Shown: positions 1 to 64,000 of the stretch, piece after piece
Layout: each line of letters begins with the position of its first letter
Numbering within the stretch: the stretch's first letter is position 1
Origin: Macrostomum lignano
Taxonomy: Eukaryota
Length of the DNA stretch: 64,000 nt
Reading direction: 5' to 3'
Assembly: GCA_002269645.1 (NCBI GenBank)
Contig: NIVC01002501.1
Span: 103,676-167,675 of the forward strand
The notes under the pieces: generated by a model
Told to the model about the DNA's origin: nothing
Databases searched by the model: none
The model's input: only the letters and a program-made list of their open reading frames with translations
Position numbers and translations under genes: made by a program

Positions 1-240
1 GGGAGGCTGGCAGCCGAGCAACTGAGGATCTGGGAGGCTGGCAGCCGAGCAACTGAGGATCTGGGAGGCTGGCAGCCGAGCAACTGAGGATCTGGGAGGC
101 TGGCAGCCCAGCAACTGAGGATCTGGGAGGCTGGCAGCCCAGCAACTGAGGATCTGGGAGGGTGGTAGCTCAGCAACTGAGGATCTGGGAGGTTGGCAGC
201 CCAGCAACTGAGGATTTGGGAGGGTGGCCCAGCAACTGAG
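1..240. repeat. 31-bp minisatellite (GGGAGGCTGGCAGCCGAGCAACTGAGGATCT), about 7.5 copies, truncated by the window start
   Basis: Unit starts at 1, 32, 63 and onward; copies degenerate towards 240. Confidence 0.95.
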
Positions 241-292
241 TATTGAGCCGATCACATTTACATCGATCCTAGAAACTATACATGTTAAGTGC

Positions 293-660
293 TCAAAGCG
301 GACTCAAAACGGACCCTGTGTCGCACACACCACCCGAACACAGCAGCCTCATCAGACGCAGCTTCACCGACCAAGACTGAGAGGACCAGCGGTCCGCAGC
401 CGTCAGCTGGAACACTCGAGCCCGGAGCAGCGCAGGCAGGAGCCGCAGCTGCTGAGCATCGGTCAGGCGCCCGGCATCCAGCAGGATCAGCGGGCAGCTC
501 AAGCTCAAGCCGCTGAGCAGTCCATGGAGCTGGCAGACTATGTGCGCACGCGGCAACCCGCAATGCGGCTCAGGGAGCCGACCCTGGTTCAGCCGAGGAA
601 CCCCGTGAACTCGCCAGAACTGCTTGCTCCGTGATGCTGATGGTCGAGACCTCAGTGACA
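293..660 (-). CDS. possible coding exon of an unidentified gene
   Basis: GC-rich island with GC3-rich, Leu-rich codons in the minus frame (LLDAGRLTDAQQLRLLPALLRARVFQL). No recognisable domain, and the strand and frame are uncertain. Confidence 0.25.
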
Positions 661-1698
661 AATTCGTGTGCAAAAACATTGTCGATCGTGCATGCAGATG
701 TACAAATGAGAAATATACAAGTATTTGTTGTGTCCAAATAAAGCAATGAGCGAAATTCTACAAGATTCGAGCACAGGATCAACTAAAGCAGAAGGCTAAG
801 TTTGATTTTCTTAGAAATAGTCCGGAGGTTGAGAAGGAACGTGTATTTGTCTTATTGCTAGTGCATGAAGCACTTTTCATTTTACTTAAGAGCTCCAGCA
901 GTCATGGTAAGATACCGCCGATCATATAGCTTTTTGCAAGGCATTTGATACGTCGAGCTATGCAACGCCGAGGCGTGGACGCTGACGGCTACGCTGGAGC
1001 GGCAGTTGGACTCGGCGCACTCAGGGCTGCTCCGTGCTGCCTTTCAAGCTGACGAGAGCGTCGGGACCGAGGCCCTGTACCGAAGCCGGAGGCGACTTCA
1101 ACTGACGGGCCACGTGATCCGGGCCGAAGGCTACTGCCCCCAAACCTTTTCAGGAATACAATCCACTTCGGTAACAGCAACTTCGGTAACAAAGCAGATT
1201 TACGACTACTGACGCTATATTTCCATGGTAATTAATTTTAGCAACTATTAGTTTAATAAAGAAAAATGAAACCATTTTACTGCCAGGTATGGTTTAATTT
1301 TATGGTTAAAATGAATTATAATTTGTTTAAATTTGTGCATTAACATTGTAAAAAATTAAATGCGGCAAAGAACATTACGCAACGGTTGAAAATTGAAATT
1401 TTGAAGTAATTATAAATGAAGAAAAAAGTAGATTCCGGTAAATGAAGTCGCTAACTCAGAGATTCTAATGTTCACAATATTTGATCAAAAGGATGTTTCA
1501 GCTTGTACGAGCGTATATATGCATCTGGCGCACCCGAAAATAAAAATTAAAATAACGTGTAGATTAAAATACGCAATAGTTTTCGCCATCAATCCCATAT
1601 CTCGAAGTTTGCGAGAACGCATCTCAATTATTTTTCGTCGTTCTCTCTTTAAAGTTCGTTTGCAAAATCTTTTTAGAGCATATCAATCTATGCATACT

Positions 1699-2070
1699 AG
1701 GGGGGAGGGGGCCGTAGCCCAGCGGTAGTGCAGCTGCTCTGGTGTGCCAGCGACCCAGGCTCGATTCCAAGTGCAGTCACATTAATTTGGGGCTGAATTG
1801 GAATCTCGGCTTGGCTCTGCTCGTGCAATTGACGGCCTTGAGAGCCAACCCCCCAAGGCGCAGTGAAGTGTACATGCCTAACGATAATATAAAGTTAGGG
1901 CCGCTGTACACTCCTGTGTGAGTGTGTGCCTGCGTACGTATCCGCGCGCTTGTATGCCTGCTCAGGGGAGTCGGCGGAATGGGCAGTAATGCCTCTCGCC
2001 GGTTGTGTGCCTATGTCGCTTAAAGTGCGCCAGGGTGCACACAACCCCATCTGCCTCAAATAAAAAAATA
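1699..2070 (+). mobile_element. tRNA-derived SINE, family A, copy 1 (full length, with TSD)
   Basis: Head GGGGCCGTAGCCCAGCGGT (A box) and GGCTCGATTCC (B box), A-rich tail, and a 13-bp direct repeat ATCTATGCATACT at 1686-1698 and 2070-2082. Two more copies occur in the window. Confidence 0.88.
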
Positions 2071-2120
2071 TCTATGCATACTGTATTTATTTCCACTAAC
2101 TAATTTGTTACCGAAGTGGC

Positions 2121-2992
2121 TGTTACCCCTTTTCAGGACGTTCTGCTGCCCTCTGAAAGATGACAAACTGTGTTGAAGCAAACCTGGACGACGCTTTTCG
2201 TGTAGCCCATCATGCATCCATGTCTCTTTAGATACGGACTATGAAGTTGGTCACCAGGGGATGGCAAAGGTGCTCGCCTATGGGCTTATGGTGTGCTGGG
2301 TGTGAACACGCCCCGCAGCTAAATTAACGCCATCGTATGGCTGCTAGGGCACAACTTTGCCCTGCGTGGCGTTGCAGTTCTCTTTGAATTGGACAGGCAG
2401 ATTCAATTGAAGGGATTGAAGGGACTGATCCGTGACCCAGAGGTTGTTCGTGCGTTTCATTTCAAAGCGTCTAATTTACGAGCTATAGCGAAACCGACTT
2501 GTTCTTGGCGGCTGTCTGGTCTGAATTCAATGCTCTCCCCATGCACTCGAGCCAGAGTGAGTGGTGGGAAGTTCAGGAAATGCGTCGCTCATTCTCCCCT
2601 CCCGCCTGTGAAGTCCACGTACCGGGGGTTGCTGACCTCGATTGGCGGCTGCTGGCGAATGGCGACCCTCGGAGGATTAAGAAACCCTCGGATCATCTCG
2701 CTAAGTGGTTGAGACGCTGCTGGGGGAAAGATAGCTTCACCCACCTCGAGTTCCAGGGGAACAAAGTCGACTGATGCAGCAATCCACTCGGATCATTTTC
2801 GCGCTCTCGCTCTCACTTAATCGCCAATCTCTCGTTCACCAGCCAGCACCTTGTCACTCGCCGCATTCGCCGACTTCGCCGATCTTCGCGCGCCCACCTC
2901 CCGATCTCCAACCGGCAGGTCTCCTCTTTTGGCTTTGTGATAATCTACCATCCATTCAATCAGATAATCCTGAAACCCTATTAAGGATAACA
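2121..2992. mobile_element. possible solo LTR or retroelement remnant
   Basis: 872-bp GC-richer block bounded by TGTTACCCCT ... AAGGATAACA (TG..CA with an imperfect short inverted repeat). No matching TSD and no second copy. Confidence 0.3.
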
Positions 2993-5900
2993 TGAATAAG
3001 AGAATTGTTGAAGCCCGCCAGGTGAGACACCTTGTGCAACAAAACTAGACTAATTTCGTTTGTTTGTCAGGGTCCTTTCTATTCTCTCCTCTCTTCTCTC
3101 CTCTCTCCTCTCTCATCTCTCTTGAATGCTGAATGCCCCCCCAAATAAATTCAGTTTATAGCTCATGTAATATCTTATGATTTTAAATATTTCAAGCCTA
3201 TAAAAAGTATTTATATATATAACATTGACTGCACAAACGTTTATTATACTTTTTCATGTGTGTTGAAAAATTAAAAAGAAGCTCTTTCACCCTAGAGCTG
3301 ATGAAAGTTCTTTTTATAAATTTCTAAGTTCTTGCAAAAGTTCCTATTTCAGTAAAAACTAAAATTTATCACATAAAGCGAACAAATTATAGTTAGCTCT
3401 TTAACAAACTTTGTTAAATGTCTTTTCAACTTTTAAATTATTAATACTTAATAATTCCACTGCTAGATAAACCAAGTATAGTTCGACTCGCACAACTTCC
3501 ATTGGTTTTTTAACAGTGATTTAATTGCAGTTTATATTAAAATCATTAGATCTGCATGTATAAACACTGATGTAAAATGCCACTTAACAATGTGTATTAT
3601 TGACCTTTAAACCCTCACATATCTCGGACCACTCGGATGTCATTTGGTGTACTGAAAAAGACGGTCGGTACCCTTCAAATGTAGCTGGCTACTGGCCGTT
3701 AACAAACTTAGCGCTATCGACGCAATGTGACTGCGTGTCCATCTAGAGAGCTTTCGTGCAATTTGCTCAAAATGGACCGAATATTATAACAAGAGAAAGC
3801 AGTTCTATTATTCTGCTTTAAGGTGAGAAATGCTTGTATTGTTTTATGTTTTTGCATGGATTGCTCCGCTTGCAAATCTAACAAAAAACACAGTCTAACA
3901 AATTGGCATTAAATATTGCAGGACAAAAGCATGCGCGCCTTTAAGCGATAAACAGCTAGGTAGCTATCGGCGCTCATGGCTTTTAAAAGGCAGCTGCTGG
4001 CCGAAGCTGAAGCCGAAGATGATCAAGTCAAAGGCCTCAGCGACAAGGAGATGCTCGCTGTCGGGATGGATTTTTGTTTCGGCGAGGTAAACGCTAACCG
4101 GCAAGGACGTAGTCTGCAACTTTACATTGCAGGAGGTGCGGCAATGGGCCGAGCATCCTGAGAATGAACTAATGGGTGAGCCTCCTACGAATTCATTTAC
4201 TATGCACAAAGTAATGTCTAGAGTAAAAATTGCTTTAAACTATTCCTTTTTGCAATTCATCCAAGCTACAAAAAATTTCATTCTCTAGACTAAAATAGAT
4301 AGGTAACCTAAAACCGTCGACACTTTCTCGTTGTTTTTTATCAACTATAGTTGTCAATGAATGAATTAGACAGTGGATGAAGGAATGCTATGGACAGCTC
4401 ACCTGAAACAATCTATGGTCAATTTGGCTCCTCGAAACTTTGAATTTACCCCGTAATAATCTATTGGCTGATGAAAGTTAAAAATAATCCCCTATAGGAT
4501 TTGATTTGCTGTTGAATCAGTCTTAGATGCATCTTTGGATTCCCAGCAGCTAGTCATGCTTGCAAGTTGCATTGTTGCGAGTAATAACTAAAAGTACAAA
4601 TTTATTTAAATTTTTATGATCTAAAACTGAAATCGGAATGATGTCCATAATGTGCTTTGAATGTCACATGAGTGACCGTATATTTGACGGCCAAATTGGA
4701 ATTGAAACACTGTTTATTTACGAACTACTGTCACATATCTGTCACATTGACGGTCACATGAGTGACTGTACATTTGACTGTCACACAAGAGGGTCATACG
4801 CAATTCCATTGTTTGCGAGGGTTACAAAACAGTCAGAGTCAAAATGTGCCATCCCACTTTTTACGGGCCACTTTCGAATGAACTTGTACTGTAATGCACT
4901 ACAAACTCAGCAGTAGAGTGTGCAAGCGTAATAGAGCAATATATAATGTGTTTTTATATAGGTCAGAGAATGTTTAGCATTATAAAAAAATTCTACTTGG
5001 TTTGGGACAAATTTGTTAAGCAAAAAATGAATAATTTCTTTTTTACGATTTCTCTAAAGCTGTGCAATATTTCCTAATTTAATTCAGGTGGCCAAGCACA
5101 AGACAATGCAATACTTTGCTGCGGCGAATGTAAACGTACATGAGTGCTGCAGCCTGCTTCAAATGTCTGCCTCAAAGATGCGATTGTCAAAGCTCAACTG
5201 CCGAGGACGCTGCGAGTCCATTCATCAAGTTATAGTATGGCAGCTTCGAAGGGATGTTCCGTGAACATAGAGCTCCGTTCAGCGAGTTGTTACACAATGT
5301 CACATGTACAAGCTTTCGTGTTAACATTCATTAATTTATCATTTATTCAGGCTCTCTTGGCTGGCGCTGATAAACAGTTGGTGGCTGACCTCCGTATCAC
5401 ACTCCAAAAGTGGCACCTGATGCATACCAAGTGAATACGGACCGCTACCGAAGGGCGGACAGCGACGTGCTTATGAGGGCAATTGAAGCGTGGACTTGGC
5501 TAGGTAATGAGTTAAAAATAAAATAAGCAATTTTTTTCACTAGCCTTAACGAAATTTAATTAATATTATTAGATTGATCATATCAAGTAAATAAAAAGCC
5601 GTCAAACCTTCTGCCCAGTTGAGAGATTGCCAACAATCTGCAAGCAGCAGTGCCAAGTGTCACAGGCGAGAAAGTGCCGGACAGAAGCATGAACGTCTTG
5701 AAAAACATTTGTGAAGCTGTATATAGATTTAAAGAGCAGTATTAACATTTCCAATTATCTTTCCATCCTACTGTTTGCTTGTATGCTCAATTTTGCATCG
5801 TATGTTGTGTTTGCGTTCCATTTCCAACTGGATGCGTTAATTTTGTCTCAACTTTTGTTGTATTTTATCCATCTTTTCATGCTAATTGTAAAAAAATTGC

Positions 5901-6184
5901 TTTGAATGTTTTCCATGTAACTTTATGCTGTGCTACTGTTTGTTCTTTTATTATACTTTATATTTGTTTTATTTTACTATTCGTTAGTAGTAGTTAAGTA
6001 GTATACAGGTTCTTCAATGCTTCTAAAATTTAAATTTGTAAAATGCTGTGAATAATGGTGTATAAATTGTGGTGTACCAAAACAAAAATATAGTCGTAAA
6101 ATCCTTTAACAAAAATTTAATTAATTTTCAATTTGCTTTTTAGTTTCCATTTTTTACTTTATACTGGTACACCTACACCATTTC

Positions 6185-8310
6185 GGGTCATCTGTCCAGT
6201 TCGTGTTATTCCTTATCTGCATAGTGTCATTTGTCCAAGCAGAGGGTCATCTGTCCTGTTCGTGTTATTCCTTATCTGCATAGTGTCATTTGTCCAAGCA
6301 GAGGGTCATCTGTCCTGTTCGTGTTATTCCTTATCTGCATAGTGTCATGTCCAAGCAGAGGGTCATTTGTCCTGTTCGTGTTATTCCTTATCTGCATAGT
6401 GTCATGTCCAAGCAGAGGGTCATCTGTCCAGTTCGTGTTATTCCTTATCTGCATAATGTCATTTGTCCAAGCAGAGGGTCATCTGTCCAGTTCGTGTTAT
6501 TCCTTATCTGCATAATGTCATTTGTCCAAGCAGAGGGTCATCTGTCCAGTTCGTGTTATTCCTTATCTGCATAGTGTCATTTGTCCAAGCAGAGGGTCAT
6601 CTGTCCTGTTCGTGTTATTCCTTATCTGCATAGTGTCATGTCCAAGCAGAGGGTCATTTGTCCAGTTCGTGTTATTCCTTATCTGCATAGTGTCATTTGT
6701 CCAAGCAGAGGGTCATTTGTCCAGTTCGTGTTATTCCTTATCTGCATAGTGTCATTTGTCCAAGCAGAGGGTCATCTGTCCAGTTCGTGTTATTCCTTAT
6801 CTGCATAGTGTCATTTGTCCAAGCAGAGGGTCATCTGTCCTGTTCGTGTTATTCCTTATCTGCATAGTGTCATTTGTCCAAGCAGAGGGTCATTTGTCCT
6901 GTTCGTGTTATTCCTTATCTGCATAGTGTCATGTCCAAGCAGAGGGTCATTTGTCCTGTTCGTGTTATTCCTTATCTGCATAGTGTCATGTCCAAGCAGA
7001 GGGTCATCTGTCCAGTTCGTGTTATTCCTTATCTGCATAATGTCATTTGTCCAAGCAGAGGGTCATCTGTCCAGTTCGTGTTATTCCTTATCTGCATAAT
7101 GTCATTTGTCCAAGCAGAGGGTCATCTGTCCAGTTCGTGTTATTCCTTATCTGCATAGTGTCATTTGTCCAAGCAGAGGGTCATCTGTCCTGTTCGTGTT
7201 ATTCCTTATCTGCATAGTGTCATGTCCAAGCAGAGGGTCATTTGTCCAGTTCGTGTTATTCCTTATCTGCATAGTGTCATTTGTCCAAGCAGAGGGTCAT
7301 TTGTCCAGTTCGTGTTATTCCTTATCTGCATAGTGTCATTTGTCCAAGCAGAGGGTCATCTGTCCTGTTCGTGTTATTCCTTATCTGCATAGTGTCATGT
7401 CCAAGCAGAGGGTCATCTGTCCAGTTCGTGTTATTCCTTATCTGCATAGTGTCATTTGTCCAAGCAGAGGGTCATTTGTCCAGTTCGTGTTATTCCTTAT
7501 CTGCATAGTGTCATGTCCAAGCAGAGGGTCATTTGTCCAGTTCGTGTTATTCCTTAACTGCAGAGTGTCATTTGTCCAAGCAGAGGGTCATTTGTCCTGT
7601 TCGTGTTATTCCTTAACTGCAGAGTGTCATTTGTCCAAGCAGAGGGTCATTTGTCCTGTTCGTGTTATTCCTTATCTGCATAGTGTCATTTGTCCAAGCA
7701 GAGGGTCATTTGTCCTGTTCGTGTTATTCCTTATCTGCATAGTGTCATTTGTCCAAGCAGAGGGTCATTTGTCCTGTTCGTGTTATTCCTTATCTGCATA
7801 GTGTCATTTGTCCAAGCAGAGGGTCATTTGTCCTGTTCGTGTTATTCCTTATCTGCATAGTGTCATTTGTCCAAGCAGAGGGTCATTTGTCCTGTTCGTG
7901 TTATTCCTTAACTGCAGAGTGTCATTTGTCCAAGCAGAGGGTCATTTGTCCTGTTCGTGTTATTCCTTATCTGCATAGTGTCATTTGTCCAAGCAGAGGG
8001 TCATTTGTCCTGTTCGTGTTATTCCTTATCTGCATAGTGTCATTTGTCCAAGCAGAGGGTCATTTGTCCTGTTCGTGTTATTCCTTATCTGCAGTGTCAT
8101 TTGTCCAAGCAGAGGGTCATTTGTCCTGTTCGTGTTATTCCTTATCTGCATAGTGTCATTTGTCCAAGCAGAGGGTCATTTGTCCAGTTCGTGTTATTCC
8201 TTATCTGCATAGTGTCATTTGTCCAAGCAGAGGATCATCTGTCCAGTTCGTGTTATTCCTTATCTGCATAATGTCATCTGTCCAAGCAGAGGATCATCTG
8301 TCTGTTCCTG
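6185..8310. repeat. 59/57-bp tandem satellite, about 36 monomers, with a 584-bp higher-order duplication
   Basis: Monomer GGGTCATCTGTCCAGTTCGTGTTATTCCTTATCTGCATAGTGTCATTTGTCCAAGCAGA. The 57-bp variants lack TT, and the variant pattern recurs at a 584-bp offset. Confidence 0.97.
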
Positions 8311-9070
8311 TCATTGCCTGATCCATAGGCAGCCCACCCCGCATTAAATCACCCAAACCGGGGTCACATGACCTACTAGGCTCGGCCCACCATAAGAGCA
8401 AGGCCCACAGGTTTAACACCCAACCAAGCCACAAAACTTTGCATTTGAAATTGACCAGCCTTTGTTTTTAAAGCAGACCAGACCATGAACAGCTGTCTAC
8501 CCATCAATTATGATAACTGCAAATCAAATTCGAGCTACTCGCTTAGGAATTAAAAACTGCAGATTTTTATATTTTGACAATCAATAATTTTCATCAGCGT
8601 TTAGGATTTAAAAGTACATTCAGGAATTGTAGCATATGTAATCTTGAACTGGATAAAAATATATTTAGCTTACTACGATATAAGCGTACGGTAAAAATAC
8701 AGTAATAATTATAATTTAATATTGCCAAGGAATAACAGAAAGTACACTATAGATCTGTATGCTGGGAAATCAAGACATGAAAAGTCAAAGCTGGAAACAA
8801 TATTAACTGTATTTACAGCGATTAAACTTGGTGGATAGAAAATCGTTAAAATGTTCTTCATTAGCTACTAACAGTATGCTTTGCTGTCGCACAGTATTAA
8901 GAAGCAAAAACTAACAATTTCAGAGCAAAAATGGAAGCAGGCGGTTCTAGACAGATAAAAGTGACAGTTCCGGGGTCTGCGGAATGGCAGAATTTATTGA
9001 GTCTTTTAATTAACTATGAGATCTGTGACTGATCCAGTTGATAGGCTGGCGCTACCGATGCCTAGTGCTT

Positions 9071-9500
9071 CAGTGATCACTACTCTCCCCTCCCCCAGCC
9101 TCATCAGTGACCCCTACTCTCCCCCAGACCCATCAGTGACCCCCACTCTCCCCCAGACCCATCAGTGACCCCCACTCTCCCCCAGACCCATCAGTGACCC
9201 CCACTCTCCCCCAGACCCATCAGTGACCCCCACTCTCCCCCAGACCCATCAGTGACCCCCACTCTCCCCCAGACCCATCAGTGACCCCACTCTCCCCCAG
9301 ACCCATCAGTGACCCCACTCTCCCCCAGACCCATCAGTGACCCCCACTCTCCCCAAGACCCATCAGTGACCCCCACTCTCCCCCAGACCCATCAGTGACC
9401 CCCACTCTCCCCCAGACCCATCAGTGACCCCCACTCTCCCCCAGACCCATCAGTGACCCCCACTCTCCCCAAGACCCATCAGTGACCCAACTCTGACCCA
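9071..9500. repeat. 28-29-bp minisatellite (CAGACCCATCAGTGACCCCCACTCTCCCC) downstream of ATG3
   Basis: About 14 directly repeated units are visible. Confidence 0.93.
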
Positions 9501-9758
9501 GGTACCTCCATGGACCCGAACCCCCGCTCGTCCTGGATGAGACTGCAGGCCCTGGATGAGGAACTGTCAGCAACAAGAAAGCAGTCAGTATGAGAATATA
9601 TGGTGCGATTTCATAACGGAAAGTAATGGTGTGGATTATGACAGAAAACAATAAATACAAGATTAATTAATCCCACCAAATGGAGTCAATGAGTCAATGA
9701 CAGGAAGTGAAAAAATCACCAAGCAGAGAGACTGACCAACAAACTTATAAGCCAGGAC

Positions 9759-10489
9759 TCACAGCTCAAAATTGCGGGTATAGTCGTACTCAATAGTGGG
9801 AATCACGGCCTGCATGAACTTGAGGAAGATCAGCAGGTACTGGTGCACGCCCAGCTCCCGCCCGCCCTCCGACACCGTCACCATCAGCCGCTTCATCACC
9901 TCGGCGTGACGGCACGGGTGCACGCTGGCCATGGGGGCCCGGTCAGGTGCGGTTGCGTCTCCATGGTGACGGTCTTCTTGGCGTGGTCCTGGCTGAAGTC
10001 TGCGTACATCTGGTCCACGCTCAGCGGCGCTCCCTGCTCGCTGTAGCCAACCAGCCACATGCGCGGCGTCTGGTAGTACTTGTCGTACGTGATGTGCAGG
10101 TCGTAGGTTCGAGTCTGCACGATGCTTTGATCTCCGCAGGCGCCGCTGTCGCTACCGGCGCCAGCTGCCCCGCTGCCGGCCTCGGCGCCGCCGGCTGTCA
10201 TGACAACCGCGTCGTCCTCCAGCATGCCGGAGTTGGCGAAGGCCTCCATGTCCACCGCCTCCTCGTTGTCGTCATCGTCATCGTCGCCGCCTGCGTCTTC
10301 CGCTCGGCCGGCAGCACCAGCGGGCGCCGCCGCCGCCGCCGCCTCGTCCATCGACATGTCCTGCACCCGGTCGGCCAGGCCACCAACGCCCGAGGCGCCA
10401 CCGCCGCTGCTACCGCCAGCGGCGCCGCCCTCCTGGGCGAAATGATGCGTGTCCACCCAGCCTCCGTCCGGGTCCGCCTCATCAACCAC
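9759..10489 (-). CDS. ATG3: ATG3 (autophagy E2-like enzyme) exon 2; apparent 1-bp deletion at 9933-9937
   Basis: [28 protein letters not shown], then after a frame change [14 protein letters not shown] (catalytic HPC) and [17 protein letters not shown]. Acceptor TTACAG|GTG at 10490/10489; stop at 9759-9761. Confidence 0.96.
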
Positions 10490-10529
10490 CTGTAAGCGAG
10501 CGGGTGAGCTCTGCTCAGTATTTCACATT

Positions 10530-10684
10530 TATATCTATCTATCCATCTATCTATATCTATCTATCTATCTATCGATCTATCTATGTCTATCTATTTATCT
10601 ATCCATATAACTAGCTACCTGAACCTAGCAATAAGCTACCTGAACCTACCATTAAGCTACCTGAACCTAGCATATCTATATGTC
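10530..10684. repeat. (ATCT)n / (ACCT)n-type microsatellite, continuing at 12001-12105 beyond the mariner
   Basis: Simple repeat tract split by the mariner insertion at a TA. Confidence 0.85.
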
Positions 10685-10686
10685 TA

Positions 10687-11999
10687 CGAGGGCTGAGCAA
10701 TAAGTTTCCGGATGTGCATAGTTGAGAGGCGGCTGACAAAATCTGACACCATAGGTGTCAAGTACATTATATAAGTACAATGCTTGTAAAGTTTCAGACA
10801 CACTGGTCATATATAGCCAGTGCAGCACCCAAACCAAGCTAGCATACCCACCCTATCTATCAAATTCACAATGGAGCTCAATAGGAGTCATTTTAGAGCA
10901 ATGATCTATTACGATTTTAAAAGTGGTTTGCGGCAGCAAGAAAGTCTTGAGCGATTGCGAGGAGCTTTTGGGGATGAAGAACCTTCTGGATCCACCGTTT
11001 TTGACTGGTTTGCCGAATTTCGACGCGGCAGGCAGAGTCTGGATGATGAGGAGCGCAGCGGCCGGTCTGTCTCCGCAACGACCGAGGATAATGCTGCTGC
11101 TGTCCGGGCCATGGTTGAGGATGATGCCCGAGTGACTGTGGCCCAGATAGAGGCAGAGGTGGGCATCTCATCAGGATCCATCAGGACGATCCTGCATTCA
11201 CAGCTCAACCTGAGCAAGATTTCTGCACGCTGGGTGCCTCATCAGCTGGCTCCGGAGCAGGAGGCTCGGGTGACCTGGTTCCGCACCATGCTCGACAGAT
11301 TCAACGGAGGTAGCTCAAACTCGGTCTGGGATATTGTCAGTGGTGACGAGTCCTGGATCTATACGCTCGTAGTTTCAACCCGGAGACTAAGCAACAGTCG
11401 GCCAAGCGGACTCCAGTTGGCGGCACCCCACCATCCAAGCTTCGGCGAGAGCGCAGCGTGGCGAAGCAGATGGTGGTTGTTTTTGTGGCGAAAACTGGTC
11501 ATCTGGCCACTGTTCCACTCATGCAGCAGCGCACAGTCACCGGTAACTGGTACGCCAACGTTTGCCTGCCAGAAGTGCTGAGCGCTCTCTCCAGGCGTCG
11601 CCCAAGGACTCGAGCTCGGGGCATCCTTCTTCATCACAACAACGCCCCGGCCCACAAGGCTCGACAGGTGGCGGAGTTCCTGGCCGGAGAGCGCATTCAA
11701 GAGCTCGGTCATCCACCCTACAGCCCCGGCCTGGCCCCCTGCGACTTTTTTGTGCTTCCACAAATCAAGTGCAGGATGCGTGAAATCCGCTATGGATCAC
11801 CAAAAGCTGCAGTGGAGGCCTTCACACGGCATGTGGAGGAGGTGCCTGCTTCAGATTGGTCAAGCTGCTTCAGCAAGTGATTTAAGCGCATGAAAATTTG
11901 TATCGAATCTGCTGAAGAGTACTTTGAAAAGATGTAACTGTTTTTTCTCTCTAACTATTTCTGTCTGGGCACATCCGGAAACTTATTGCTCAGCCCTCG
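10687..11999 (+). mobile_element. Tc1/mariner (DD34D) element, 1313 bp, full length but inactive, in the ATG3 intron (antisense to ATG3)
   Basis: Perfect 31-bp TIRs (CGAGGGCTGAGCAATAAGTTTCCGGATGTGC) with TA TSDs at 10685-6 and 12000-1. Transposase motifs WVPHQL, GDESW and YSPGLAPCD are present. Confidence 0.97.
10871..11937 (+). pseudogene. mariner transposase pseudogene
   Basis: 8-bp insertion at 11362-11371 shifts the frame, the second catalytic Asp reads Asn (HHNNA), the motif reads YSPG instead of YSPD, and there is an in-frame TGA at 11878-11880. Confidence 0.92.
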
Positions 12000-12138
12000 T
12001 ATCTACCTATCTACTTTCTATCTAACTATCTAGCTACCTACCTACCCACCTACCTATCTACCTATCTAACTACCTATCTATCTACCTACCTAACCTATCT
12101 ATCTGATCTGATAACCCAATTCGCCCACCAACGCCAAC

Positions 12139-12429
12139 CTTCTCCAAGCTGCGGTCGTGGCAGTCCATCTGGGCCACCCGCCGGTAGCAGGGCACATTCC
12201 GGGTGATAAGGAACTGCTTGTCCGGCGGCAGGTGTGGCTTGGTGCGGGAGGCGTCCCCGGCCGACCACTGCCAGGTGGGACAGTGGTGCACCAGGAAGTC
12301 GCCGGCGGCAACGAACTCCTCGGGGGTGAGCACGCCAGTCTCTTTGAATTTGGACTCGCGCAGCACGGGAGTCATGTACTCGGCCACCTCCAAGCCTTTG
12401 CTCTTGACGGCATTGATTAGCGACTGCAT
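12139..12429 (-). CDS. ATG3: ATG3 exon 1
   Basis: [55 protein letters not shown]...[14 protein letters not shown]. Phase-0 donor AAG|GTTGGC joins in frame to exon 2. Confidence 0.96.
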
Positions 12430-13559
12430 ACTGGCATGAGATTGGATAGCAACGGGTGCTTCAGTTATTGAAAATCAACAACGGCCCTTTCAAGGGCGCA
12501 CAAAATATTCTTTGTTGCTTGAGTCTTTAACCTAAAAGACTTGAAAGTTCCCCTTGCAATGAAAGTGAAATAAGTTTTTTTACTTTAACCTACACTATAC
12601 AAACCATAATGTCAATGTGCATCTGGTGTCAAACATCATTGTATCATAAGTTACCAACCCCAAGGTAGTCTAAAAGCTTATCTCACAAAAATAAAATAGA
12701 TTTAATGATATGTTAGAGAACTTAGAACTAGATAGGCCACCTATGAGAAATATATATTCCTATAGCTATATCCATATCCATATGTTCTATCTAAAATGTA
12801 GCGGAATAGGCGACGCTTGCCTCCCCGCTGCATCTTTGGACCGCCCTGCAGCTATCTAAAATGTCTAAATCTATAAATTACCTTAAGCATATCTATAGCT
12901 ATAGTGGAATTCTAATTTAAATTACTTTCTTTAATGGTTAAAGCCTATTGCCTAGTAATGTTTATGAGTACAACATATTTGGTGAGATTTTTTTCTAGAT
13001 GACGCATAACTACAATGTCTGAGTAGTCCAAATTAGTTTAATAAACTCTGTCTAACAAACTGTTCATTTATTAAAATTTGTTAAAATTAAAAAAAAATAA
13101 AATATACAAAATGAATAAAGGATTGCATAGCATTGCTATTAGATAGATATGCCAAATAGGAAGTCTATTTAATTTATTCACTAACTTCTTTAGTCACATG
13201 ATAAAGTACAGGTGGATTATATGGTATCCAGTTGTCTAAGCTAACAATAACCCATATTGTGGAAGGTGTAGTATACACCAGAAAATTCTGGCATACAAAT
13301 GCTTTGCCTGGTGTAAATCTAGTGTAAATGGAAGAAATACAATTACCATGCACAATCATTTGCTTACAATTCTTAGCTATACTTGTTCAAGCTTTTTGGC
13401 ATAGCATACAAAAGCATTGAAGTATATAAAATCATTGCGTAAATTACACCAAACAATTCTTTAGTGCAAGAAAATTAATTTGCAAAATTATGACAATAAG
13501 TTGAATTTTCAAACAATATTCTAAATTTTCTATAAGGAACTATGCCTTAATTAGTAATA

Positions 13560-13710
13560 GATGCAATTCTTTTGTTTTATTATAATATTAATTATAATTA
13601 ATTCTTTCTACCGACGCGTTTCGGACCAACAATGGCCATCTTCAGGGTCTGGTGTATTTTTAACTCACACAACAACTTTATAAGTGAACAAATGTTAATT
13701 GTACAATCCA
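13560..13710 (-). mobile_element. Penelope-like element pseudo-LTR remnant
   Basis: Carries a minimal hammerhead motif followed by an AT-rich tail with AATAAA on the minus strand. No RT or GIY-YIG ORF is visible and the boundaries are approximate. Confidence 0.5.
13610..13648 (-). ncRNA. minimal type I hammerhead ribozyme (Penelope-type)
   Basis: Minus strand reads ACC-CUGAAGA-U-GGCC(auuguu)GGUC-C-GAAA-CGCG-UC/GGU. This gives an intact core, stem II, palindromic ACGCGU stem III, GUC cleavage triplet and a 3-bp stem I. Confidence 0.75.
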
Positions 13711-13805
13711 AAAGGCATGTCATAGGCAGAATTTTCCAAAAATGTTAAGCATAGATTGCAAGTACATTGTTCAGACTTGTGCCTTTACTTAGAATACCTT
13801 GAGCA

Positions 13806-14061
13806 AATGGCAGCCAACCAAGGAAGTTGCAAAAATGCCCACCCGAAAAAACACCCAAGTAGTAGTATTAAGTAGCTGATAAAGCATTTTGGCTTAATAA
13901 GACAGTCATAGACATAGTTACTTCTGCCATTTACCCAATGTTGCGTTAATTTTGCTTTAGGTTTTTTTATTTGTAAGTTGCATTTTTGGCCAAAAACTAT
14001 GTCACATTTTTGTTAAAACTAAGTCGCACTGCCAACCAAATTTTGGAGGTTGCGCATGTAT
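13806..14061 (-). mobile_element. older, truncated, inverted copy of the hAT-like MITE at 14485
   Basis: Aligns as the reverse complement of 14485-14727 and ends in the terminus GCGCATGTATG. It shows many CpG to TpG/CpA changes. Confidence 0.85.
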
Positions 14062-14484
14062 GTATAACACAATCTGCAATTTGGACAATAACAAACCAAC
14101 CAAACTGATTAACATTGCAATGTAAATAATATAAAATAATTGCAGTATTTGCAATTAGGCTTATTAAAATTAAGTTTCCTAGATTGGGTAGAATGAATGA
14201 AAGTTTCTTAGAACATTTCAAATGTTACAAAGGTCACTAAATTTTATTATGCATTTAGGCCTAGATCTAGCCAGTATATTTTTTATTATAGGCCTAATTT
14301 TTATCATACTTATCATACATATATCTATGTCTTCCAAATGCCCCAAGTGTAACAAGATAGTTGGCAGAAGGTAGGCAGCAAGGTAGCATATTATCTTTTG
14401 TGACTATTGCAAATAATGTAATGGTACTATTGGGGCTATGATACAGCATACAGCCCAGGTAATGTTGGAAGTTGGCACAATGGA

Positions 14485-15599
14485 CATACATGCGCGACCT
14501 CCAAAATTTGGTCGGCCGTGCGACTTAGTTTTAACAAAAATGCGACCTAGTTGTTGGCCAAAAATGCGACTTACATGTAAAAATGCAATTCACGCAACTT
14601 TGGGTAAAGAGCAGGAGTAACTATTACTGTCTTATAAAGCCAAAATGCCTCGTCAGCTACTTAGTACTACTACTTGGTGTTTTTCGGGTGGGCATTTTTT
14701 GCGACTTCCTTGGTTGGCCGCCAAATCGGTCGGCCGGATCGGCCGACTGGTTCCTGGACACTTCGTCATCCACTCATATTTCTAGACACTTCGTCATCTT
14801 ACCACTTCGTCATCTACGATACTATTGTGGACACATCGTCATCTACTCCCTGGACACTTCGTCATCCACTTTGTCTAAAAAACTTATTGAATAGGAATAG
14901 CTATATGTAACTTCGTCAGCTAAGTTGTATCGAGTAGTCATAAATATAGGTGGCTACACTGAGGATTAACTAACTGATTAACTAACTGATAATTAATGGG
15001 GATTAACTACGACGGGGGAAGAGCTGGAGAAGAAGAGAAGAGATTGCGATCGCGATCAGTACAAAATTGAATTCTACTCGCGGTTTAAATCATACAATAT
15101 CTTGGAATCATACAGTAAAACAAAAATAACAATAAATTAGAAATAAGAATACCTGAATAGCAAAATTAAATGCAACTTAAAAAACATAATAATAAATACA
15201 CAAAAACACACTATTCATAAACATATTTAAATCTACATCGTTACAACTCCACACATGTTTGTGGAAGCGAAGCTATAATAAAATTACAATGAACACTTGT
15301 GCACATACAGCGTGCATTTAGATGCCAATTATAGCAAGAAGTTGAATCCCTAAACGTGTATTTAATCCTATATTTTACAGACTATTGATCGAATCGAATA
15401 ACAATTTTACAGCTTTGCAAAATCTTGGGATGACGAAGTGTCCTCAAAATTTGGTCACTTCGTCATCTAGATTTCTAACAATTTCTTTGTATGACGAAGC
15501 GTCCAAAAACCATAGTCACTTCGTCATCTGGATGACGAACTGGTAAGATGACGAAGTGTCCAGGAACCGGCCGACTCGGCCGACTGTTGCGCATGTATG
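14485..15599. mobile_element. hAT-like MITE (about 290 bp without its nested insert)
   Basis: TIR CATACATGCGC ... GCGCATGTATG and an exact 8-bp TSD ACAATGGA at 14477-84 and 15600-07. An 8-bp TSD with short TIRs is typical of hAT. Confidence 0.85.
14749..15568. mobile_element. nested non-autonomous DNA transposon (820 bp; Merlin-, MULE- or hAT-like)
   Basis: 22-bp TIR GGTTCCTGGACACTTCGTCATC, subterminal CACTTCGTCATC repeats at both ends, and an exact 8-bp TSD GGCCGACT at 14741-48 and 15569-76. Confidence 0.88.
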
Positions 15600-16980
15600 A
15601 CAATGGACCACACCATAAATAAATGAATAAATGCAGCTTTCAAGTTATGGCATATATACCACATCTCACTGATGAATAGCCTATAAAATTACTTCTCTAT
15701 CACATATTAATCATTATCTTGCTTTCCAGTTGCTTCACATCTCTGTTAGTTAGATGAAATGGCATTAGACAAAAAGTCATTAGCCTAGACGAAACTATCT
15801 GGAATCGATTATAACCCACTCTATACTGTAGCTAATAACAATTTACCTCTTATCAACTTACTGTATTTTTAATTAGGAATTGTAACCATGGCCTATATGA
15901 TAAAATTAGGCCTATAGTATTATCCTCAAGACTTAGATAAGTTTTCAATAGCTGTGAAAAGGCCTAGATAGATGGTTGTGAGAACAATAGGGCCTACTGC
16001 TGTTAAAGTTTAAAGAATGAAGATTTTTGTTGAAAGACAATAACTCTAGTAAGAATTTCACAAGAATGTTCCATGATCATGATAAATAAATGATAGATCA
16101 TGATAGACTAGTCCTGTATATTAAGCCAAGCGCGAACGATATGTTTTTGTTTTTCCTCGAAAATCCATCTTAAACTATTTTTACAAAAAAGAAACAAAAA
16201 TAAATCTTTTGACGACGATTTTGACGACTAGAATAATTTTTATTTTAGAATCACAATCGTTATATAAATAAATAAATAAATCTATGAATACTTTAGGCGC
16301 TCAGCCAGGATTGCAGGTCGGGGCTGGTGCCGTCTTGGCAGTGCCACCCGGGCCGGGACAATTTGGACTCAGTCTGACTAGGAACACTTTGACTGCCGAA
16401 AAATTTGGCTTTTAGCAAAATAACCATGAACGAAATGAAATGACTGTGAACAAAATGACTGTGGACAAAATCAAACTGGTAACTGGATGCCATTGTGGTC
16501 AGTATGATAGTCATCATCGTCAAGTAGAAGTAGAACGAAGACTTGCAACATTTCATGTATGAATACAAAGCGAGATTGAGAGAGCTTAAATCATCTAACA
16601 AATTCCACCGATATTTCCTAAGTTTTTCTTATATTGAGGATCTTTCTTTCTCCCCTATATGATCAACATCTGCTGAATTCTATGCATTCATTGAACACAG
16701 CTACAATGGTTACACGTAAAAATTATCCATTTCAACATTCATCATATAGCAGATGCACGTTACATGCATTTCTTGTGTAAACTGAAGAGCGTTGTTATGA
16801 TCTTTATGATGAATACGAGCGCATGCAGAGTATGAGTCCCTTTCTGACGCAGTCAATTTTTGGCATGCAGTCATTTTGTCCACAGTCAAATTGTGGCATG
16901 GCAATCAAATTGCCACTATTGTCAATTGTCGTGGCACTATGGTAGCAGAGTAGCCACCTCGGGAGTGCCACCGTAAGGCG

Positions 16981-17460
16981 CCAGAGGCGCCAGCACCAGA
17001 GGCGCCAGCACCAGAGGCGCCAGCACCAGAGGCGCCAGCACCAGAGGCGCCAGCACCAGAGGCGCCAGCACCAGAGGCGCCAGCACCAGAGGCGCCAGCA
17101 CCAGAGGCGCCAGCACCAGAGGCGCCAGCACCAGAGGCGCCAGCACCAGAGGCGCCAGCACCAGAGGCGCCAGCACCAGAGGCGCCAGCACCAGAGGCGC
17201 CAGCACCAGAGGCGCCAGCACCAGAGGCGCCAGCACCAGAGGCGCCAGCACCAGAGGCGCCAGCACCAGAGGCGCCAGCACCAGAGGCGCCAGCACCAGA
17301 GGCGCCAGCACCAGAGGCGCCAGCACCAGAGGCGCCAGCACCAGAGGCGCCAGCACCAGAGGCGCCAGCACCAGAGGCGCCAGCACCAGAGGCGCCAGCA
17401 CCAGAGGCGCCAGCACCAGAGGCGCCAGCACCAGAGGCGCCAGCACCAGAGGCGCCAGCA
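16981..17460. repeat. 15-bp perfect minisatellite (CCAGAGGCGCCAGCA) x32
   Basis: 480 bp of identical units. Confidence 0.98.
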
Positions 17461-18507
17461 CCAGGCGAGAAAAACTGCCGTGAAGTGGCGTTTGAGTCAG
17501 CTGGCAAGGGAAATTGCCCCTGACTAACATCCTAAAATTTTCTTTAAAATATCTTCTGCCATATCCCTATTTAAAAATATAGTGGAAAGATTTGCTCAAA
17601 GAGTATAATAAAAAATGTTAAACATAATTTTGTTGCAGCTTGCACCAGGAAACAGTTCTGTAATCACAATTCTAAAAGTGGAACAGCCAACCGAAAATTC
17701 TTCCGAACCGATTCTATTTCTAGAACCGGAAATATAGGAAGAGCTATACAACAATGGTCTTATTAAAACAAAATTCTGATCTTTTTGTATTTCCGAACGG
17801 GATTTGAGCTACAATTCCAATATACGAGCGTAAAGTAGTCAAAATGTTTGTCGAAAAATGAAACGTTCCAATGAATCTGCAGCTTACATGCAGAAAGAAA
17901 CGAAGTTCTCCCGTCCTTCAACTTCAGGTCGTTCTTATGTGCATTTGCGCTTCCATTCTCCGGCCATGTTGACCAAGTTGGCTTCTATCAATCAAGTCTG
18001 AGATAACGAGATGTAGCTAATTAGCAAACAGCAAGTGAACAGAGAATGGCTCATGCCCTCCGCAGCAACCACTGGTGAGAGCACAATCAGCAGATTTGGA
18101 GCTGCCGTTCAACTTCAAGGACTTCACTCGAAACAAAAGCGGCCCACTAGCAGATGTCTCTTTTCCGAACTTCCCAAAATCCTTTCGACTCAAAGCAGAA
18201 ATCCACGGCATTCATTCTTCTATAGCAAATGTCTGCAATCCCAAGCCCTATGTAAATTACCAAACCTGGGGAGGTAAGTATCGGTTGCCATGGTACCGGG
18301 AGATTTTGAACAAATAAATCATGGCAAAAAAGGGAACGGAGCAGTTCTGCCCGCTTCTAAAATTTTTCCTCGCCTCGAGACTTGATTTCACTCCTTGCTA
18401 CAGTGTACCTGCATGGAAACCTGCATCAGTGAGTTAACATTGATTTTTAAAATCGTTTCTTGGTGCAAAAAGAAAAACGCAAGTCCTACATGCTATCATT
18501 TTTTCAG

Positions 18508-19505
18508 GCCATCTGCTGGTTGCGCTGCTTTGGTCCGCCCGGCTGACCGACTGCGAGAGTTTGTCAAGTGACTGGATGAGGTTGGGACTGCCGCAGTGCC
18601 TGCCCGAGGCCCAGGCCGTGAGGGTGGCCGAAACTCCATCCGGCATCTCCGACTGCGTCCTGCTCGCCATGGCTACAAAGGACTCGAGCGGCCAGCTGGT
18701 GGCCCAGTTCGACTCGGACACTCGCCAGTGCTCGCTCTTCCAATACACCGCAGTGTGCCACCTCATCGATGGACTCGCTGCTGCAGAGAGCTCGCAGTCC
18801 CGCCGCTGTGCCGCATTCGCCAATGACAGAGCCGCCAAGTTCCTCACCTTGAGCAGAAACCTGGGCGCCAAGCTGAAAGCCGTCTGGGTGATGAGCGACG
18901 ATGCGGACGCCAGCAGGAGCAACTTGGTGTGCGGCCAGACGCAGCAGTGGATGTCGGAGAATGTGGAGTGGAGCAGCGAGGGAGCCAAGCTCGACGGAGT
19001 GTCGTCCAAGATGTGGCTGGAGAACGTGGAGCTCGCGAACCTGCAGCAGGGACTCACGTGGCTGCTCAGGCTCAAGCGGGATGCCAAGATCGCTCCGCTG
19101 TTGCAGACTTACAACTGCGACTCCAAGTCTCTGGGAGCCGCTCTCTGGGACGGCTCACCGACAGCTTGGGGCTTGTACTTTTTCAGGGTGGCTCCATCGT
19201 ATTCAGTGTTCAAAACAACTCTGGAAACAAACTTTTTTGAACGGAACAAATTCGCCGAAGTTGCCGTAACTTCGGCATCTCCCTTTGACGTCGAATTCTT
19301 TTCCAAGGTTGGGCGTGTGTCAAAACCGAATGTAGTGCAGATGGAATACTATACTTTTGCTGCGGTCCCAAAAATCAACTGCATTGGTTTGGGGTTTCGA
19401 CCTGGAAGGTCTCAAATGTTGAAGGGCACGGTGCAGGCGGTGGCCATCATGAACGACACGATGACGGAGGCTGAGATCAGCAGCTTCTTCGAATTGGTGC
19501 GCTGA
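18508..19505 (+). CDS. secreted PAN/apple-like + LamG/ConA-like protein, copy 1 (main exon; 5' exon not confidently placed)
   Basis: Phase-1 acceptor TTTTCAG|GC, hydrophobic HLLVALLWSA signal segment, DC...AQFDSDTRQCSL, and LamG-like motifs KAVWVMSDD, AKLDG..., LTWLLRLK and KGTVQAVAIMNDTMTEAEI. Confidence 0.8.
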
Positions 19506-19797
19506 CGCCCCGGCGGTCCAGAAAATGATTTTTCTGACAAGTAACAAAAAGTTCTCTGCTTTTTTGTGATGGCCGGTTTTTATTTTCTGAAAAATATAAT
19601 TAAAGCAATCAAACATGCATTTAAGCGTCTTCAATCATTTTTCTTTTTATTTCGACGTAGTGCTGAGAGACTGAAAAGTTGGATCTGCAGCGTCTAAAAG
19701 TTTGTCACTCTTACTGCTAAATGGATGATAAGCAAGTTCTAACAAACGGAAACTTCACATCGTAAAGGACACAAATAAAAACAGTCAATCAAGCGAC

Positions 19798-20160
19798 GGA
19801 GGCAAGGGGTGTGTGCACCCTGGCACACTTTAAGTGACATTGTCACACAACCCGTGAGAGGCATTGTTGCCCATTCCGCTGACTCCCCTGAGCAGGCAAC
19901 ACAAGCGCGCGGATACGTACACAGGCATACGCAAAGGCACACACAGGATTGTACAGCAGCCCTAACTTTATCTACAGTTAGGCATGTACAATATACACTT
20001 CACTGTTCCTTGAAGTTGGCCCTCAAATGCGTTAATTGCAAGTGCAGATCCAAGCCTAGATTCCAATTTAGCTCCAAAATTAATGTGACTGCAGTTGGAA
20101 TCGAGCATGGGCCGCTGGCACATCAGAGCGCCGCGGTAATCCACTGGGCTGCGGCCCTCA
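19798..20160 (-). mobile_element. tRNA-derived SINE, family A, copy 2
   Basis: The reverse complement aligns along the whole length with 1707-2060, including head, B box GCTCGATTCC and the block GCCTGCTCAGGGGAGTCAGCGGAATGGGCA. Confidence 0.85.
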
Positions 20161-20716
20161 ATAACATCAGCCAATACAAAAATAAAAGTATTCTTAAGCG
20201 CTACAGTGCATGCATTTCACAGAGTCACCTGCAAGGGACTGGGTGTAGCAATAAAATTCGGACCAGCTAGAGCCGCAACAGCGTACGAGAAAAGCAAATT
20301 ATTTTTATCACAGATCAGCTCCCTAACTTTCCCTAGCTACGTTCCCCGTATTGCCGCACGTGCCTTGACTACCTGAGACTCCTCTTTAAATCCACACTGA
20401 TGATGAGTTGACATCTCGATCGAGCACTACAAAGCCTAACCCGCGAACATCACAGTTCCATGTTTCAAAAACTAGAAGCAGTTGCAGCCTGTGTCACTTT
20501 TTCTGTCTTTTGGTGGCTTCTGTACCTCCGGTAGGCCACCCAGTGTCCGAATTTAACTGGCTTCCTAAATCGCCTGCCAATCAGAAGTCAGCGTCTCACA
20601 GGAAAATTCCGCTATCAGATGCCGTGTAACTGAGGAATCGAGAGGACTTATAACGGCAAAGAGAAGCGCGAAAATTTTCGTTCAAACTACAGAATATTTC
20701 TGCATTCCAAGACATC

Positions 20717-21837
20717 ATGGCACTTTTTCTGACCTGTGCGCCAGCTTATGTGGGTGAGTTTCCGTGGGTTTTCTCGAATTCCGAACTGCAAACTCAATCG
20801 CTCCGGACATTCTTTTTAAATATCTACCAGGTCACCTTCTGGTTGCGCTGCTTTGGTCCGCCCAGCTGACCGACTGCGAGAGTTTGTCAAGTGACTGGAT
20901 CAGGCTTGGACTGCCGCAGTGCCTGCCCGACGCTCAGGCGGTAATAGTGGCCAAAACTCCATCCGGCATTGGCTGCATCATGATCGCTATGGCTACAAAG
21001 GACTCGAGCGGCCTGCAGGTGGCCCAGTTCGACTCGGACACTCGCCAGTGCTCGCTCTTCCAATACACCGCAGTGTGCCACCTCATCGATGGACTCGCTG
21101 CTGCAGAGAGCTCGAAGTCCCGCCGCTGTGCCGCATTCGCCAACGACAGAGCCGCCAAGTTCCTCACCTTGAGCAGGAAGCTCATGCTGGGTGTGGGCTC
21201 GAAGCTGAGGGCCGCCTGGGTGATGAGCGACGATGTGGACGCCAGCAGGAGCAACTTGGTGTGCGGCCAGACGGAGCAGTGGATGTCGGAGAATGTGGAG
21301 TGGAGCAGCGAGGGAGCCAAGCTCGACGGAGTGTCGTCCAAGATGTGGCTGGAGAACGTGGAGTTCGCGAGCGTGCAGCAGGGACTCACGTGGCTGGTCA
21401 GGCTCAAGCGGACTGTCCGAGTGGAGGCAACGCTGCTCGAATCCTACAACTGCGACTTCATGGCTCTTTGTGCGGGTTTTTGGGACGGCTGGACTGGCAG
21501 ATGGGGCCTGTACTTCTTCAGGGTGGCTTTATCTTACTTTGAGTACTTCACACCTTCTGCAACGAACTCGTTTGACCCGAATGAATTCGTTGAGGTCGGC
21601 GTTACTTCGGCGTCTCCGACAAGCCGCGACTTCTTCTCCAACTCCGGGTTCGTGCCGCGGTCTGCTGTCAACACTGGTTCTCAGCGTAACTCTGCCGTGT
21701 CGACATGCCGCTGCATCCGCTTGGGATTTCGACCTGGCGACCTGCGAATGCTGAAGGGCACGGTGCAGGTGGTGGCCATCATGAACGACACGATGACGGA
21801 GGCTGAGATCAACAGCTTCTTTTTTCTGGTGCGCTGA
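20717..21837 (+). CDS. secreted PAN/apple-like + LamG/ConA-like protein, copy 2 (exon 1 20717-20753, exon 2 20831-21837)
   Basis: Exon 1 MALFLTCAPAYV-G|GTGAGT and a phase-1 acceptor CTACCAG|GT give the signal peptide ...GHLLVALLWSAQLTDC. Paralog of copies 1, 3 and 4. Confidence 0.82.
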
Positions 21838-23650
21838 CCAGTCGACTGATAAATACATTTACAGTAGCTTAAAACGTTTGAGTGATTGCGGAACAAAACA
21901 TTTTGCTGGGTTTTCACTGATAACGAGAGGTTTTTGTTCCCGAGATTGTCTGAAATATCGCAGTAAAGTTTGATGCTGTTTTATGAAATAAAACGAATTA
22001 GAATAAGAACAATAGTCAAAGCAGGTATTTAATATTTCACTGCAATATTATACGTTTTTTATCAATGCCATGCTTGAGTTTGGAATGTTGAAACATTTGA
22101 AACACACTGAAACAAGAGAACTGCCACCAGAGAAAGTCGAAAGTAAGCTGTCTCAAACTCTAAAAGCAAAACCATATCACATCTACCAGAGACGGTGTTT
22201 AAAACGCGCTTGTCAATTATTTCAATAACTGTCCAGTAACGCAGACATTGCTTGCTTTATATGCCTATTGGACGACCAAAAGGCAGTGTCACGTGCACGG
22301 CATTGTAGACACCACACTTGGATTGGACATTTCAATGGAGGGATTCATTTCAATGAAAGACATTTATTACATGAAAAGGTTCCTGCAACTCTTCCTTGAC
22401 ACAGCTGCAGGGGCTCCGGGCATTCAGATACAGCGGGGAGGCGTCGACGCCCATTTCGCTGACCCCTGGCGACCACGGGCAGCTGGTACTGCGGTGTCGC
22501 ACAGGGAGATCCGGTGGTGCCGGTGTCCGCAGCGCGGTCCCCCTCCGAAGAGGCCAAGAGGAGGATTGTCCCTCGCCCGTGGTAGCCCTTAGGTAGCGGA
22601 CGAGCTGGCACAGATTCTCGGGCCTGAAAACGTCGGAGAGGTGAGCTTGTCCTGAGTAAAAGCGAGGAATTCACCCACGCAGTTGTCCGCATTCTCAACT
22701 CCGGAAAAGCAGAATGAGTATTCATCACTGCAGATTTTCCCAGGAGGTGGCGATGCCTAGCAAAACAGCTATCCCTGATGTCCCTGTGGTTGAGTTCAAG
22801 CAGTGCCATGTGGAAGGCGAGAGAAGGACATGGGACAGCCGCAGGGGATTTCTGGAAGTCGGGGGCGTTAATAGTTCTGTCCAAAAATGCCACCTTTGAA
22901 TCCGAGTGCTCTTATAACTCTACTTATAGTAGCATAGATAAAATAATTCCAAGACGAAAAAGTTCCTTAAAAATGAAAGCGTATCTAACTGGTACGAAGT
23001 ACGAGTTATTTGAAGTTTCTAGGAACATCCAGTATAAAGTATTGTCTCAGTCTGGAGCATGTGCATGATTTTAATGAGTCTAAGGAAAAACTATTTTAGC
23101 ATTGGGCCATATCGCAAGTATTGTATTAAAGCATGCTGCACAGCAAGTTCGTTAGTTTTGCGTATCTCAGAAAATTTCAGCGCTCGCAAAAACTTCTCCG
23201 TAGCAAACAAAGTCAGATTTTGCTGACTGAAAGCAAAGCCGAATTTCCACAGGTCTTAAACTGACTTGCTGCAACAGCGAAACTTGCGACGCCATGAATA
23301 GTGGCAAAGTGTGGCTTTTCAGCTAATGTGTCTTCGGCTTCAAAGCCCAATTTCGCAACTTGTAGCTAAATGGTATGAAGTCGGCGGTATAAGCTGAGCG
23401 AGAAAGCGTTTGAGCGAAACTGGCCAAGTTAGCGATTTATACCTAAGGTACATTTGAGCTGCTAGAAGTGAATGCTCCGACGTGTCAACGACGCGCATGA
23501 ATTATCGATCGCGTGCAACCCCAGATGTACATTTAGAAAAGAATAAAGCTCACTAATTTAAAGCCAACTAACAACGTTATTGCTTCGTCCAGCTGATCAA
23601 CGGTATTCACGGTATTTTCAAACCACTTGTACAGGCCGTGACTCTTACTG

Positions 23651-23790
23651 TGCCAGCAGGAGCAAATTGGTGTGTGGCCAGTGGATGTCGGAGAATGTGG
23701 AGTGGAGCAGCGAGAGAGCCAAGCTCGACGGAATCTCGTCCAAGATGTGGCTGGAGAACGTGGAGTTCGAGAAGTCGAAGCATGCAGGAA
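23651..23790 (+). pseudogene. fragment of the PAN-LamG family (invariant core block 2)
   Basis: GCCAGCAGGAGCAA...GAGAACGTGGAGTTCG is near-identical to the intact copies with a 9-bp deletion. The flanks are unrelated. Confidence 0.85.
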
Positions 23791-24239
23791 CTCAAAGAAT
23801 TATTCACTCGAGCTCTTTGCACTAAGTTGTTTTAAAAACAGGTCAACAGGTGCATGTTTCTAGCAGGCTCGACTCACCTTTAAGCTGAGACTTGTACCTC
23901 TTTTTGTAGAGTCTCATCCTTCTCGAAGTTGTGAATGTCTCGGCCATGTTCGCGTTTGATCCTAACGAGTCCTAACGAGCAATGAACGATTCACCTTTCA
24001 CCTTGTCCGCGAGTGTTACGAAGAAACCATAACAATACCTTTAGCATCCAATGAGTTCATGCTCTGGGTTAGTTCGTTAAAGAAGCTGTTCGTAAAATCC
24101 ACCCGTCGCTCCTACTAAAAATTACGATATGCAAGTCCCAAACAAAAGCGGAGAGCACAATGGCTAGTAACATGACTTTTCTGGCCACTAAAATGCATTA
24201 AACTAATAAGAGCAGGGCGGTCAACCTACGGAATAACGT

Positions 24240-24352
24240 GGTCCAACTTGGTGTTCGACCAGACGCAGCAATGGATATCAGTGTCATCCAAGACGTGGTG
24301 GGAAAATGTTGAGTAAATAATGCTTCAGTGACTCACGTGGCTGGTGAGGCTC
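24240..24352 (+). pseudogene. degenerate fragment of the PAN-LamG family
   Basis: CAACTTGGTG..CCAGACGCAGCAATGGAT..GTCATCCAAGACGTGG..GACTCACGTGGCTGGTGAGGCTC, with an internal deletion and stops. Confidence 0.75.
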
Positions 24353-24504
24353 GAACTATTATTGTGTGGAGCGACTGTCAACTTCATCAAACAGGTGTAG
24401 ATTTCTGGGAGCATTGGCTCATCATTTTGGCAGAACTCTACCGAAATGCCGTTATTTGACTCTAGCAAGCTGTTTTTCGCAGACTTTGCAGCATCGTTTT
24501 TTGT

Positions 24505-24828
24505 CAAGGCCTAGTGGTCTTGCGCAGCGCTCTGAAGTGCCAGCGGCCCAGGCTCGATGCTATTTCAGTCAAATTAATTTGGGACTAAATTGGAATCTTG
24601 GCATGGGCCTGCTTGTGCAATTAATGCCATTGAGAGTCAACGTCCTAGGCTCAATTAAGTGTATCAGATCCATCCTTTGTAAGTGTGTGCCTGTGCGTAC
24701 GACTGCGCACGTATCCGCGCGCTTGTGTGCCTGCTCAGGAGAGTCGGCGGAATGGGCAGTAATGCCTGTCGGGACAATGTCGCTTAAAGTGCGCCAGGGT
24801 GCGCACAGCCTTCCTGCTTCGAATAAAA
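24505..24828 (+). mobile_element. tRNA-derived SINE, family A, copy 3 (more diverged)
   Basis: Aligns with copy 1 (GCCTGCTCAGGAGAGTCGGCGGAATGGGCAGTAATGCC...GCTTAAAGTGCGCCAGGGTGC) and ends in AATAAAAA. Confidence 0.85.
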
Positions 24829-25555
24829 ATTGCTCTTTTTTGCGACAAAAGCCCGCTGTTGCGATCGATCTGCTGACTCTATTGCGATATTCCACTCCAT
24901 CCTTTTGTGACTTCCACTCAATGATGCTTTCAGGAGCAGGCGGTGGAGCATAAATGTAATCAAATTTGCGTATTAACGACATTAAAGTCTTCTTTGCGAC
25001 TTTAGGGAATACAAGGGTAAGTAATGGGGTTCGTTCTGGTTTGAGGACGTTTTTAGGGAGAAATAAAAACCAGCCCCTAAAGTTCCAGTGTGAGCACAGC
25101 TCTCCAAGTTTTAGTTATTCGAATTCGAATATTTTTGATGAAGAGTAGCTGCGCTGACGATAGTGATTGCAGTTGTAGTTTGGTGTAGTTCGAACTACCC
25201 AGCTGGCTCACTGAGCTGAGGTTGCTCGATGTTGTCTTGAATGTATTAAAACAAACTCAAGCAAGTCCAAACTCACTCAAATGATCAAATTACCAAAAAG
25301 AAATTATATTTATGCAAAACAACAAAGGGCTATTAGCTGCAGGATTTTACATGTGAATTCGGAATTGGTATTGCATAGATACAGCGTCGGGATATACGCA
25401 AGCAGAGAAAACTCGGGCAATCCACAATCCACGCAAAGTACAAAGTTGAGTAATAATTTTTTACATGCACAACTTAGAAACATGAAAACAGCAGTGTTAA
25501 AGGGTTATTTTACTCAAGTTCACCGATTCTGCTGCTTGGCCGTCACGTGACTCGG

Positions 25556-26155
25556 TCACTCGCAGTAGAACCAGAACACGGCCGCCGAGGCCAGAAAGCT
25601 CGGCCTCTCCAGCGTGCAGGTGACGAAGTCGTCCAGCTCCGAGTCGCCCGCAGTTCTCGACGCCATCATGAGGTGCTGCTGCGCTCGCTGCGTCACCGTC
25701 ACCATGACAACGATCTTGTAGCGCGGGCAGCTGAAGTTGTTCTTCATCCGGCGCTTCACATCCTCGGTGACCATCTTGGCCAGCTTGGGCGTCGCCTTGG
25801 CGTCGTAGCGCGACTCGGCCAGGAAGAACTTCAGGCTGTTCTCGGCGATGCGGCGCACCTCGGCGGCCGGGTACCTGGCGGCGGGCTCCGGGCCCAGCCG
25901 GTAGCTGTTCTCCTGCCGGCGCACCGGCCGGTTCCGGCGGTGCCGGGCGCGCAGGTCGCCGATGCGCCGCTTCAGCATCATCAGCGTGGCGAGGCTCGGC
26001 TGCTTCGCAGGCGAAGGCGCCGCCGAGGACGCAGTAGCAGCGGCGGCGGCTGCAGGCGTAGAGGCCGCATCCTCCGGTGTCTTGTGAGAAGCCTTTGCTG
26101 CCGACTTGGCCGCGGACTGGTGCTGCTGCTGATGCTGCTTGGTGGCTGAGCTCAT
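25556..26155 (-). CDS. Tctex-1 domain dynein light chain (TCTEX1D/DYNLT-like), single exon, 199 aa
   Basis: ENSYRLGP...YDAKAT..DVKRRMK...PRYKIVVMVTV...MASR..DSELDDF...AVFWFYCE is the Tctex-1 fold signature. The exact paralog is not assignable. Confidence 0.9.
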   Translation of the reverse strand: MSSATKQHQQQHQSAAKSAAKASHKTPEDAASTPAAAAAATASSAAPSPAKQPSLATLMMLKRRIGDLRARHRRNRPVRRQENSYRLGPEPAARYPAAEVRRIAENSLKFFLAESRYDAKATPKLAKMVTEDVKRRMKNNFSCPRYKIVVMVTVTQRAQQHLMMASRTAGDSELDDFVTCTLERPSFLASAAVFWFYCE

Positions 26156-26469
26156 GGCGTGGTGCGATCCTGAGTTTCCGACTCGGCTGGCGAGGTGAGC
26201 AACCTGGCGCGGCAGGAAATTTCGGTCGGCTGCGGAATGCCGATCAAGTAAGCGGCAGGGGCAGGGGGGAGCTGTTGCTCGCAGGCCCGCCTCCCCCTCC
26301 CTCCGCGACCCCTCCGGTGAGAACTGAGTGAGCTGAGCTGCAGCTGCGGCTTGATTGGCGCCACCGCCGAGGAAACAAAAGCGAAAGAGAGAATATGCCA
26401 GGCCCAGGCCACCCCTGCCTATCTCAGCGGCTCTCCCTCTTCACCTGCCCGGTGTTCTCGCTTCGCCCA

Positions 26470-26483
26470 GTTGCCATAGAAAC
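26470..26483. promoter_or_regulatory. RFX X-box (GTTGCCATAGAAAC), about 315 bp upstream of the Tctex-1 gene
   Basis: Perfect match to the GTHNYYATRRNAAC consensus, upstream of a ciliary-type gene. Confidence 0.6.
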
Positions 26484-27019
26484 GGTCCCTCCCCCCTCAA
26501 TAGTCGTCGGATAAGAGAGCCGAGATCGAGACGAGTGAGGCAGATAGGGAGACGCGGGGGAGAGGGAGAGAATTCTGTTTCTGCTGCCGGACCCGCCGGG
26601 TTTCAGTAGGAATTCCCGACACTGCTGGGCGCTGAGCAAATAGCAGAAAGGAGCGGGGGAGAACGGCTGGTAGCTGAGAGACCCCAGTAGCTGGGAGGAA
26701 TGCCAGGGCGGGATCCGGCACACCCAGCTGCAGCGCGCCAGCAATTGCTTTTATTGCTGAATGCCAAGTGACGCTTTATCAAAGCCAAGGACACCTGGAG
26801 CGAGAGTCTGGACTGAGAGTCATACGATTCTAAATATGCGATCGAGCAGGTTTCCACAGAATATTGCAAACTAAAATTTATAAAGATTTTAGCCAGGCAT
26901 CAAAAAAGTATTATAAACCAGATTCTGAGATTTTTCAGCTTTACCACAAGCTCAAAAAGTATATTTGACAAAATTTTTTTGATAACTTGTTATCACTAAA
27001 CTGCAGTACGCCAGAACTT

Positions 27020-27850
27020 AGGGCTTTAGCACCAAGGGGCTTTAGCACCAAGGGGCTTTAGCACCAAGGGGCTTTAGCACCAAGGGGCTTTAGCACCAAG
27101 GGGCTTTAGCACCAAGGGGCTTTAGCACCAAGGGGCTTTAGCACCAAGGGGCTTTAGCACCAAGGGGCTTTAGCACCAAGGGGCTTTAGCACCAAGGGGC
27201 TTTAGCACCAAGGGGCTTTAGCACCAAGGGGCTTTAGCACCAAGGGGCTTTAGCACCAAGGGGCTTTAGCACCAAGGGGCTTTAGCACCAAGGGGCTTTA
27301 GCACCAAGGGGCTTTAGCACCAAGGGGCTTTAGCACCAAGGGGCTTTAGCACCAAGGGGCTTTAGCACCAAGGGGCTTTAGCACCAAGGGGCTTTAGCAC
27401 CAAGGGGCTTTAGCACCAAGGGGCTTTAGCACCAAGGGGCTTTAGCACCAAGGGGCTTTAGCACCAAGGGGCTTTAGCACCAAGGGGCTTTAGCACCAAG
27501 GGGCTTTAGCACCAAGGGGCTTTAGCACCAAGGGGCTTTAGCACCAAGGGGCTTTAGCACCAAGGGGCTTTAGCACCAAGGGGCTTTAGCACCAAGGGGC
27601 TTTAGCACCAAGGGGCTTTAGCACCAAGGGGCTTTAGCACCAAGGGGCTTTAGCACCAAGGGGCTTTAGCACCAAGGGGCTTTAGCACCAAGGGGCTTTA
27701 GCACCAAGGGGCTTTAGCACCAAGGGGCTTTAGCACCAAGGGGCTTTAGCACCAAGGGGCTTTAGCACCAAGGGGCTTTAGCACCAAGGGGCTTTAGCAC
27801 CAAGGGGCTTTAGCACCAAGGGCTTTAGCACCAAGGGGCTTTAGCACCAG
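27020..27850. repeat. 16-bp minisatellite (ACCAAGGGGCTTTAGC), about 52 copies
   Basis: Near-perfect array with one 15-bp unit near the right end. Confidence 0.98.
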
Positions 27851-28184
27851 AATTTGAGGGTTAGGGAATGCTTTGGCGCTACGGACTCCAGTTGTCGGCC
27901 TCCTTGATCAAAGAATAGTTTTTATGACTAGCAATCAGCCCTCATTTAAACTCTGCAGTTTTATTGCTGACTTGCAAACAATTTTTATTTCTCTGTGTTG
28001 CATCGCCTGCCCAGGAAAAGCCTTCCCAGGCCCAGCAATGAAACTCTTCCTGTGCTCAAAGAGTGCAGGTTGGGGAATCGGCTCCACTCTTGTCAGGGTT
28101 ATTGGCAGCCAGCTTAGCAATCGATAGATTTCAATCAAATGAGTTTAGAGCTCTGAATTTCTATTTTGGGCTTTCTGCAGACTC

Positions 28185-28427
28185 TTGGGAGAAGAAAGGC
28201 CCCCTGAAGAGATTTCTGTGGTGCTTACAGGTGTTAATTGCATTTCGATTTTCTCCATGGAGGATATTATTAGACATTTTAGGGTGAGTCAGAAGCTTCT
28301 TATGACTCGCTGTATGCGGCTGCATCCGCGAATGCTCAAGGACACAGTGCAAGCGGTGGCCATCATCAACGACGCGATGACGGAGGCTGAGATCAGCCGC
28401 TTCTTCAGCTTAATGCGGTCACCCTAA
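28185..28427 (+). pseudogene. diverged C-terminal fragment of the PAN-LamG family
   Basis: PRMLKDTVQAVAIINDAMTEAEISRFFSLMR matches the family C-terminus; the upstream part is highly diverged. Confidence 0.78.
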
Positions 28428-28454
28428 GATGTCGCCAGCTTCGCTAACTGAATC

Positions 28455-28815
28455 ATCAGTGTTGCGAGCTCGCACTTCAGTAGAATTATTGAAAAGTTCG
28501 GTAACTGGAGTTGTTTCAATTGATTACACCTGTCCCATTAGGGCCAGATGTGCACCGACAGCTCAGCCGCAGCTATTGCGCAGCGCATCTGAAAGCTGCG
28601 TACGGCTGTTCAGTCCAAGGACTGCTGGGGTCGCCACACCCTCAATTACCTCAGCTAATGCTGGCACCCATTTTACAGCTGGGTGAACTGAAGCAATGCA
28701 GAGAGAGATAAGTGTCTTGCTCACATGACACAAATTGTTCTAGTGGGATCGGGAATCGAACCCCCGACCTTCAAGTCGTGAGTCCGACGCTCTAACCACT
28801 AGGCTACAACCCCCT
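28455..28815 (-). mobile_element. CORE-SINE (tRNA head + CORE domain)
   Basis: Minus strand has a tRNA-like head GGTTGTAGCCTAGTGGTTAGAGCG...GGTTCGATTCCC, then TGTGTCATGTGAGCAAGACACTTATCTCTCT..GCTTCAGTTCACCCAGCTGTAAAATGGG, which resembles the CORE consensus. The 3' boundary is approximate. Confidence 0.78.
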
Positions 28816-29315
28816 ACTTTTGAATCAGCCCTCGTATATTATTCTTCATGTGCCGGGATTATCTTGTTTATTGCTATGATGTAGCAAGTTCGAGCTGCTA
28901 ATTTTTTTAAAACAAAAAATACTGTCATGTCGTTTTACGCTTTGCCTTGGCGACGCGACTCAACAAATGATGAAGTCGAGCACAGGCTGTTCTCAGCTCC
29001 TTGATTACGCTTCGGACACTGCCGCAGTCAAGGCGACACGAGTTGACCCGGTAGCATGGACGCTGGCAGCTAAGGACCCCTGAACATGCTCAAGCACACG
29101 GATGCGTCCCCTGTGCCTTTTGGGACTGGCCCTGATGAGAGGACCTCAGCTGTCTAAATTTAAATTGCAACATTACTTCTTTCAGTAACCAATAACTCAA
29201 AATTGACCCTAAAATTGCCTACAGTATCCAGCTGCCATTGCTCAGATGCCTGCCATCTGCATCGCTGTAACACATCTCGAAAGGAACATAAAATTAAAGG
29301 AACATAATTAGGGTG

Positions 29316-29341
29316 CACACACACACACACACACACACACA
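29316..29341. repeat. (CA)n microsatellite
   Basis: Direct reading of the sequence. Confidence 0.95.
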
Positions 29342-29997
29342 TGATTCCTGCAGAAGTAGCACCTTACTACTGCATGGTAGCATATGGTTTATTTCTAAAC
29401 AAGAACCAGCGCAAAAGCAAACTCAGTCGGGTGCTCAGTCGAGGGATTCAAATCACACGTTGACTGAAGCGAATTCGCGTGTTTGTGCCAAATAGCGCTA
29501 TTGCCCCTAAAAGCAGCGTGTTTACGAAAGCACACAGTCATGGCGCCCCAAGCAATCAGGCAGGATTTATTGGTGCAAATAGTAAGGCATCAAGCAATTT
29601 TGCAAGAAATCATTCCAGTCTCTGCTTTGTATTGACATTTAACTTTTAGTTGAACATCCAGAGCAATAAACCTGTGATGCCTGCTACCAACTTTGGTCTG
29701 ATGGAGTCAGTGCAAGTTGCCGCGATTTGAGCTTAGCTCCTCTGCCATCCAATCATTCCAGACTTTCACGGATGCGGCTGACTTCAAACAAATTTTATCG
29801 TCTATTTATCTAACAGCTCCAGATTGACTCACCCGGACTTCTCCCAGGACTAAAGCGCTTCAAAGCGACAGTGTTTTGACTGCAACAATAGAAAAGAGGG
29901 GCAGATACCATGCAGCTCAATTTCAGGAGTTTTTCAGCACTCTGAGCATCGGTAAGACTTACTAATTATTGCACTTCCTGAAGATAAAAACCTACCA

Positions 29998-31017
29998 ATG
30001 TCACTGTGTACTTCAGGTAGTTCGCTGCTTGTTCTGTTTCTCTGTATTCATCTGAGCTGCTGCGATATATCTGCTGAAATGTGGCATCGTCTGAGCAGCC
30101 CGCAGTGCCTGCCTGAGAATCCAGCAGTGCGGGCGACCCAGATTCAGAGAGGCATCATCGAGTGCCTCGATTACGGCGCCTCGAGCAAACTGCTGGTTGC
30201 CCAGTTCGACTCGGACACTCGCCAGTGCTCGCTCTTCCAATACACCGCAGTGTGCCACCTCATCGATGGACTCGCTGCTGCAGAGAGCTCGCAGTCCCGC
30301 CGCTGTGCCGCATTTGCCAATGCCAGAGCCGCCAAGTTCCTCACCTTGAGCAGGAAACTCATGCTGGGTGTGGGCTCGAAGCTGAGGGCCGCCTGGGTGA
30401 TGAGCGACGATGCGGACGCCAGCAGGAGCAACTTGGTGTGCGGCCAGACGCAGCAGTGGATGTCGGAGAATGTGGAGTGGAGCAGCGAGGGAGCCAAACT
30501 CGACGGAGTGTCGTCCAAGATGTGGCTGGAGAACGTGGAGCTCGCGAGCGTGCAGCAGGGACTCACGTGGCTGGTCAGGCTCAAGCGGGATGCCCGAGTG
30601 GAGGCAACGCTGCTCGAATCCTACAACTGCAACTCCACGGGGGATCGGGGCGCGGCGTTTTGGGACGGCTGGACTGGCGGATGGGGCCTGTACTTCTTCA
30701 GGGTGGCTTCATCTTACTTTGAGTACTTCACACCTTCTGCCACGAACTCGTTTGACCCGAATGGATTCGTTGAGGTCGGCGTCACCTCGGCGTCTCCGTC
30801 AGGCCGCGACTTCTTCTCCAACTCCGGGTTCGTGCCGCGGTCTGCTGTGAACACTGGTCCTCAGCGTAACTCTGCCGTGTCGACATGCCGCTGCATCCGC
30901 TTGGGATTTCGACCTGGCGACCCGCGAATGCTGAAGGGCACGGTGCAGGCGGTGGCCATCATGAACGACACGATGACGGAGGCTGAGATTCGCAGCTTCT
31001 TTGGTCTGGTCCTTTGA
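29998..31017 (+). CDS. secreted PAN/apple-like + LamG/ConA-like protein, copy 3
   Basis: 339-aa ORF with signal peptide SSLLVLFLCIHLSCC. The true start may lie in an upstream exon, because the phase-1 acceptor CTTCAG|GT at 30016/7 matches the other copies. Confidence 0.82.
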   Translation: MSLCTSGSSLLVLFLCIHLSCCDISAEMWHRLSSPQCLPENPAVRATQIQRGIIECLDYGASSKLLVAQFDSDTRQCSLFQYTAVCHLIDGLAAAESSQSRRCAAFANARAAKFLTLSRKLMLGVGSKLRAAWVMSDDADASRSNLVCGQTQQWMSENVEWSSEGAKLDGVSSKMWLENVELASVQQGLTWLVRLKRDARVEATLLESYNCNSTGDRGAAFWDGWTGGWGLYFFRVASSYFEYFTPSATNSFDPNGFVEVGVTSASPSGRDFFSNSGFVPRSAVNTGPQRNSAVSTCRCIRLGFRPGDPRMLKGTVQAVAIMNDTMTEAEIRSFFGLVL

Positions 31018-31049
31018 CTCAGCAAGCAGCTCGGTCCGTGCAATTCAAC

Positions 31050-31053
<4 letters not shown>

Positions 31054-31092
<39 letters not shown>

Positions 31093-31100
31093 AGAGAGAG

Positions 31101-31135
<35 letters not shown>
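31054..31135. repeat. compound microsatellite (CA)n(GA)n(TA)n(GA)n
   Basis: Direct reading of the sequence. Confidence 0.95.
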
Positions 31136-33254
31136 AACACCGATGCTTTGTTACGAAATGATTCTGTGTGATTAATCTTTAATTCAATATTTTGGCCTTA
31201 CGCGCATCGCAGACTATACTAACGTACTAAGTTACTTTCGTTGTTCTATGGCTGCATGTGAAGATTTATTAAAAGAGAACCCTTCTTTTGTGATGAATTC
31301 TCCTGCACTTGTAGTACTTATTCAGTCACTCCGACTTTGTCTATTGTATTGACATACCTGTGCTCATTGCTCAATTGCACTGTACTGACAGCATGGGGTT
31401 ACCCTCTCTTGCTCTTCTTTCTTTGAGACGCCTGTTGGTTAAGGCTTTAATTCTATTTGTGTATTTATTAATTTGTCTGTTTCTCAGCTCCCCTTTTAAT
31501 GCATGCTGCAGTCACTGGTTGTGTTGGCGTCACCTTTTCTAACCCGGCCGTCTCGCGCGCGATTGGCTGTCCCAGGGTTGAGGCGCGATCGACCCTTCTG
31601 TCCTTTTGTTATCTCGCTCGCTTTGATTGGCTGAACCGTTTTTTAGCTGCCTAAGTCCCAGTTTTCTACCCCCCTTTTCTGTCTCCCCTCCCCGTGTGTT
31701 CAAGTCTGCAAGCTCTATTTATTGAGAACTCCCCTATGGGCCGCTTATGCGATTGCGTTGCCCCTGTCTGTGATCCGGTCCGTCTGCGCTCTCAGCTCGA
31801 ATCTGTCAGAAATATACGACTCTCCCTATACGACCTAGTTTCATCGCTGCTGTACCACGTAAGACGTTTGTTGTTTCGTCTTTAGTTGGGTTTGACTGTT
31901 TTAGGGCCCAGCTGGGATTCGGAGCGTCGTACGCCCGTCTGATCTCAATTGGCACAGCATGGTATGCGTGCAGAGACATTCGGAACTACTCGAGTAGTTT
32001 GGCCCCAGCTGACTCTGCTGTGACGTGACCGCAGCATTGGGTGCGTACACGAGCCCGGACTAGCGGGAATTGTTTCTGGGGTTCCGCCTCCCCTCCCCAA
32101 ACACGAAAATTGAAATCGGATGCCTTTGCTTTGCGTAGGCTAATTTGCAGCTGTTGTATTTTTGAGAGATATCGGATTATCAATTCAATTTGACTGTGAC
32201 TGTTTAGAAGGCCAAGCTAATCAGGATTGATCAATCGGTAACGACACGTCAGGATTTTGTTTATCAGCTTCATTTTTTGCATACATGCGCAGAACTCTTT
32301 AGAAGTGTCTAACCTGGTAAGGAAGTATGAAGTGAATGGTGACTTCAGATGTAAACACCTTTAACTACTACTAAGAGTAAAGATTGTTGCAAAGCTTTCT
32401 AGAGGCCGTTGAGTTGCGTGCTTTGAGTAGTGAGCTCGATCAGTTATTTCTCCAGCTCGTGAGTTTAACAAAGTCAGCACGCCAGGGTAACACAACAGGC
32501 ATCATCTCGGAACCGGCAAAAACGCCTGCAGGCTGATTCTGGCTTGAGTGATTGAAGAAGCTGCATGGCTGGATCAGCCATGATGCCTATTCAAATAATT
32601 TAGAAACATTTGCAGATAAAAATGGGTAAACAAAAACTGACGCTTAATGCTTCATGGATGATGAATAGGATAAAACACCATCAGATGCGCTTGGATCGCT
32701 ATGTGGTCTTCATTACTTGTTTTAGAAACTTTGCACCGGAGAAGTAGCTCGTAGCTGGGAAATTAGTTACAGAATCGCTTGCTCAAAATTGTTTGTTTTA
32801 AAAAGTAGAAATTGACTCCAAAATCCAGTGAGCACCGCCACTAATGCATTGGATCGACACTTGATCCCATAAACAGGGGTGGACGCGACATTTGGTATCA
32901 GCGGTGACTGGGGTGTCTGCAATGCAGTTTCGATCGCACCAGTTCCAATCAAGCCACACTGAAAGCTCCAGAAAGCATCCGCTACCCCTGAACAGCCAAT
33001 CAAATTGCAGCATGATGAAGAGGAATTTCCAGCGTCCTAGAATGCTCAGATAAATTCAGCACGCTAAGTCATAAGCCGAAGTCACATCGACTCAGCTGAG
33101 TTATTCCTGAATAAAGCGACCGGACAGCTGCAGCCATGTCGCCTCGAATCTCGGAGCGAAGACTATTCGGTAAGATCTTGTCAAATGGAAACACTTCATC
33201 GTAGGAGGCTTGCAGCCAAACCAGTTCTGTGTTGTTCCTTTTCATGACTTTCAG

Positions 33255-34255
33255 GTCCGATTCTGCTGTTTTCACTTCTAAGCCTGGCCCAGCTGGTCCA
33301 TTCCCGAAGCCCGCCGGGCCTCTGGCACCGTCTGAGTAGCCCGCAGTGCCTGCCTGAGAATCTGGCAGTGCGGGCGACCAAGATTCAGAGAGGCATCATC
33401 GAGTGCCTCGATTACGGCGCCTCGAGCAAACTGCTGGTGGCCCAGTTCGACTCGGACACTCGCCAGTGCTCGCTCTTCCAATACACCGCAGTGTGCCACC
33501 TCATCGATGGACTCGCTGCTGCAGAGAGCTCGCAGTCCCGCCGCTGTGCCGCATTCGCCAATGCCAGAGCCGCCAAGTTCCTCACCTTGAGCAGGAAGCT
33601 CATGCTGGGTGTGGGCTCGAAGCTGAGGGCCGCCTGGGTGATGAGCGACGATGCGGACGCCAGCAGGAGCAACTTGGTGTGCGGCCAGACGCAGCAGTGG
33701 ATGTCGGAGAATGTGGAGTGGAGCAGCGAGGGAGCCAAGCTCGACGGAGTGTCGTCCAAGATGTGGCTGGAGAACGTGGAGTTCGCGAGCGTGCAGCAGG
33801 GACTCACGTGGCTGGTCAGGCTCAAGCGGACTGTCCGAGTGGAGGCAACGCTGCTCGAATCCTTTAGCTGCGACTTCATGGCTCTTTGTGCGGGTTTTTG
33901 GGACGGCTGGACTGGCGGATGGGGCCTGTACTTCTTCAGGGTGGCTTCATATTACTTTGAGTACTTCACACCTTCTGCCACGAACTCGTTTGACCCGAAT
34001 GAATTCGTAGAGGTCGGCGTTACTTCGGCGTCTCCGTCGAGCCGCGACTTCTTCTCCGACTCCACGTTCGTGCCGCGGTCTGCTGTGAGCGCTGGTCCTC
34101 AGCGTAACTCTGCCGAGCCGACATGCCGCTGCATCCGCTTGGGATTTCGACCTGCCGACCCGCGAATGCTGAAGGGCACGGTGCAGGCGGTGGTCATCAT
34201 GAACGACACGATGACGGAAGCTGAGCTCCGCAGCTTCTTCGGCCTTCTGCGCTGA
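33255..34255 (+). CDS. secreted PAN/apple-like + LamG/ConA-like protein, copy 4 (main exon)
   Basis: Phase-1 acceptor TTTCAG|GT, then PILLFSLLSLAQLVHSRSPPGLWHRLSSPQCLPENL, open to the stop at 34255. Confidence 0.82.
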
Positions 34256-35981
34256 CTCTGAGACTACAATTAACAAGAAAGCGCCATTTTTCTGCTGTTT
34301 TGAGGCTTTGGTCATTCGTGTTAAATGCTAATTTTGAGAATAGGAGCGTGCAAACATCAACTAACTTCAACTCTTTGTCCTCTATTCTCTAAAACCAAGA
34401 AAATAACACCGTTTTATTGTATCAGAGCACATCAAACTTGACATTTAGGAATTCTTACATAAAGTTTTTGTTTTTGCCCATGAGAATTCGTTTACCATAA
34501 AATATATATTTGCCTGCATACATAGACTGCAATACCTGGTGGCTGCGTTAATGATTAGCTAATGAATATTCTGGCCTATCTGTTGTTGACTTCATCTGCA
34601 TCTGCATAAGCATGTTGAAAATTGCGTGTACAATATTTTTTAATACTGGAATTAATTGAGTCAGTGCTCGGGCATTCTCACCTCGCAACTACAGCAGCGA
34701 TACGTGAATTATTTTTTCTGGCCATGGAAATTGCCGCAGCCAACCTAGCTAGCTCATGCCTGTGAAGGGTTGGGGAAGTAGGATTGGCAAATTTTTTTAT
34801 CTGTTTACTCAACCGAATGCAATTAACCTTTGTGTCAATTAGTCACCTAAATGGTTCAATAAATTGCATAGTTATTTTTAATTCCAGGAGAAAGTTTGAC
34901 TTAACCTCGCTCCGGACCACTTGACTCAGCAAGTTAATTGATAAGTGACCTGCGAAATTTGCTAATATTAGGGATTTGCGGGAATGTTCGATCGTACCAG
35001 ATGCTTGCACCGTACAAAAATTGTTCTTTTCCATCCATGTCTTTGATTGATTTCAGAAAAAACGGCTCAATCGATTTTTTAAATACTTGCACCGTTCGAT
35101 CAGCAGAAATATCCCGTGACCGTGACGTACACTGTACATGTACATACATAATACTCCTATGTACTCGTACATGTATATGTCGTTGCTAAGAAATTTGTCA
35201 ATGCTATAAGGATTAAGCATCCTATATACTAAATATTTTATTCTAAAATCCCACAACAAGAACGTTAACAAAATTACAATACAAGAGCGAAAACATTTAC
35301 GGTACAATTACATAACTTGTGGCGTGGAGGTCATCATTAACTTCGACAGCTTCGGTCGCATTAGTTTCATTTATTATTTTAAATTCAGTCATTTGAAAAT
35401 TGTATTATATAATCTACATGTACATGAATTACGCGTGGCATGAAACTGACCCAAATTGAATTTTTATACGATCGGATCATTGTAAAAGTAAATTTATGCT
35501 GGTTAAAAGCTTGTTTCGACTGTAAATTAGATGGTCTCTTTCTGCATTAAATGCGCTAATTGTACTGTAAATGTATGCAAACATGAGTATGATGACCTTA
35601 CGGTTATATTAAAAACTCCTTTCCGCATTTATATGTATTGTCCCTCCATAAATTTCTTTTTTATGCAAAGCCAAAACGGTATCCCCTTGCGAATTTCTTT
35701 CTCTTTGATCCTTCATAAAATAATTAAAGTACTGCGGTATTATGAGCGTAATGCTCCCCGGCCTGCGGCCATAAATTAAAAGTCACTTATACATGTACAA
35801 TAGTGACGAGCTAAAAATCGTATTTATCATGTAAAAGTACCCTATATAGCCCTATATAGCTCCTTTTCGAATTATTATTAAATGATCCCTAATTGGGACT
35901 TCATAATCCCGATGGCCAATCACCTGATCGGGATCCCTAACATTGACTTTTTTGGCCAAATAGGCTATTCGCCTGAGCCCA

Positions 35982-36271
<290 letters not shown>

Positions 36272-37464
36272 ACTATGGCAACGCGGGTTTAAAGACATTG
36301 GGCAGGGAATTGCTCAAGGTTGCAGAAATACATTTATTTTTCGTTTAATGCACGGCTTGTCGAGTAAAACAAAATCAATTACAGCGGTAATGCAACCATC
36401 ATACTTTATCAAAATACTAATTATGAAATAATAATTAGTTAAAAAATATAACTTTCTGCACAAAGCTTTTGAAAAGTAAGAATGCGCCATGGAAACTCGG
36501 TTAATTTATTGCATGAATTGTATTTTGAATTTTCGTGAAAAATTAGTAAACAAGTTTGAAGTTAACTATAAAAATCAATCTTTTCTTTTAATTGCCCATA
36601 ATAGACCTCAACTAAAGTAAAAAAATCCGAATCGAACTATAATTTTCTACAAAAAGTGGGGTGCTGATTTGGATGACTTTATTTATTTATGCTACTTTGT
36701 CTTTCGTGAGAATCGGTTTGGTTGTAAAAGCATTCTGGGTACTGGGTTAAATCATGTAACACTGTTGCATTTTTTGCTCGATTTTTAGTTTGCGAAAAGA
36801 TTTAACTTCCAGGTGTTGAGAGCTATTTGAAAAACCATCATGATAAGCTAAAAAGAATATCAACTGATGTGGCTTAAGAAATAAACGATTTTGCCTTTAT
36901 TTTGGGTTCGGTTTTTTAATACTTTTAGATATTTATTTATTTAAAAATTTCATATAGATAGGATAGAAATACACAGATCTGGGTAATATATTATTGAAAA
37001 TTATTTTATTGTTGCTTAAGAATAAGTGAACAAATATTTTCTAAAGTTAATCTATTAAAAGAATTTACTCTTGTTCAAAGCAAACAGTAGAAATGCCTTG
37101 GCAACATAATATTGTTATGAAATTGTTTGGATTGATTTATGTGTTTTATGTCATTCATTGTTTGTAAAAGAATGTTTCTATTAGATAGTAAAGAGACTCC
37201 AGATTCTATAAGTGTGCCAATTTTACAAATGACATGATGGTTTGATAAAAAAACTTAGTTCTAGATATTCCTTTTAAGAAAAAATAAAACGATTTATTCT
37301 TAACTTTTTTCACCTACTCTACCACAGTTTTTAGGGTGGCTGCAATATTTTTATGTACCAGAAAGTTGTTGCACCTGAAAAAATGTCTTTAGTAAACTCC
37401 CATTTCCCCAAAAATAACCACTTCCCCAAATAAAATCTTCAGTGCAGCTGACTTAGCAGCGCAA

Positions 37465-37842
37465 ATGTCAGGCAGCAGCGGCTACAAATGCAGCCTGGAG
37501 CTCAACCTGGAGCTCGTGTCCTCGCCGGGCACCCAGCTGCCCAACCGCGACCTGCTCTACGTGGTTGTGGAGGCCTTCAGCCAGGCCAAGCGGACCCGCC
37601 TGCTCGATGCCGTCTTCCCTCTCTGCGTGCACGAGCGCTTCCGCTTCGAGCGCTGCTTCTGGACTGCGCGCGACTCGCGCGAGGTCGCCGACCTGCTGGC
37701 CGACTCCGTGGTGACGGTGGAACTGCGCCAGGTCACGGATGTCTACCTGGGCGGCTGCCTGCTCGCGTACCTCAAAACCGACGCCTGCAACTTCTTCCAG
37801 CCGCCGACTGCCGGTGGCAGCTTCAAGTCCGGCGATAGGACG
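37465..37842 (+). CDS. SPATA6: SPATA6-family protein, exon 1
   Basis: CSLELNLELVSSPG..LYVVV..F.Q.KRT....VFPL...FRFERCF..A.D..EV..LL....V..EL.Q resembles the SPATA6 N-terminal domain. Donor ACG|GTGAGA, phase 0. Confidence 0.8.
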
Positions 37843-37889
37843 GTGAGAGCTGGCGCTGTGCGGGGATTTGAATTTTAATGGGGCTCTGG

Positions 37890-38258
37890 TTGAAATGGGC
37901 TTTCTGTCGGTTGAGATGGGATTTCTCTCCGTTGAGATGGGGTTTCTGTCGGTTGAGATGGGATTTCTCTCCGTTGAGATGGGGTTTCTGTCGGTTGAGA
38001 TGGGATTTCTTTCCGTTGAGATGGGATTTCTTTCCGTTGAGATGAGATTTCTTTCCATTGAGATGGGGTTTCTGTCGGTTGAGATGGGATTTCTCTCCGT
38101 TGAGATGGGGTTTCTGTCGGTTGAGATGGGATTTCTTTCCGTTGAGATGGGATTTCTTTCCGTTGAGATGAGATTTCTTTCCATTGAGATGAGATTTCTT
38201 TCCATTGAGATGGGATTTCTTTCCGTTGAGATGAGATTTCTTTCCGTTGAGATGGGAT
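37890..38258. repeat. 21-bp intronic minisatellite (GTTGAGATGGGATTTCTCTCC)
   Basis: About 17 units filling the SPATA6 intron. Confidence 0.95.
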
Positions 38259-38332
38259 TGTTTCATTGTGTTGAATTTTATAAATTTATTCAGACTTAAA
38301 GCTCAAAACTCCACCTGAACTCGAACCCCCAG

Positions 38333-39118
38333 CTCACCCTGAACCGCACGGTGGACTTCCCTGGCCCCGGGCCGCGCATTGAATTCGACACCCGGGCCAC
38401 CATCGAGGAGCTGCCCGGCCGCAGCAGCGGCGCCGGCGGCAGCGGCCTCAACAGCAGCCTCGGCCTCCTGAACGGCGACGGAAACTCGCGTCGGCCGCGA
38501 ACTCCGGGCCGGCCAGACCGTCAGACCGTGTCCGCCGCGCTGCGCACTTCGAAGACGCCGCCACCGGCCGCCCGCAGCCGCAGCCCGACGCCGGGGCGCT
38601 CCGGCGGCATCGGCCACCGACCGCCGTTTGTTGTGCGCCACGTCGACGACTCGCTGGTCAGTCGGAAGCCGACGCTGCACGACAATTTCCCAGGCAGCGG
38701 CGGCGGCATCGACGGCGACGGCGAAGCTCCCCGACGCAGCGGCAGCCGGCAGCGACTTCGCTCGACGTCGCCTGGCGCGTTGACAAAGCGACGCAGCAGG
38801 TCGGCGGCCGACGGCCTGGACGACAGCGGCTTCGGCAGCACCGGCGGGTCGCGTCGCCGCGATCGCTCGCCGTCGCCGGCGGCGGCCCCGACAAAATCGG
38901 CGCTGGGCCGGCGCTACCCGAGCCTGAGCTCGCTGCCGCCCACCGCCTACCCGCCCTACTATCCCTACTACTACGACCCGTACTACTACCGTTACTATCC
39001 GTACTACTACTACTACCCGTACTACCGGCGCTACCGCTATCCGTACTACATGGACGACCTGGACCTGCTCGAGCTGGACCTCCGCATGGCCCGCCTGCGG
39101 CGCCTCGGCGTCTACTGA
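38333..39118 (+). CDS. SPATA6: SPATA6-family protein, exon 2 (domain end, Ser/Arg-rich linker, Tyr/Pro-rich tail)
   Basis: Acceptor CCCCAG|CTC, then LTLNRTVDFPGPGPRIEFDTRATIEE, matching the family motif R...F.G..P.LEFST...I.E. Stop at 39116-39118. Confidence 0.8.
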   Translation, partial: LTLNRTVDFPGPGPRIEFDTRATIEELPGRSSGAGGSGLNSSLGLLNGDGNSRRPRTPGRPDRQTVSAALRTSKTPPPAARSRSPTPGRSGGIGHRPPFVVRHVDDSLVSRKPTLHDNFPGSGGGIDGDGEAPRRSGSRQRLRSTSPGALTKRRSRSAADGLDDSGFGSTGGSRRRDRSPSPAAAPTKSALGRRYPSLSSLPPTAYPPYYPYYYDPYYYRYYPYYYYYPYYRRYRYPYYMDDLDLLELDLRMARLRRLGVY

Positions 39119-40429
39119 CCGAGCAGGCGTTTGAGCTCGATGGTAGAGCGCAACAGAAAACTGAAATCGCGTTGCTTCCAGACTGCATGGGACAAAGTTG
39201 GAATTGCAAGATTTGCAAATCTACTTGATTGCCCGTAAGATCGGTCGGCTTCGGCCATAGACAAACTTTGCACAGAATGCTTAATGCTTAATAAAGGTTT
39301 CTACTATAAAAAGAATTAAAATTCAAGCAGCCTACTTATGTTATGAACTTTCTAAGTAGTACAGATTAAATTATGAAAGTCTTTATGAAAACCTTCCATT
39401 CTCTTCATTATGGGATGGACTTCATTGCTAATAAAAAGGCAAAAGATGGAGCTCTTGTAGCTGTCCATGTAGCGGAAATAAACAAATGAAAAGTGCATTC
39501 TGTGGGTCCGCCGGGGATTTCAATATCCGTGTCTTGAATAGAGAGGATTATTTAGAGAATTTAGAATCTCGTAGCCTAGTTAGTCCTAGGGCTTTCTGTC
39601 TTCATGCTAAACGCAAGTGATTCTTTTAATATTTATTTCAGCTAATTATTCATATTTACAGAAAATATTCGCTTAGCTCTACTTGGCTGCAAGTAAGTAG
39701 TGCAGATAGATTTACGCAGCTCTGTTTTTCATACATTATATTACAAGTTTTATCAGTTTTTCAATTATAAAATCGAATTATCATTCAATTCATTCCGTCC
39801 ATTCTCGTGTAGCTCGTGTTGAGTACTTTAGTCTCATTGCTTTATGACTCATTTATGACTCATTTATGACTCATTGCTGAATTTTCTATTTCAGATTTCA
39901 CTCTGTAGCTATATAAAAAATGAAAAGCAGTCTCGAGTAATTAGTTCTGTATTCATACTTTTATTTTTGTACTTTATTTTATTCTGGCGAATTAAACTGT
40001 AATAAAGATTCGATTCAACTGTTTATTGCTACTTGCAGTAGCTGCGCTACCGTGAGATGTTCTGTAATTATTTTTAGTAAATTTTTGTTATTATTAACTA
40101 AATTAGTTATTAAAAGCTGCTTTGTTTTACTGCTGCCTCTGCTGGCTCAAGTATTTCCCGTCGTCTATAAAAATTCCATAATGGTAAAAAAAATTTCATA
40201 GCGCCGGATGCGGTTTGATTCACCTCTGAATTCTTCTTCTGATATTAAGACCGCCTGCGGCTCTTTACTCTGTCTAGTGCGTTAGTGAGCGTTAAAAATA
40301 TATCAACAAGTTTATTTTTCTGACCAAATTATTCGGAAAAATGGTCGAGGTGTTTAACGAATTTTGCTCATTTCTTATGTAACCATTTTGTGCGTCTGAT
40401 CTGATGGGGAAAAGACCTTGCAAAAAGTT

Positions 40430-40812
40430 GCGCCATTCTGACTGGGCGCCATTCTGACTTGGCGCCATTCTGACTTGGCGCCATTCTGACTGGGCGCCAT
40501 TCTGACTGGGCGCCATTCTGACTGGGCGCCATTCTGACTGGGCGCCATTCTGACTGGGCACCATTCTGACTGGGCGCCATTCTGACTGGGCGCCATTCTG
40601 ACTGGGCGCCATTCTGACTGGGCGCCATTCGGACTGGGCGCCATTCTGACTGGGCGCCATTCTGACTGGGCCCCATTCTGACTGGGCGCCATTCTGACTG
40701 GGCGCCATTCTGACTCGGCGCCATTCTGACTGGGCGCCATTAATCTGACTGGGCGCCATTCTGACTGGGCGCCATTCTGACTGGGCGCCATTAATCTGAC
40801 TGGGCGCCATTC
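40430..40812. repeat. 16-bp repeat array (GGGCGCCATTCTGACT), dispersed family copy 1
   Basis: About 23 units; the same unit occurs inverted at 45795 and 47027. Confidence 0.93.
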
Positions 40813-43499
40813 TTTCGTTCTAAAGTGGCGCCGTTGATCTATAATGGCGCTCTTGTCCCAGAAGGGCGCCATTGTAGTGTTGTAATGTTTGTGTGCGCCC
40901 AGTTCGGCACTGAAATTCCAAAAGAATCATTGATGCGATAATACCCAGCTAGGCTAATTAGTGACAGGTGTGAAAGAGGCGAGTCAGCGGGTTTTTTGCT
41001 TCATTGACTTTCTAACGCAAAGAAAGGCGTTATTGGCGATGCCTCAGAGCAGCTGCTTGAGTCTTGAGAGCCGGCAGGAGGCGCGCTCGTTCCACTCTGG
41101 TGAAGACACAATGAATCGGCTGACTCAACAGGCACTTCTTGGGCTAAGGGAGACATTTCTATCAGTTGCCAACCTTCTGACTTATTTCTTGGTTGCCTTG
41201 GTTACCGTCGCTTGCAATTGAGGCCTGATGAGGACTCGCCAACACTGCGGATGTCGGAGTCTCTATTGAATTGCCTGCCGGTTTGGGCCAAGCTGTCACA
41301 ATGGAGCGGAGACTGAATTCACTCCTGAGAATAAGCTAGGCTGTATAGCTTGCCGCTGATCCTTGAGCACGCATGAGCCTCTACAGTGTACAGCATCCTG
41401 ACTGCAGCTCATTTTTCATAAATTTCATCATCTTCAGAATCCACTCCAGGAAGCTGCTGCATGGTAGACTCTCCGATTTTAAACTTTGACAGAGATAAGC
41501 ACGAAGATCCAGACTTGGAAATTCCTACAATGAAAACAGAATTAATGCGCTTCTTCTGTTTAATCCGCGCTGAATTCTGTCCGTCTGCAGTCAACTGTTG
41601 ATTCCCACGCGCCTTCGCTGTGTTCAAGCAGCTCGATCCGGGGAAGTTAGCAGCCCAGAGTAAACCGTGTGTCTCCATGGTCGGCTACATCAACTCCTGA
41701 TGGTGAGAAACAACAGTTCACAGCTTGAGGCGCCATGGATCCCGTCCGCGAGTTTTTCTCCTTTCTGATACAGAGTTGAGTGACGAAAATCGGCACTTTG
41801 ATGCACTCGATGTTTCGGATACACAGCTGCTCCAGTTGTCCCAGTTTTGGTCTCGCTTCCAGTCCAGAAGCTTTCAAGGGTCCATGATCCAGCCATGAGT
41901 GCCTCACTTAGTGACTAAACCATTTTCCTGTCCGAGAGAGAGGTCCCCGGAGTCAGTTGGGCTGTTGACGCAACTTTGACTTATCCATCTCTGTCTCGCT
42001 TCCAGTCCAAGAAGATTTCCAGGGGTCCATGGAGCCGTGATATAGATGTAATACAACTTATGAATCTTCCGTCTTCGCCTCTGCTTCCAGTCCAGATGCC
42101 TCTTATGGGTCTAAAGAGCCACTAATACAGGTTGGGACTTCACATATCAGTTTAACTCCAGTCCAGTAGGTATCCAGGGATCCATGTCTTCTATCCCCCT
42201 CTTTTTTCTCTCTCATATTTCGCAGTGTCCCCAATAGCACTAACTGTGTAGCCAGCCATTCGCGCACTCCGCTTGACTGCAGCAGCAGTGTCAATATCAA
42301 TTAGCTCACTCTTGCCTCATTTTGCGCATGCGGTATGCAGTGCAGCCCCGAGCATTTGTTAGCAGCAAAGTTCGCCTCTCAGACAGGTGCAGCTGTGAGT
42401 GAGAGGCGAAGTAAGGTAAGTGTGACGGCGGTGCCCAGATGGCTCACCCACTCACCCCACGGAGTTTGTGTGCCCGGCACAGGTGTCCTCTGAGCCTCTG
42501 AGTGGAAATCGTTTGATTTCGGCTTTCGGCTCCCATGATTAGCTGAGCCTCGAGTCTTGCCGGCCAGCTGCTGTGGCCTCCGCAGTTGCTTTTAGAAGCA
42601 AGCAAAAGCGGTCTGCTGCCTAGGCTCCGAGGTTTGGGGGTTAAGGGGGGGGGCAACGGAGGAGGTGGCAGAAGGCGCAGCTGGGACATGGCCCACCTGC
42701 TACAGCACGGCCGCCGTCTGTCCCTCGCAGAGCTGAGCTGGGCCCGGGCTGCTGGGAAAGCATTTCATATTTTCCCTTCTCCCCAATTCTCCCAGGGACG
42801 GCTTTGGGTGCGGGACTCAGCATCTGCACCTCGCGCTGTCCCGCGAGTGTCCCGACCTCCAGCTCCGAGTTCGAATGTTCCCGGTGTCGGGTTACAGCCC
42901 AGCTGCTTGCTTCATCTGCTCCTCTATTTGCTCGTTAGCGCCATGCATGCAGGCGGAAACACCTGGGCAATGGGCGATGAGCAGCAGGGGTCCTCGACTC
43001 CTCTAGCTGTAGGGGCTGCCGGGGCCCAGTCTTTGTTTTTGCCCAGATCTTTGTTACTAAGGCATGGTGATTATTAATGCAGACAGCTTGACTGGTTGAA
43101 TATCTACCGCCAAATTTATTATCTCGCTTTCGGTTCGACTTTATTTCGACAATAAGAAGCAAAAGTTCTGGCACAAAAAATAGGCTGATATTGCCGTGAG
43201 CTCATCGGATAACCAGCTGGGTAGTAGAGAATATGAGTGCATCTACACACAAATGTTATTAAGCGTGACAAATTAGTGAGTTCCAAAGCTGTACAAAAAG
43301 CAAGCAGTAGTGACTGGTGCAACCCAGAATTGCGCCCGTTCGTTAAGTTTATCAATAATTCAATTGTCCAACAAAACTTCTGATTGGTTTCGATGCCCTC
43401 AGAGTCTGCGCAGGCTTCCTGGCTGCAATTGGGAGAGAGGGGAGTTGAAATTGGCGGTGAATATCGGGGTTCGAGCTTGGGACCTTTCCTACAGCCATA

Positions 43500-43752
43500 A
43501 GCCCTGACCCGACACCCCTGACCCAGCACCCTGACCCAACACCTCTGACCCGACACCCCTGACCCAACACCCCTGACCTAAAAGGGCCCTGACCCAACAC
43601 CCCTGACCCAACAGGGCCCTGTCCCAACACCCCTGACCCAACAGGGCCCTGTCCCAACACCCCTGACCCAACACCCCTGACCCAGCACCCCTGATCCAAC
43701 ACGCCTGACCCAACACCCCTGACCTAACATCCCTGACCCAACACCCTGACCC
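43500..43752. repeat. degenerate minisatellite based on ACCCCTGACCCAAC
   Basis: Repeated CCCTGACCCAACAC motifs with AGGGCC inserts, immediately after the candidate donor of the HLH exon. Confidence 0.88.
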
Positions 43753-43773
43753 ACTTGGCGCCCCAGGACTCAC

Positions 43774-44187
43774 GGCAGATTGTGGCCGTCTCAGTAGTCG
43801 CTGAAGCCGCCTCCGCCGCCGCCGCTGCTGCCGCCGCCTCCAAATCTGCAGTGCGGTGGGCTGTCCAGCCGGCTGCGCGTGGCCGCCCGAATTGCCGACG
43901 GTCTTCAGCGGCCGCCGCAGCTCCGCCAGCAGGCGGAATCTTTGAGTCTCCTCGGAAGTCTCCAGCAGCTCGGCCTGCAGCTGCAGAATGTATTCAATGG
44001 CCGCCTGCAGGATCCGGAGCTGCCCCTTGCGGGATCTGCAGCAGCGGCGGCCCGCCGGGTCCCCGGCTGCCCGAAGCCACGGAACTGACCGGTGCAGCTC
44101 CTGGAAGCTCAGCGACACCTCCTCGGCTTCGTAAAGCGAGTCCGAAGTCTGCGACTGCTGCAGCTCTGACGGCAAAATCAGCAGCAT
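43774..44187 (-). CDS. ID/extra-macrochaetae-like HLH protein lacking a basic region (main exon; C-terminus uncertain)
   Basis: YEAEEVSLSFQELHRSVPWL...RKGQLRILQAAIEYILQLQAELLET aligns to the ID/emc HLH, and downstream RRPLKTV resembles the ID RxPLxTL motif. Candidate donor GCC|GTGAGT at 43774/3. Confidence 0.75.
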
Positions 44188-44530
44188 TGCTCTCTATAAA
44201 ATTCTGAGATTGCTTGAACTGGTTTGTTTAGTGGGCTGTTCGCCGCGCTCTGAGGCCGCAGAGGGAGAGGGTGGTGAATAAATGCAGGCCCTGGGGGGGG
44301 GCTCCGGCGCCTGGCCGCCATTGGCTGTCCAATAGCAGCAGCCCTCTACCGGCTTTGACCGACTGGTTGGTCAAGGAGATCGGAACCAGAGTCTGGTGTG
44401 CCCCCCCCCCACCTTAACCCTCAATTTCAGGCGCGACAAGTGACCCCAAGACAAAGGCCATTGTGCTGTGCCAACCTCGGGCATAGAATTCTGGATATTA
44501 ACCTGGAAGTGAAGGCTTTTTAGGCGTAAA

Positions 44531-44981
44531 TTCCACACCTGACCGTACATTTGTGCAGCGTCATTCCACACCTGACCGTACATTTGTGCAGCGTCATTCC
44601 ACACCTGACCGTACATTTGTGCAGCGTCATTCCACACCTGACCGTACATTTGTGCAGCGTCATTCCACACCTGACCGTACATTTGTGCAGCGTCATTCCA
44701 CACCTGACCGTACATTTGTGCAGCGTCATTCCACACCTGACCGTACATTTGTGCAGCGTCATTCCACACCTGACCGTACATTTGTGCAGCGTCATTCCAC
44801 ACCTGACCGTACATTTGTGCAGCGTCATTCCACACCTGACCGTACATTTGTGCAGCGTCATTCCACACCTGACCGTACATTTGTGCAGCGTCATTCCACA
44901 CCTGACCGTACATTTGTGCAGCGTCATTCCACACCTGACCGTACATTTGTGCAGCGTCATTCCACACCTGACCGTACATTT
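44531..44981. repeat. 33-bp minisatellite (TTCCACACCTGACCGTACATTTGTGCAGCGTCA), about 13.6 copies
   Basis: Identical contiguous units with no spacers. Confidence 0.98.
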
Positions 44982-45794
44982 TCGGAGTGTCCTTAGTGCA
45001 AAGCTAAAGGAATGGCCTGAGAGGCACTATACTTTCAAACCAGGTCAACATTATCCTTAACAGTCCATAGTGACTAAAATTATACAGCATGTTTCAACCT
45101 GTGAAATGTGTGTATGAAAATATCGGTCTTTGTACATCAAACAACCAGTTCTTATAAATTTCTCTGTTGTAAGGATGGTGTCAGGATGGCCAAAATGAGT
45201 GTCAGGATGACCAGAATTAGTGTCAAGAGCACTAAAATAAATGAGTGTCATTCGATACGGGAAAAGTATGCAGTTATTAGGAATTTATGACGCAGTCAAT
45301 ATTTTCTAAATCTTGCTTATTTTAACGAAAAACTTAAAATCATGTGATTTCTTCATTCACTGTGAAACTTTACTGAATCGATAATTACTCACGATTGTAA
45401 AGAAATAAATTCTCTCATTTTAATAAACTAGCTAATCATGGCCTTTTCCAGTCCAGGTGACTCTTAGCTGATGGGAGTCCCTGGCCCCTGGCCGTCGGTT
45501 TCGCTTTCAATTTTTGACTCGACAGACCGCGCCACACGGACCATCTGCGAGGCTCTGCGGGGGCAGGCATTGGATCATTCTGGGGAGTCAACCCCCCCAC
45601 CCTCCCACGACTCACACCTGCTGCGCGCGCGGCCTCCCACGGGATTCGAAGCGTCTGTTGGGTAGTTGAGCTCGCACTGGGGTTTTGAGCAGTCAGTCTC
45701 GTGCGCGTTTATTGGGGAGGCGGGCGGCCATGGATGTTTATAGTTACTAGGCATCTGGAATAAACGTCAGTTTACAAAAGCTTACAGCTTCTCC

Positions 45795-45990
45795 TGCCAG
45801 TCACAATGGCGTCCAGTCACAATGGCGTCCAGTCAGAATGGCGCCCAGTCAGAATGGCGCCCTGTCAGAATGGCGCCCAGTCAGAATGGCGTCCAGTCGT
45901 GATGGCGCCCAGTCAGAATGGCGCCCTGTCAGAATGGCGCCCAGTCAGAATGGCGTCCAGTCGTGATGGCGCCCAGTTAGAATGGCGCAA
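45795..45990. repeat. 16-bp repeat array (AGTCAGAATGGCGCCC), dispersed family copy 2 (inverted relative to copy 1)
   Basis: Same unit as 40430, ending in TGGCGCAATTT. Confidence 0.88.
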
Positions 45991-47026
45991 TTTGTTCTGT
46001 TTAAATGCTGGACTGAAGCCATATCATCAACACCTTGGCCTGGTTGCTCCATACCAGAGTCAGTTCAACGAACAGACAGAGAGCATTATGGAATCGAAAT
46101 AACATTGGAATGCAAGGGTTGCAGAAATTGCGCAATTATTCCGCTAGGAAAGATATTGGGATTTTGCCGCCTGCTTGCTCCGATTCCAGTCCCAGTCCAG
46201 CCCAGCTAATCCAGAGGTCCGCGGCAAATGAAAGCTCGGGGCTTGTGAAACTCGCTGCAGAAGAATCGAGTGGAATTTCGGAAATCCGTGAAGGAGGGGA
46301 TCGGCAGGGGAGCAGTTTGGGATCGGAGGGATTGAGCAGCTGCTCAGCTTATCGCGGCCCCGTCTGTCTCCTTTTTGGATTGGGCAGCCGCGGAGCACCA
46401 GGGACTCAGCATCTGGAATGGAAATCTCCATCTAATCATTTAATTACCTAATTAATTATCCATAGTTAATCTGTCAAACCGAGTGGAAGCGGTCTGCAAC
46501 TTGACTCACAAATAATTCCCTACTCATTTATTCAATTTTTAGAACTCAATAAACACGGCCAGTTTCCATTCCAGATTCTGCATGGATTTCGAGCTCCTTG
46601 GCCGCAGGCTCGATTAGGAACAGTTGGTCCCGCGTGCGACCCCCTGGGGTGCCGGGACGCAACTGCTTGAGTATTTCGCGGCAAATTCAAACTGCTGGCT
46701 AGTGCAGATCACAGTTTATAGTCAATACAGTTGGTCATGTCTGCGCAAATCGGCTCATGCAGTCTTTGTTGTCTGGGAGCGGCGGCACGTGCGGCGCTGC
46801 TGTTGCCGCTTGAACACAGACTGGGATATCGGAGGGTCTTTGTCGCGCTAGGCTAAGCTTTTAGAAAATCGGACGGCTGAGTAATGCAGTTTAGTGCAAC
46901 ATCTGTCGATAATCTTGCAGCTCTGAGACTGCCGACTGCTGCGATATGTTGCGAATGATTCATTTGCAGAAAATGACAGCGGCTTGTCCGCGGTAAGGGG
47001 GCTCAGCGATTTCTGTCAATTTCTTC

Positions 47027-47160
47027 CAGTCAGAATGGCGCCCAGTCAGAATGGCGCCCAGTCGGAATGGCGCCCAGTCAGAATGGCGCCCACTCTGAAT
47101 GGCGCCAAGTCAGAATGGCGCCCAGTCAGAATGACGCTCAGTCAGATTAGCGCAACTTTT
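47027..47160. repeat. 16-bp repeat array (AGTCAGAATGGCGCCC), dispersed family copy 3
   Basis: Same unit, ending in AGCGCAACTTTT. Confidence 0.88.
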
Positions 47161-47224
47161 CTGACTGAGAAGTCAGAGTGTTTAGAGTGACTTTTTGCAA
47201 GTCACTCTAAACAAGGGAAGAGCG

Positions 47225-47655
47225 TCACTCTAGCACAGCTGGGGCGTCACTCTGGCACAGCTGGGGCGCCACTCTGGCACAGCTGGGGCGCCACTCTAGC
47301 ACAGGGGGCGCCACTCTAGCACAGGGGGCGCCACTCTAGCACAGGGGGCGCCACTCTAGCACAGGGGGCGCCACTCTAGCACAGGGGGCGCCACTCTAGC
47401 ACAGGGGGCGCCACTCTAGCACAGCTGGGGCGCCACTCTAGTACAGCTGGGGCGCCACTCTAGTACAGCTGGGGCGCCACTCTAGCACAGCTGGGGCGCC
47501 ACTCTAGCACAGGGGGCGCCACTCTAGCACAGGGGGCGCCACTCTAGCACAGCTGGGGCGCCACTCTAGCACAGCTGGGGCGCCACTCTGGCACAGCTGG
47601 GGCGCCACTCTGGCACAATGGAAGAGCGCCACTCTGGCACAATGGAAGAGCGCCT
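47225..47655. repeat. 19/22-bp minisatellite (GGGGCGCCACTCTAGCACA[GCT])
   Basis: About 20 units in two length classes. Confidence 0.93.
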
Positions 47656-47891
47656 TCACCTTATCAAAAGACTCAACTAAATGTTCAACAAAGACAATTC
47701 AGACTGATATTTAAGTTATCACTGAATTAAAATAAATACTTATTGAGCAGTTTAGTCTATTTAAACGCAATAAAAAAACAACTACTAACTACAGTAGGTA
47801 ATAACACGAGCATGCAGTTATGAAAGCTTCACAGAGGCACACATGTACAGTGAGTGTAAAAATGCGCATCAGTGATACGGTACAGTTCGTG

Positions 47892-48213
47892 CTACACAGT
47901 TGCATTTCTGCTGCCTCCGCCGCTGCCGCCGCCGACATCTGGCGGGCTACACGGCGTTAGCAGCACCCGCAGCGGCCGCACCGTAGACTCCAGGATGTCG
48001 TACGGATGTCGTCGACGAAATGCCGGAGACGACAATGAAGTCGATTGGTTGGCAGAGGCGGAGAGCAGAGCGAGGTGGCGCCAGGCCGGGCCCAGCAGGC
48101 GGTACAGATCGGCTGAGTTCGAGCCCTCCGCCTCTGCGGAGTCCGCGTCCAACTCCTCCTCGGAGACCTCCGCTGCGATGACGTCACCAGCGGGCTCGGC
48201 CGCGTCGTCCGAG
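47892..48213 (-). CDS. BTB-BACK protein, probable exon 3
   Basis: Phase-2 acceptor CAATTTCTAG|C restores the frame SSDDAAEPAGD...LYRLLGPAWRHLAL...RRRHPYDILESTVRPLRVLL to the stop at 47892. Confidence 0.55.
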
Positions 48214-48479
48214 CTAGAAAATTGGAACGCACGAAGGAGTTTCAGACCGTGTGCCGACTGAGCTTGCGGCTATCGCAGTTGCTGTGCCTGACTCCCCCCT
48301 GACTGCCCTCTCTGAACCCAATCCGTCTCCACTCTCTCCTCTGTTACACTCACCTTTGTTCACCTTTACTCCCTACCCTCGTCTCACCCTCTCCTTACCT
48401 TTTTCATACCCTTTCCTTAATTTCTTCATACTCTCTTTATACCCTCTCCACACTCTTTATACCCTACCCATACCCCCTA

Positions 48480-48672
48480 ATACCCTCTTCATACCCTCGC
48501 CACACTTTTCATACCCTTCCCACTCTCTTCATACCCTCCCCACACTCTCTTCATACCCTCCCCGCACTCTCTTCATACCCTCCCCGCACTCTCTTCATAC
48601 CCTCCCCGCACTCTCTTCATACCCTCCCCGCACTCTCTTCATACCCTCCCCGCACTCTCTTCATACCCTCCC
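48480..48672. repeat. 22-bp pyrimidine-rich intronic minisatellite (CCCTCCCCGCACTCTCTTCATA)
   Basis: About 6 clean units plus degenerate ones. Confidence 0.88.
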
Positions 48673-48685
48673 CTACCAAAGCTAC

Positions 48686-49185
48686 CTTTTAGTCCCCGGC
48701 AGCGGCGTCCGCGGCAGCGGGCCGGTCAGCGGCAGGAGTTCGCGCCGCAGCCGCCGCTCGCAGAGGAGCAGCTGGCCGGCGGGCATCAGGGGGAAGCGGA
48801 CGCAGCCCAACAGCCGCAGGAGGCTCGGCCGGTCCAGCCGCGGCCGCCGGCGGAGCAGCCAAGCGGCCAGGCCGTCGAAGATGTTCACCTCCGGGGCGTC
48901 CAGATTGTCGTCGGCCAGCAGGCGCTCCAGCAGGTCGGGCAGCTCGGCGGGCACCGGCAGGAAGGCGGCGGCGGTGCGGCCTCGGCGAAGGTCGTCGCCG
49001 ATGTCAACCAGGAGGTTGAAGCGGGCGAGCCGGCTGATCCTGGGCTCGGGGAGGCAGGCCAGGTGGCACAGCTGAGCTGGCGAGAACTCGCCGCGGGTGG
49101 CCAGCGGCGACTCCGGGCCGGCCGTCTGGCCGATGCGCAGCAGCTCCGAGATACGGCTGCCGCACAGCTGCAGCAGACTGGACAC
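48686..49185 (-). CDS. BTB-BACK protein, exon 2 (end of BTB, BACK domain)
   Basis: Acceptor CGCAG|GTG gives DKYA|VSSLLQLC; the BACK motif LERLLADDNLDAPEVNIFDGLAAW...LLGCVRFPLM follows. Donor AG|GTAG. Confidence 0.88.
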
Positions 49186-49204
49186 CTGCGGGCGAGTTGG
49201 GAAC

Positions 49205-50645
49205 ACCTGGGTTGTAGCTATGAGACACCAGGGTTGTAGCTATGAGACACCTGGGTTGTAGCTGTGAGACACCTTGTTTGTAGCTGTGAGACACCTGGGT
49301 TGTAGCTGTGAGACACCTGGGTTGTAGCTGTGAGATACCTGGGTTGTAGCTGTGAGACACCTGGGTTGTAGCTATGAGACACCTGGGTTGTAGCTATGAG
49401 ACACCTGGGTTGTAGCTATGAGACACCTGGGTTGTAGCTATGAGACACCTGGGTTGTAGCTATGAGACACCTGGGTTGTAGCTATGAGATACCTGGGTTG
49501 TAGCTATGAGACACCTGGGTTGTAGCTATGAGACACCTGGGTTGTAGCTATGAGACACCTGGGTTGTAGCTATGAGACACCTGGGTTGTAGCTGTGAGAC
49601 ACCTGGGTTGTAGCTGTGAGACACCTGGGTTGTAGCTATATGAGACACCTTGTTTGTAGCTATGAGACACCTGGGTTGTAGCTATGAGACACCTGGGTTG
49701 TAGCTATGAAACACCTGGGTTGTAGCTATGAGACACCTGGGTTGTAGCTATGAGACACCTGGGTTGTAGCTGTGAGACACCTGGGTTGTAGCTGTGAGAC
49801 ACCTGGGTTGTAGCTATGAGACACCTTGTTTGTAGCTGTGAGACACCTGGGTTGTAGCTATGAGACACCTGGGTTGTAGCTATGAAACACCTGGGTTGTA
49901 GCTATGAGACACCTGGGTTGTAGCTATGAGACACCTTGTTTGTAGCTGTGAGACACCTGGGTTGTAGCTATGAGACACCTGGGTTGTAGCTATGAAACAC
50001 CTGGGTTGTAGCTATGAGACACCTGGGTTGTAGCTATGAGACACCTGGGTTGTAGCTATGAGACACCAACCAGGGTTGTAGCTATGAGATACCTGGGTTG
50101 TAGCTATGAGATACCTGGGTTTGTAAAATAGAAATACTTGGGCTGCAGTTTGAGACACCTGGACTGCAGGCTGAGACACCAAGACTGCAGGTTGAGACAC
50201 CTGGACTGCAGGTTAAGACACCTGGGGCAGATTGAGACACCTGGACTGCAGATTGAGACACCTGGGCTGCAGGTTAAGACACCTAGGCTGCAGGTTGAGA
50301 CACCTGGACTGCGGGTTAGATGTACCTGGGCTGCAGATTGAGACACCTGGGCTGCAGGTTAAGACACCTAGGCTGCAGGTTGAGACACCTGGACTGCGGG
50401 TTAGATGTACCTGGGCTGCAGATTGAGACACCTGGGCTGCAGGTTAAGACACCTAGGCTGCAGATTGAGACACCTGGGACTGCAGATTGAGACACCTGGG
50501 CTGCAGGTTAAGACACCTGGGGCAGATTGAGACACCTAGGCTGCAGATTGAGACACCTGGGACTGCAGGTTAAGACACCTGGGGCAGATTGAGACACCTA
50601 GGCTGCAGATTGAGACACCTGGGACTGCAGGTTAAGATACCTGAG
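49205..50645. repeat. two adjacent related 22-23-bp intronic minisatellites (GGGTTGTAGCTATGAGACACCT; GGGCTGCAGATTGAGACACCT)
   Basis: About 40 units at 49205-50125 and about 22 units at 50140-50645; both share GAGACACCT. Confidence 0.95.
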
Positions 50646-50680
50646 CTGTAAGCTGACACAAAGAAATCGCAGCTGCTCAC

Positions 50681-51016
50681 CGCGTACTTGTCGGCCAGCC
50701 GGTGCACCTCGAGCAGCCTCTCCGCGGAGTCCAGGATCACCCGGCCGGTGTACATGAAGCGCAGCACGTCGGCAAAGCAGCCCAGCTGATCGTCGGCCAG
50801 GTCGAGTCGCACGCAGCCGGAGCCGGACTCCAGCCAGTCGCCGGTCAGCATGGCCCGGAACACGGGGCTGGCGGCCGACAGCACCAGCTTGTGCGCGTGC
50901 AGAGTCCGGTCGCCGAGCAGCAGGCGGACGTCGGCAGTCTGGCTGCAGTTGAACAGGCAGCCGATGGGCGCCTCGGCGCGGAACTCGCCCGGCCGGCCTC
51001 TGCCCGCGGCCGACAT
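50681..51016 (-). CDS. BTB-BACK protein, exon 1 (BTB/POZ domain)
   Basis: LFNCSQTADVRLLLGDRTLHAHKLVLSAASPVFRAML...FADVLRFMYTGRV...LLEVHRLADKY. Donor GCG|GTGAGC. Confidence 0.92.
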
Positions 51017-51219
51017 GCGGCGATGAGGAGATTGTTGATGAGGCGGCGAGTCTGAGGGGAGGGAAGCTGCGACCGCGGCTGCAATTGGAAGCAAGTTAAT
51101 ATAAAATTAGCGCGATGCACCTACTTTAGTAGTATGCACGGCATCGGTAAAGCTTGGAGCTCAAGACTGGGTGTTCAGGAGAGTTTTGGTAGATTTCGGG
51201 GGCGATGCGAGACCGTTTC

Positions 51220-52100
51220 TAGGGGGATTTGAGGCGATTCTGAGGGGGATTTGAGGCGATTCTGAGGGGGATTTGAGGCGATTCTGAGGGGGATTTGAGG
51301 CGATTCTGAGGGGCGATTTGAGGCGATTCTGAGGGGGATTTGAGGCGATTCTGAGGGGCGTTTCTAAAGGGCGATTCTGAGGGGCGATTCTAAAGGGCGA
51401 TTTGAGGCGATTCTAAAGGGCGATTTAAGGTGATTCTGAGGAGCGAATCGAGGCGATTCTGAGGGGCGAATTGAGGCGATTCTGAGGGGCGATTCTAAAG
51501 GGCGATTTAAGGCTATTCTAAAAGGCGATTTAAGGCGATTCTGAGGGGCGATTCTAAAGGGCGATTCTGAGGGGCGATTTAAGGCTATTCTAAAGGGCGA
51601 TTTAAGGCGATTCTGAGGGGCGATTCTAAAGGGCGATTCTGAGGGGCGATTCTAAAGGGCGATTCTGAGGGGCGATTCTAAAGGGCGATTTGAGGCGAGT
51701 TTGAAGGGCAATTTTAGGCAATTCTGAGGGGCGATTTGAGGTGATTCTGAGGGGTGATTTAGGGCCATTCTGAGGGGCGAATTGAGGCGATTCTGAGGGA
51801 TTATTTAGGGCTATTCTGAGGGGTGATTTGAGGCGATTCTGAGAGGTGATTTAGGGCTATTCTGAGGGGTGATTTAGGGCTATTCTGAGGGTTGATTTAG
51901 GGCCAATCTGAGGGTTGATTTAGGGCCATTCTGAGGGGTGATTTAGGGCCATTCTAAAGGGTGATTTATGGCCATTCTGAGGGGGGATTTAGGGCCATTC
52001 TGAGGGGTGATTTAGGGCTATTCTGAGGGGGGATTTAGGGCCATTCTGAGGGTGATTTAGGGCCATTCTGAGGGGTGATTTAGGGCCATTCTGAGGGGTG
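51220..52100. repeat. degenerate 16-25-bp minisatellite (GAGGCGATTCTGAGGGG / GGTGATTTAGGGCCATTCTGAG)
   Basis: The unit drifts progressively along the array. Confidence 0.92.
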
Positions 52101-52355
52101 ATTAATGCTACTTTGATTTACGAATTGAAGTGATTCCAAGCGACAAAGGCTATTTGCAAAAGCGATTTAATGTCATCATTGGGGTGATCCATGGGAAAAA
52201 CAACTAAAGGAATGTCAAAATTTCTACAAATCAAATATAAAGCATAACAGGTCTAATATTTATTTCTGCAAGCGCAATTATAAAATCAATCAATTGAGTA
52301 AAAGTATGAAAGAATTTTCAGTAATAAACTCTCCCCGTCGCAGTAACAATCAAGG

Positions 52356-52709
52356 TCAGTAGAACAGCGCCTGGAACCAGTCGGCTGAACCAACAGACCA
52401 GTCCTTCACGGGAGCGTCCAGAGCCTGTCTCAGCGAGGCCAGTCGCTTCGAGTTGGTGACCAGATCGGAGAACGGGAAGGCGAACGCCAGCAGGTTGAGC
52501 AGCGGGGCCAGCGGCAGCAGCAGAGGCAGAAGGCCGGTGGAGGTGGCCGTGGCGGAGCCCCGGCGCAGGTCGATGACAATGATGTCCAGCCAGCGGCAGC
52601 GGGCAGTGAGGTTCAGCACGGTGACCTGGCCAGCTTCGCGATTGGCCGAGCCGATCAGCCAATCACAGTTGAGGTGCTTGTCTCGGTTGAACCTGTCTAC
52701 CGTCTTCAC
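52356..52709 (-). CDS. orphan two-exon gene, exon 2 (hydrophobic segment LLPLLLPLAPLLNLLAFAFPF)
   Basis: GC3-rich island, acceptor CCTTCAG|GTG in phase 0, open to the stop. No recognisable domain. Confidence 0.55.
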   Translation of the reverse strand: MKTVDRFNRDKHLNCDWLIGSANREAGQVTVLNLTARCRWLDIIVIDLRRGSATATSTGLLPLLLPLAPLLNLLAFAFPFSDLVTNSKRLASLRQALDAPVKDWSVGSADWFQALFY

Positions 52710-52845
52710 CTGAAGGTGGCGTTTTTAATAGAATTTTTTAATATTTGAGGATTTTGGCAGCCTTGGAGGGGGCGGATTTTGAGTAGCCTTGGAGCTTTGG
52801 AGGGGTGGATTTTGAGTAGCCTTGGAAAGGGGGGATTTTGAGTAG

Positions 52846-55800
52846 CCCGTCGAACTTTTCACCCGGAATTTCGCCCGGAATTTTTTGCGTTCACCCGGAA
52901 TTTTTTCCTATTCCAGTAATGCAATCTGATCCGGGTGGAAATTCCGGATCTGTAACGAAAGTTTACAGAATCCGGGCGAAATTTCCGGATCAAAAAGAAA
53001 AATTCCGGAAAATAGACCCGGATCGCTAAAAAAAATCCGGTGACTGTTCCGGGTGCGGGCGATCCAGGGGAGTGAACCGGATGAACAGCACACAATTCTG
53101 AACCGGATCAGCAGTGAACCGGAGTGAACCGGATCAGCACACAATTCCGGGCGAGTGAACCGGATCAGCACACAAATCCGGATCAGCTTCCGGGCGAAAC
53201 CGGATCAGCACACAAATCCGGGCGAGTGAACCGGATCAGCACACAAATCCGGGCGAATTCCGGGAGAGTGAACCGGATTAGCACACGAATCCAGGTGAAT
53301 TCTGGATGATTGAACCGGATTTGCAGCCAAATCTTGGGCTTATCACAGTAGCAGAAAATTAAATAAAGAACGGGTCATTGTTCCATACATTTTCCACGAC
53401 TACGAATTGAATCGAATTCGATTTAGCCGTCCACGAACAGAAATACTGAATTCAGTTGTGCACAACTGTAAATCGTATATTTCTATGCACTTCTACGTAC
53501 TTTCAGAAACAAAAAATGCTGACCTTCTGAATGTCACTCGGATGGGCAGCTGGACTTCGATGCTACCATTAACTTTTTTTGAAGCCGTATACGGTTTTAT
53601 ATACCTTATCGCGACATTGGCTACTCTTCAGGGATCCCCATCGCCTACCTCTGATTGCATCTGTCAGGTGGGTCACTCGCTATACAGCTAATTAGCTAGT
53701 TAACTCAAGTCAGCTGACTTGTCTATTCACTTGCTTAAGAATTGTAAAGATCTCCGCAAAAATTAAGGAACGACTTTTGTCTCATTTTCCAGGACCTATC
53801 AGGGCTCATAAATGTAGACAGCCAATGTCTCGAAGAGCGTTTCTAATGAAATCGAATCCAGCAAATTTGGCCTTAACAAAAACCTAGAAATTAATTGCAA
53901 ATAAATGCGGTGGTTGTGTTATGCACTCGATCTTGGACATCGCCCGCATTTCACTCCTCGAGTAGCTCGCCGTCTGGAAATATATGTTTCCAGAAGTCGG
54001 CCCCTCATTTTCGGCAGCACTGGCGATTCGTCGCGCCTTCACCTGGTCCGCCTTCTTTTGCCGCTCTGCGGCTGGCCGAGATTGAAAGAGCACTGCCTGG
54101 CTTCTCGCCACGGTCGTGTCGGATTCCGACGAGCTCGTAGCGGAGATAGCTTCCAATCGAAGAACTTCAGCTTTCATCTGACGATTTTCGGCTTGAGCCT
54201 CCGACAGCTTTTCACGAACTCCGCTCAATTGATGGCCTATTAAGTACATAAAAATGAGGAGAGTGGCGAAGCAGATTCAAACTTAAGAATCGACAACACT
54301 TATATATATACGAGGCTGCTAACGTCTTCTAGTATATGCATAAAAAACTTACACAGTTCGTCCTCGGCTTCGCCTTGGGCCCGAATCTGATCCATCATTG
54401 TGGTGCATGACGGGCATCGTGACGGCTGCGGTTGCTGCGATGGCACACGCGCCAAAGCAGTCGCTTCAATCGCTTGGGCCTTTCTATCCAAAGGCCCCTT
54501 CCAGAGAGTGGCGGAATACCGGGATCCGGTACTCTTGTTAGCAGCCGTGACAACGTGATCTGCTCACGGCTGGTGCAACTGCAAACGCCTTAGACAAACC
54601 AATGGAGCATGTACCGACAAAAATCGGATTAGCGTCTATCTTAATAGGAAAGCTGCTTTGCATACTGGGCCAGTTAGAGCTATTTGGAACTATGCCACAG
54701 TCTCCGTCTAGACACCCAGCTGTGCCAAACAATATGGTTGGCTGATTTTATGCTTCTAAGCGTCAAATATGACGATAGAATCATTCAGCCCGTTGACACA
54801 CTAAGCAGCTGTGATAGACTACATGCCAGTGGAAGTCAAACCTCTCGCACACAAACAGGGCGCAACAATTTTTCAATTGTCACCTGTACGGAGGATGGGC
54901 TCAGCCTCACATTACGGACGCTACAGAGCCGCCGAAAAGCAGATCAATTCACATTGCAATTTCGAGGCTTTATTACCCCTCGCTTTCCAAGAGGAATTAG
55001 CGCCGTTGACCAAATGGATGCCAGGGATTGCCTGATGGGATAGCCATTTGCTGGGGTCTGTATTCAGCGGTTTTCCATCGGAGGCTTCCTCTCAAAATCC
55101 CCATGGAACTTATATAATGGATGCCGGATTGATTCCGACTCAAGTCCCGAAATTTTCCCGGATCAGCTTCGCCCGGAACTTGGCTGAAATTCGGGTCAAG
55201 GGAGCTGATCCAGGTGAATTTTCCGGATTATTTGGTCCGGATCACTAGGGAATTCCGACTCAAGTCCCAAAATTTTCCCGGATCAGCTTCGCCCGGAACT
55301 TGGCTGAAATTCGGGTCAAGGGAGCTGATCCAGGTGAATTTTCCGGATCAGTTGGTCCGGATCACTAGGGAATTCCGACTCAAGTCCCGAAATTTTCCCG
55401 GATCAGCTTCGCCCGGAACTTGGCTGAAATTCGGGTCAAGGGAGCTGATCCAAATGGGTGAATTTTCCGGATTATTTGGTCCGGATCGCTAGGGAATTCC
55501 GACTCAAGTCCCGAAATTTTCCCGGATCAGCTTCGCCCGGAACTTGGCTGAAATTCGGGTCAAGGGAGCTGATCCGGGTGAATTTTCCGGATTAGTTGGT
55601 CCGGATCACTGGAGAATTCCGACTCAATTCCCGAAATCTCACCCGGAACATTTTCACCCGGAACACTACTGAAATTCGGGTCTACACCCAGAATTCCATA
55701 GTGTTCCAGGTGAAAAATTCCGGAAAATCAGACCGGAACAGCTTTCCTTTTCCCGAAAATTTTCCGGATCATATTTCCGGATTTTTTTCCGGAACAAGGG

Positions 55801-55909
55801 GCTGTTCCGGGCCAAAAAAGCTGATCCGGGCCTTCACCCGGAAATCAATTAAAAATCGGGCCCGGATCACAAAATTCCGGAAAAAATTCCGGGTGAAACG
55901 TTCGACGGG
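52846..55909. mobile_element. 3064-bp CACTA/EnSpm(CMC)-like non-autonomous DNA transposon
   Basis: TIR CCCGTCGAAC(T/G)TTTCACCCGGAATTT at both ends and a 2-bp TSD AG that splits one minisatellite unit. Dense subterminal CCGGAA/CCGGAT repeats and about four 120-bp internal tandem units (55130-55620). The superfamily is inferred from the CCC termini and 2-bp TSD. Confidence 0.82.
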
Positions 55910-56550
55910 AGCCCTAGAGGGGCGGATTTTGAGTAGCCCTAGAAGGGGCGGATTTTGAGTAGCCTTGGAAAGGGGTGATTTGGAGTAGCTTTGGAGAGGG
56001 CGGATTTTGAGTAGCCTTCGAGGGGCAGATTTTGAGTAGCCTTGGAGGGGGCGGATTTTGAGTAGCCTTGGAGGGGCGGATTTTGAGTAGCCCTAGAGGG
56101 GGCGGATTTTGAGTAGCCTCGGAGGGGCGGATTTTGAGTAGCCCTAGAGGGGGCGGATTTTGAGTAGCCTCGGAGGGGCAGATTTGGAGTAGCCTTGAAG
56201 GGGGCGGATTTTGAGTAGCCTCGGAGGGGCGGATTTTGAGTAGCCTTGGAGGGGGCGGATTTTGAGTAGCCCTAGAGGGGGCGGATTTTGAGTAGCCATG
56301 GAGGGGGCGGATTTTGAGTAGCCTCGGAGGGGCAGATTTTGAGTAGCCTTGGAGGGGGCGGATTTTGAGTAGCCCTAGAGGGGGCGGATTTTGAGTAGCC
56401 TCGGAGGGGCAGATTTTGAGAAGCCTTGGAGGGGGCGGATTTTGAGAAGCCTTGGAGGGGGCGGATTTGGAGTAGCCTTGGAGGGGGCGGATTTTGAGTA
56501 GCCTTGGAGGGGGGCGGATTTTGAGTAGCCTTGGAGGGGGCGGATTTTGA
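55910..56550. repeat. 25-26-bp minisatellite (GGAGGGGCGGATTTTGAGTAGCCTT); its left part is displaced to 52765-52845 by the transposon
   Basis: The same unit lies on both sides of the insertion. Confidence 0.95.
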
Positions 56551-56601
56551 TATTTTAGAAAACTTTGCTAATTAGGGAGCTGAGCGCCAGTCGCCTCTCA
56601 C

Positions 56602-56796
56602 CACGGAGTCCACCAGCTCGGCAGCCTCGGACCCGCCGGTCCGCCAGACCTCCCTGTAGCTGTGCACTCGATTGAGCAGCGGGCACCAGATGGCGGGCCG
56701 CAGCCAGGCCTGGATGCTGGCCTGCAGCAGCACAAACCAGGCGATGCGGCCGGGAGGCTGCGGCTGAGTGGGCGATGCAGCGGGAGCTGACGGCAT
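56602..56796 (-). CDS. orphan two-exon gene, exon 1
   Basis: MPSAPAASP...GRIAWFVLLQASIQAWLRPAIWCPLLNRV...ELVDSV, 65 codons, with a phase-0 donor GTG|GTGAGA compatible with the 52709 acceptor. Confidence 0.5.
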
Positions 56797-56857
56797 GGCT
56801 ACTGAGTCTCAGAGAGGAAAAACTGCTCATGCAATAAATTGTGGATTCGCATAAGAC

Positions 56858-58285
56858 ACAAAATCCGCCCCTGTTCAAAGACTCTCAAAATCCATCCTCT
56901 GTTCAAAGACTCTCAAAATCCATCCTCTGTTCAAAGACTCTCAAAATCCATCCTCTTTTCAAAGACTCTCAAAATCTATCCTCTTTTCAAAGACTCTCAA
57001 AATCCATCCTCTTTTCAAAGACTCTCAAAATCCATCCTCTTTTCAAAGACTCTCAAAATCCGCCCCTGTTCAAAGACTCTCAAAATCCATCCTCTGTTCA
57101 AAGACTCTCAAAATCCATCCTCTTTTCAAAGACTCTCAAAATCCGCCCCTGTTCAAAGACTCTCAAAATCCATCCTCTTTTCAAAGACTCTCAAAATCCA
57201 TCCTCTTTTCAAAGACTCTCAAAATCCATCCTCTGTTCAAAGACTCTCAAAATCCATCCTCTGTTCAAAGACTCTCAAAATCCATCCTCTGTTCAAAGAC
57301 TCTCAAAATCCATCCTCTTTTCAAAGACTCTCAAAATCCGCCCCTGTTCAAAGACTCTCAAAATCCATCCTCTTTCAAAGACTCTCAAAATCCATCCTCT
57401 GTTCAAAGACTCTCAAAATCCATCCTCTGTTCAAAGACTCTCAAAATCCATCCTCTGTTCAAAGACTCTCAAAATCCATCCTCTGTTCAAAGACTCTCAA
57501 AATCCATCCTCTGTTCAAAGACTCTCAAAATCCATCCTCTGTTCAAAGACTCTCAAAATCCATCCTCTGTTCAAAGACTCTCAAAATCCGCCCCTGTTCA
57601 AAGACTCTCAAAATCCATCCTCTTTTCAAAGACTCTCAAAATCCGCCCCTGTTCAAAGACTCTCAAAATCCATCCTCTGTTCAAAGACTCTCAAAATCCA
57701 TCCTCTGTTCAAAGACTCTCAAAATCCGCCCTGTTCAAAGACTCTCAAAATCCATCCTCTGTTCAAAGACTCTCAAAATCCATCCTCTGTTCAAAGACTC
57801 TCAAAATCCATCCTCTGTTCAAAGACTCTCAAAATCCATCCTCTGTTCAAAGACTCTCAAAATCCATCCTCTGTTCAAAGACTCTCAAAATCCGCCCCTG
57901 TTCAAAGACTCTCAAAATCCATCCTCTTTTCAAAGACTCTCAAAATCCGCCCCTGTTCAAAGACTCTCAAAATCCATCCTCTTTTCAAAGACTCTCAAAA
58001 TCCATCCTCTGTTCAAAGACTCTCAAAATCCATCCTCTTTTCAAAGACTCTCAAAATCCATCCTCTGTTCAAAGACTCTCAAAATCCATCCTCTGTTCAA
58101 AGACTCTCAAAATCCGCCCCTGTTCAAAGACTCTCAAAATCCATCCTCTTTTCAAAGACTCTCAAAATCCATCCTCTGTTCAAAGACTCTCAAAATCCAT
58201 CCTCTGTTCAAAGACTCTCAAAATCCATCCTCTGTTCAAAGACTCTCAAAATCCGCCCCTGTTCAAAGACTCTCAAAATCCGCCC
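56858..58285. repeat. 27/28-bp minisatellite (TTCAAAGACTCTCAAAATCC[ATCCTCT/GCCCCT]G), about 50 units
   Basis: Two interspersed unit variants; this array is the source of the 541-aa and 489-aa spurious ORFs. Confidence 0.97.
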
Positions 58286-58773
58286 TCTTTTCTATTTCAA
58301 AGATTCCTGAATCTGCCACTGAGGGCCCTGATTCGCGCACTATACTAGAAGTGAATAACTATGTCAATAGAAATGTTTATGTAAAGTCCAGAGGTTTTAA
58401 AAACGCGGCGAAAGAAAGACGAAAACGTGAAATAGAAAAAACAAAAAAAATTTTGTTTATTTAAGGATTTTCGAAGACGGACGGAAAATGGACGGTCGGA
58501 ACTCATACCGAATGCTGAGTTCATGGGGCAAGGTGCTCAATACAAAGATTAAAATTTGTATACTAAGTTTAAAAATTATAGAATAATAAAAAATAATCAC
58601 AAACTGGCTACTTTAAGTAGTGAAATTGGTGATATGAAAAATCTACGACAGGCACTTGCAGCAAATAAATATTAAGAGATTCGCTACTAACATACTACTA
58701 GCATGCGAAATGAGTAGTGCAGTTGGAATTGAAACCATGAGCAACTTCAGCACGGCATGAAATGCCAATAGAA

Positions 58774-58933
58774 TCAGCTCGGAGACACCACCCACACGGG
58801 CAGGAACTGGTCCAGATACTTCGGGTCCGGCAAGCTGTTCTTAGTGACCACCATGAACCGGAAGTGCTCCAGGCGCCAGGCCCTGTTCTCACCGTACTCG
58901 GCGCTGTCGCCGGGTCTGACGAGGCGCCGCCAG
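58774..58933 (-). CDS. IQANK1: IQANK1-like, last exon
   Basis: Acceptor TTTCAG|C, then WRRLVRPGDSAEY..AWRLEHFRFMVVTK. Stop at 58774-58776. Confidence 0.75.
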
Positions 58934-58989
58934 CTGAAAGAGAAGCCGATTGAAATGAATTTCAGTATGCTAAGGTCAGAACTGCTGCG

Positions 58990-59485
58990 GGGGGTCAAGG
59001 TCAGCAGGGGGTCAAAGTCTGCAGGGGGTCAAGGTCAACAGGAGATCCAAGGTCAACAGGAGATCTAAGGTCAACAGGAGATCCAAGGTCAACAAGAGAT
59101 CCAAGGTCAACAAGAGATCCTAGGTCAACAAGAGATCCAAGGTCAACAGGAGATCTAAGGTCAACAAGAGATCCAAGGTCAACAAGAGATCCAAGGTCAA
59201 CAAGAGATCCAAGGTCAACAAGAGATCCAAGGTCAACAAGAGATCCAAGGTCAACAAGAGATCCAAGGTCAACAGGAGTTCCAAGGTCAACAGGAGATCC
59301 AAGGTCAACAGGAGTTCCATGGTCAACAGGAGATCCAAGGTCAACAGGAGTTCCATGGTCAACAGGAGATCCAAGGTCAACAGGAGTTCCATGGTCAACA
59401 GGAGATCCAAGGTCAACAGGAGATCCAAGGTCAACAGGAGATCCAAGGTCAACAAGAGATCCAAGGTCAACAGGAGATCCGTCAT
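58990..59485. repeat. 18-bp intronic minisatellite (GGTCAACAGGAGATCCAA)
   Basis: About 27 units. Confidence 0.95.
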
Positions 59486-59563
59486 CAAAGGTCAATCAGG
59501 GTATTTAAAGGAAAATAGCCCATTACAATGAAGAGATGCCCAGCACTGAATTCTGGCACTCAC

Positions 59564-59698
59564 TTCGCATCCTTCAGAATGGACTTGTCGATCAGCATCT
59601 GCAGGAGATTCGGGCAGATTTCCCCGAATCGAACAGCGCAAGAGGAGTCCAGCAGGTGGTCCAGGTCCATCAGGTCCAGCACGAACGGCTTGCCGAAA
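59564..59698 (-). CDS. IQANK1: IQANK1-like internal exon
   Basis: GALR|FGKPFVLDLMDLD...; acceptor ATGCAG|T and donor AA|GTGAGT, both phase 2. Confidence 0.82.
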
Positions 59699-59799
59699 CT
59701 GCATGTAGGAAGGGATTTTCTGGTATTAAGGGCGCGATTGTTGCACTTTTAGGGGCGGCGGTGGCCCACGTAGCTGTAGGGTGTAGGAAGGCCTGAGGA

Positions 59800-60975
59800 T
59801 CTGGATGCATAGATTATCTGGGAGTGCCTGGGGATCTGGAAGAGCCTGTGGATCTGGGAGTGCCTGGGGATCTGGAAGGCCCCGAGGATCTGGGAGGGCC
59901 TGGGGATCTGGGAGAGCCTGTGGATCTGGGAGGGCCAGGGTATCTGGGAGTGCCTGGGGATCTGGAAGGCCCCGAGGATCTGGGAGGGCCAGGGGATCTG
60001 GGAGGGCCAGGGTATCTGGGAGGGCCAGGGGATCTGGGAGGGCCAGGGGATCTGGGAGGGCCAGGGTATCTGGGAGTGCCTGGGGATCTGGAAGGCCCCG
60101 AGGATCTGGGAGGGCCAGGGGATCTGGGAGGGCCAGGGTATCTGGGAGGGCCAGGGGATCTGGGAGGGCCAGGGTATCTGGGAGTGCCTGGGGATCTGGA
60201 AGGCCCTGAGGATCTGGGAGTGTCGGGATCTGGGAGGGCCTGGGGATCTGGAAGTGTCTGGGGATCTGGGAGGGCCTGGGGATCTAGGAGTGTCTGGGGA
60301 TCTGGGAGTGTCGGGATCTGGGAGGGCCTGGGGATCTGGGAGTGTCGGGATCTGGGAGGGCCTGGGGATCTGGGAGTGTCTGGGGATCTGGGAGGGCCTG
60401 GGGATCTAGGAGTGTCTGGGGATCTGGGAGGGCCTGGGGATTCAAAAAGGCCTGGGGATCTGGGAGGGCCAGGGGATCTGGGAGGGCCTGGGAATATGGG
60501 AGGGCCAGGGGATCTGGGAGGGCCTGGGAATATGGGAGGGCCAGGGGATCTGGGAGGGCCTGGGAATATGGGAGGGCCAGGGGATCTGGAAGGCCCTGAG
60601 GATCTGGGAGGGCCAGGGGATTCAAAAAGGCCTGGGGATCTGGAAGGCCCTGAGGATCTGGGAGTGTCTGGGGATCTGGGAGGGCCTGGAGATCTGAAAG
60701 GCCCTGGGGATCTGGGAGGCCCTGGGGATCTGGGAGGCCATGGGGATGTGGAATGCCTTGGGGATCTGGATGCCTTGGGGATCTGGATGCCTTGGGGATC
60801 TGGGATGCCCTGGGGATCTGGGAGGCCATGGGGATGTGGAATGCCTTGGGGATCTGGGAGGCCCTGGGGATCTGGGAGGCCATGGGATGTGGAATGCCTT
60901 GGGGATCTGGATGCCTTGGGGATCTGGATGCCTTGGGGATCTGGGATGCCCTGGGGATCTGGGAGGGCCTGGGAT
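59800..60975. repeat. 9/18-bp-based G-rich intronic minisatellite (GGGGATCTGGGAGGGCCT variants)
   Basis: Long degenerate array. Confidence 0.93.
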
Positions 60976-61117
60976 CCCCAAAGACTGAGGATGTTAAGGG
61001 ACTGGGGATCCTAGAGGGTCATAGGGTCTGAGAGGGTGCCCAGCAGGGGAACTAGGAGGGGACCTGGGAGGGTGGCCCAGCCGGAGCATCCGGGAAGCAC
61101 AAAGAATCTGCACTGAC

Positions 61118-61366
61118 CGCAGGGCGCCCATGACGGCCATCCGCAGCTTGTTGACCTCCATGTCGGCAGGGTTGAGCGCGTTGGCATAGTTGGTGTCCCT
61201 GTAGCGCAGGAAGGTGCAGGCCATGCCGCTGGGGTCCACCAGCAGAGGCCAGCGGTTGCTATCCTGGATCCGGTTGCCCACATCCCGCAGCAGGATGTCG
61301 TCGAGTTCGCGGACGTTGGCCGAATGCCTGGACGAGACTCGTCGCCAGCCGACTTGCCTTCCTGGT
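61118..61366 (-). CDS. IQANK1: IQANK1-like internal exon; apparent 1-bp deletion at 61320-61321
   Basis: NVRELDDILLRDVGNRIQDSNRWPLLVDPSGMACTFLRYRDTNY...GALR closely matches IQANK1. Phase-1 acceptor CACAG|AC. Confidence 0.88.
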
Positions 61367-61579
61367 CTGTGACGGCGAAATAATGGGATAAACAGGCAGT
61401 GGATTCGGTAATCCTTCGAAATCGAATTAGAATTTACATTCTAATGTGTCACTAAACTGCTTGTAGATACAAGCCGGTTACTAAGAAAAACTGAAAATGT
61501 TACTTTTTCAAGTGATAACACAGCAATTTTTGATACATATCGGCTTCACATATACTGTTAACGGCTTATTAGCTAAATA

Positions 61580-61935
61580 AATTTCGATACATATCGGCTA
61601 CAAATCACTAGTGCAAGCTCGTTGGCAAAATAACTTTCGATACATATCGGCTACAAATCACTAGTGCAAGCTCGTTGGCAAAATAACTTTCGATACATAT
61701 CGGCTACAAATCACTAGTGCAAGCTCGTTGGCAAAATAACTTTCGATACATATCGGCTACAAATCACTAGTGCAAGCTCATTAGCAAAATAATTTTCGAA
61801 ATTGATTTCCAGCCGATATGTAGCGTAGAAGACTGTACAGAGCCAAATTTTTATGTAAGGTTTTTCCGATGCATATCGGCTACAAATCACTACTGCAAGG
61901 TCATTGACTATACAATTTTCGATACATATCGGCTA
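61580..61935. repeat. 53-bp intronic tandem repeat containing the near-palindrome CGATACATATCG
   Basis: Three to four near-identical units plus degenerate and inverted partial units. Confidence 0.85.
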
Positions 61936-62020
61936 ATAAAGAAATAAAATATTTAGCTAGATATTCACTCTAGGCTAAGAAGATATTTTTCGATACATAT
62001 CGGCAATAAAATCAATTTAC

Positions 62021-62397
62021 TTTCTGCCGCTTTTTCCCGTCGTTGCAGCCGCAGCATGGACAGCCGATCCCTGGCCCGCTCCTGTCCGGCCTTGGCCAGC
62101 TCCAACTCGGCCTCGGCGTCGTGCACGGACGCCAGGGTTGCCGGGGCAACGTCGGTGCGACCCTCGCCCGCCGCCAAATCGTGCTCGTGAATTCGCTTCT
62201 CTAAATCGCAATGGGCCTGGCGAAGTCGCAGCTCGGCGGTCGCCGATTCCCGCTCGGCGGCTTCCACCTGAGCGTCCAGCGAGGCCATCTCGGCCTCCTG
62301 CCGTTTTCGCTCCTCCTCGCGGCGGGCTGCCTTCGCCTTCTCGATTTTGCCGAGCAGTTGATCTGTCTGGCCGATGTCCCACGAATCTAGCAGTTCT
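62021..62397 (-). CDS. IQANK1: IQANK1-like coiled-coil exon
   Basis: RELLDSWDIGQTDQLL...RQAHCDLEKRIHEHD...LSMLRLQRRE. Acceptor CTGCAG|A; donor A|GTAAAT. Confidence 0.85.
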
Positions 62398-62829
62398 CTG
62401 CAGTTTTTAAAAACAGGTATTTTTACTATACTACTATAGTGAAAGTCCTATAATAAGTAGACTAAACAGCGTTAATCGTTATTTTTTATCTCGATTGCTT
62501 ATTCTGGCTGGATTGGTAAGCCGAACTCAAACTGGAATTAAATAGACTTTTTCAAGGCTGATGCCTAGAGTGTTTATAAAAGGTGAACCGTACAATGAAT
62601 TTGCATCCGAAACTTAGCGCTTCCTTTGGCCTAGGAATAAATTAGCCAACTTTTCTTTAATATCAAGCAGAAAACGCCAAATTTGGGCAAGAGTAAGAGT
62701 CACGACTGTGACCGAATTTGCAGCCAATGTTAATGTTATAAGAGATGTTTCCTGCGCGGGGGCTGAAGAGTGCGATTTTGAAATCGAACCGAATCTTAAA
62801 GGTAGGATTTTTAAGCCAAATTAAATCTC

Positions 62830-63140
62830 CCAGATAAGACACTCAGATCCCGGACAAGCTACTTAGATCTTAGGACATTGGGACATTTAGATCCCAGGTG
62901 AGACACTCAGATCTCAATTAAGACTTCAGATCCCAGGTAAGACTCTCAGATTCAGTAAGACGCTCAGATCCCAGGTGAGACACTCAGATCTCAAGAAGAC
63001 TCTCAGATCTCAGTAAGACTCTCAGATCGCAAGTAAGACACTCAGATCGCAAGTAAGGCTCTCAGATCCAAGTAAGACATTTAGATCCCAGAGAAGACAC
63101 TCAGATCTCAAGTAAGACTCCAGATCCCAGGTAAGATACT
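62830..63140. repeat. about 22-bp intronic minisatellite (CTCAGATCCCAGGTGAGACACT variants)
   Basis: About 13 degenerate units. Confidence 0.85.
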
Positions 63141-63152
63141 CAGCAGTCTCAC

Positions 63153-63495
63153 CTAACTTCATCAATCGCGGCCACGTCCCTGGCGGTCTGGGCATCCTCA
63201 GCGTAGATCCTGGGATCGGCACCAGCGCCGAGCAGCTGCTCGCAGGCGGCCAGGTGGCCAGCGAAGGAGGCCCGGTACAGAGGCGTCCGGCCAAACTGGC
63301 CGCGCCTGTTGGGGTCGGCGCCCCGCTGCAGCAGGAAGCCGACAGACTCGGGTCGCCTCCGCTGGCGGCCTCGGAGAGCGGCGAATTGCCGTTGGCGTCT
63401 TCGCAGTCCAGCAGCTCCAGCTGGTGCCGGTTGCGCAGCGCCCGGCCGATCGGGTCGTCACGTGACAGGCCGGCCTGGGAGTCCAGGGACTCTTG
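63153..63495 (-). CDS. IQANK1: IQANK1-like ankyrin-repeat exon; apparent 1-bp deletion at 63350-63352; gene continues beyond the window
   Basis: DANGNSPLSEAASGG, then after a frame change FLLQRGADPNRRGQFGRTPLYRASFAGHLAACEQLLGAGADPRIYAED. Donor AG|GTGAGA. Confidence 0.9.
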
Positions 63496-63529
63496 CTGTG
63501 GAATTAGAGTGGGAATTGTGTGGGGTGAG

Positions 63530-64000
63530 ACAGATGATGTCCAGGTGAGACACAAGGATGTCCAGAGACACGTGGACGCCTAGAGGAGACACATGGATGT
63601 TTAGGTGAGACACATGGATGTCCAGAGACACATGGATGTCCAGATGAGACACATGGATGTTTAGGTGAGACACATGGATGTCCAGAGACACATGGATGTC
63701 CAGATGAGACACATGGATGTTTAGGTGAGACACATGGATGTCCAGAGACACATGGATGTCCAGAGACACATGGATGTTTAGGTGAGACACATAAATGTCC
63801 AGAGACACATGGATGTTTAGGTGAGACACATGGATGTTTAGGTGAGACACATGGATGTCCAGAGACACATAGATGTCCAGAGACACATGGATGTCCAGAG
63901 ACACATGATGCCTAGAGAACATAGATGTCCAGAGACACATAGATGTCCAGAGACACATGAATGTCCAAGTGAGACACATGGATGCCCAGAGACACATGGA
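63530..64000. repeat. 19/21-bp intronic minisatellite (TCCAGAGACACATGGATG / TTTAGGTGAGACACATGGATG)
   Basis: The array runs to the window end. Confidence 0.93.

Follow-up and report, generated by a model that had tools for sequence, protein, structure and literature searches.

Four paralogous genes (c1–c4) of the flatworm Macrostomum lignano carry a large coding exon in which two near-invariant blocks alternate with segments that group the copies in mutually incompatible ways. The genes lie in a 64,000-nt window (the whole stretch of contig NIVC01002501.1 analysed here), which contains the four copies together with three or more relics of the same family. The reading that we favor, with a probability of about 75%, is that of an old, lineage-restricted family whose coding exon has been overwritten piecewise and repeatedly by gene conversion between paralogs. 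Its age follows from the flanks, introns and most divergent coding segments, which are saturated or unalignable. Sequence searches returned 30 matches among 1.84 billion representatives, indicating that the family is lineage-restricted, and no description of it was found in the literature. All of the evidence comes from genome assemblies.

Gene organization and predicted protein architecture

The positions of the genes, blocks and relics are given in Table 1. A phase-1 AG splice acceptor is kept in all copies; the cluster as delimited in the earlier note begins at position 18508, the base directly after the c1 acceptor, and ends at position 34255, with the c4 stop codon. That note described four intact paralogs in a tandem cluster. 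The large exons are indeed intact and the four long ORFs lie where they had been placed, but the continuous ORFs of c1, c2 and c4 lack an in-frame ATG and require a short upstream exon, and the starts of these genes depend on a predicted exon 1. The first codon of ML2 gene model P0002, which corresponds to c4, directly follows the acceptor. For c1, the predicted spliced product begins with METCISHLLVALLWSARL... and has a hydrophobic leader. The layout is one of two pairs (c1–c2 and c3–c4) separated by ~8 kb, in which an unrelated Tctex-1 gene on the opposite strand, a minisatellite and three decayed family fragments are found.

Table 1. Features of the gene family in the window (positions in nucleotides)
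Feature	Position	Strand	Description
c1 large exon	18508..19505	+	Conserved acceptor to stop codon; open ORF 18444-19505; N-terminal type A, C-terminal type alpha (outlier)
c1 candidate exon 1 (predicted)	18413..18428	+	METCI..., GTGAGT donor, 79-nt intron
c2 large exon	20831..21837	+	Open ORF 20758-21837; chimera, N-terminal type A (cf. c1), C-terminal type beta (cf. c3, c4)
c2 candidate exon 1 (predicted)	20717..20753	+	MALFLTCAPAYV, GTGAGT donor, 77-nt intron
c3 complete ORF	29998..31017	+	Starts with its own ATG and includes a hydrophobic leader; N-terminal type B, C-terminal type beta
c4 large exon	33255..34255	+	Open ORF 33248-34255; N-terminal type B, C-terminal type beta
c4 candidate exon 1 (predicted)	33136..33169	+	MSPRISERRLF, GTAAGA donor, 85-nt intron
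Block 1, 135 nt	c1 18693..18827; c2 21013-21147; c3 30190-30324; c4 33431-33565	+	L-VAQFDSDTRQC...RRCAAFAN
Block 2, 144 nt	c1 18888..19031; c2 21220-21363; c3 30397-30540; c4 33638-33781	+	VMSDD...MWLENVE
Decayed family fragment	23640..23792	+	Block 2 region only (~88% nucleotide identity, internal deletion)
Weak family fragment	24242..24355	+	51% amino-acid identity to block 2 and middle region
Decayed family fragment	28308..28418	+	C-terminal end of family protein (…LKDTVQAVAIINDAMTEAEISRFF…)

Each copy is predicted to encode a protein of ~340 residues composed of a leader, an N-terminal domain of ~100 residues with six conserved cysteines, and a C-terminal jelly roll of ~210 residues. The proteins are probably secreted, as judged from hydrophobic stretches in the first ~25 residues (mean Kyte–Doolittle value 2.1–3.0 over 10 residues; the starts of c1, c2 and c4 are taken from predicted exons). 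An AF2 model, a predicted rather than solved structure computed for the c3 sequence with a 24-sequence alignment, has a pLDDT of 79 and a pTM of 0.77. Its 10-residue block means are 72–95 over residues 121–339, and the N-terminal part, which begins with a low-confidence helix, has a pLDDT of 52–83. A Foldseek search against the PDB gave 161 matches at E ≤ 0.001, and among the matches listed all are ConA-like lectin domains. The best are trypanosomal trans-sialidase lectin-like domains and clostridial neurotoxin Hc (probability 1.0, E 1.7e-7 to 3e-6), with TM scores of 0.37–0.48 when normalized to the entire 339-residue query. A family profile gave marginal matches to sialidase lectin modules among PDB sequences (E ~0.01). 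On the predicted model, the C-terminal ~210 residues belong to the concanavalin-A-like (LamG-type) jelly rolls at the level of fold or superfamily.

The LamG-like character proposed in the earlier note thus holds for the fold, but membership of Laminin_G_3 (PF13385) does not: the cut-off of 27.6 bits is missed by c3 (19.9), c2 (16.9) and c4 (16.1), and c1 has no match. Weak matches to this family at E ≤ 0.1 occur in 9 of 24 family members (best E = 1.2e-5). The likeness to the Laminin_G_3/concanavalin A-like superfamily lies in the predicted jelly-roll sandwich of the C-terminal ~210 residues and in a common motif order (W-x-x-x-D, L/FDG, LTWLxRLKR, G-T-V-x-x-V-x-I-x-x-x-x-M-T-x-x-E-I), whereas the flatworm domain is joined to an N-terminal domain with six cysteines that lacks detected relatives, and neither a calcium nor a sugar site was identified. 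The lectin-like domains of trans-sialidases and clostridial Hc-N are the closest structural neighbors of the c3 model, but share just 9–17% sequence identity with it, and the flatworm proteins have no catalytic or toxin partner domain. The resemblance, being to a predicted model, is one of fold only and not informative on toxicity or sialic-acid binding. A PAN-like N-terminal domain had also been proposed. This domain resembles the PAN/apple domain in its length (~100 residues), six cysteines, predicted sheet and helix, and a C...aF.y...C.L-like stretch (VAQFDSDTRQCSLFQY), but sequence support is lacking: none of 11 family N-domains matched a Pfam PAN domain (PAN_1, PAN_3 or PAN_4) at E ≤ 10, and a profile of these 11 sequences found no PAN domain, or any other match, in the PDB at E ≤ 10.

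Constant blocks and mosaic segments

The two blocks are near-invariant among the four copies even at third codon positions, as had been noticed from the sequence. Block 1 varies at 7 of 135 nt and block 2 at 3 of 144 nt. Variable third positions number 3/45 and 1/48, respectively (4/93 together); the N-terminal, middle and C-terminal segments vary at 106/214 (Fisher P = 1.5e-16). Block dS is 0–0.10 for every pair of copies. Block 2 recurs in a further M. lignano copy on contig NIVC01000195.1 (L001), with zero mismatch from GTGATGAGC to GAGAACGTGGAG (~147 nt) and an overall identity to the window copies of ~75–78%. GC3 is 0.90–0.92 in block 2 versus 0.58–0.72 in the C-terminal part, the pattern expected from GC-biased conversion. 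The c1 linker between the blocks is divergent, with 8 differences in 60 nt and a 12-nt indel, which calls for a pair of tracts, for patchy repair or for selection acting on the linker.

The segments around the blocks sort the copies differently, and each grouping listed in the earlier note is visible in the protein alignment. The N-terminal module, together with NDR/NAR, separates c1 and c2 from c3 and c4; the linker (NLGAKLKAV versus KLMLGVGSKLRAA) separates c1 from the other three; EL..KRDA versus EF..KRTV separates c1 and c3 from c2 and c4; the loop after the cysteine has three forms, of which CNSTGDRGAAF is private to c3; and the C-terminal NSGFVPRSAVNTG unites c2 and c3 against DSTFVPRSAVSAG in c4. 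Segment by segment, the N-terminal part supports 12|34 and the middle 13|24, and c1 stands apart from the other three copies in the C-terminal part. Synonymous divergence is high across these divisions, with dS of 0.85–1.0 in the N-terminal segment (c1, c2 versus c3, c4) and 0.79–0.91 in the C-terminal segment (c1 versus the other copies).

The supporting sites are clustered along the exon. Among 47 informative sites for 12|34, 43 fall in alignment columns 138–297, and 8 of 9 sites for 13|24 fall in columns 649–764; in a PHI-like permutation test, the observed value was not attained in any of 10,000 shuffles. c2 is a chimera: it is closer to c1 than to c3 by 75:6 sites in the N-terminal part and by 14:123 in the C-terminal part (Fisher P = 2.7e-36). 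Within the middle segment, c2 differs from c4 at 3/129 sites versus 15/129 from c3. A GENECONV-like permutation test found four significant pairs (P = 2e-4 to 1.4e-3), and the shared tracts are long and consistent, covering 25–31 polymorphic sites. Given these incompatible groupings and significant conversion tracts, no single tree accounts for all segments, and the grouping changes where the invariant blocks begin or end, as originally proposed. The variable segments have dN/dS values of 0.4–0.9; values above 1 were not found there, leaving diversifying selection without support in these segments, and predicted loops are not enriched in variable residues.

Probable gene conversion and alternative origins of the mosaic

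In self-BLAST, similarity between copies is confined to the coding exon, from the conserved splice acceptor to the stop codon. No pair shows flank similarity at E ≤ 0.01 in the 600 nt that precede the acceptor or follow the stop (the best is a chance-level 20-nt match, E = 0.043), although dS directly inside the exon boundaries is just 0.09–0.24. Because flanks are dissimilar in every pair, gene conversion in an old family is favored over recent unequal crossover, the other process that the earlier note had offered. Such a crossover, inside the invariant blocks of misaligned tandem copies, would generate fusion genes such as c2, in the manner of haemoglobin Lepore. It would fit the paired, head-to-tail arrangement of the copies (spaced at 2.3 and 3.3 kb), the position of the main c2 switch within or adjoining the blocks, and the relics between the pairs, which speak for copy-number turnover. 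We nevertheless consider it unlikely: the product would keep its parental flanks, yet c2 is unlike c1 upstream and unlike c3 and c4 downstream, even though the adjoining coding sequence has a dS of just 0.24 and ~0.1, respectively. At least four tracts of differing age and extent would also be required, and block 2 is shared with the copy on the other contig. Conflicting segment groupings and long shared runs (P from 2.7e-36 to 1.4e-3) instead indicate a family shaped by interparalog gene conversion. P0002 and the window c4 differ by three in-frame residues, all three in the state found in other paralogs, a comparison of two assemblies of c4 only.

The combination of constant blocks with variable segments is found in a second taxon as well. 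Its contigs (L002–L007), which are short-read assemblies broken at the blocks, contain 100%-identical blocks alternating with segments of 40–60% identity. The blocks are near-invariant among paralogs within each taxon, and block dS between the taxa is ~0.2–0.3. Across 57 block codons, 8 have fixed synonymous differences between taxa, 12 have fixed amino-acid differences and 37 are identical. Uniformity within each taxon together with synonymous differences between them indicates concerted evolution: paralogs within a species are closer than orthologous positions between species, the second taxon being represented by short-read contigs.

The comparison also bears on whether the block nucleotides are themselves functional and so conserved rather than homogenized; for instance, the blocks might overlap a gene read in antisense or in another frame, form a structured RNA, or serve as a small-RNA or regulatory target. 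Two conserved islands flanking the variable c1 linker, long ORFs (137–217 aa) that span the blocks in antisense or in alternative frames in all four copies, and the block codons identical in the second taxon are compatible with this idea, and the last suggests that some nucleotide-level constraint on the blocks may exist. As a full explanation it is very improbable. The paralogs agree within each taxon on the codons that differ synonymously between taxa, the block RNA fold is less stable than shuffled sequences (z = +1.99), and an Rfam scan of the blocks gave no match. The antisense ORFs are not retained in the second taxon, high GC3 accounts for the open alternative frames, and the incompatible groupings outside the blocks are left unexplained.

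An artefact of assembly or polishing, in which multi-mapping short or RNA-seq reads impose the sequence of one paralog, could produce the invariance and possibly some mosaic joints. The Mlig_3_7 assembly of M. lignano was built from noisy PacBio reads, polished by Pilon with Illumina and RNA-seq reads, and contains 180 Mb of duplicated blocks (PMC5730564); in addition, similarity is limited to the exon, the blocks are about one read long, and the short-read contigs of the second taxon end at the blocks. This is the least probable reading, since polishing removes only small differences where reads already map and could create neither a contrast of 97–100% versus 50–67% identity nor consistent tracts of such length, and the same blocks occur in gene models of the separate ML2 assembly, on contig NIVC01000195.1 (one block) and in environmental contigs, the latter drawn from four JGI data sets and an ENA record. 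A block dS of 0 may still be overstated, because Pilon-type polishing is able to remove minor differences among paralogous exons that are nearly identical.

Related systems and proposed history

Concerted evolution with conversion limited to the coding region is known from Drosophila amylase and from primate globin and opsin genes. The flatworm family shares with these a homogenized coding sequence, unrelated flanks, sharp boundaries, patchwork tracts and raised GC3 in converted parts. It differs in that homogenization peaks in two short internal blocks while adjoining segments stay distinct types, and in that the layout recurs in a second taxon. The SpTransformer (Sp185/333) genes of sea urchins (PMC3342357, PMC5491942, PMC8634487) are likewise small and tightly clustered, and have a short leader exon followed by a single large exon of mosaic blocks; flank repeats are a further likeness, and recombination is invoked as a diversifier in both. 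They have no sequence or fold relation to the flatworm family. SpTransformer mosaics consist of the presence or absence of elements and of internal repeats in disordered proteins, whereas each flatworm module exists in alternative versions that occupy the same positions of a folded domain, and about 50 copies compare with the four seen here. The resemblance is confined to architecture.

Under the gene conversion reading, the family would have begun with an ancient pair, A-alpha (c1-like) and B-beta (c3/c4-like), with a mutual dS of ~0.85–1.0 in both halves. Local duplication of each member would have followed (N-terminal dS 0.24 for c1/c2 and 0.43 for c3/c4). A beta-type donor would then have converted the 3' two-thirds of c2 (dS ~0.09–0.10), with a later tract in the middle segment shared by c2 and c4 (dS 0.03), and the two central blocks would have been homogenized in all copies, including the one on the other contig. 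Heteroduplex would be possible only where similarity persists, so that both limits of a tract would lie within a constant block or coincide with an end of the coding exon. The blocks would then act as exchange anchors, and similarity would break off abruptly at the acceptor and at the stop codon. We infer the direction and order of these events, as well as secretion, ligand binding and selection for diversity. Recognition, adhesion and reproduction, put forward in the earlier note, are possible roles. The outcome would be proteins that have a constant core in common and differ in their combination of variable modules, and, to judge from the raised dN/dS of the variable segments, module combinations may be kept for binding different partners.

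Layout and gene structure of the cluster

The window is eukaryotic DNA with many minisatellites and contains four copies of the family (c1–c4), each a long plus-strand ORF. The copies are arranged head-to-tail as two pairs, c1–c2 and c3–c4, separated by ~8 kb. A translated search of the whole window recovered these four and three family fragments, with no further copies. The gap between the pairs holds a minisatellite and an intact gene for a Tctex-1 family dynein light-chain-like protein, which lies on the opposite strand and is unrelated to the family. Exact-protein look-ups of this gene and of c3 found no record. Just downstream of c4 are the exons of a SPATA6-domain gene. A protein model from a separate M. 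lignano annotation (P0002, UniRef A0A1I8F1U2) begins with the c4 N-terminus and continues into SPATA6 exons that match those of the window at 76–100% identity (96–100% for the best-matching pieces). The window therefore represents this M. lignano locus, or else an allele or homeologue of it. Because it joins c4, with frame shifts, to the SPATA6-domain gene, this database entry is a two-gene chimera.

Features of the window, with the first exon base after the acceptor for the four family copies
Feature	Coordinates	Strand	First exon base	Details
c1	18444-19505	+	18508	long ORF (open)
c2	20758-21837	+	20831	long ORF
c3	29998-31017	+	30017	long ORF, from ATG
c4	33248-34255	+	33255	long ORF
Family fragment	23640-23792			translated search
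Family fragment	24242-24355			translated search
Family fragment	28308-28418			C-terminal relic; translated search
Tctex-1 family gene	25556-26155	-		single exon, 199 aa, Pfam E = 1.5e-17
SPATA6-domain gene exons	35057-39115	+
Antisense ORFs over blocks	18434-19087, 20934-21407, 30171-30584, 33412-33879	-
Minisatellite, inter-pair gap	27021-27849			16-nt unit x52, 99% identity
Minisatellite	16981-17464			15-nt unit x32, 100% identity
Minisatellite	44530-44981			33-nt unit x13.7, 100% identity
Repeat array	6185-8323			59-nt unit x37
Microsatellite	35982-36275			(ACT)x98
Compound microsatellite	~31050-31120			(CA)n(GA)n(TA)n; c3 3' flank, from ~35 nt past stop codon
Inverted repeat pair	19807-20149, 24509-24810			71.5% identity
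tRNA match (Rfam)	28744-28813	-		34.3 bits, E = 6e-4

TRF returned 50 entries across the window, with some arrays described more than once in overlapping form. The minisatellites and microsatellites tabulated are very regular, and several arrays give rise to long artificial ORFs. One copy of the inverted repeat pair lies between c1 and c2 and the other after the family relics; each contains an ORF with the common motif CAPW.TLSDIV...AHSADSPEQA, and the pair may be a mobile element. The tRNA match adjoins the C-terminal family relic. It scores above the Rfam gathering score and is not called by ARAGORN, and may be a degenerate element or one derived from a tRNA.

An AG acceptor in phase 1 is found at the same codon position in all four copies and in a dispersed copy on the M. 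lignano contig NIVC01000195.1 of assembly GCA_002269645.1 (L001). Upstream of the acceptor, c3 has its own in-frame ATG; c1, c2 and c4 have none. The spliced leader of M. lignano carries an ATG at its end (PMC8629364), which was considered as the source of the start codon, but at a phase-1 acceptor this ATG is out of frame and meets a stop. We propose that c1, c2 and c4 start in a short cis-spliced first exon. Each has a predicted candidate, with a GTGAGT or GTAAGA donor and a 77–85-nt intron, and the predicted spliced products comprise 337–347 residues with hydrophobic N-termini.

Mosaic relationships and the probable mechanism of exchange

Two stretches are nearly invariant in all copies: block 1 (VAQFDSDTRQC...RRCAAFAN, 135 nt) and block 2 (VMSDD...MWLENVE, 144 nt), where every pair is 95.6–100% identical with dS of 0–0.10. 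Third codon positions vary at 4 of 93 sites in the blocks, compared with 106 of 214 in the N-terminal, middle and C-terminal parts taken together (P = 1.5e-16). The segments around the blocks had been sorted into mutually conflicting groups in the earlier note, and every one of these groupings is visible in the protein alignment. In the codon alignment of the N-terminal part, c1 and c2 differ from c3 and c4 at about half of the sites (dS 0.85–1.0, dN 0.62–0.78), while identity is 88.5% for c1–c2 and 74% for c3–c4. The linker between the blocks is private in c1 (8 differences in 60 nt and a 12-nt indel) and is identical or differs at one site among c2, c3 and c4. Within the middle segment, 3 of 129 sites separate c2 from c4, relative to 15 for c2–c3 and 18 for c3–c4, and eight two-by-two sites are common to c3 and c1. 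The C-terminal part again sets c1 apart, at 65–67% identity to the others (dS 0.79–0.91), which are themselves 91–94% identical (dS 0.09–0.14).

The changes of affinity along c2 are significant. In its N-terminal part, sites that place c2 closer to c1 outnumber those favoring c3 by 75:6, a ratio that turns to 14:123 C-terminally (P = 2.7e-36), and from the middle to the C-terminal segment c2 changes from c4-like to c3-like (15:3 versus 8:18, P = 8e-4). The clustering of informative sites was reached in none of 10,000 permutations. Runs of matching polymorphic sites, assessed in a GENECONV-like test, are significant for c1–c2, c2–c3, c2–c4 and c3–c4 (P = 2e-4 to 1.4e-3).

The boundaries of similarity bear on the mechanism. 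In self-BLAST comparisons, c1–c2 similarity begins 3 nt upstream of the acceptor. The 3' limit of similarity lies 1–3 nt past the stop codon in every pair except the two weakest (c1–c3 and c1–c4), where it falls a little short of the stop. At the dS of 0.09–0.24 found directly within these limits, plain duplication or crossover would predict flanks that are 80–90% identical. When the 600 nt on either side were compared with high sensitivity, only chance-level similarity emerged in all pairs (best E = 0.043), and the downstream flank of the L001 copy likewise shows none beyond chance-level matches. Unrelated flanks despite low dS inside the boundaries indicate that the copies are old and that their coding similarity is secondary. 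With similarity restricted to the coding exon and conversion tracts unable to enter unrelated DNA, gene conversion is favored; of the two mechanisms offered previously, unequal crossover finds no support in the flanks.

Concerted evolution with mosaic conversion is the most likely overall reading. An ancient pair, A-alpha (c1-like) and B-beta (c3/c4-like), named for N-terminal types A and B and C-terminal types alpha and beta, would have undergone local duplication of each member. The 3' two-thirds of c2 would then have been converted by a beta-type donor, and a later tract would link c2 and c4 in the middle segment. Both blocks would have been homogenized repeatedly across all copies, including the dispersed one. 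As the sole long near-identical stretches, the blocks are places where exchange can begin and end.

Probable block homogenization in a dispersed copy and a second taxon

The dispersed copy was found through a hypothetical protein (P0001, 69% identity), the sole relative in a word-indexed protein search. Its DNA is ~75–78% identical overall to the window copies, but shows zero mismatches to c4 from GTGATGAGC to GAGAACGTGGAG, ~147 nt of block 2. The L001 copy (positions 9666-10648 of its contig) occupies three reading frames, shifting twice within or close to block 1, and is annotated only in its last 215 codons; it is either a pseudogene or affected by assembly indels. Only 30 proteins emerged from an exhaustive HMMER profile search covering 1.84 billion representatives; they comprise M. 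lignano models, several fused to neighboring genes, and short environmental contigs, with JGI identifiers that include 3300040776, 3300040777, 3300040801 and Ga0193976. One of the former, P0017 (339 aa), is a distant member with two tandem N-terminal domain repeats and the first half of the jelly roll, which stem either from genuine internal duplication or from annotation having merged a couple of truncated neighbors.

Six environmental contigs (L002–L007) were examined as DNA, one of which (L007) was the only further contig from a metagenome DNA scan for the block. They derive from another taxon than M. lignano (35–39% protein identity to c3) and have the same architecture, more extremely developed. 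L007 and L002 are 100% identical in the leader, in block 1 and over two portions of block 2, and these stretches alternate with segments of 40–60% identity. L003, L004 and L005 show no difference over 69 nt of block 2, and a 42-nt cassette within this block exists in two types, by which the contigs group in conflict with adjacent sites. Several contigs start exactly at a block and terminate in minisatellites, the usual behavior of short-read genomic assemblies that meet repeats. As in M. lignano, the 3' flanks are mutually unrelated: in L002 the final ~43 nt of coding sequence are tandemly repeated past the stop (~1020-1132), and L003–L006 end in copy-specific minisatellites. A 'second gene' called on L004, considered as a calibrator of between-taxon divergence, proved to be minisatellite sequence.

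Of the changes fixed between the two taxa across 57 block codons, 8 are synonymous and 12 alter the amino acid; within each taxon the copies agree. Fixed differences between taxa combined with agreement within them are the signature of concerted evolution, and by this comparison the blocks appear to be homogenized rather than frozen. Some residual nucleotide-level constraint may act in addition, as 37 of the 57 codons are identical between taxa. Polishing could also have sharpened a block identity of 97% to 100%, because the Mlig_3_7 assembly was polished by Pilon with Illumina and RNA-seq reads (PMC5730564), but it cannot produce the flank contrast or long tracts, and the same pattern occurs in independent data. 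Three in-frame residues distinguish c4 of the ML2 assembly from c4 of the window, and at all three the ML2 version has the residue of another paralog. GC3 is 0.90–0.92 in block 2 and 0.58–0.72 in the C-terminal part (lowest in c1), which fits GC-biased conversion, although codon bias could play a part as well.

A function of the nucleotide sequence itself is very improbable as the reason for the invariance of the blocks. The RNA of the blocks has no stable structure, its shuffled versions folding more stably (z = +1.99); Rfam contains no known RNA family matching the blocks; and the long antisense and alternative-frame ORFs over the M. lignano blocks are not kept in the second taxon, arguing against a conserved antisense gene. 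These ORFs, antisense and plus-strand, span 137–217 aa in all four copies. They are probably by-products, in agreement with the high GC3 and their absence from the second taxon.

Predicted fold and implications for the family

The LamG-like architecture proposed in the earlier note is supported at the level of predicted fold. Membership of Laminin_G_3 (PF13385) is not established by Pfam, with sub-threshold matches only for the window copies and for 9 of 24 relatives. A family profile matched lectin modules of bacterial sialidases in the PDB (E ~0.01). AF2 modeling of c3 with the 24 relatives (pLDDT 79, pTM 0.77) predicts a strand sandwich from about residue 128 to the end; this result depends on alignment depth, pLDDT being 31 with only five close paralogs. 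Foldseek matched the model with probability 1.0 to trypanosomal trans-sialidase lectin-like domains, clostridial neurotoxin Hc-N domains and a pilus lectin module. Together, the Foldseek, AF2 and profile results support a concanavalin-A-like fold for the modeled C-terminal region. The N-terminal ~100 residues contain six conserved cysteines and have no Pfam match and no PDB sequence match, so the suggested PAN-like identity gains no support at the sequence level. Block 1 forms the second half of this domain, and the initial strands of the jelly roll lie in block 2.

The most variable patch (c3 residues 209–220) is a predicted hairpin. Mapped onto the model, as suggested previously, the variable residues show no enrichment in predicted loops (Fisher P = 0.55–0.58). 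In the variable segments dN/dS is 0.4–0.9, exceeding 1 in no segment, and may reflect relaxed constraint or putative diversifying selection.

For a clustered, putatively secreted-protein family, concerted evolution with mosaic conversion is a known kind of mechanism. The sea urchin SpTransformer family (PMC3342357, PMC5491942, PMC8634487) is the nearest analogue in architecture, and is unrelated in sequence and fold. Our literature searches found no description of the M. lignano family and nothing relevant for Macrostomum with gene conversion, concanavalin A-like or Laminin_G_3; the gene identifier Mlig033890 is absent from the full texts searched and from supplements of M. lignano papers. Relatives were detected only in M. 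lignano and environmental contigs, so the family appears lineage-restricted and would represent a lineage-specific use of the concanavalin-A-like fold.

Short-read assemblies break at the blocks, and gene models there are prone to fusions or frame shifts, as in the database entries, which calls for caution in annotating family genes and in counting their expression. It is also conceivable, though unlikely, that the blocks are fixed recombination anchors at which the modules of a putative secreted binding protein are frequently reshuffled in the germ line or even in somatic cells. If so, repertoires would differ between individuals and could serve in immunity, self/non-self recognition or sexual conflict in this hermaphrodite, and the block-and-cassette layout in the second taxon would reflect selection for the architecture itself. 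The significance of the family would rise sharply if module shuffling were frequent or programmed. As a laboratory model, Macrostomum lignano offers transgenesis, RNAi and in situ methods, and this tractability opens a small, module-exchanging and putatively secreted family to direct study. Such work could reveal how conversion and selection build binding-protein repertoires beyond the classical immune families.
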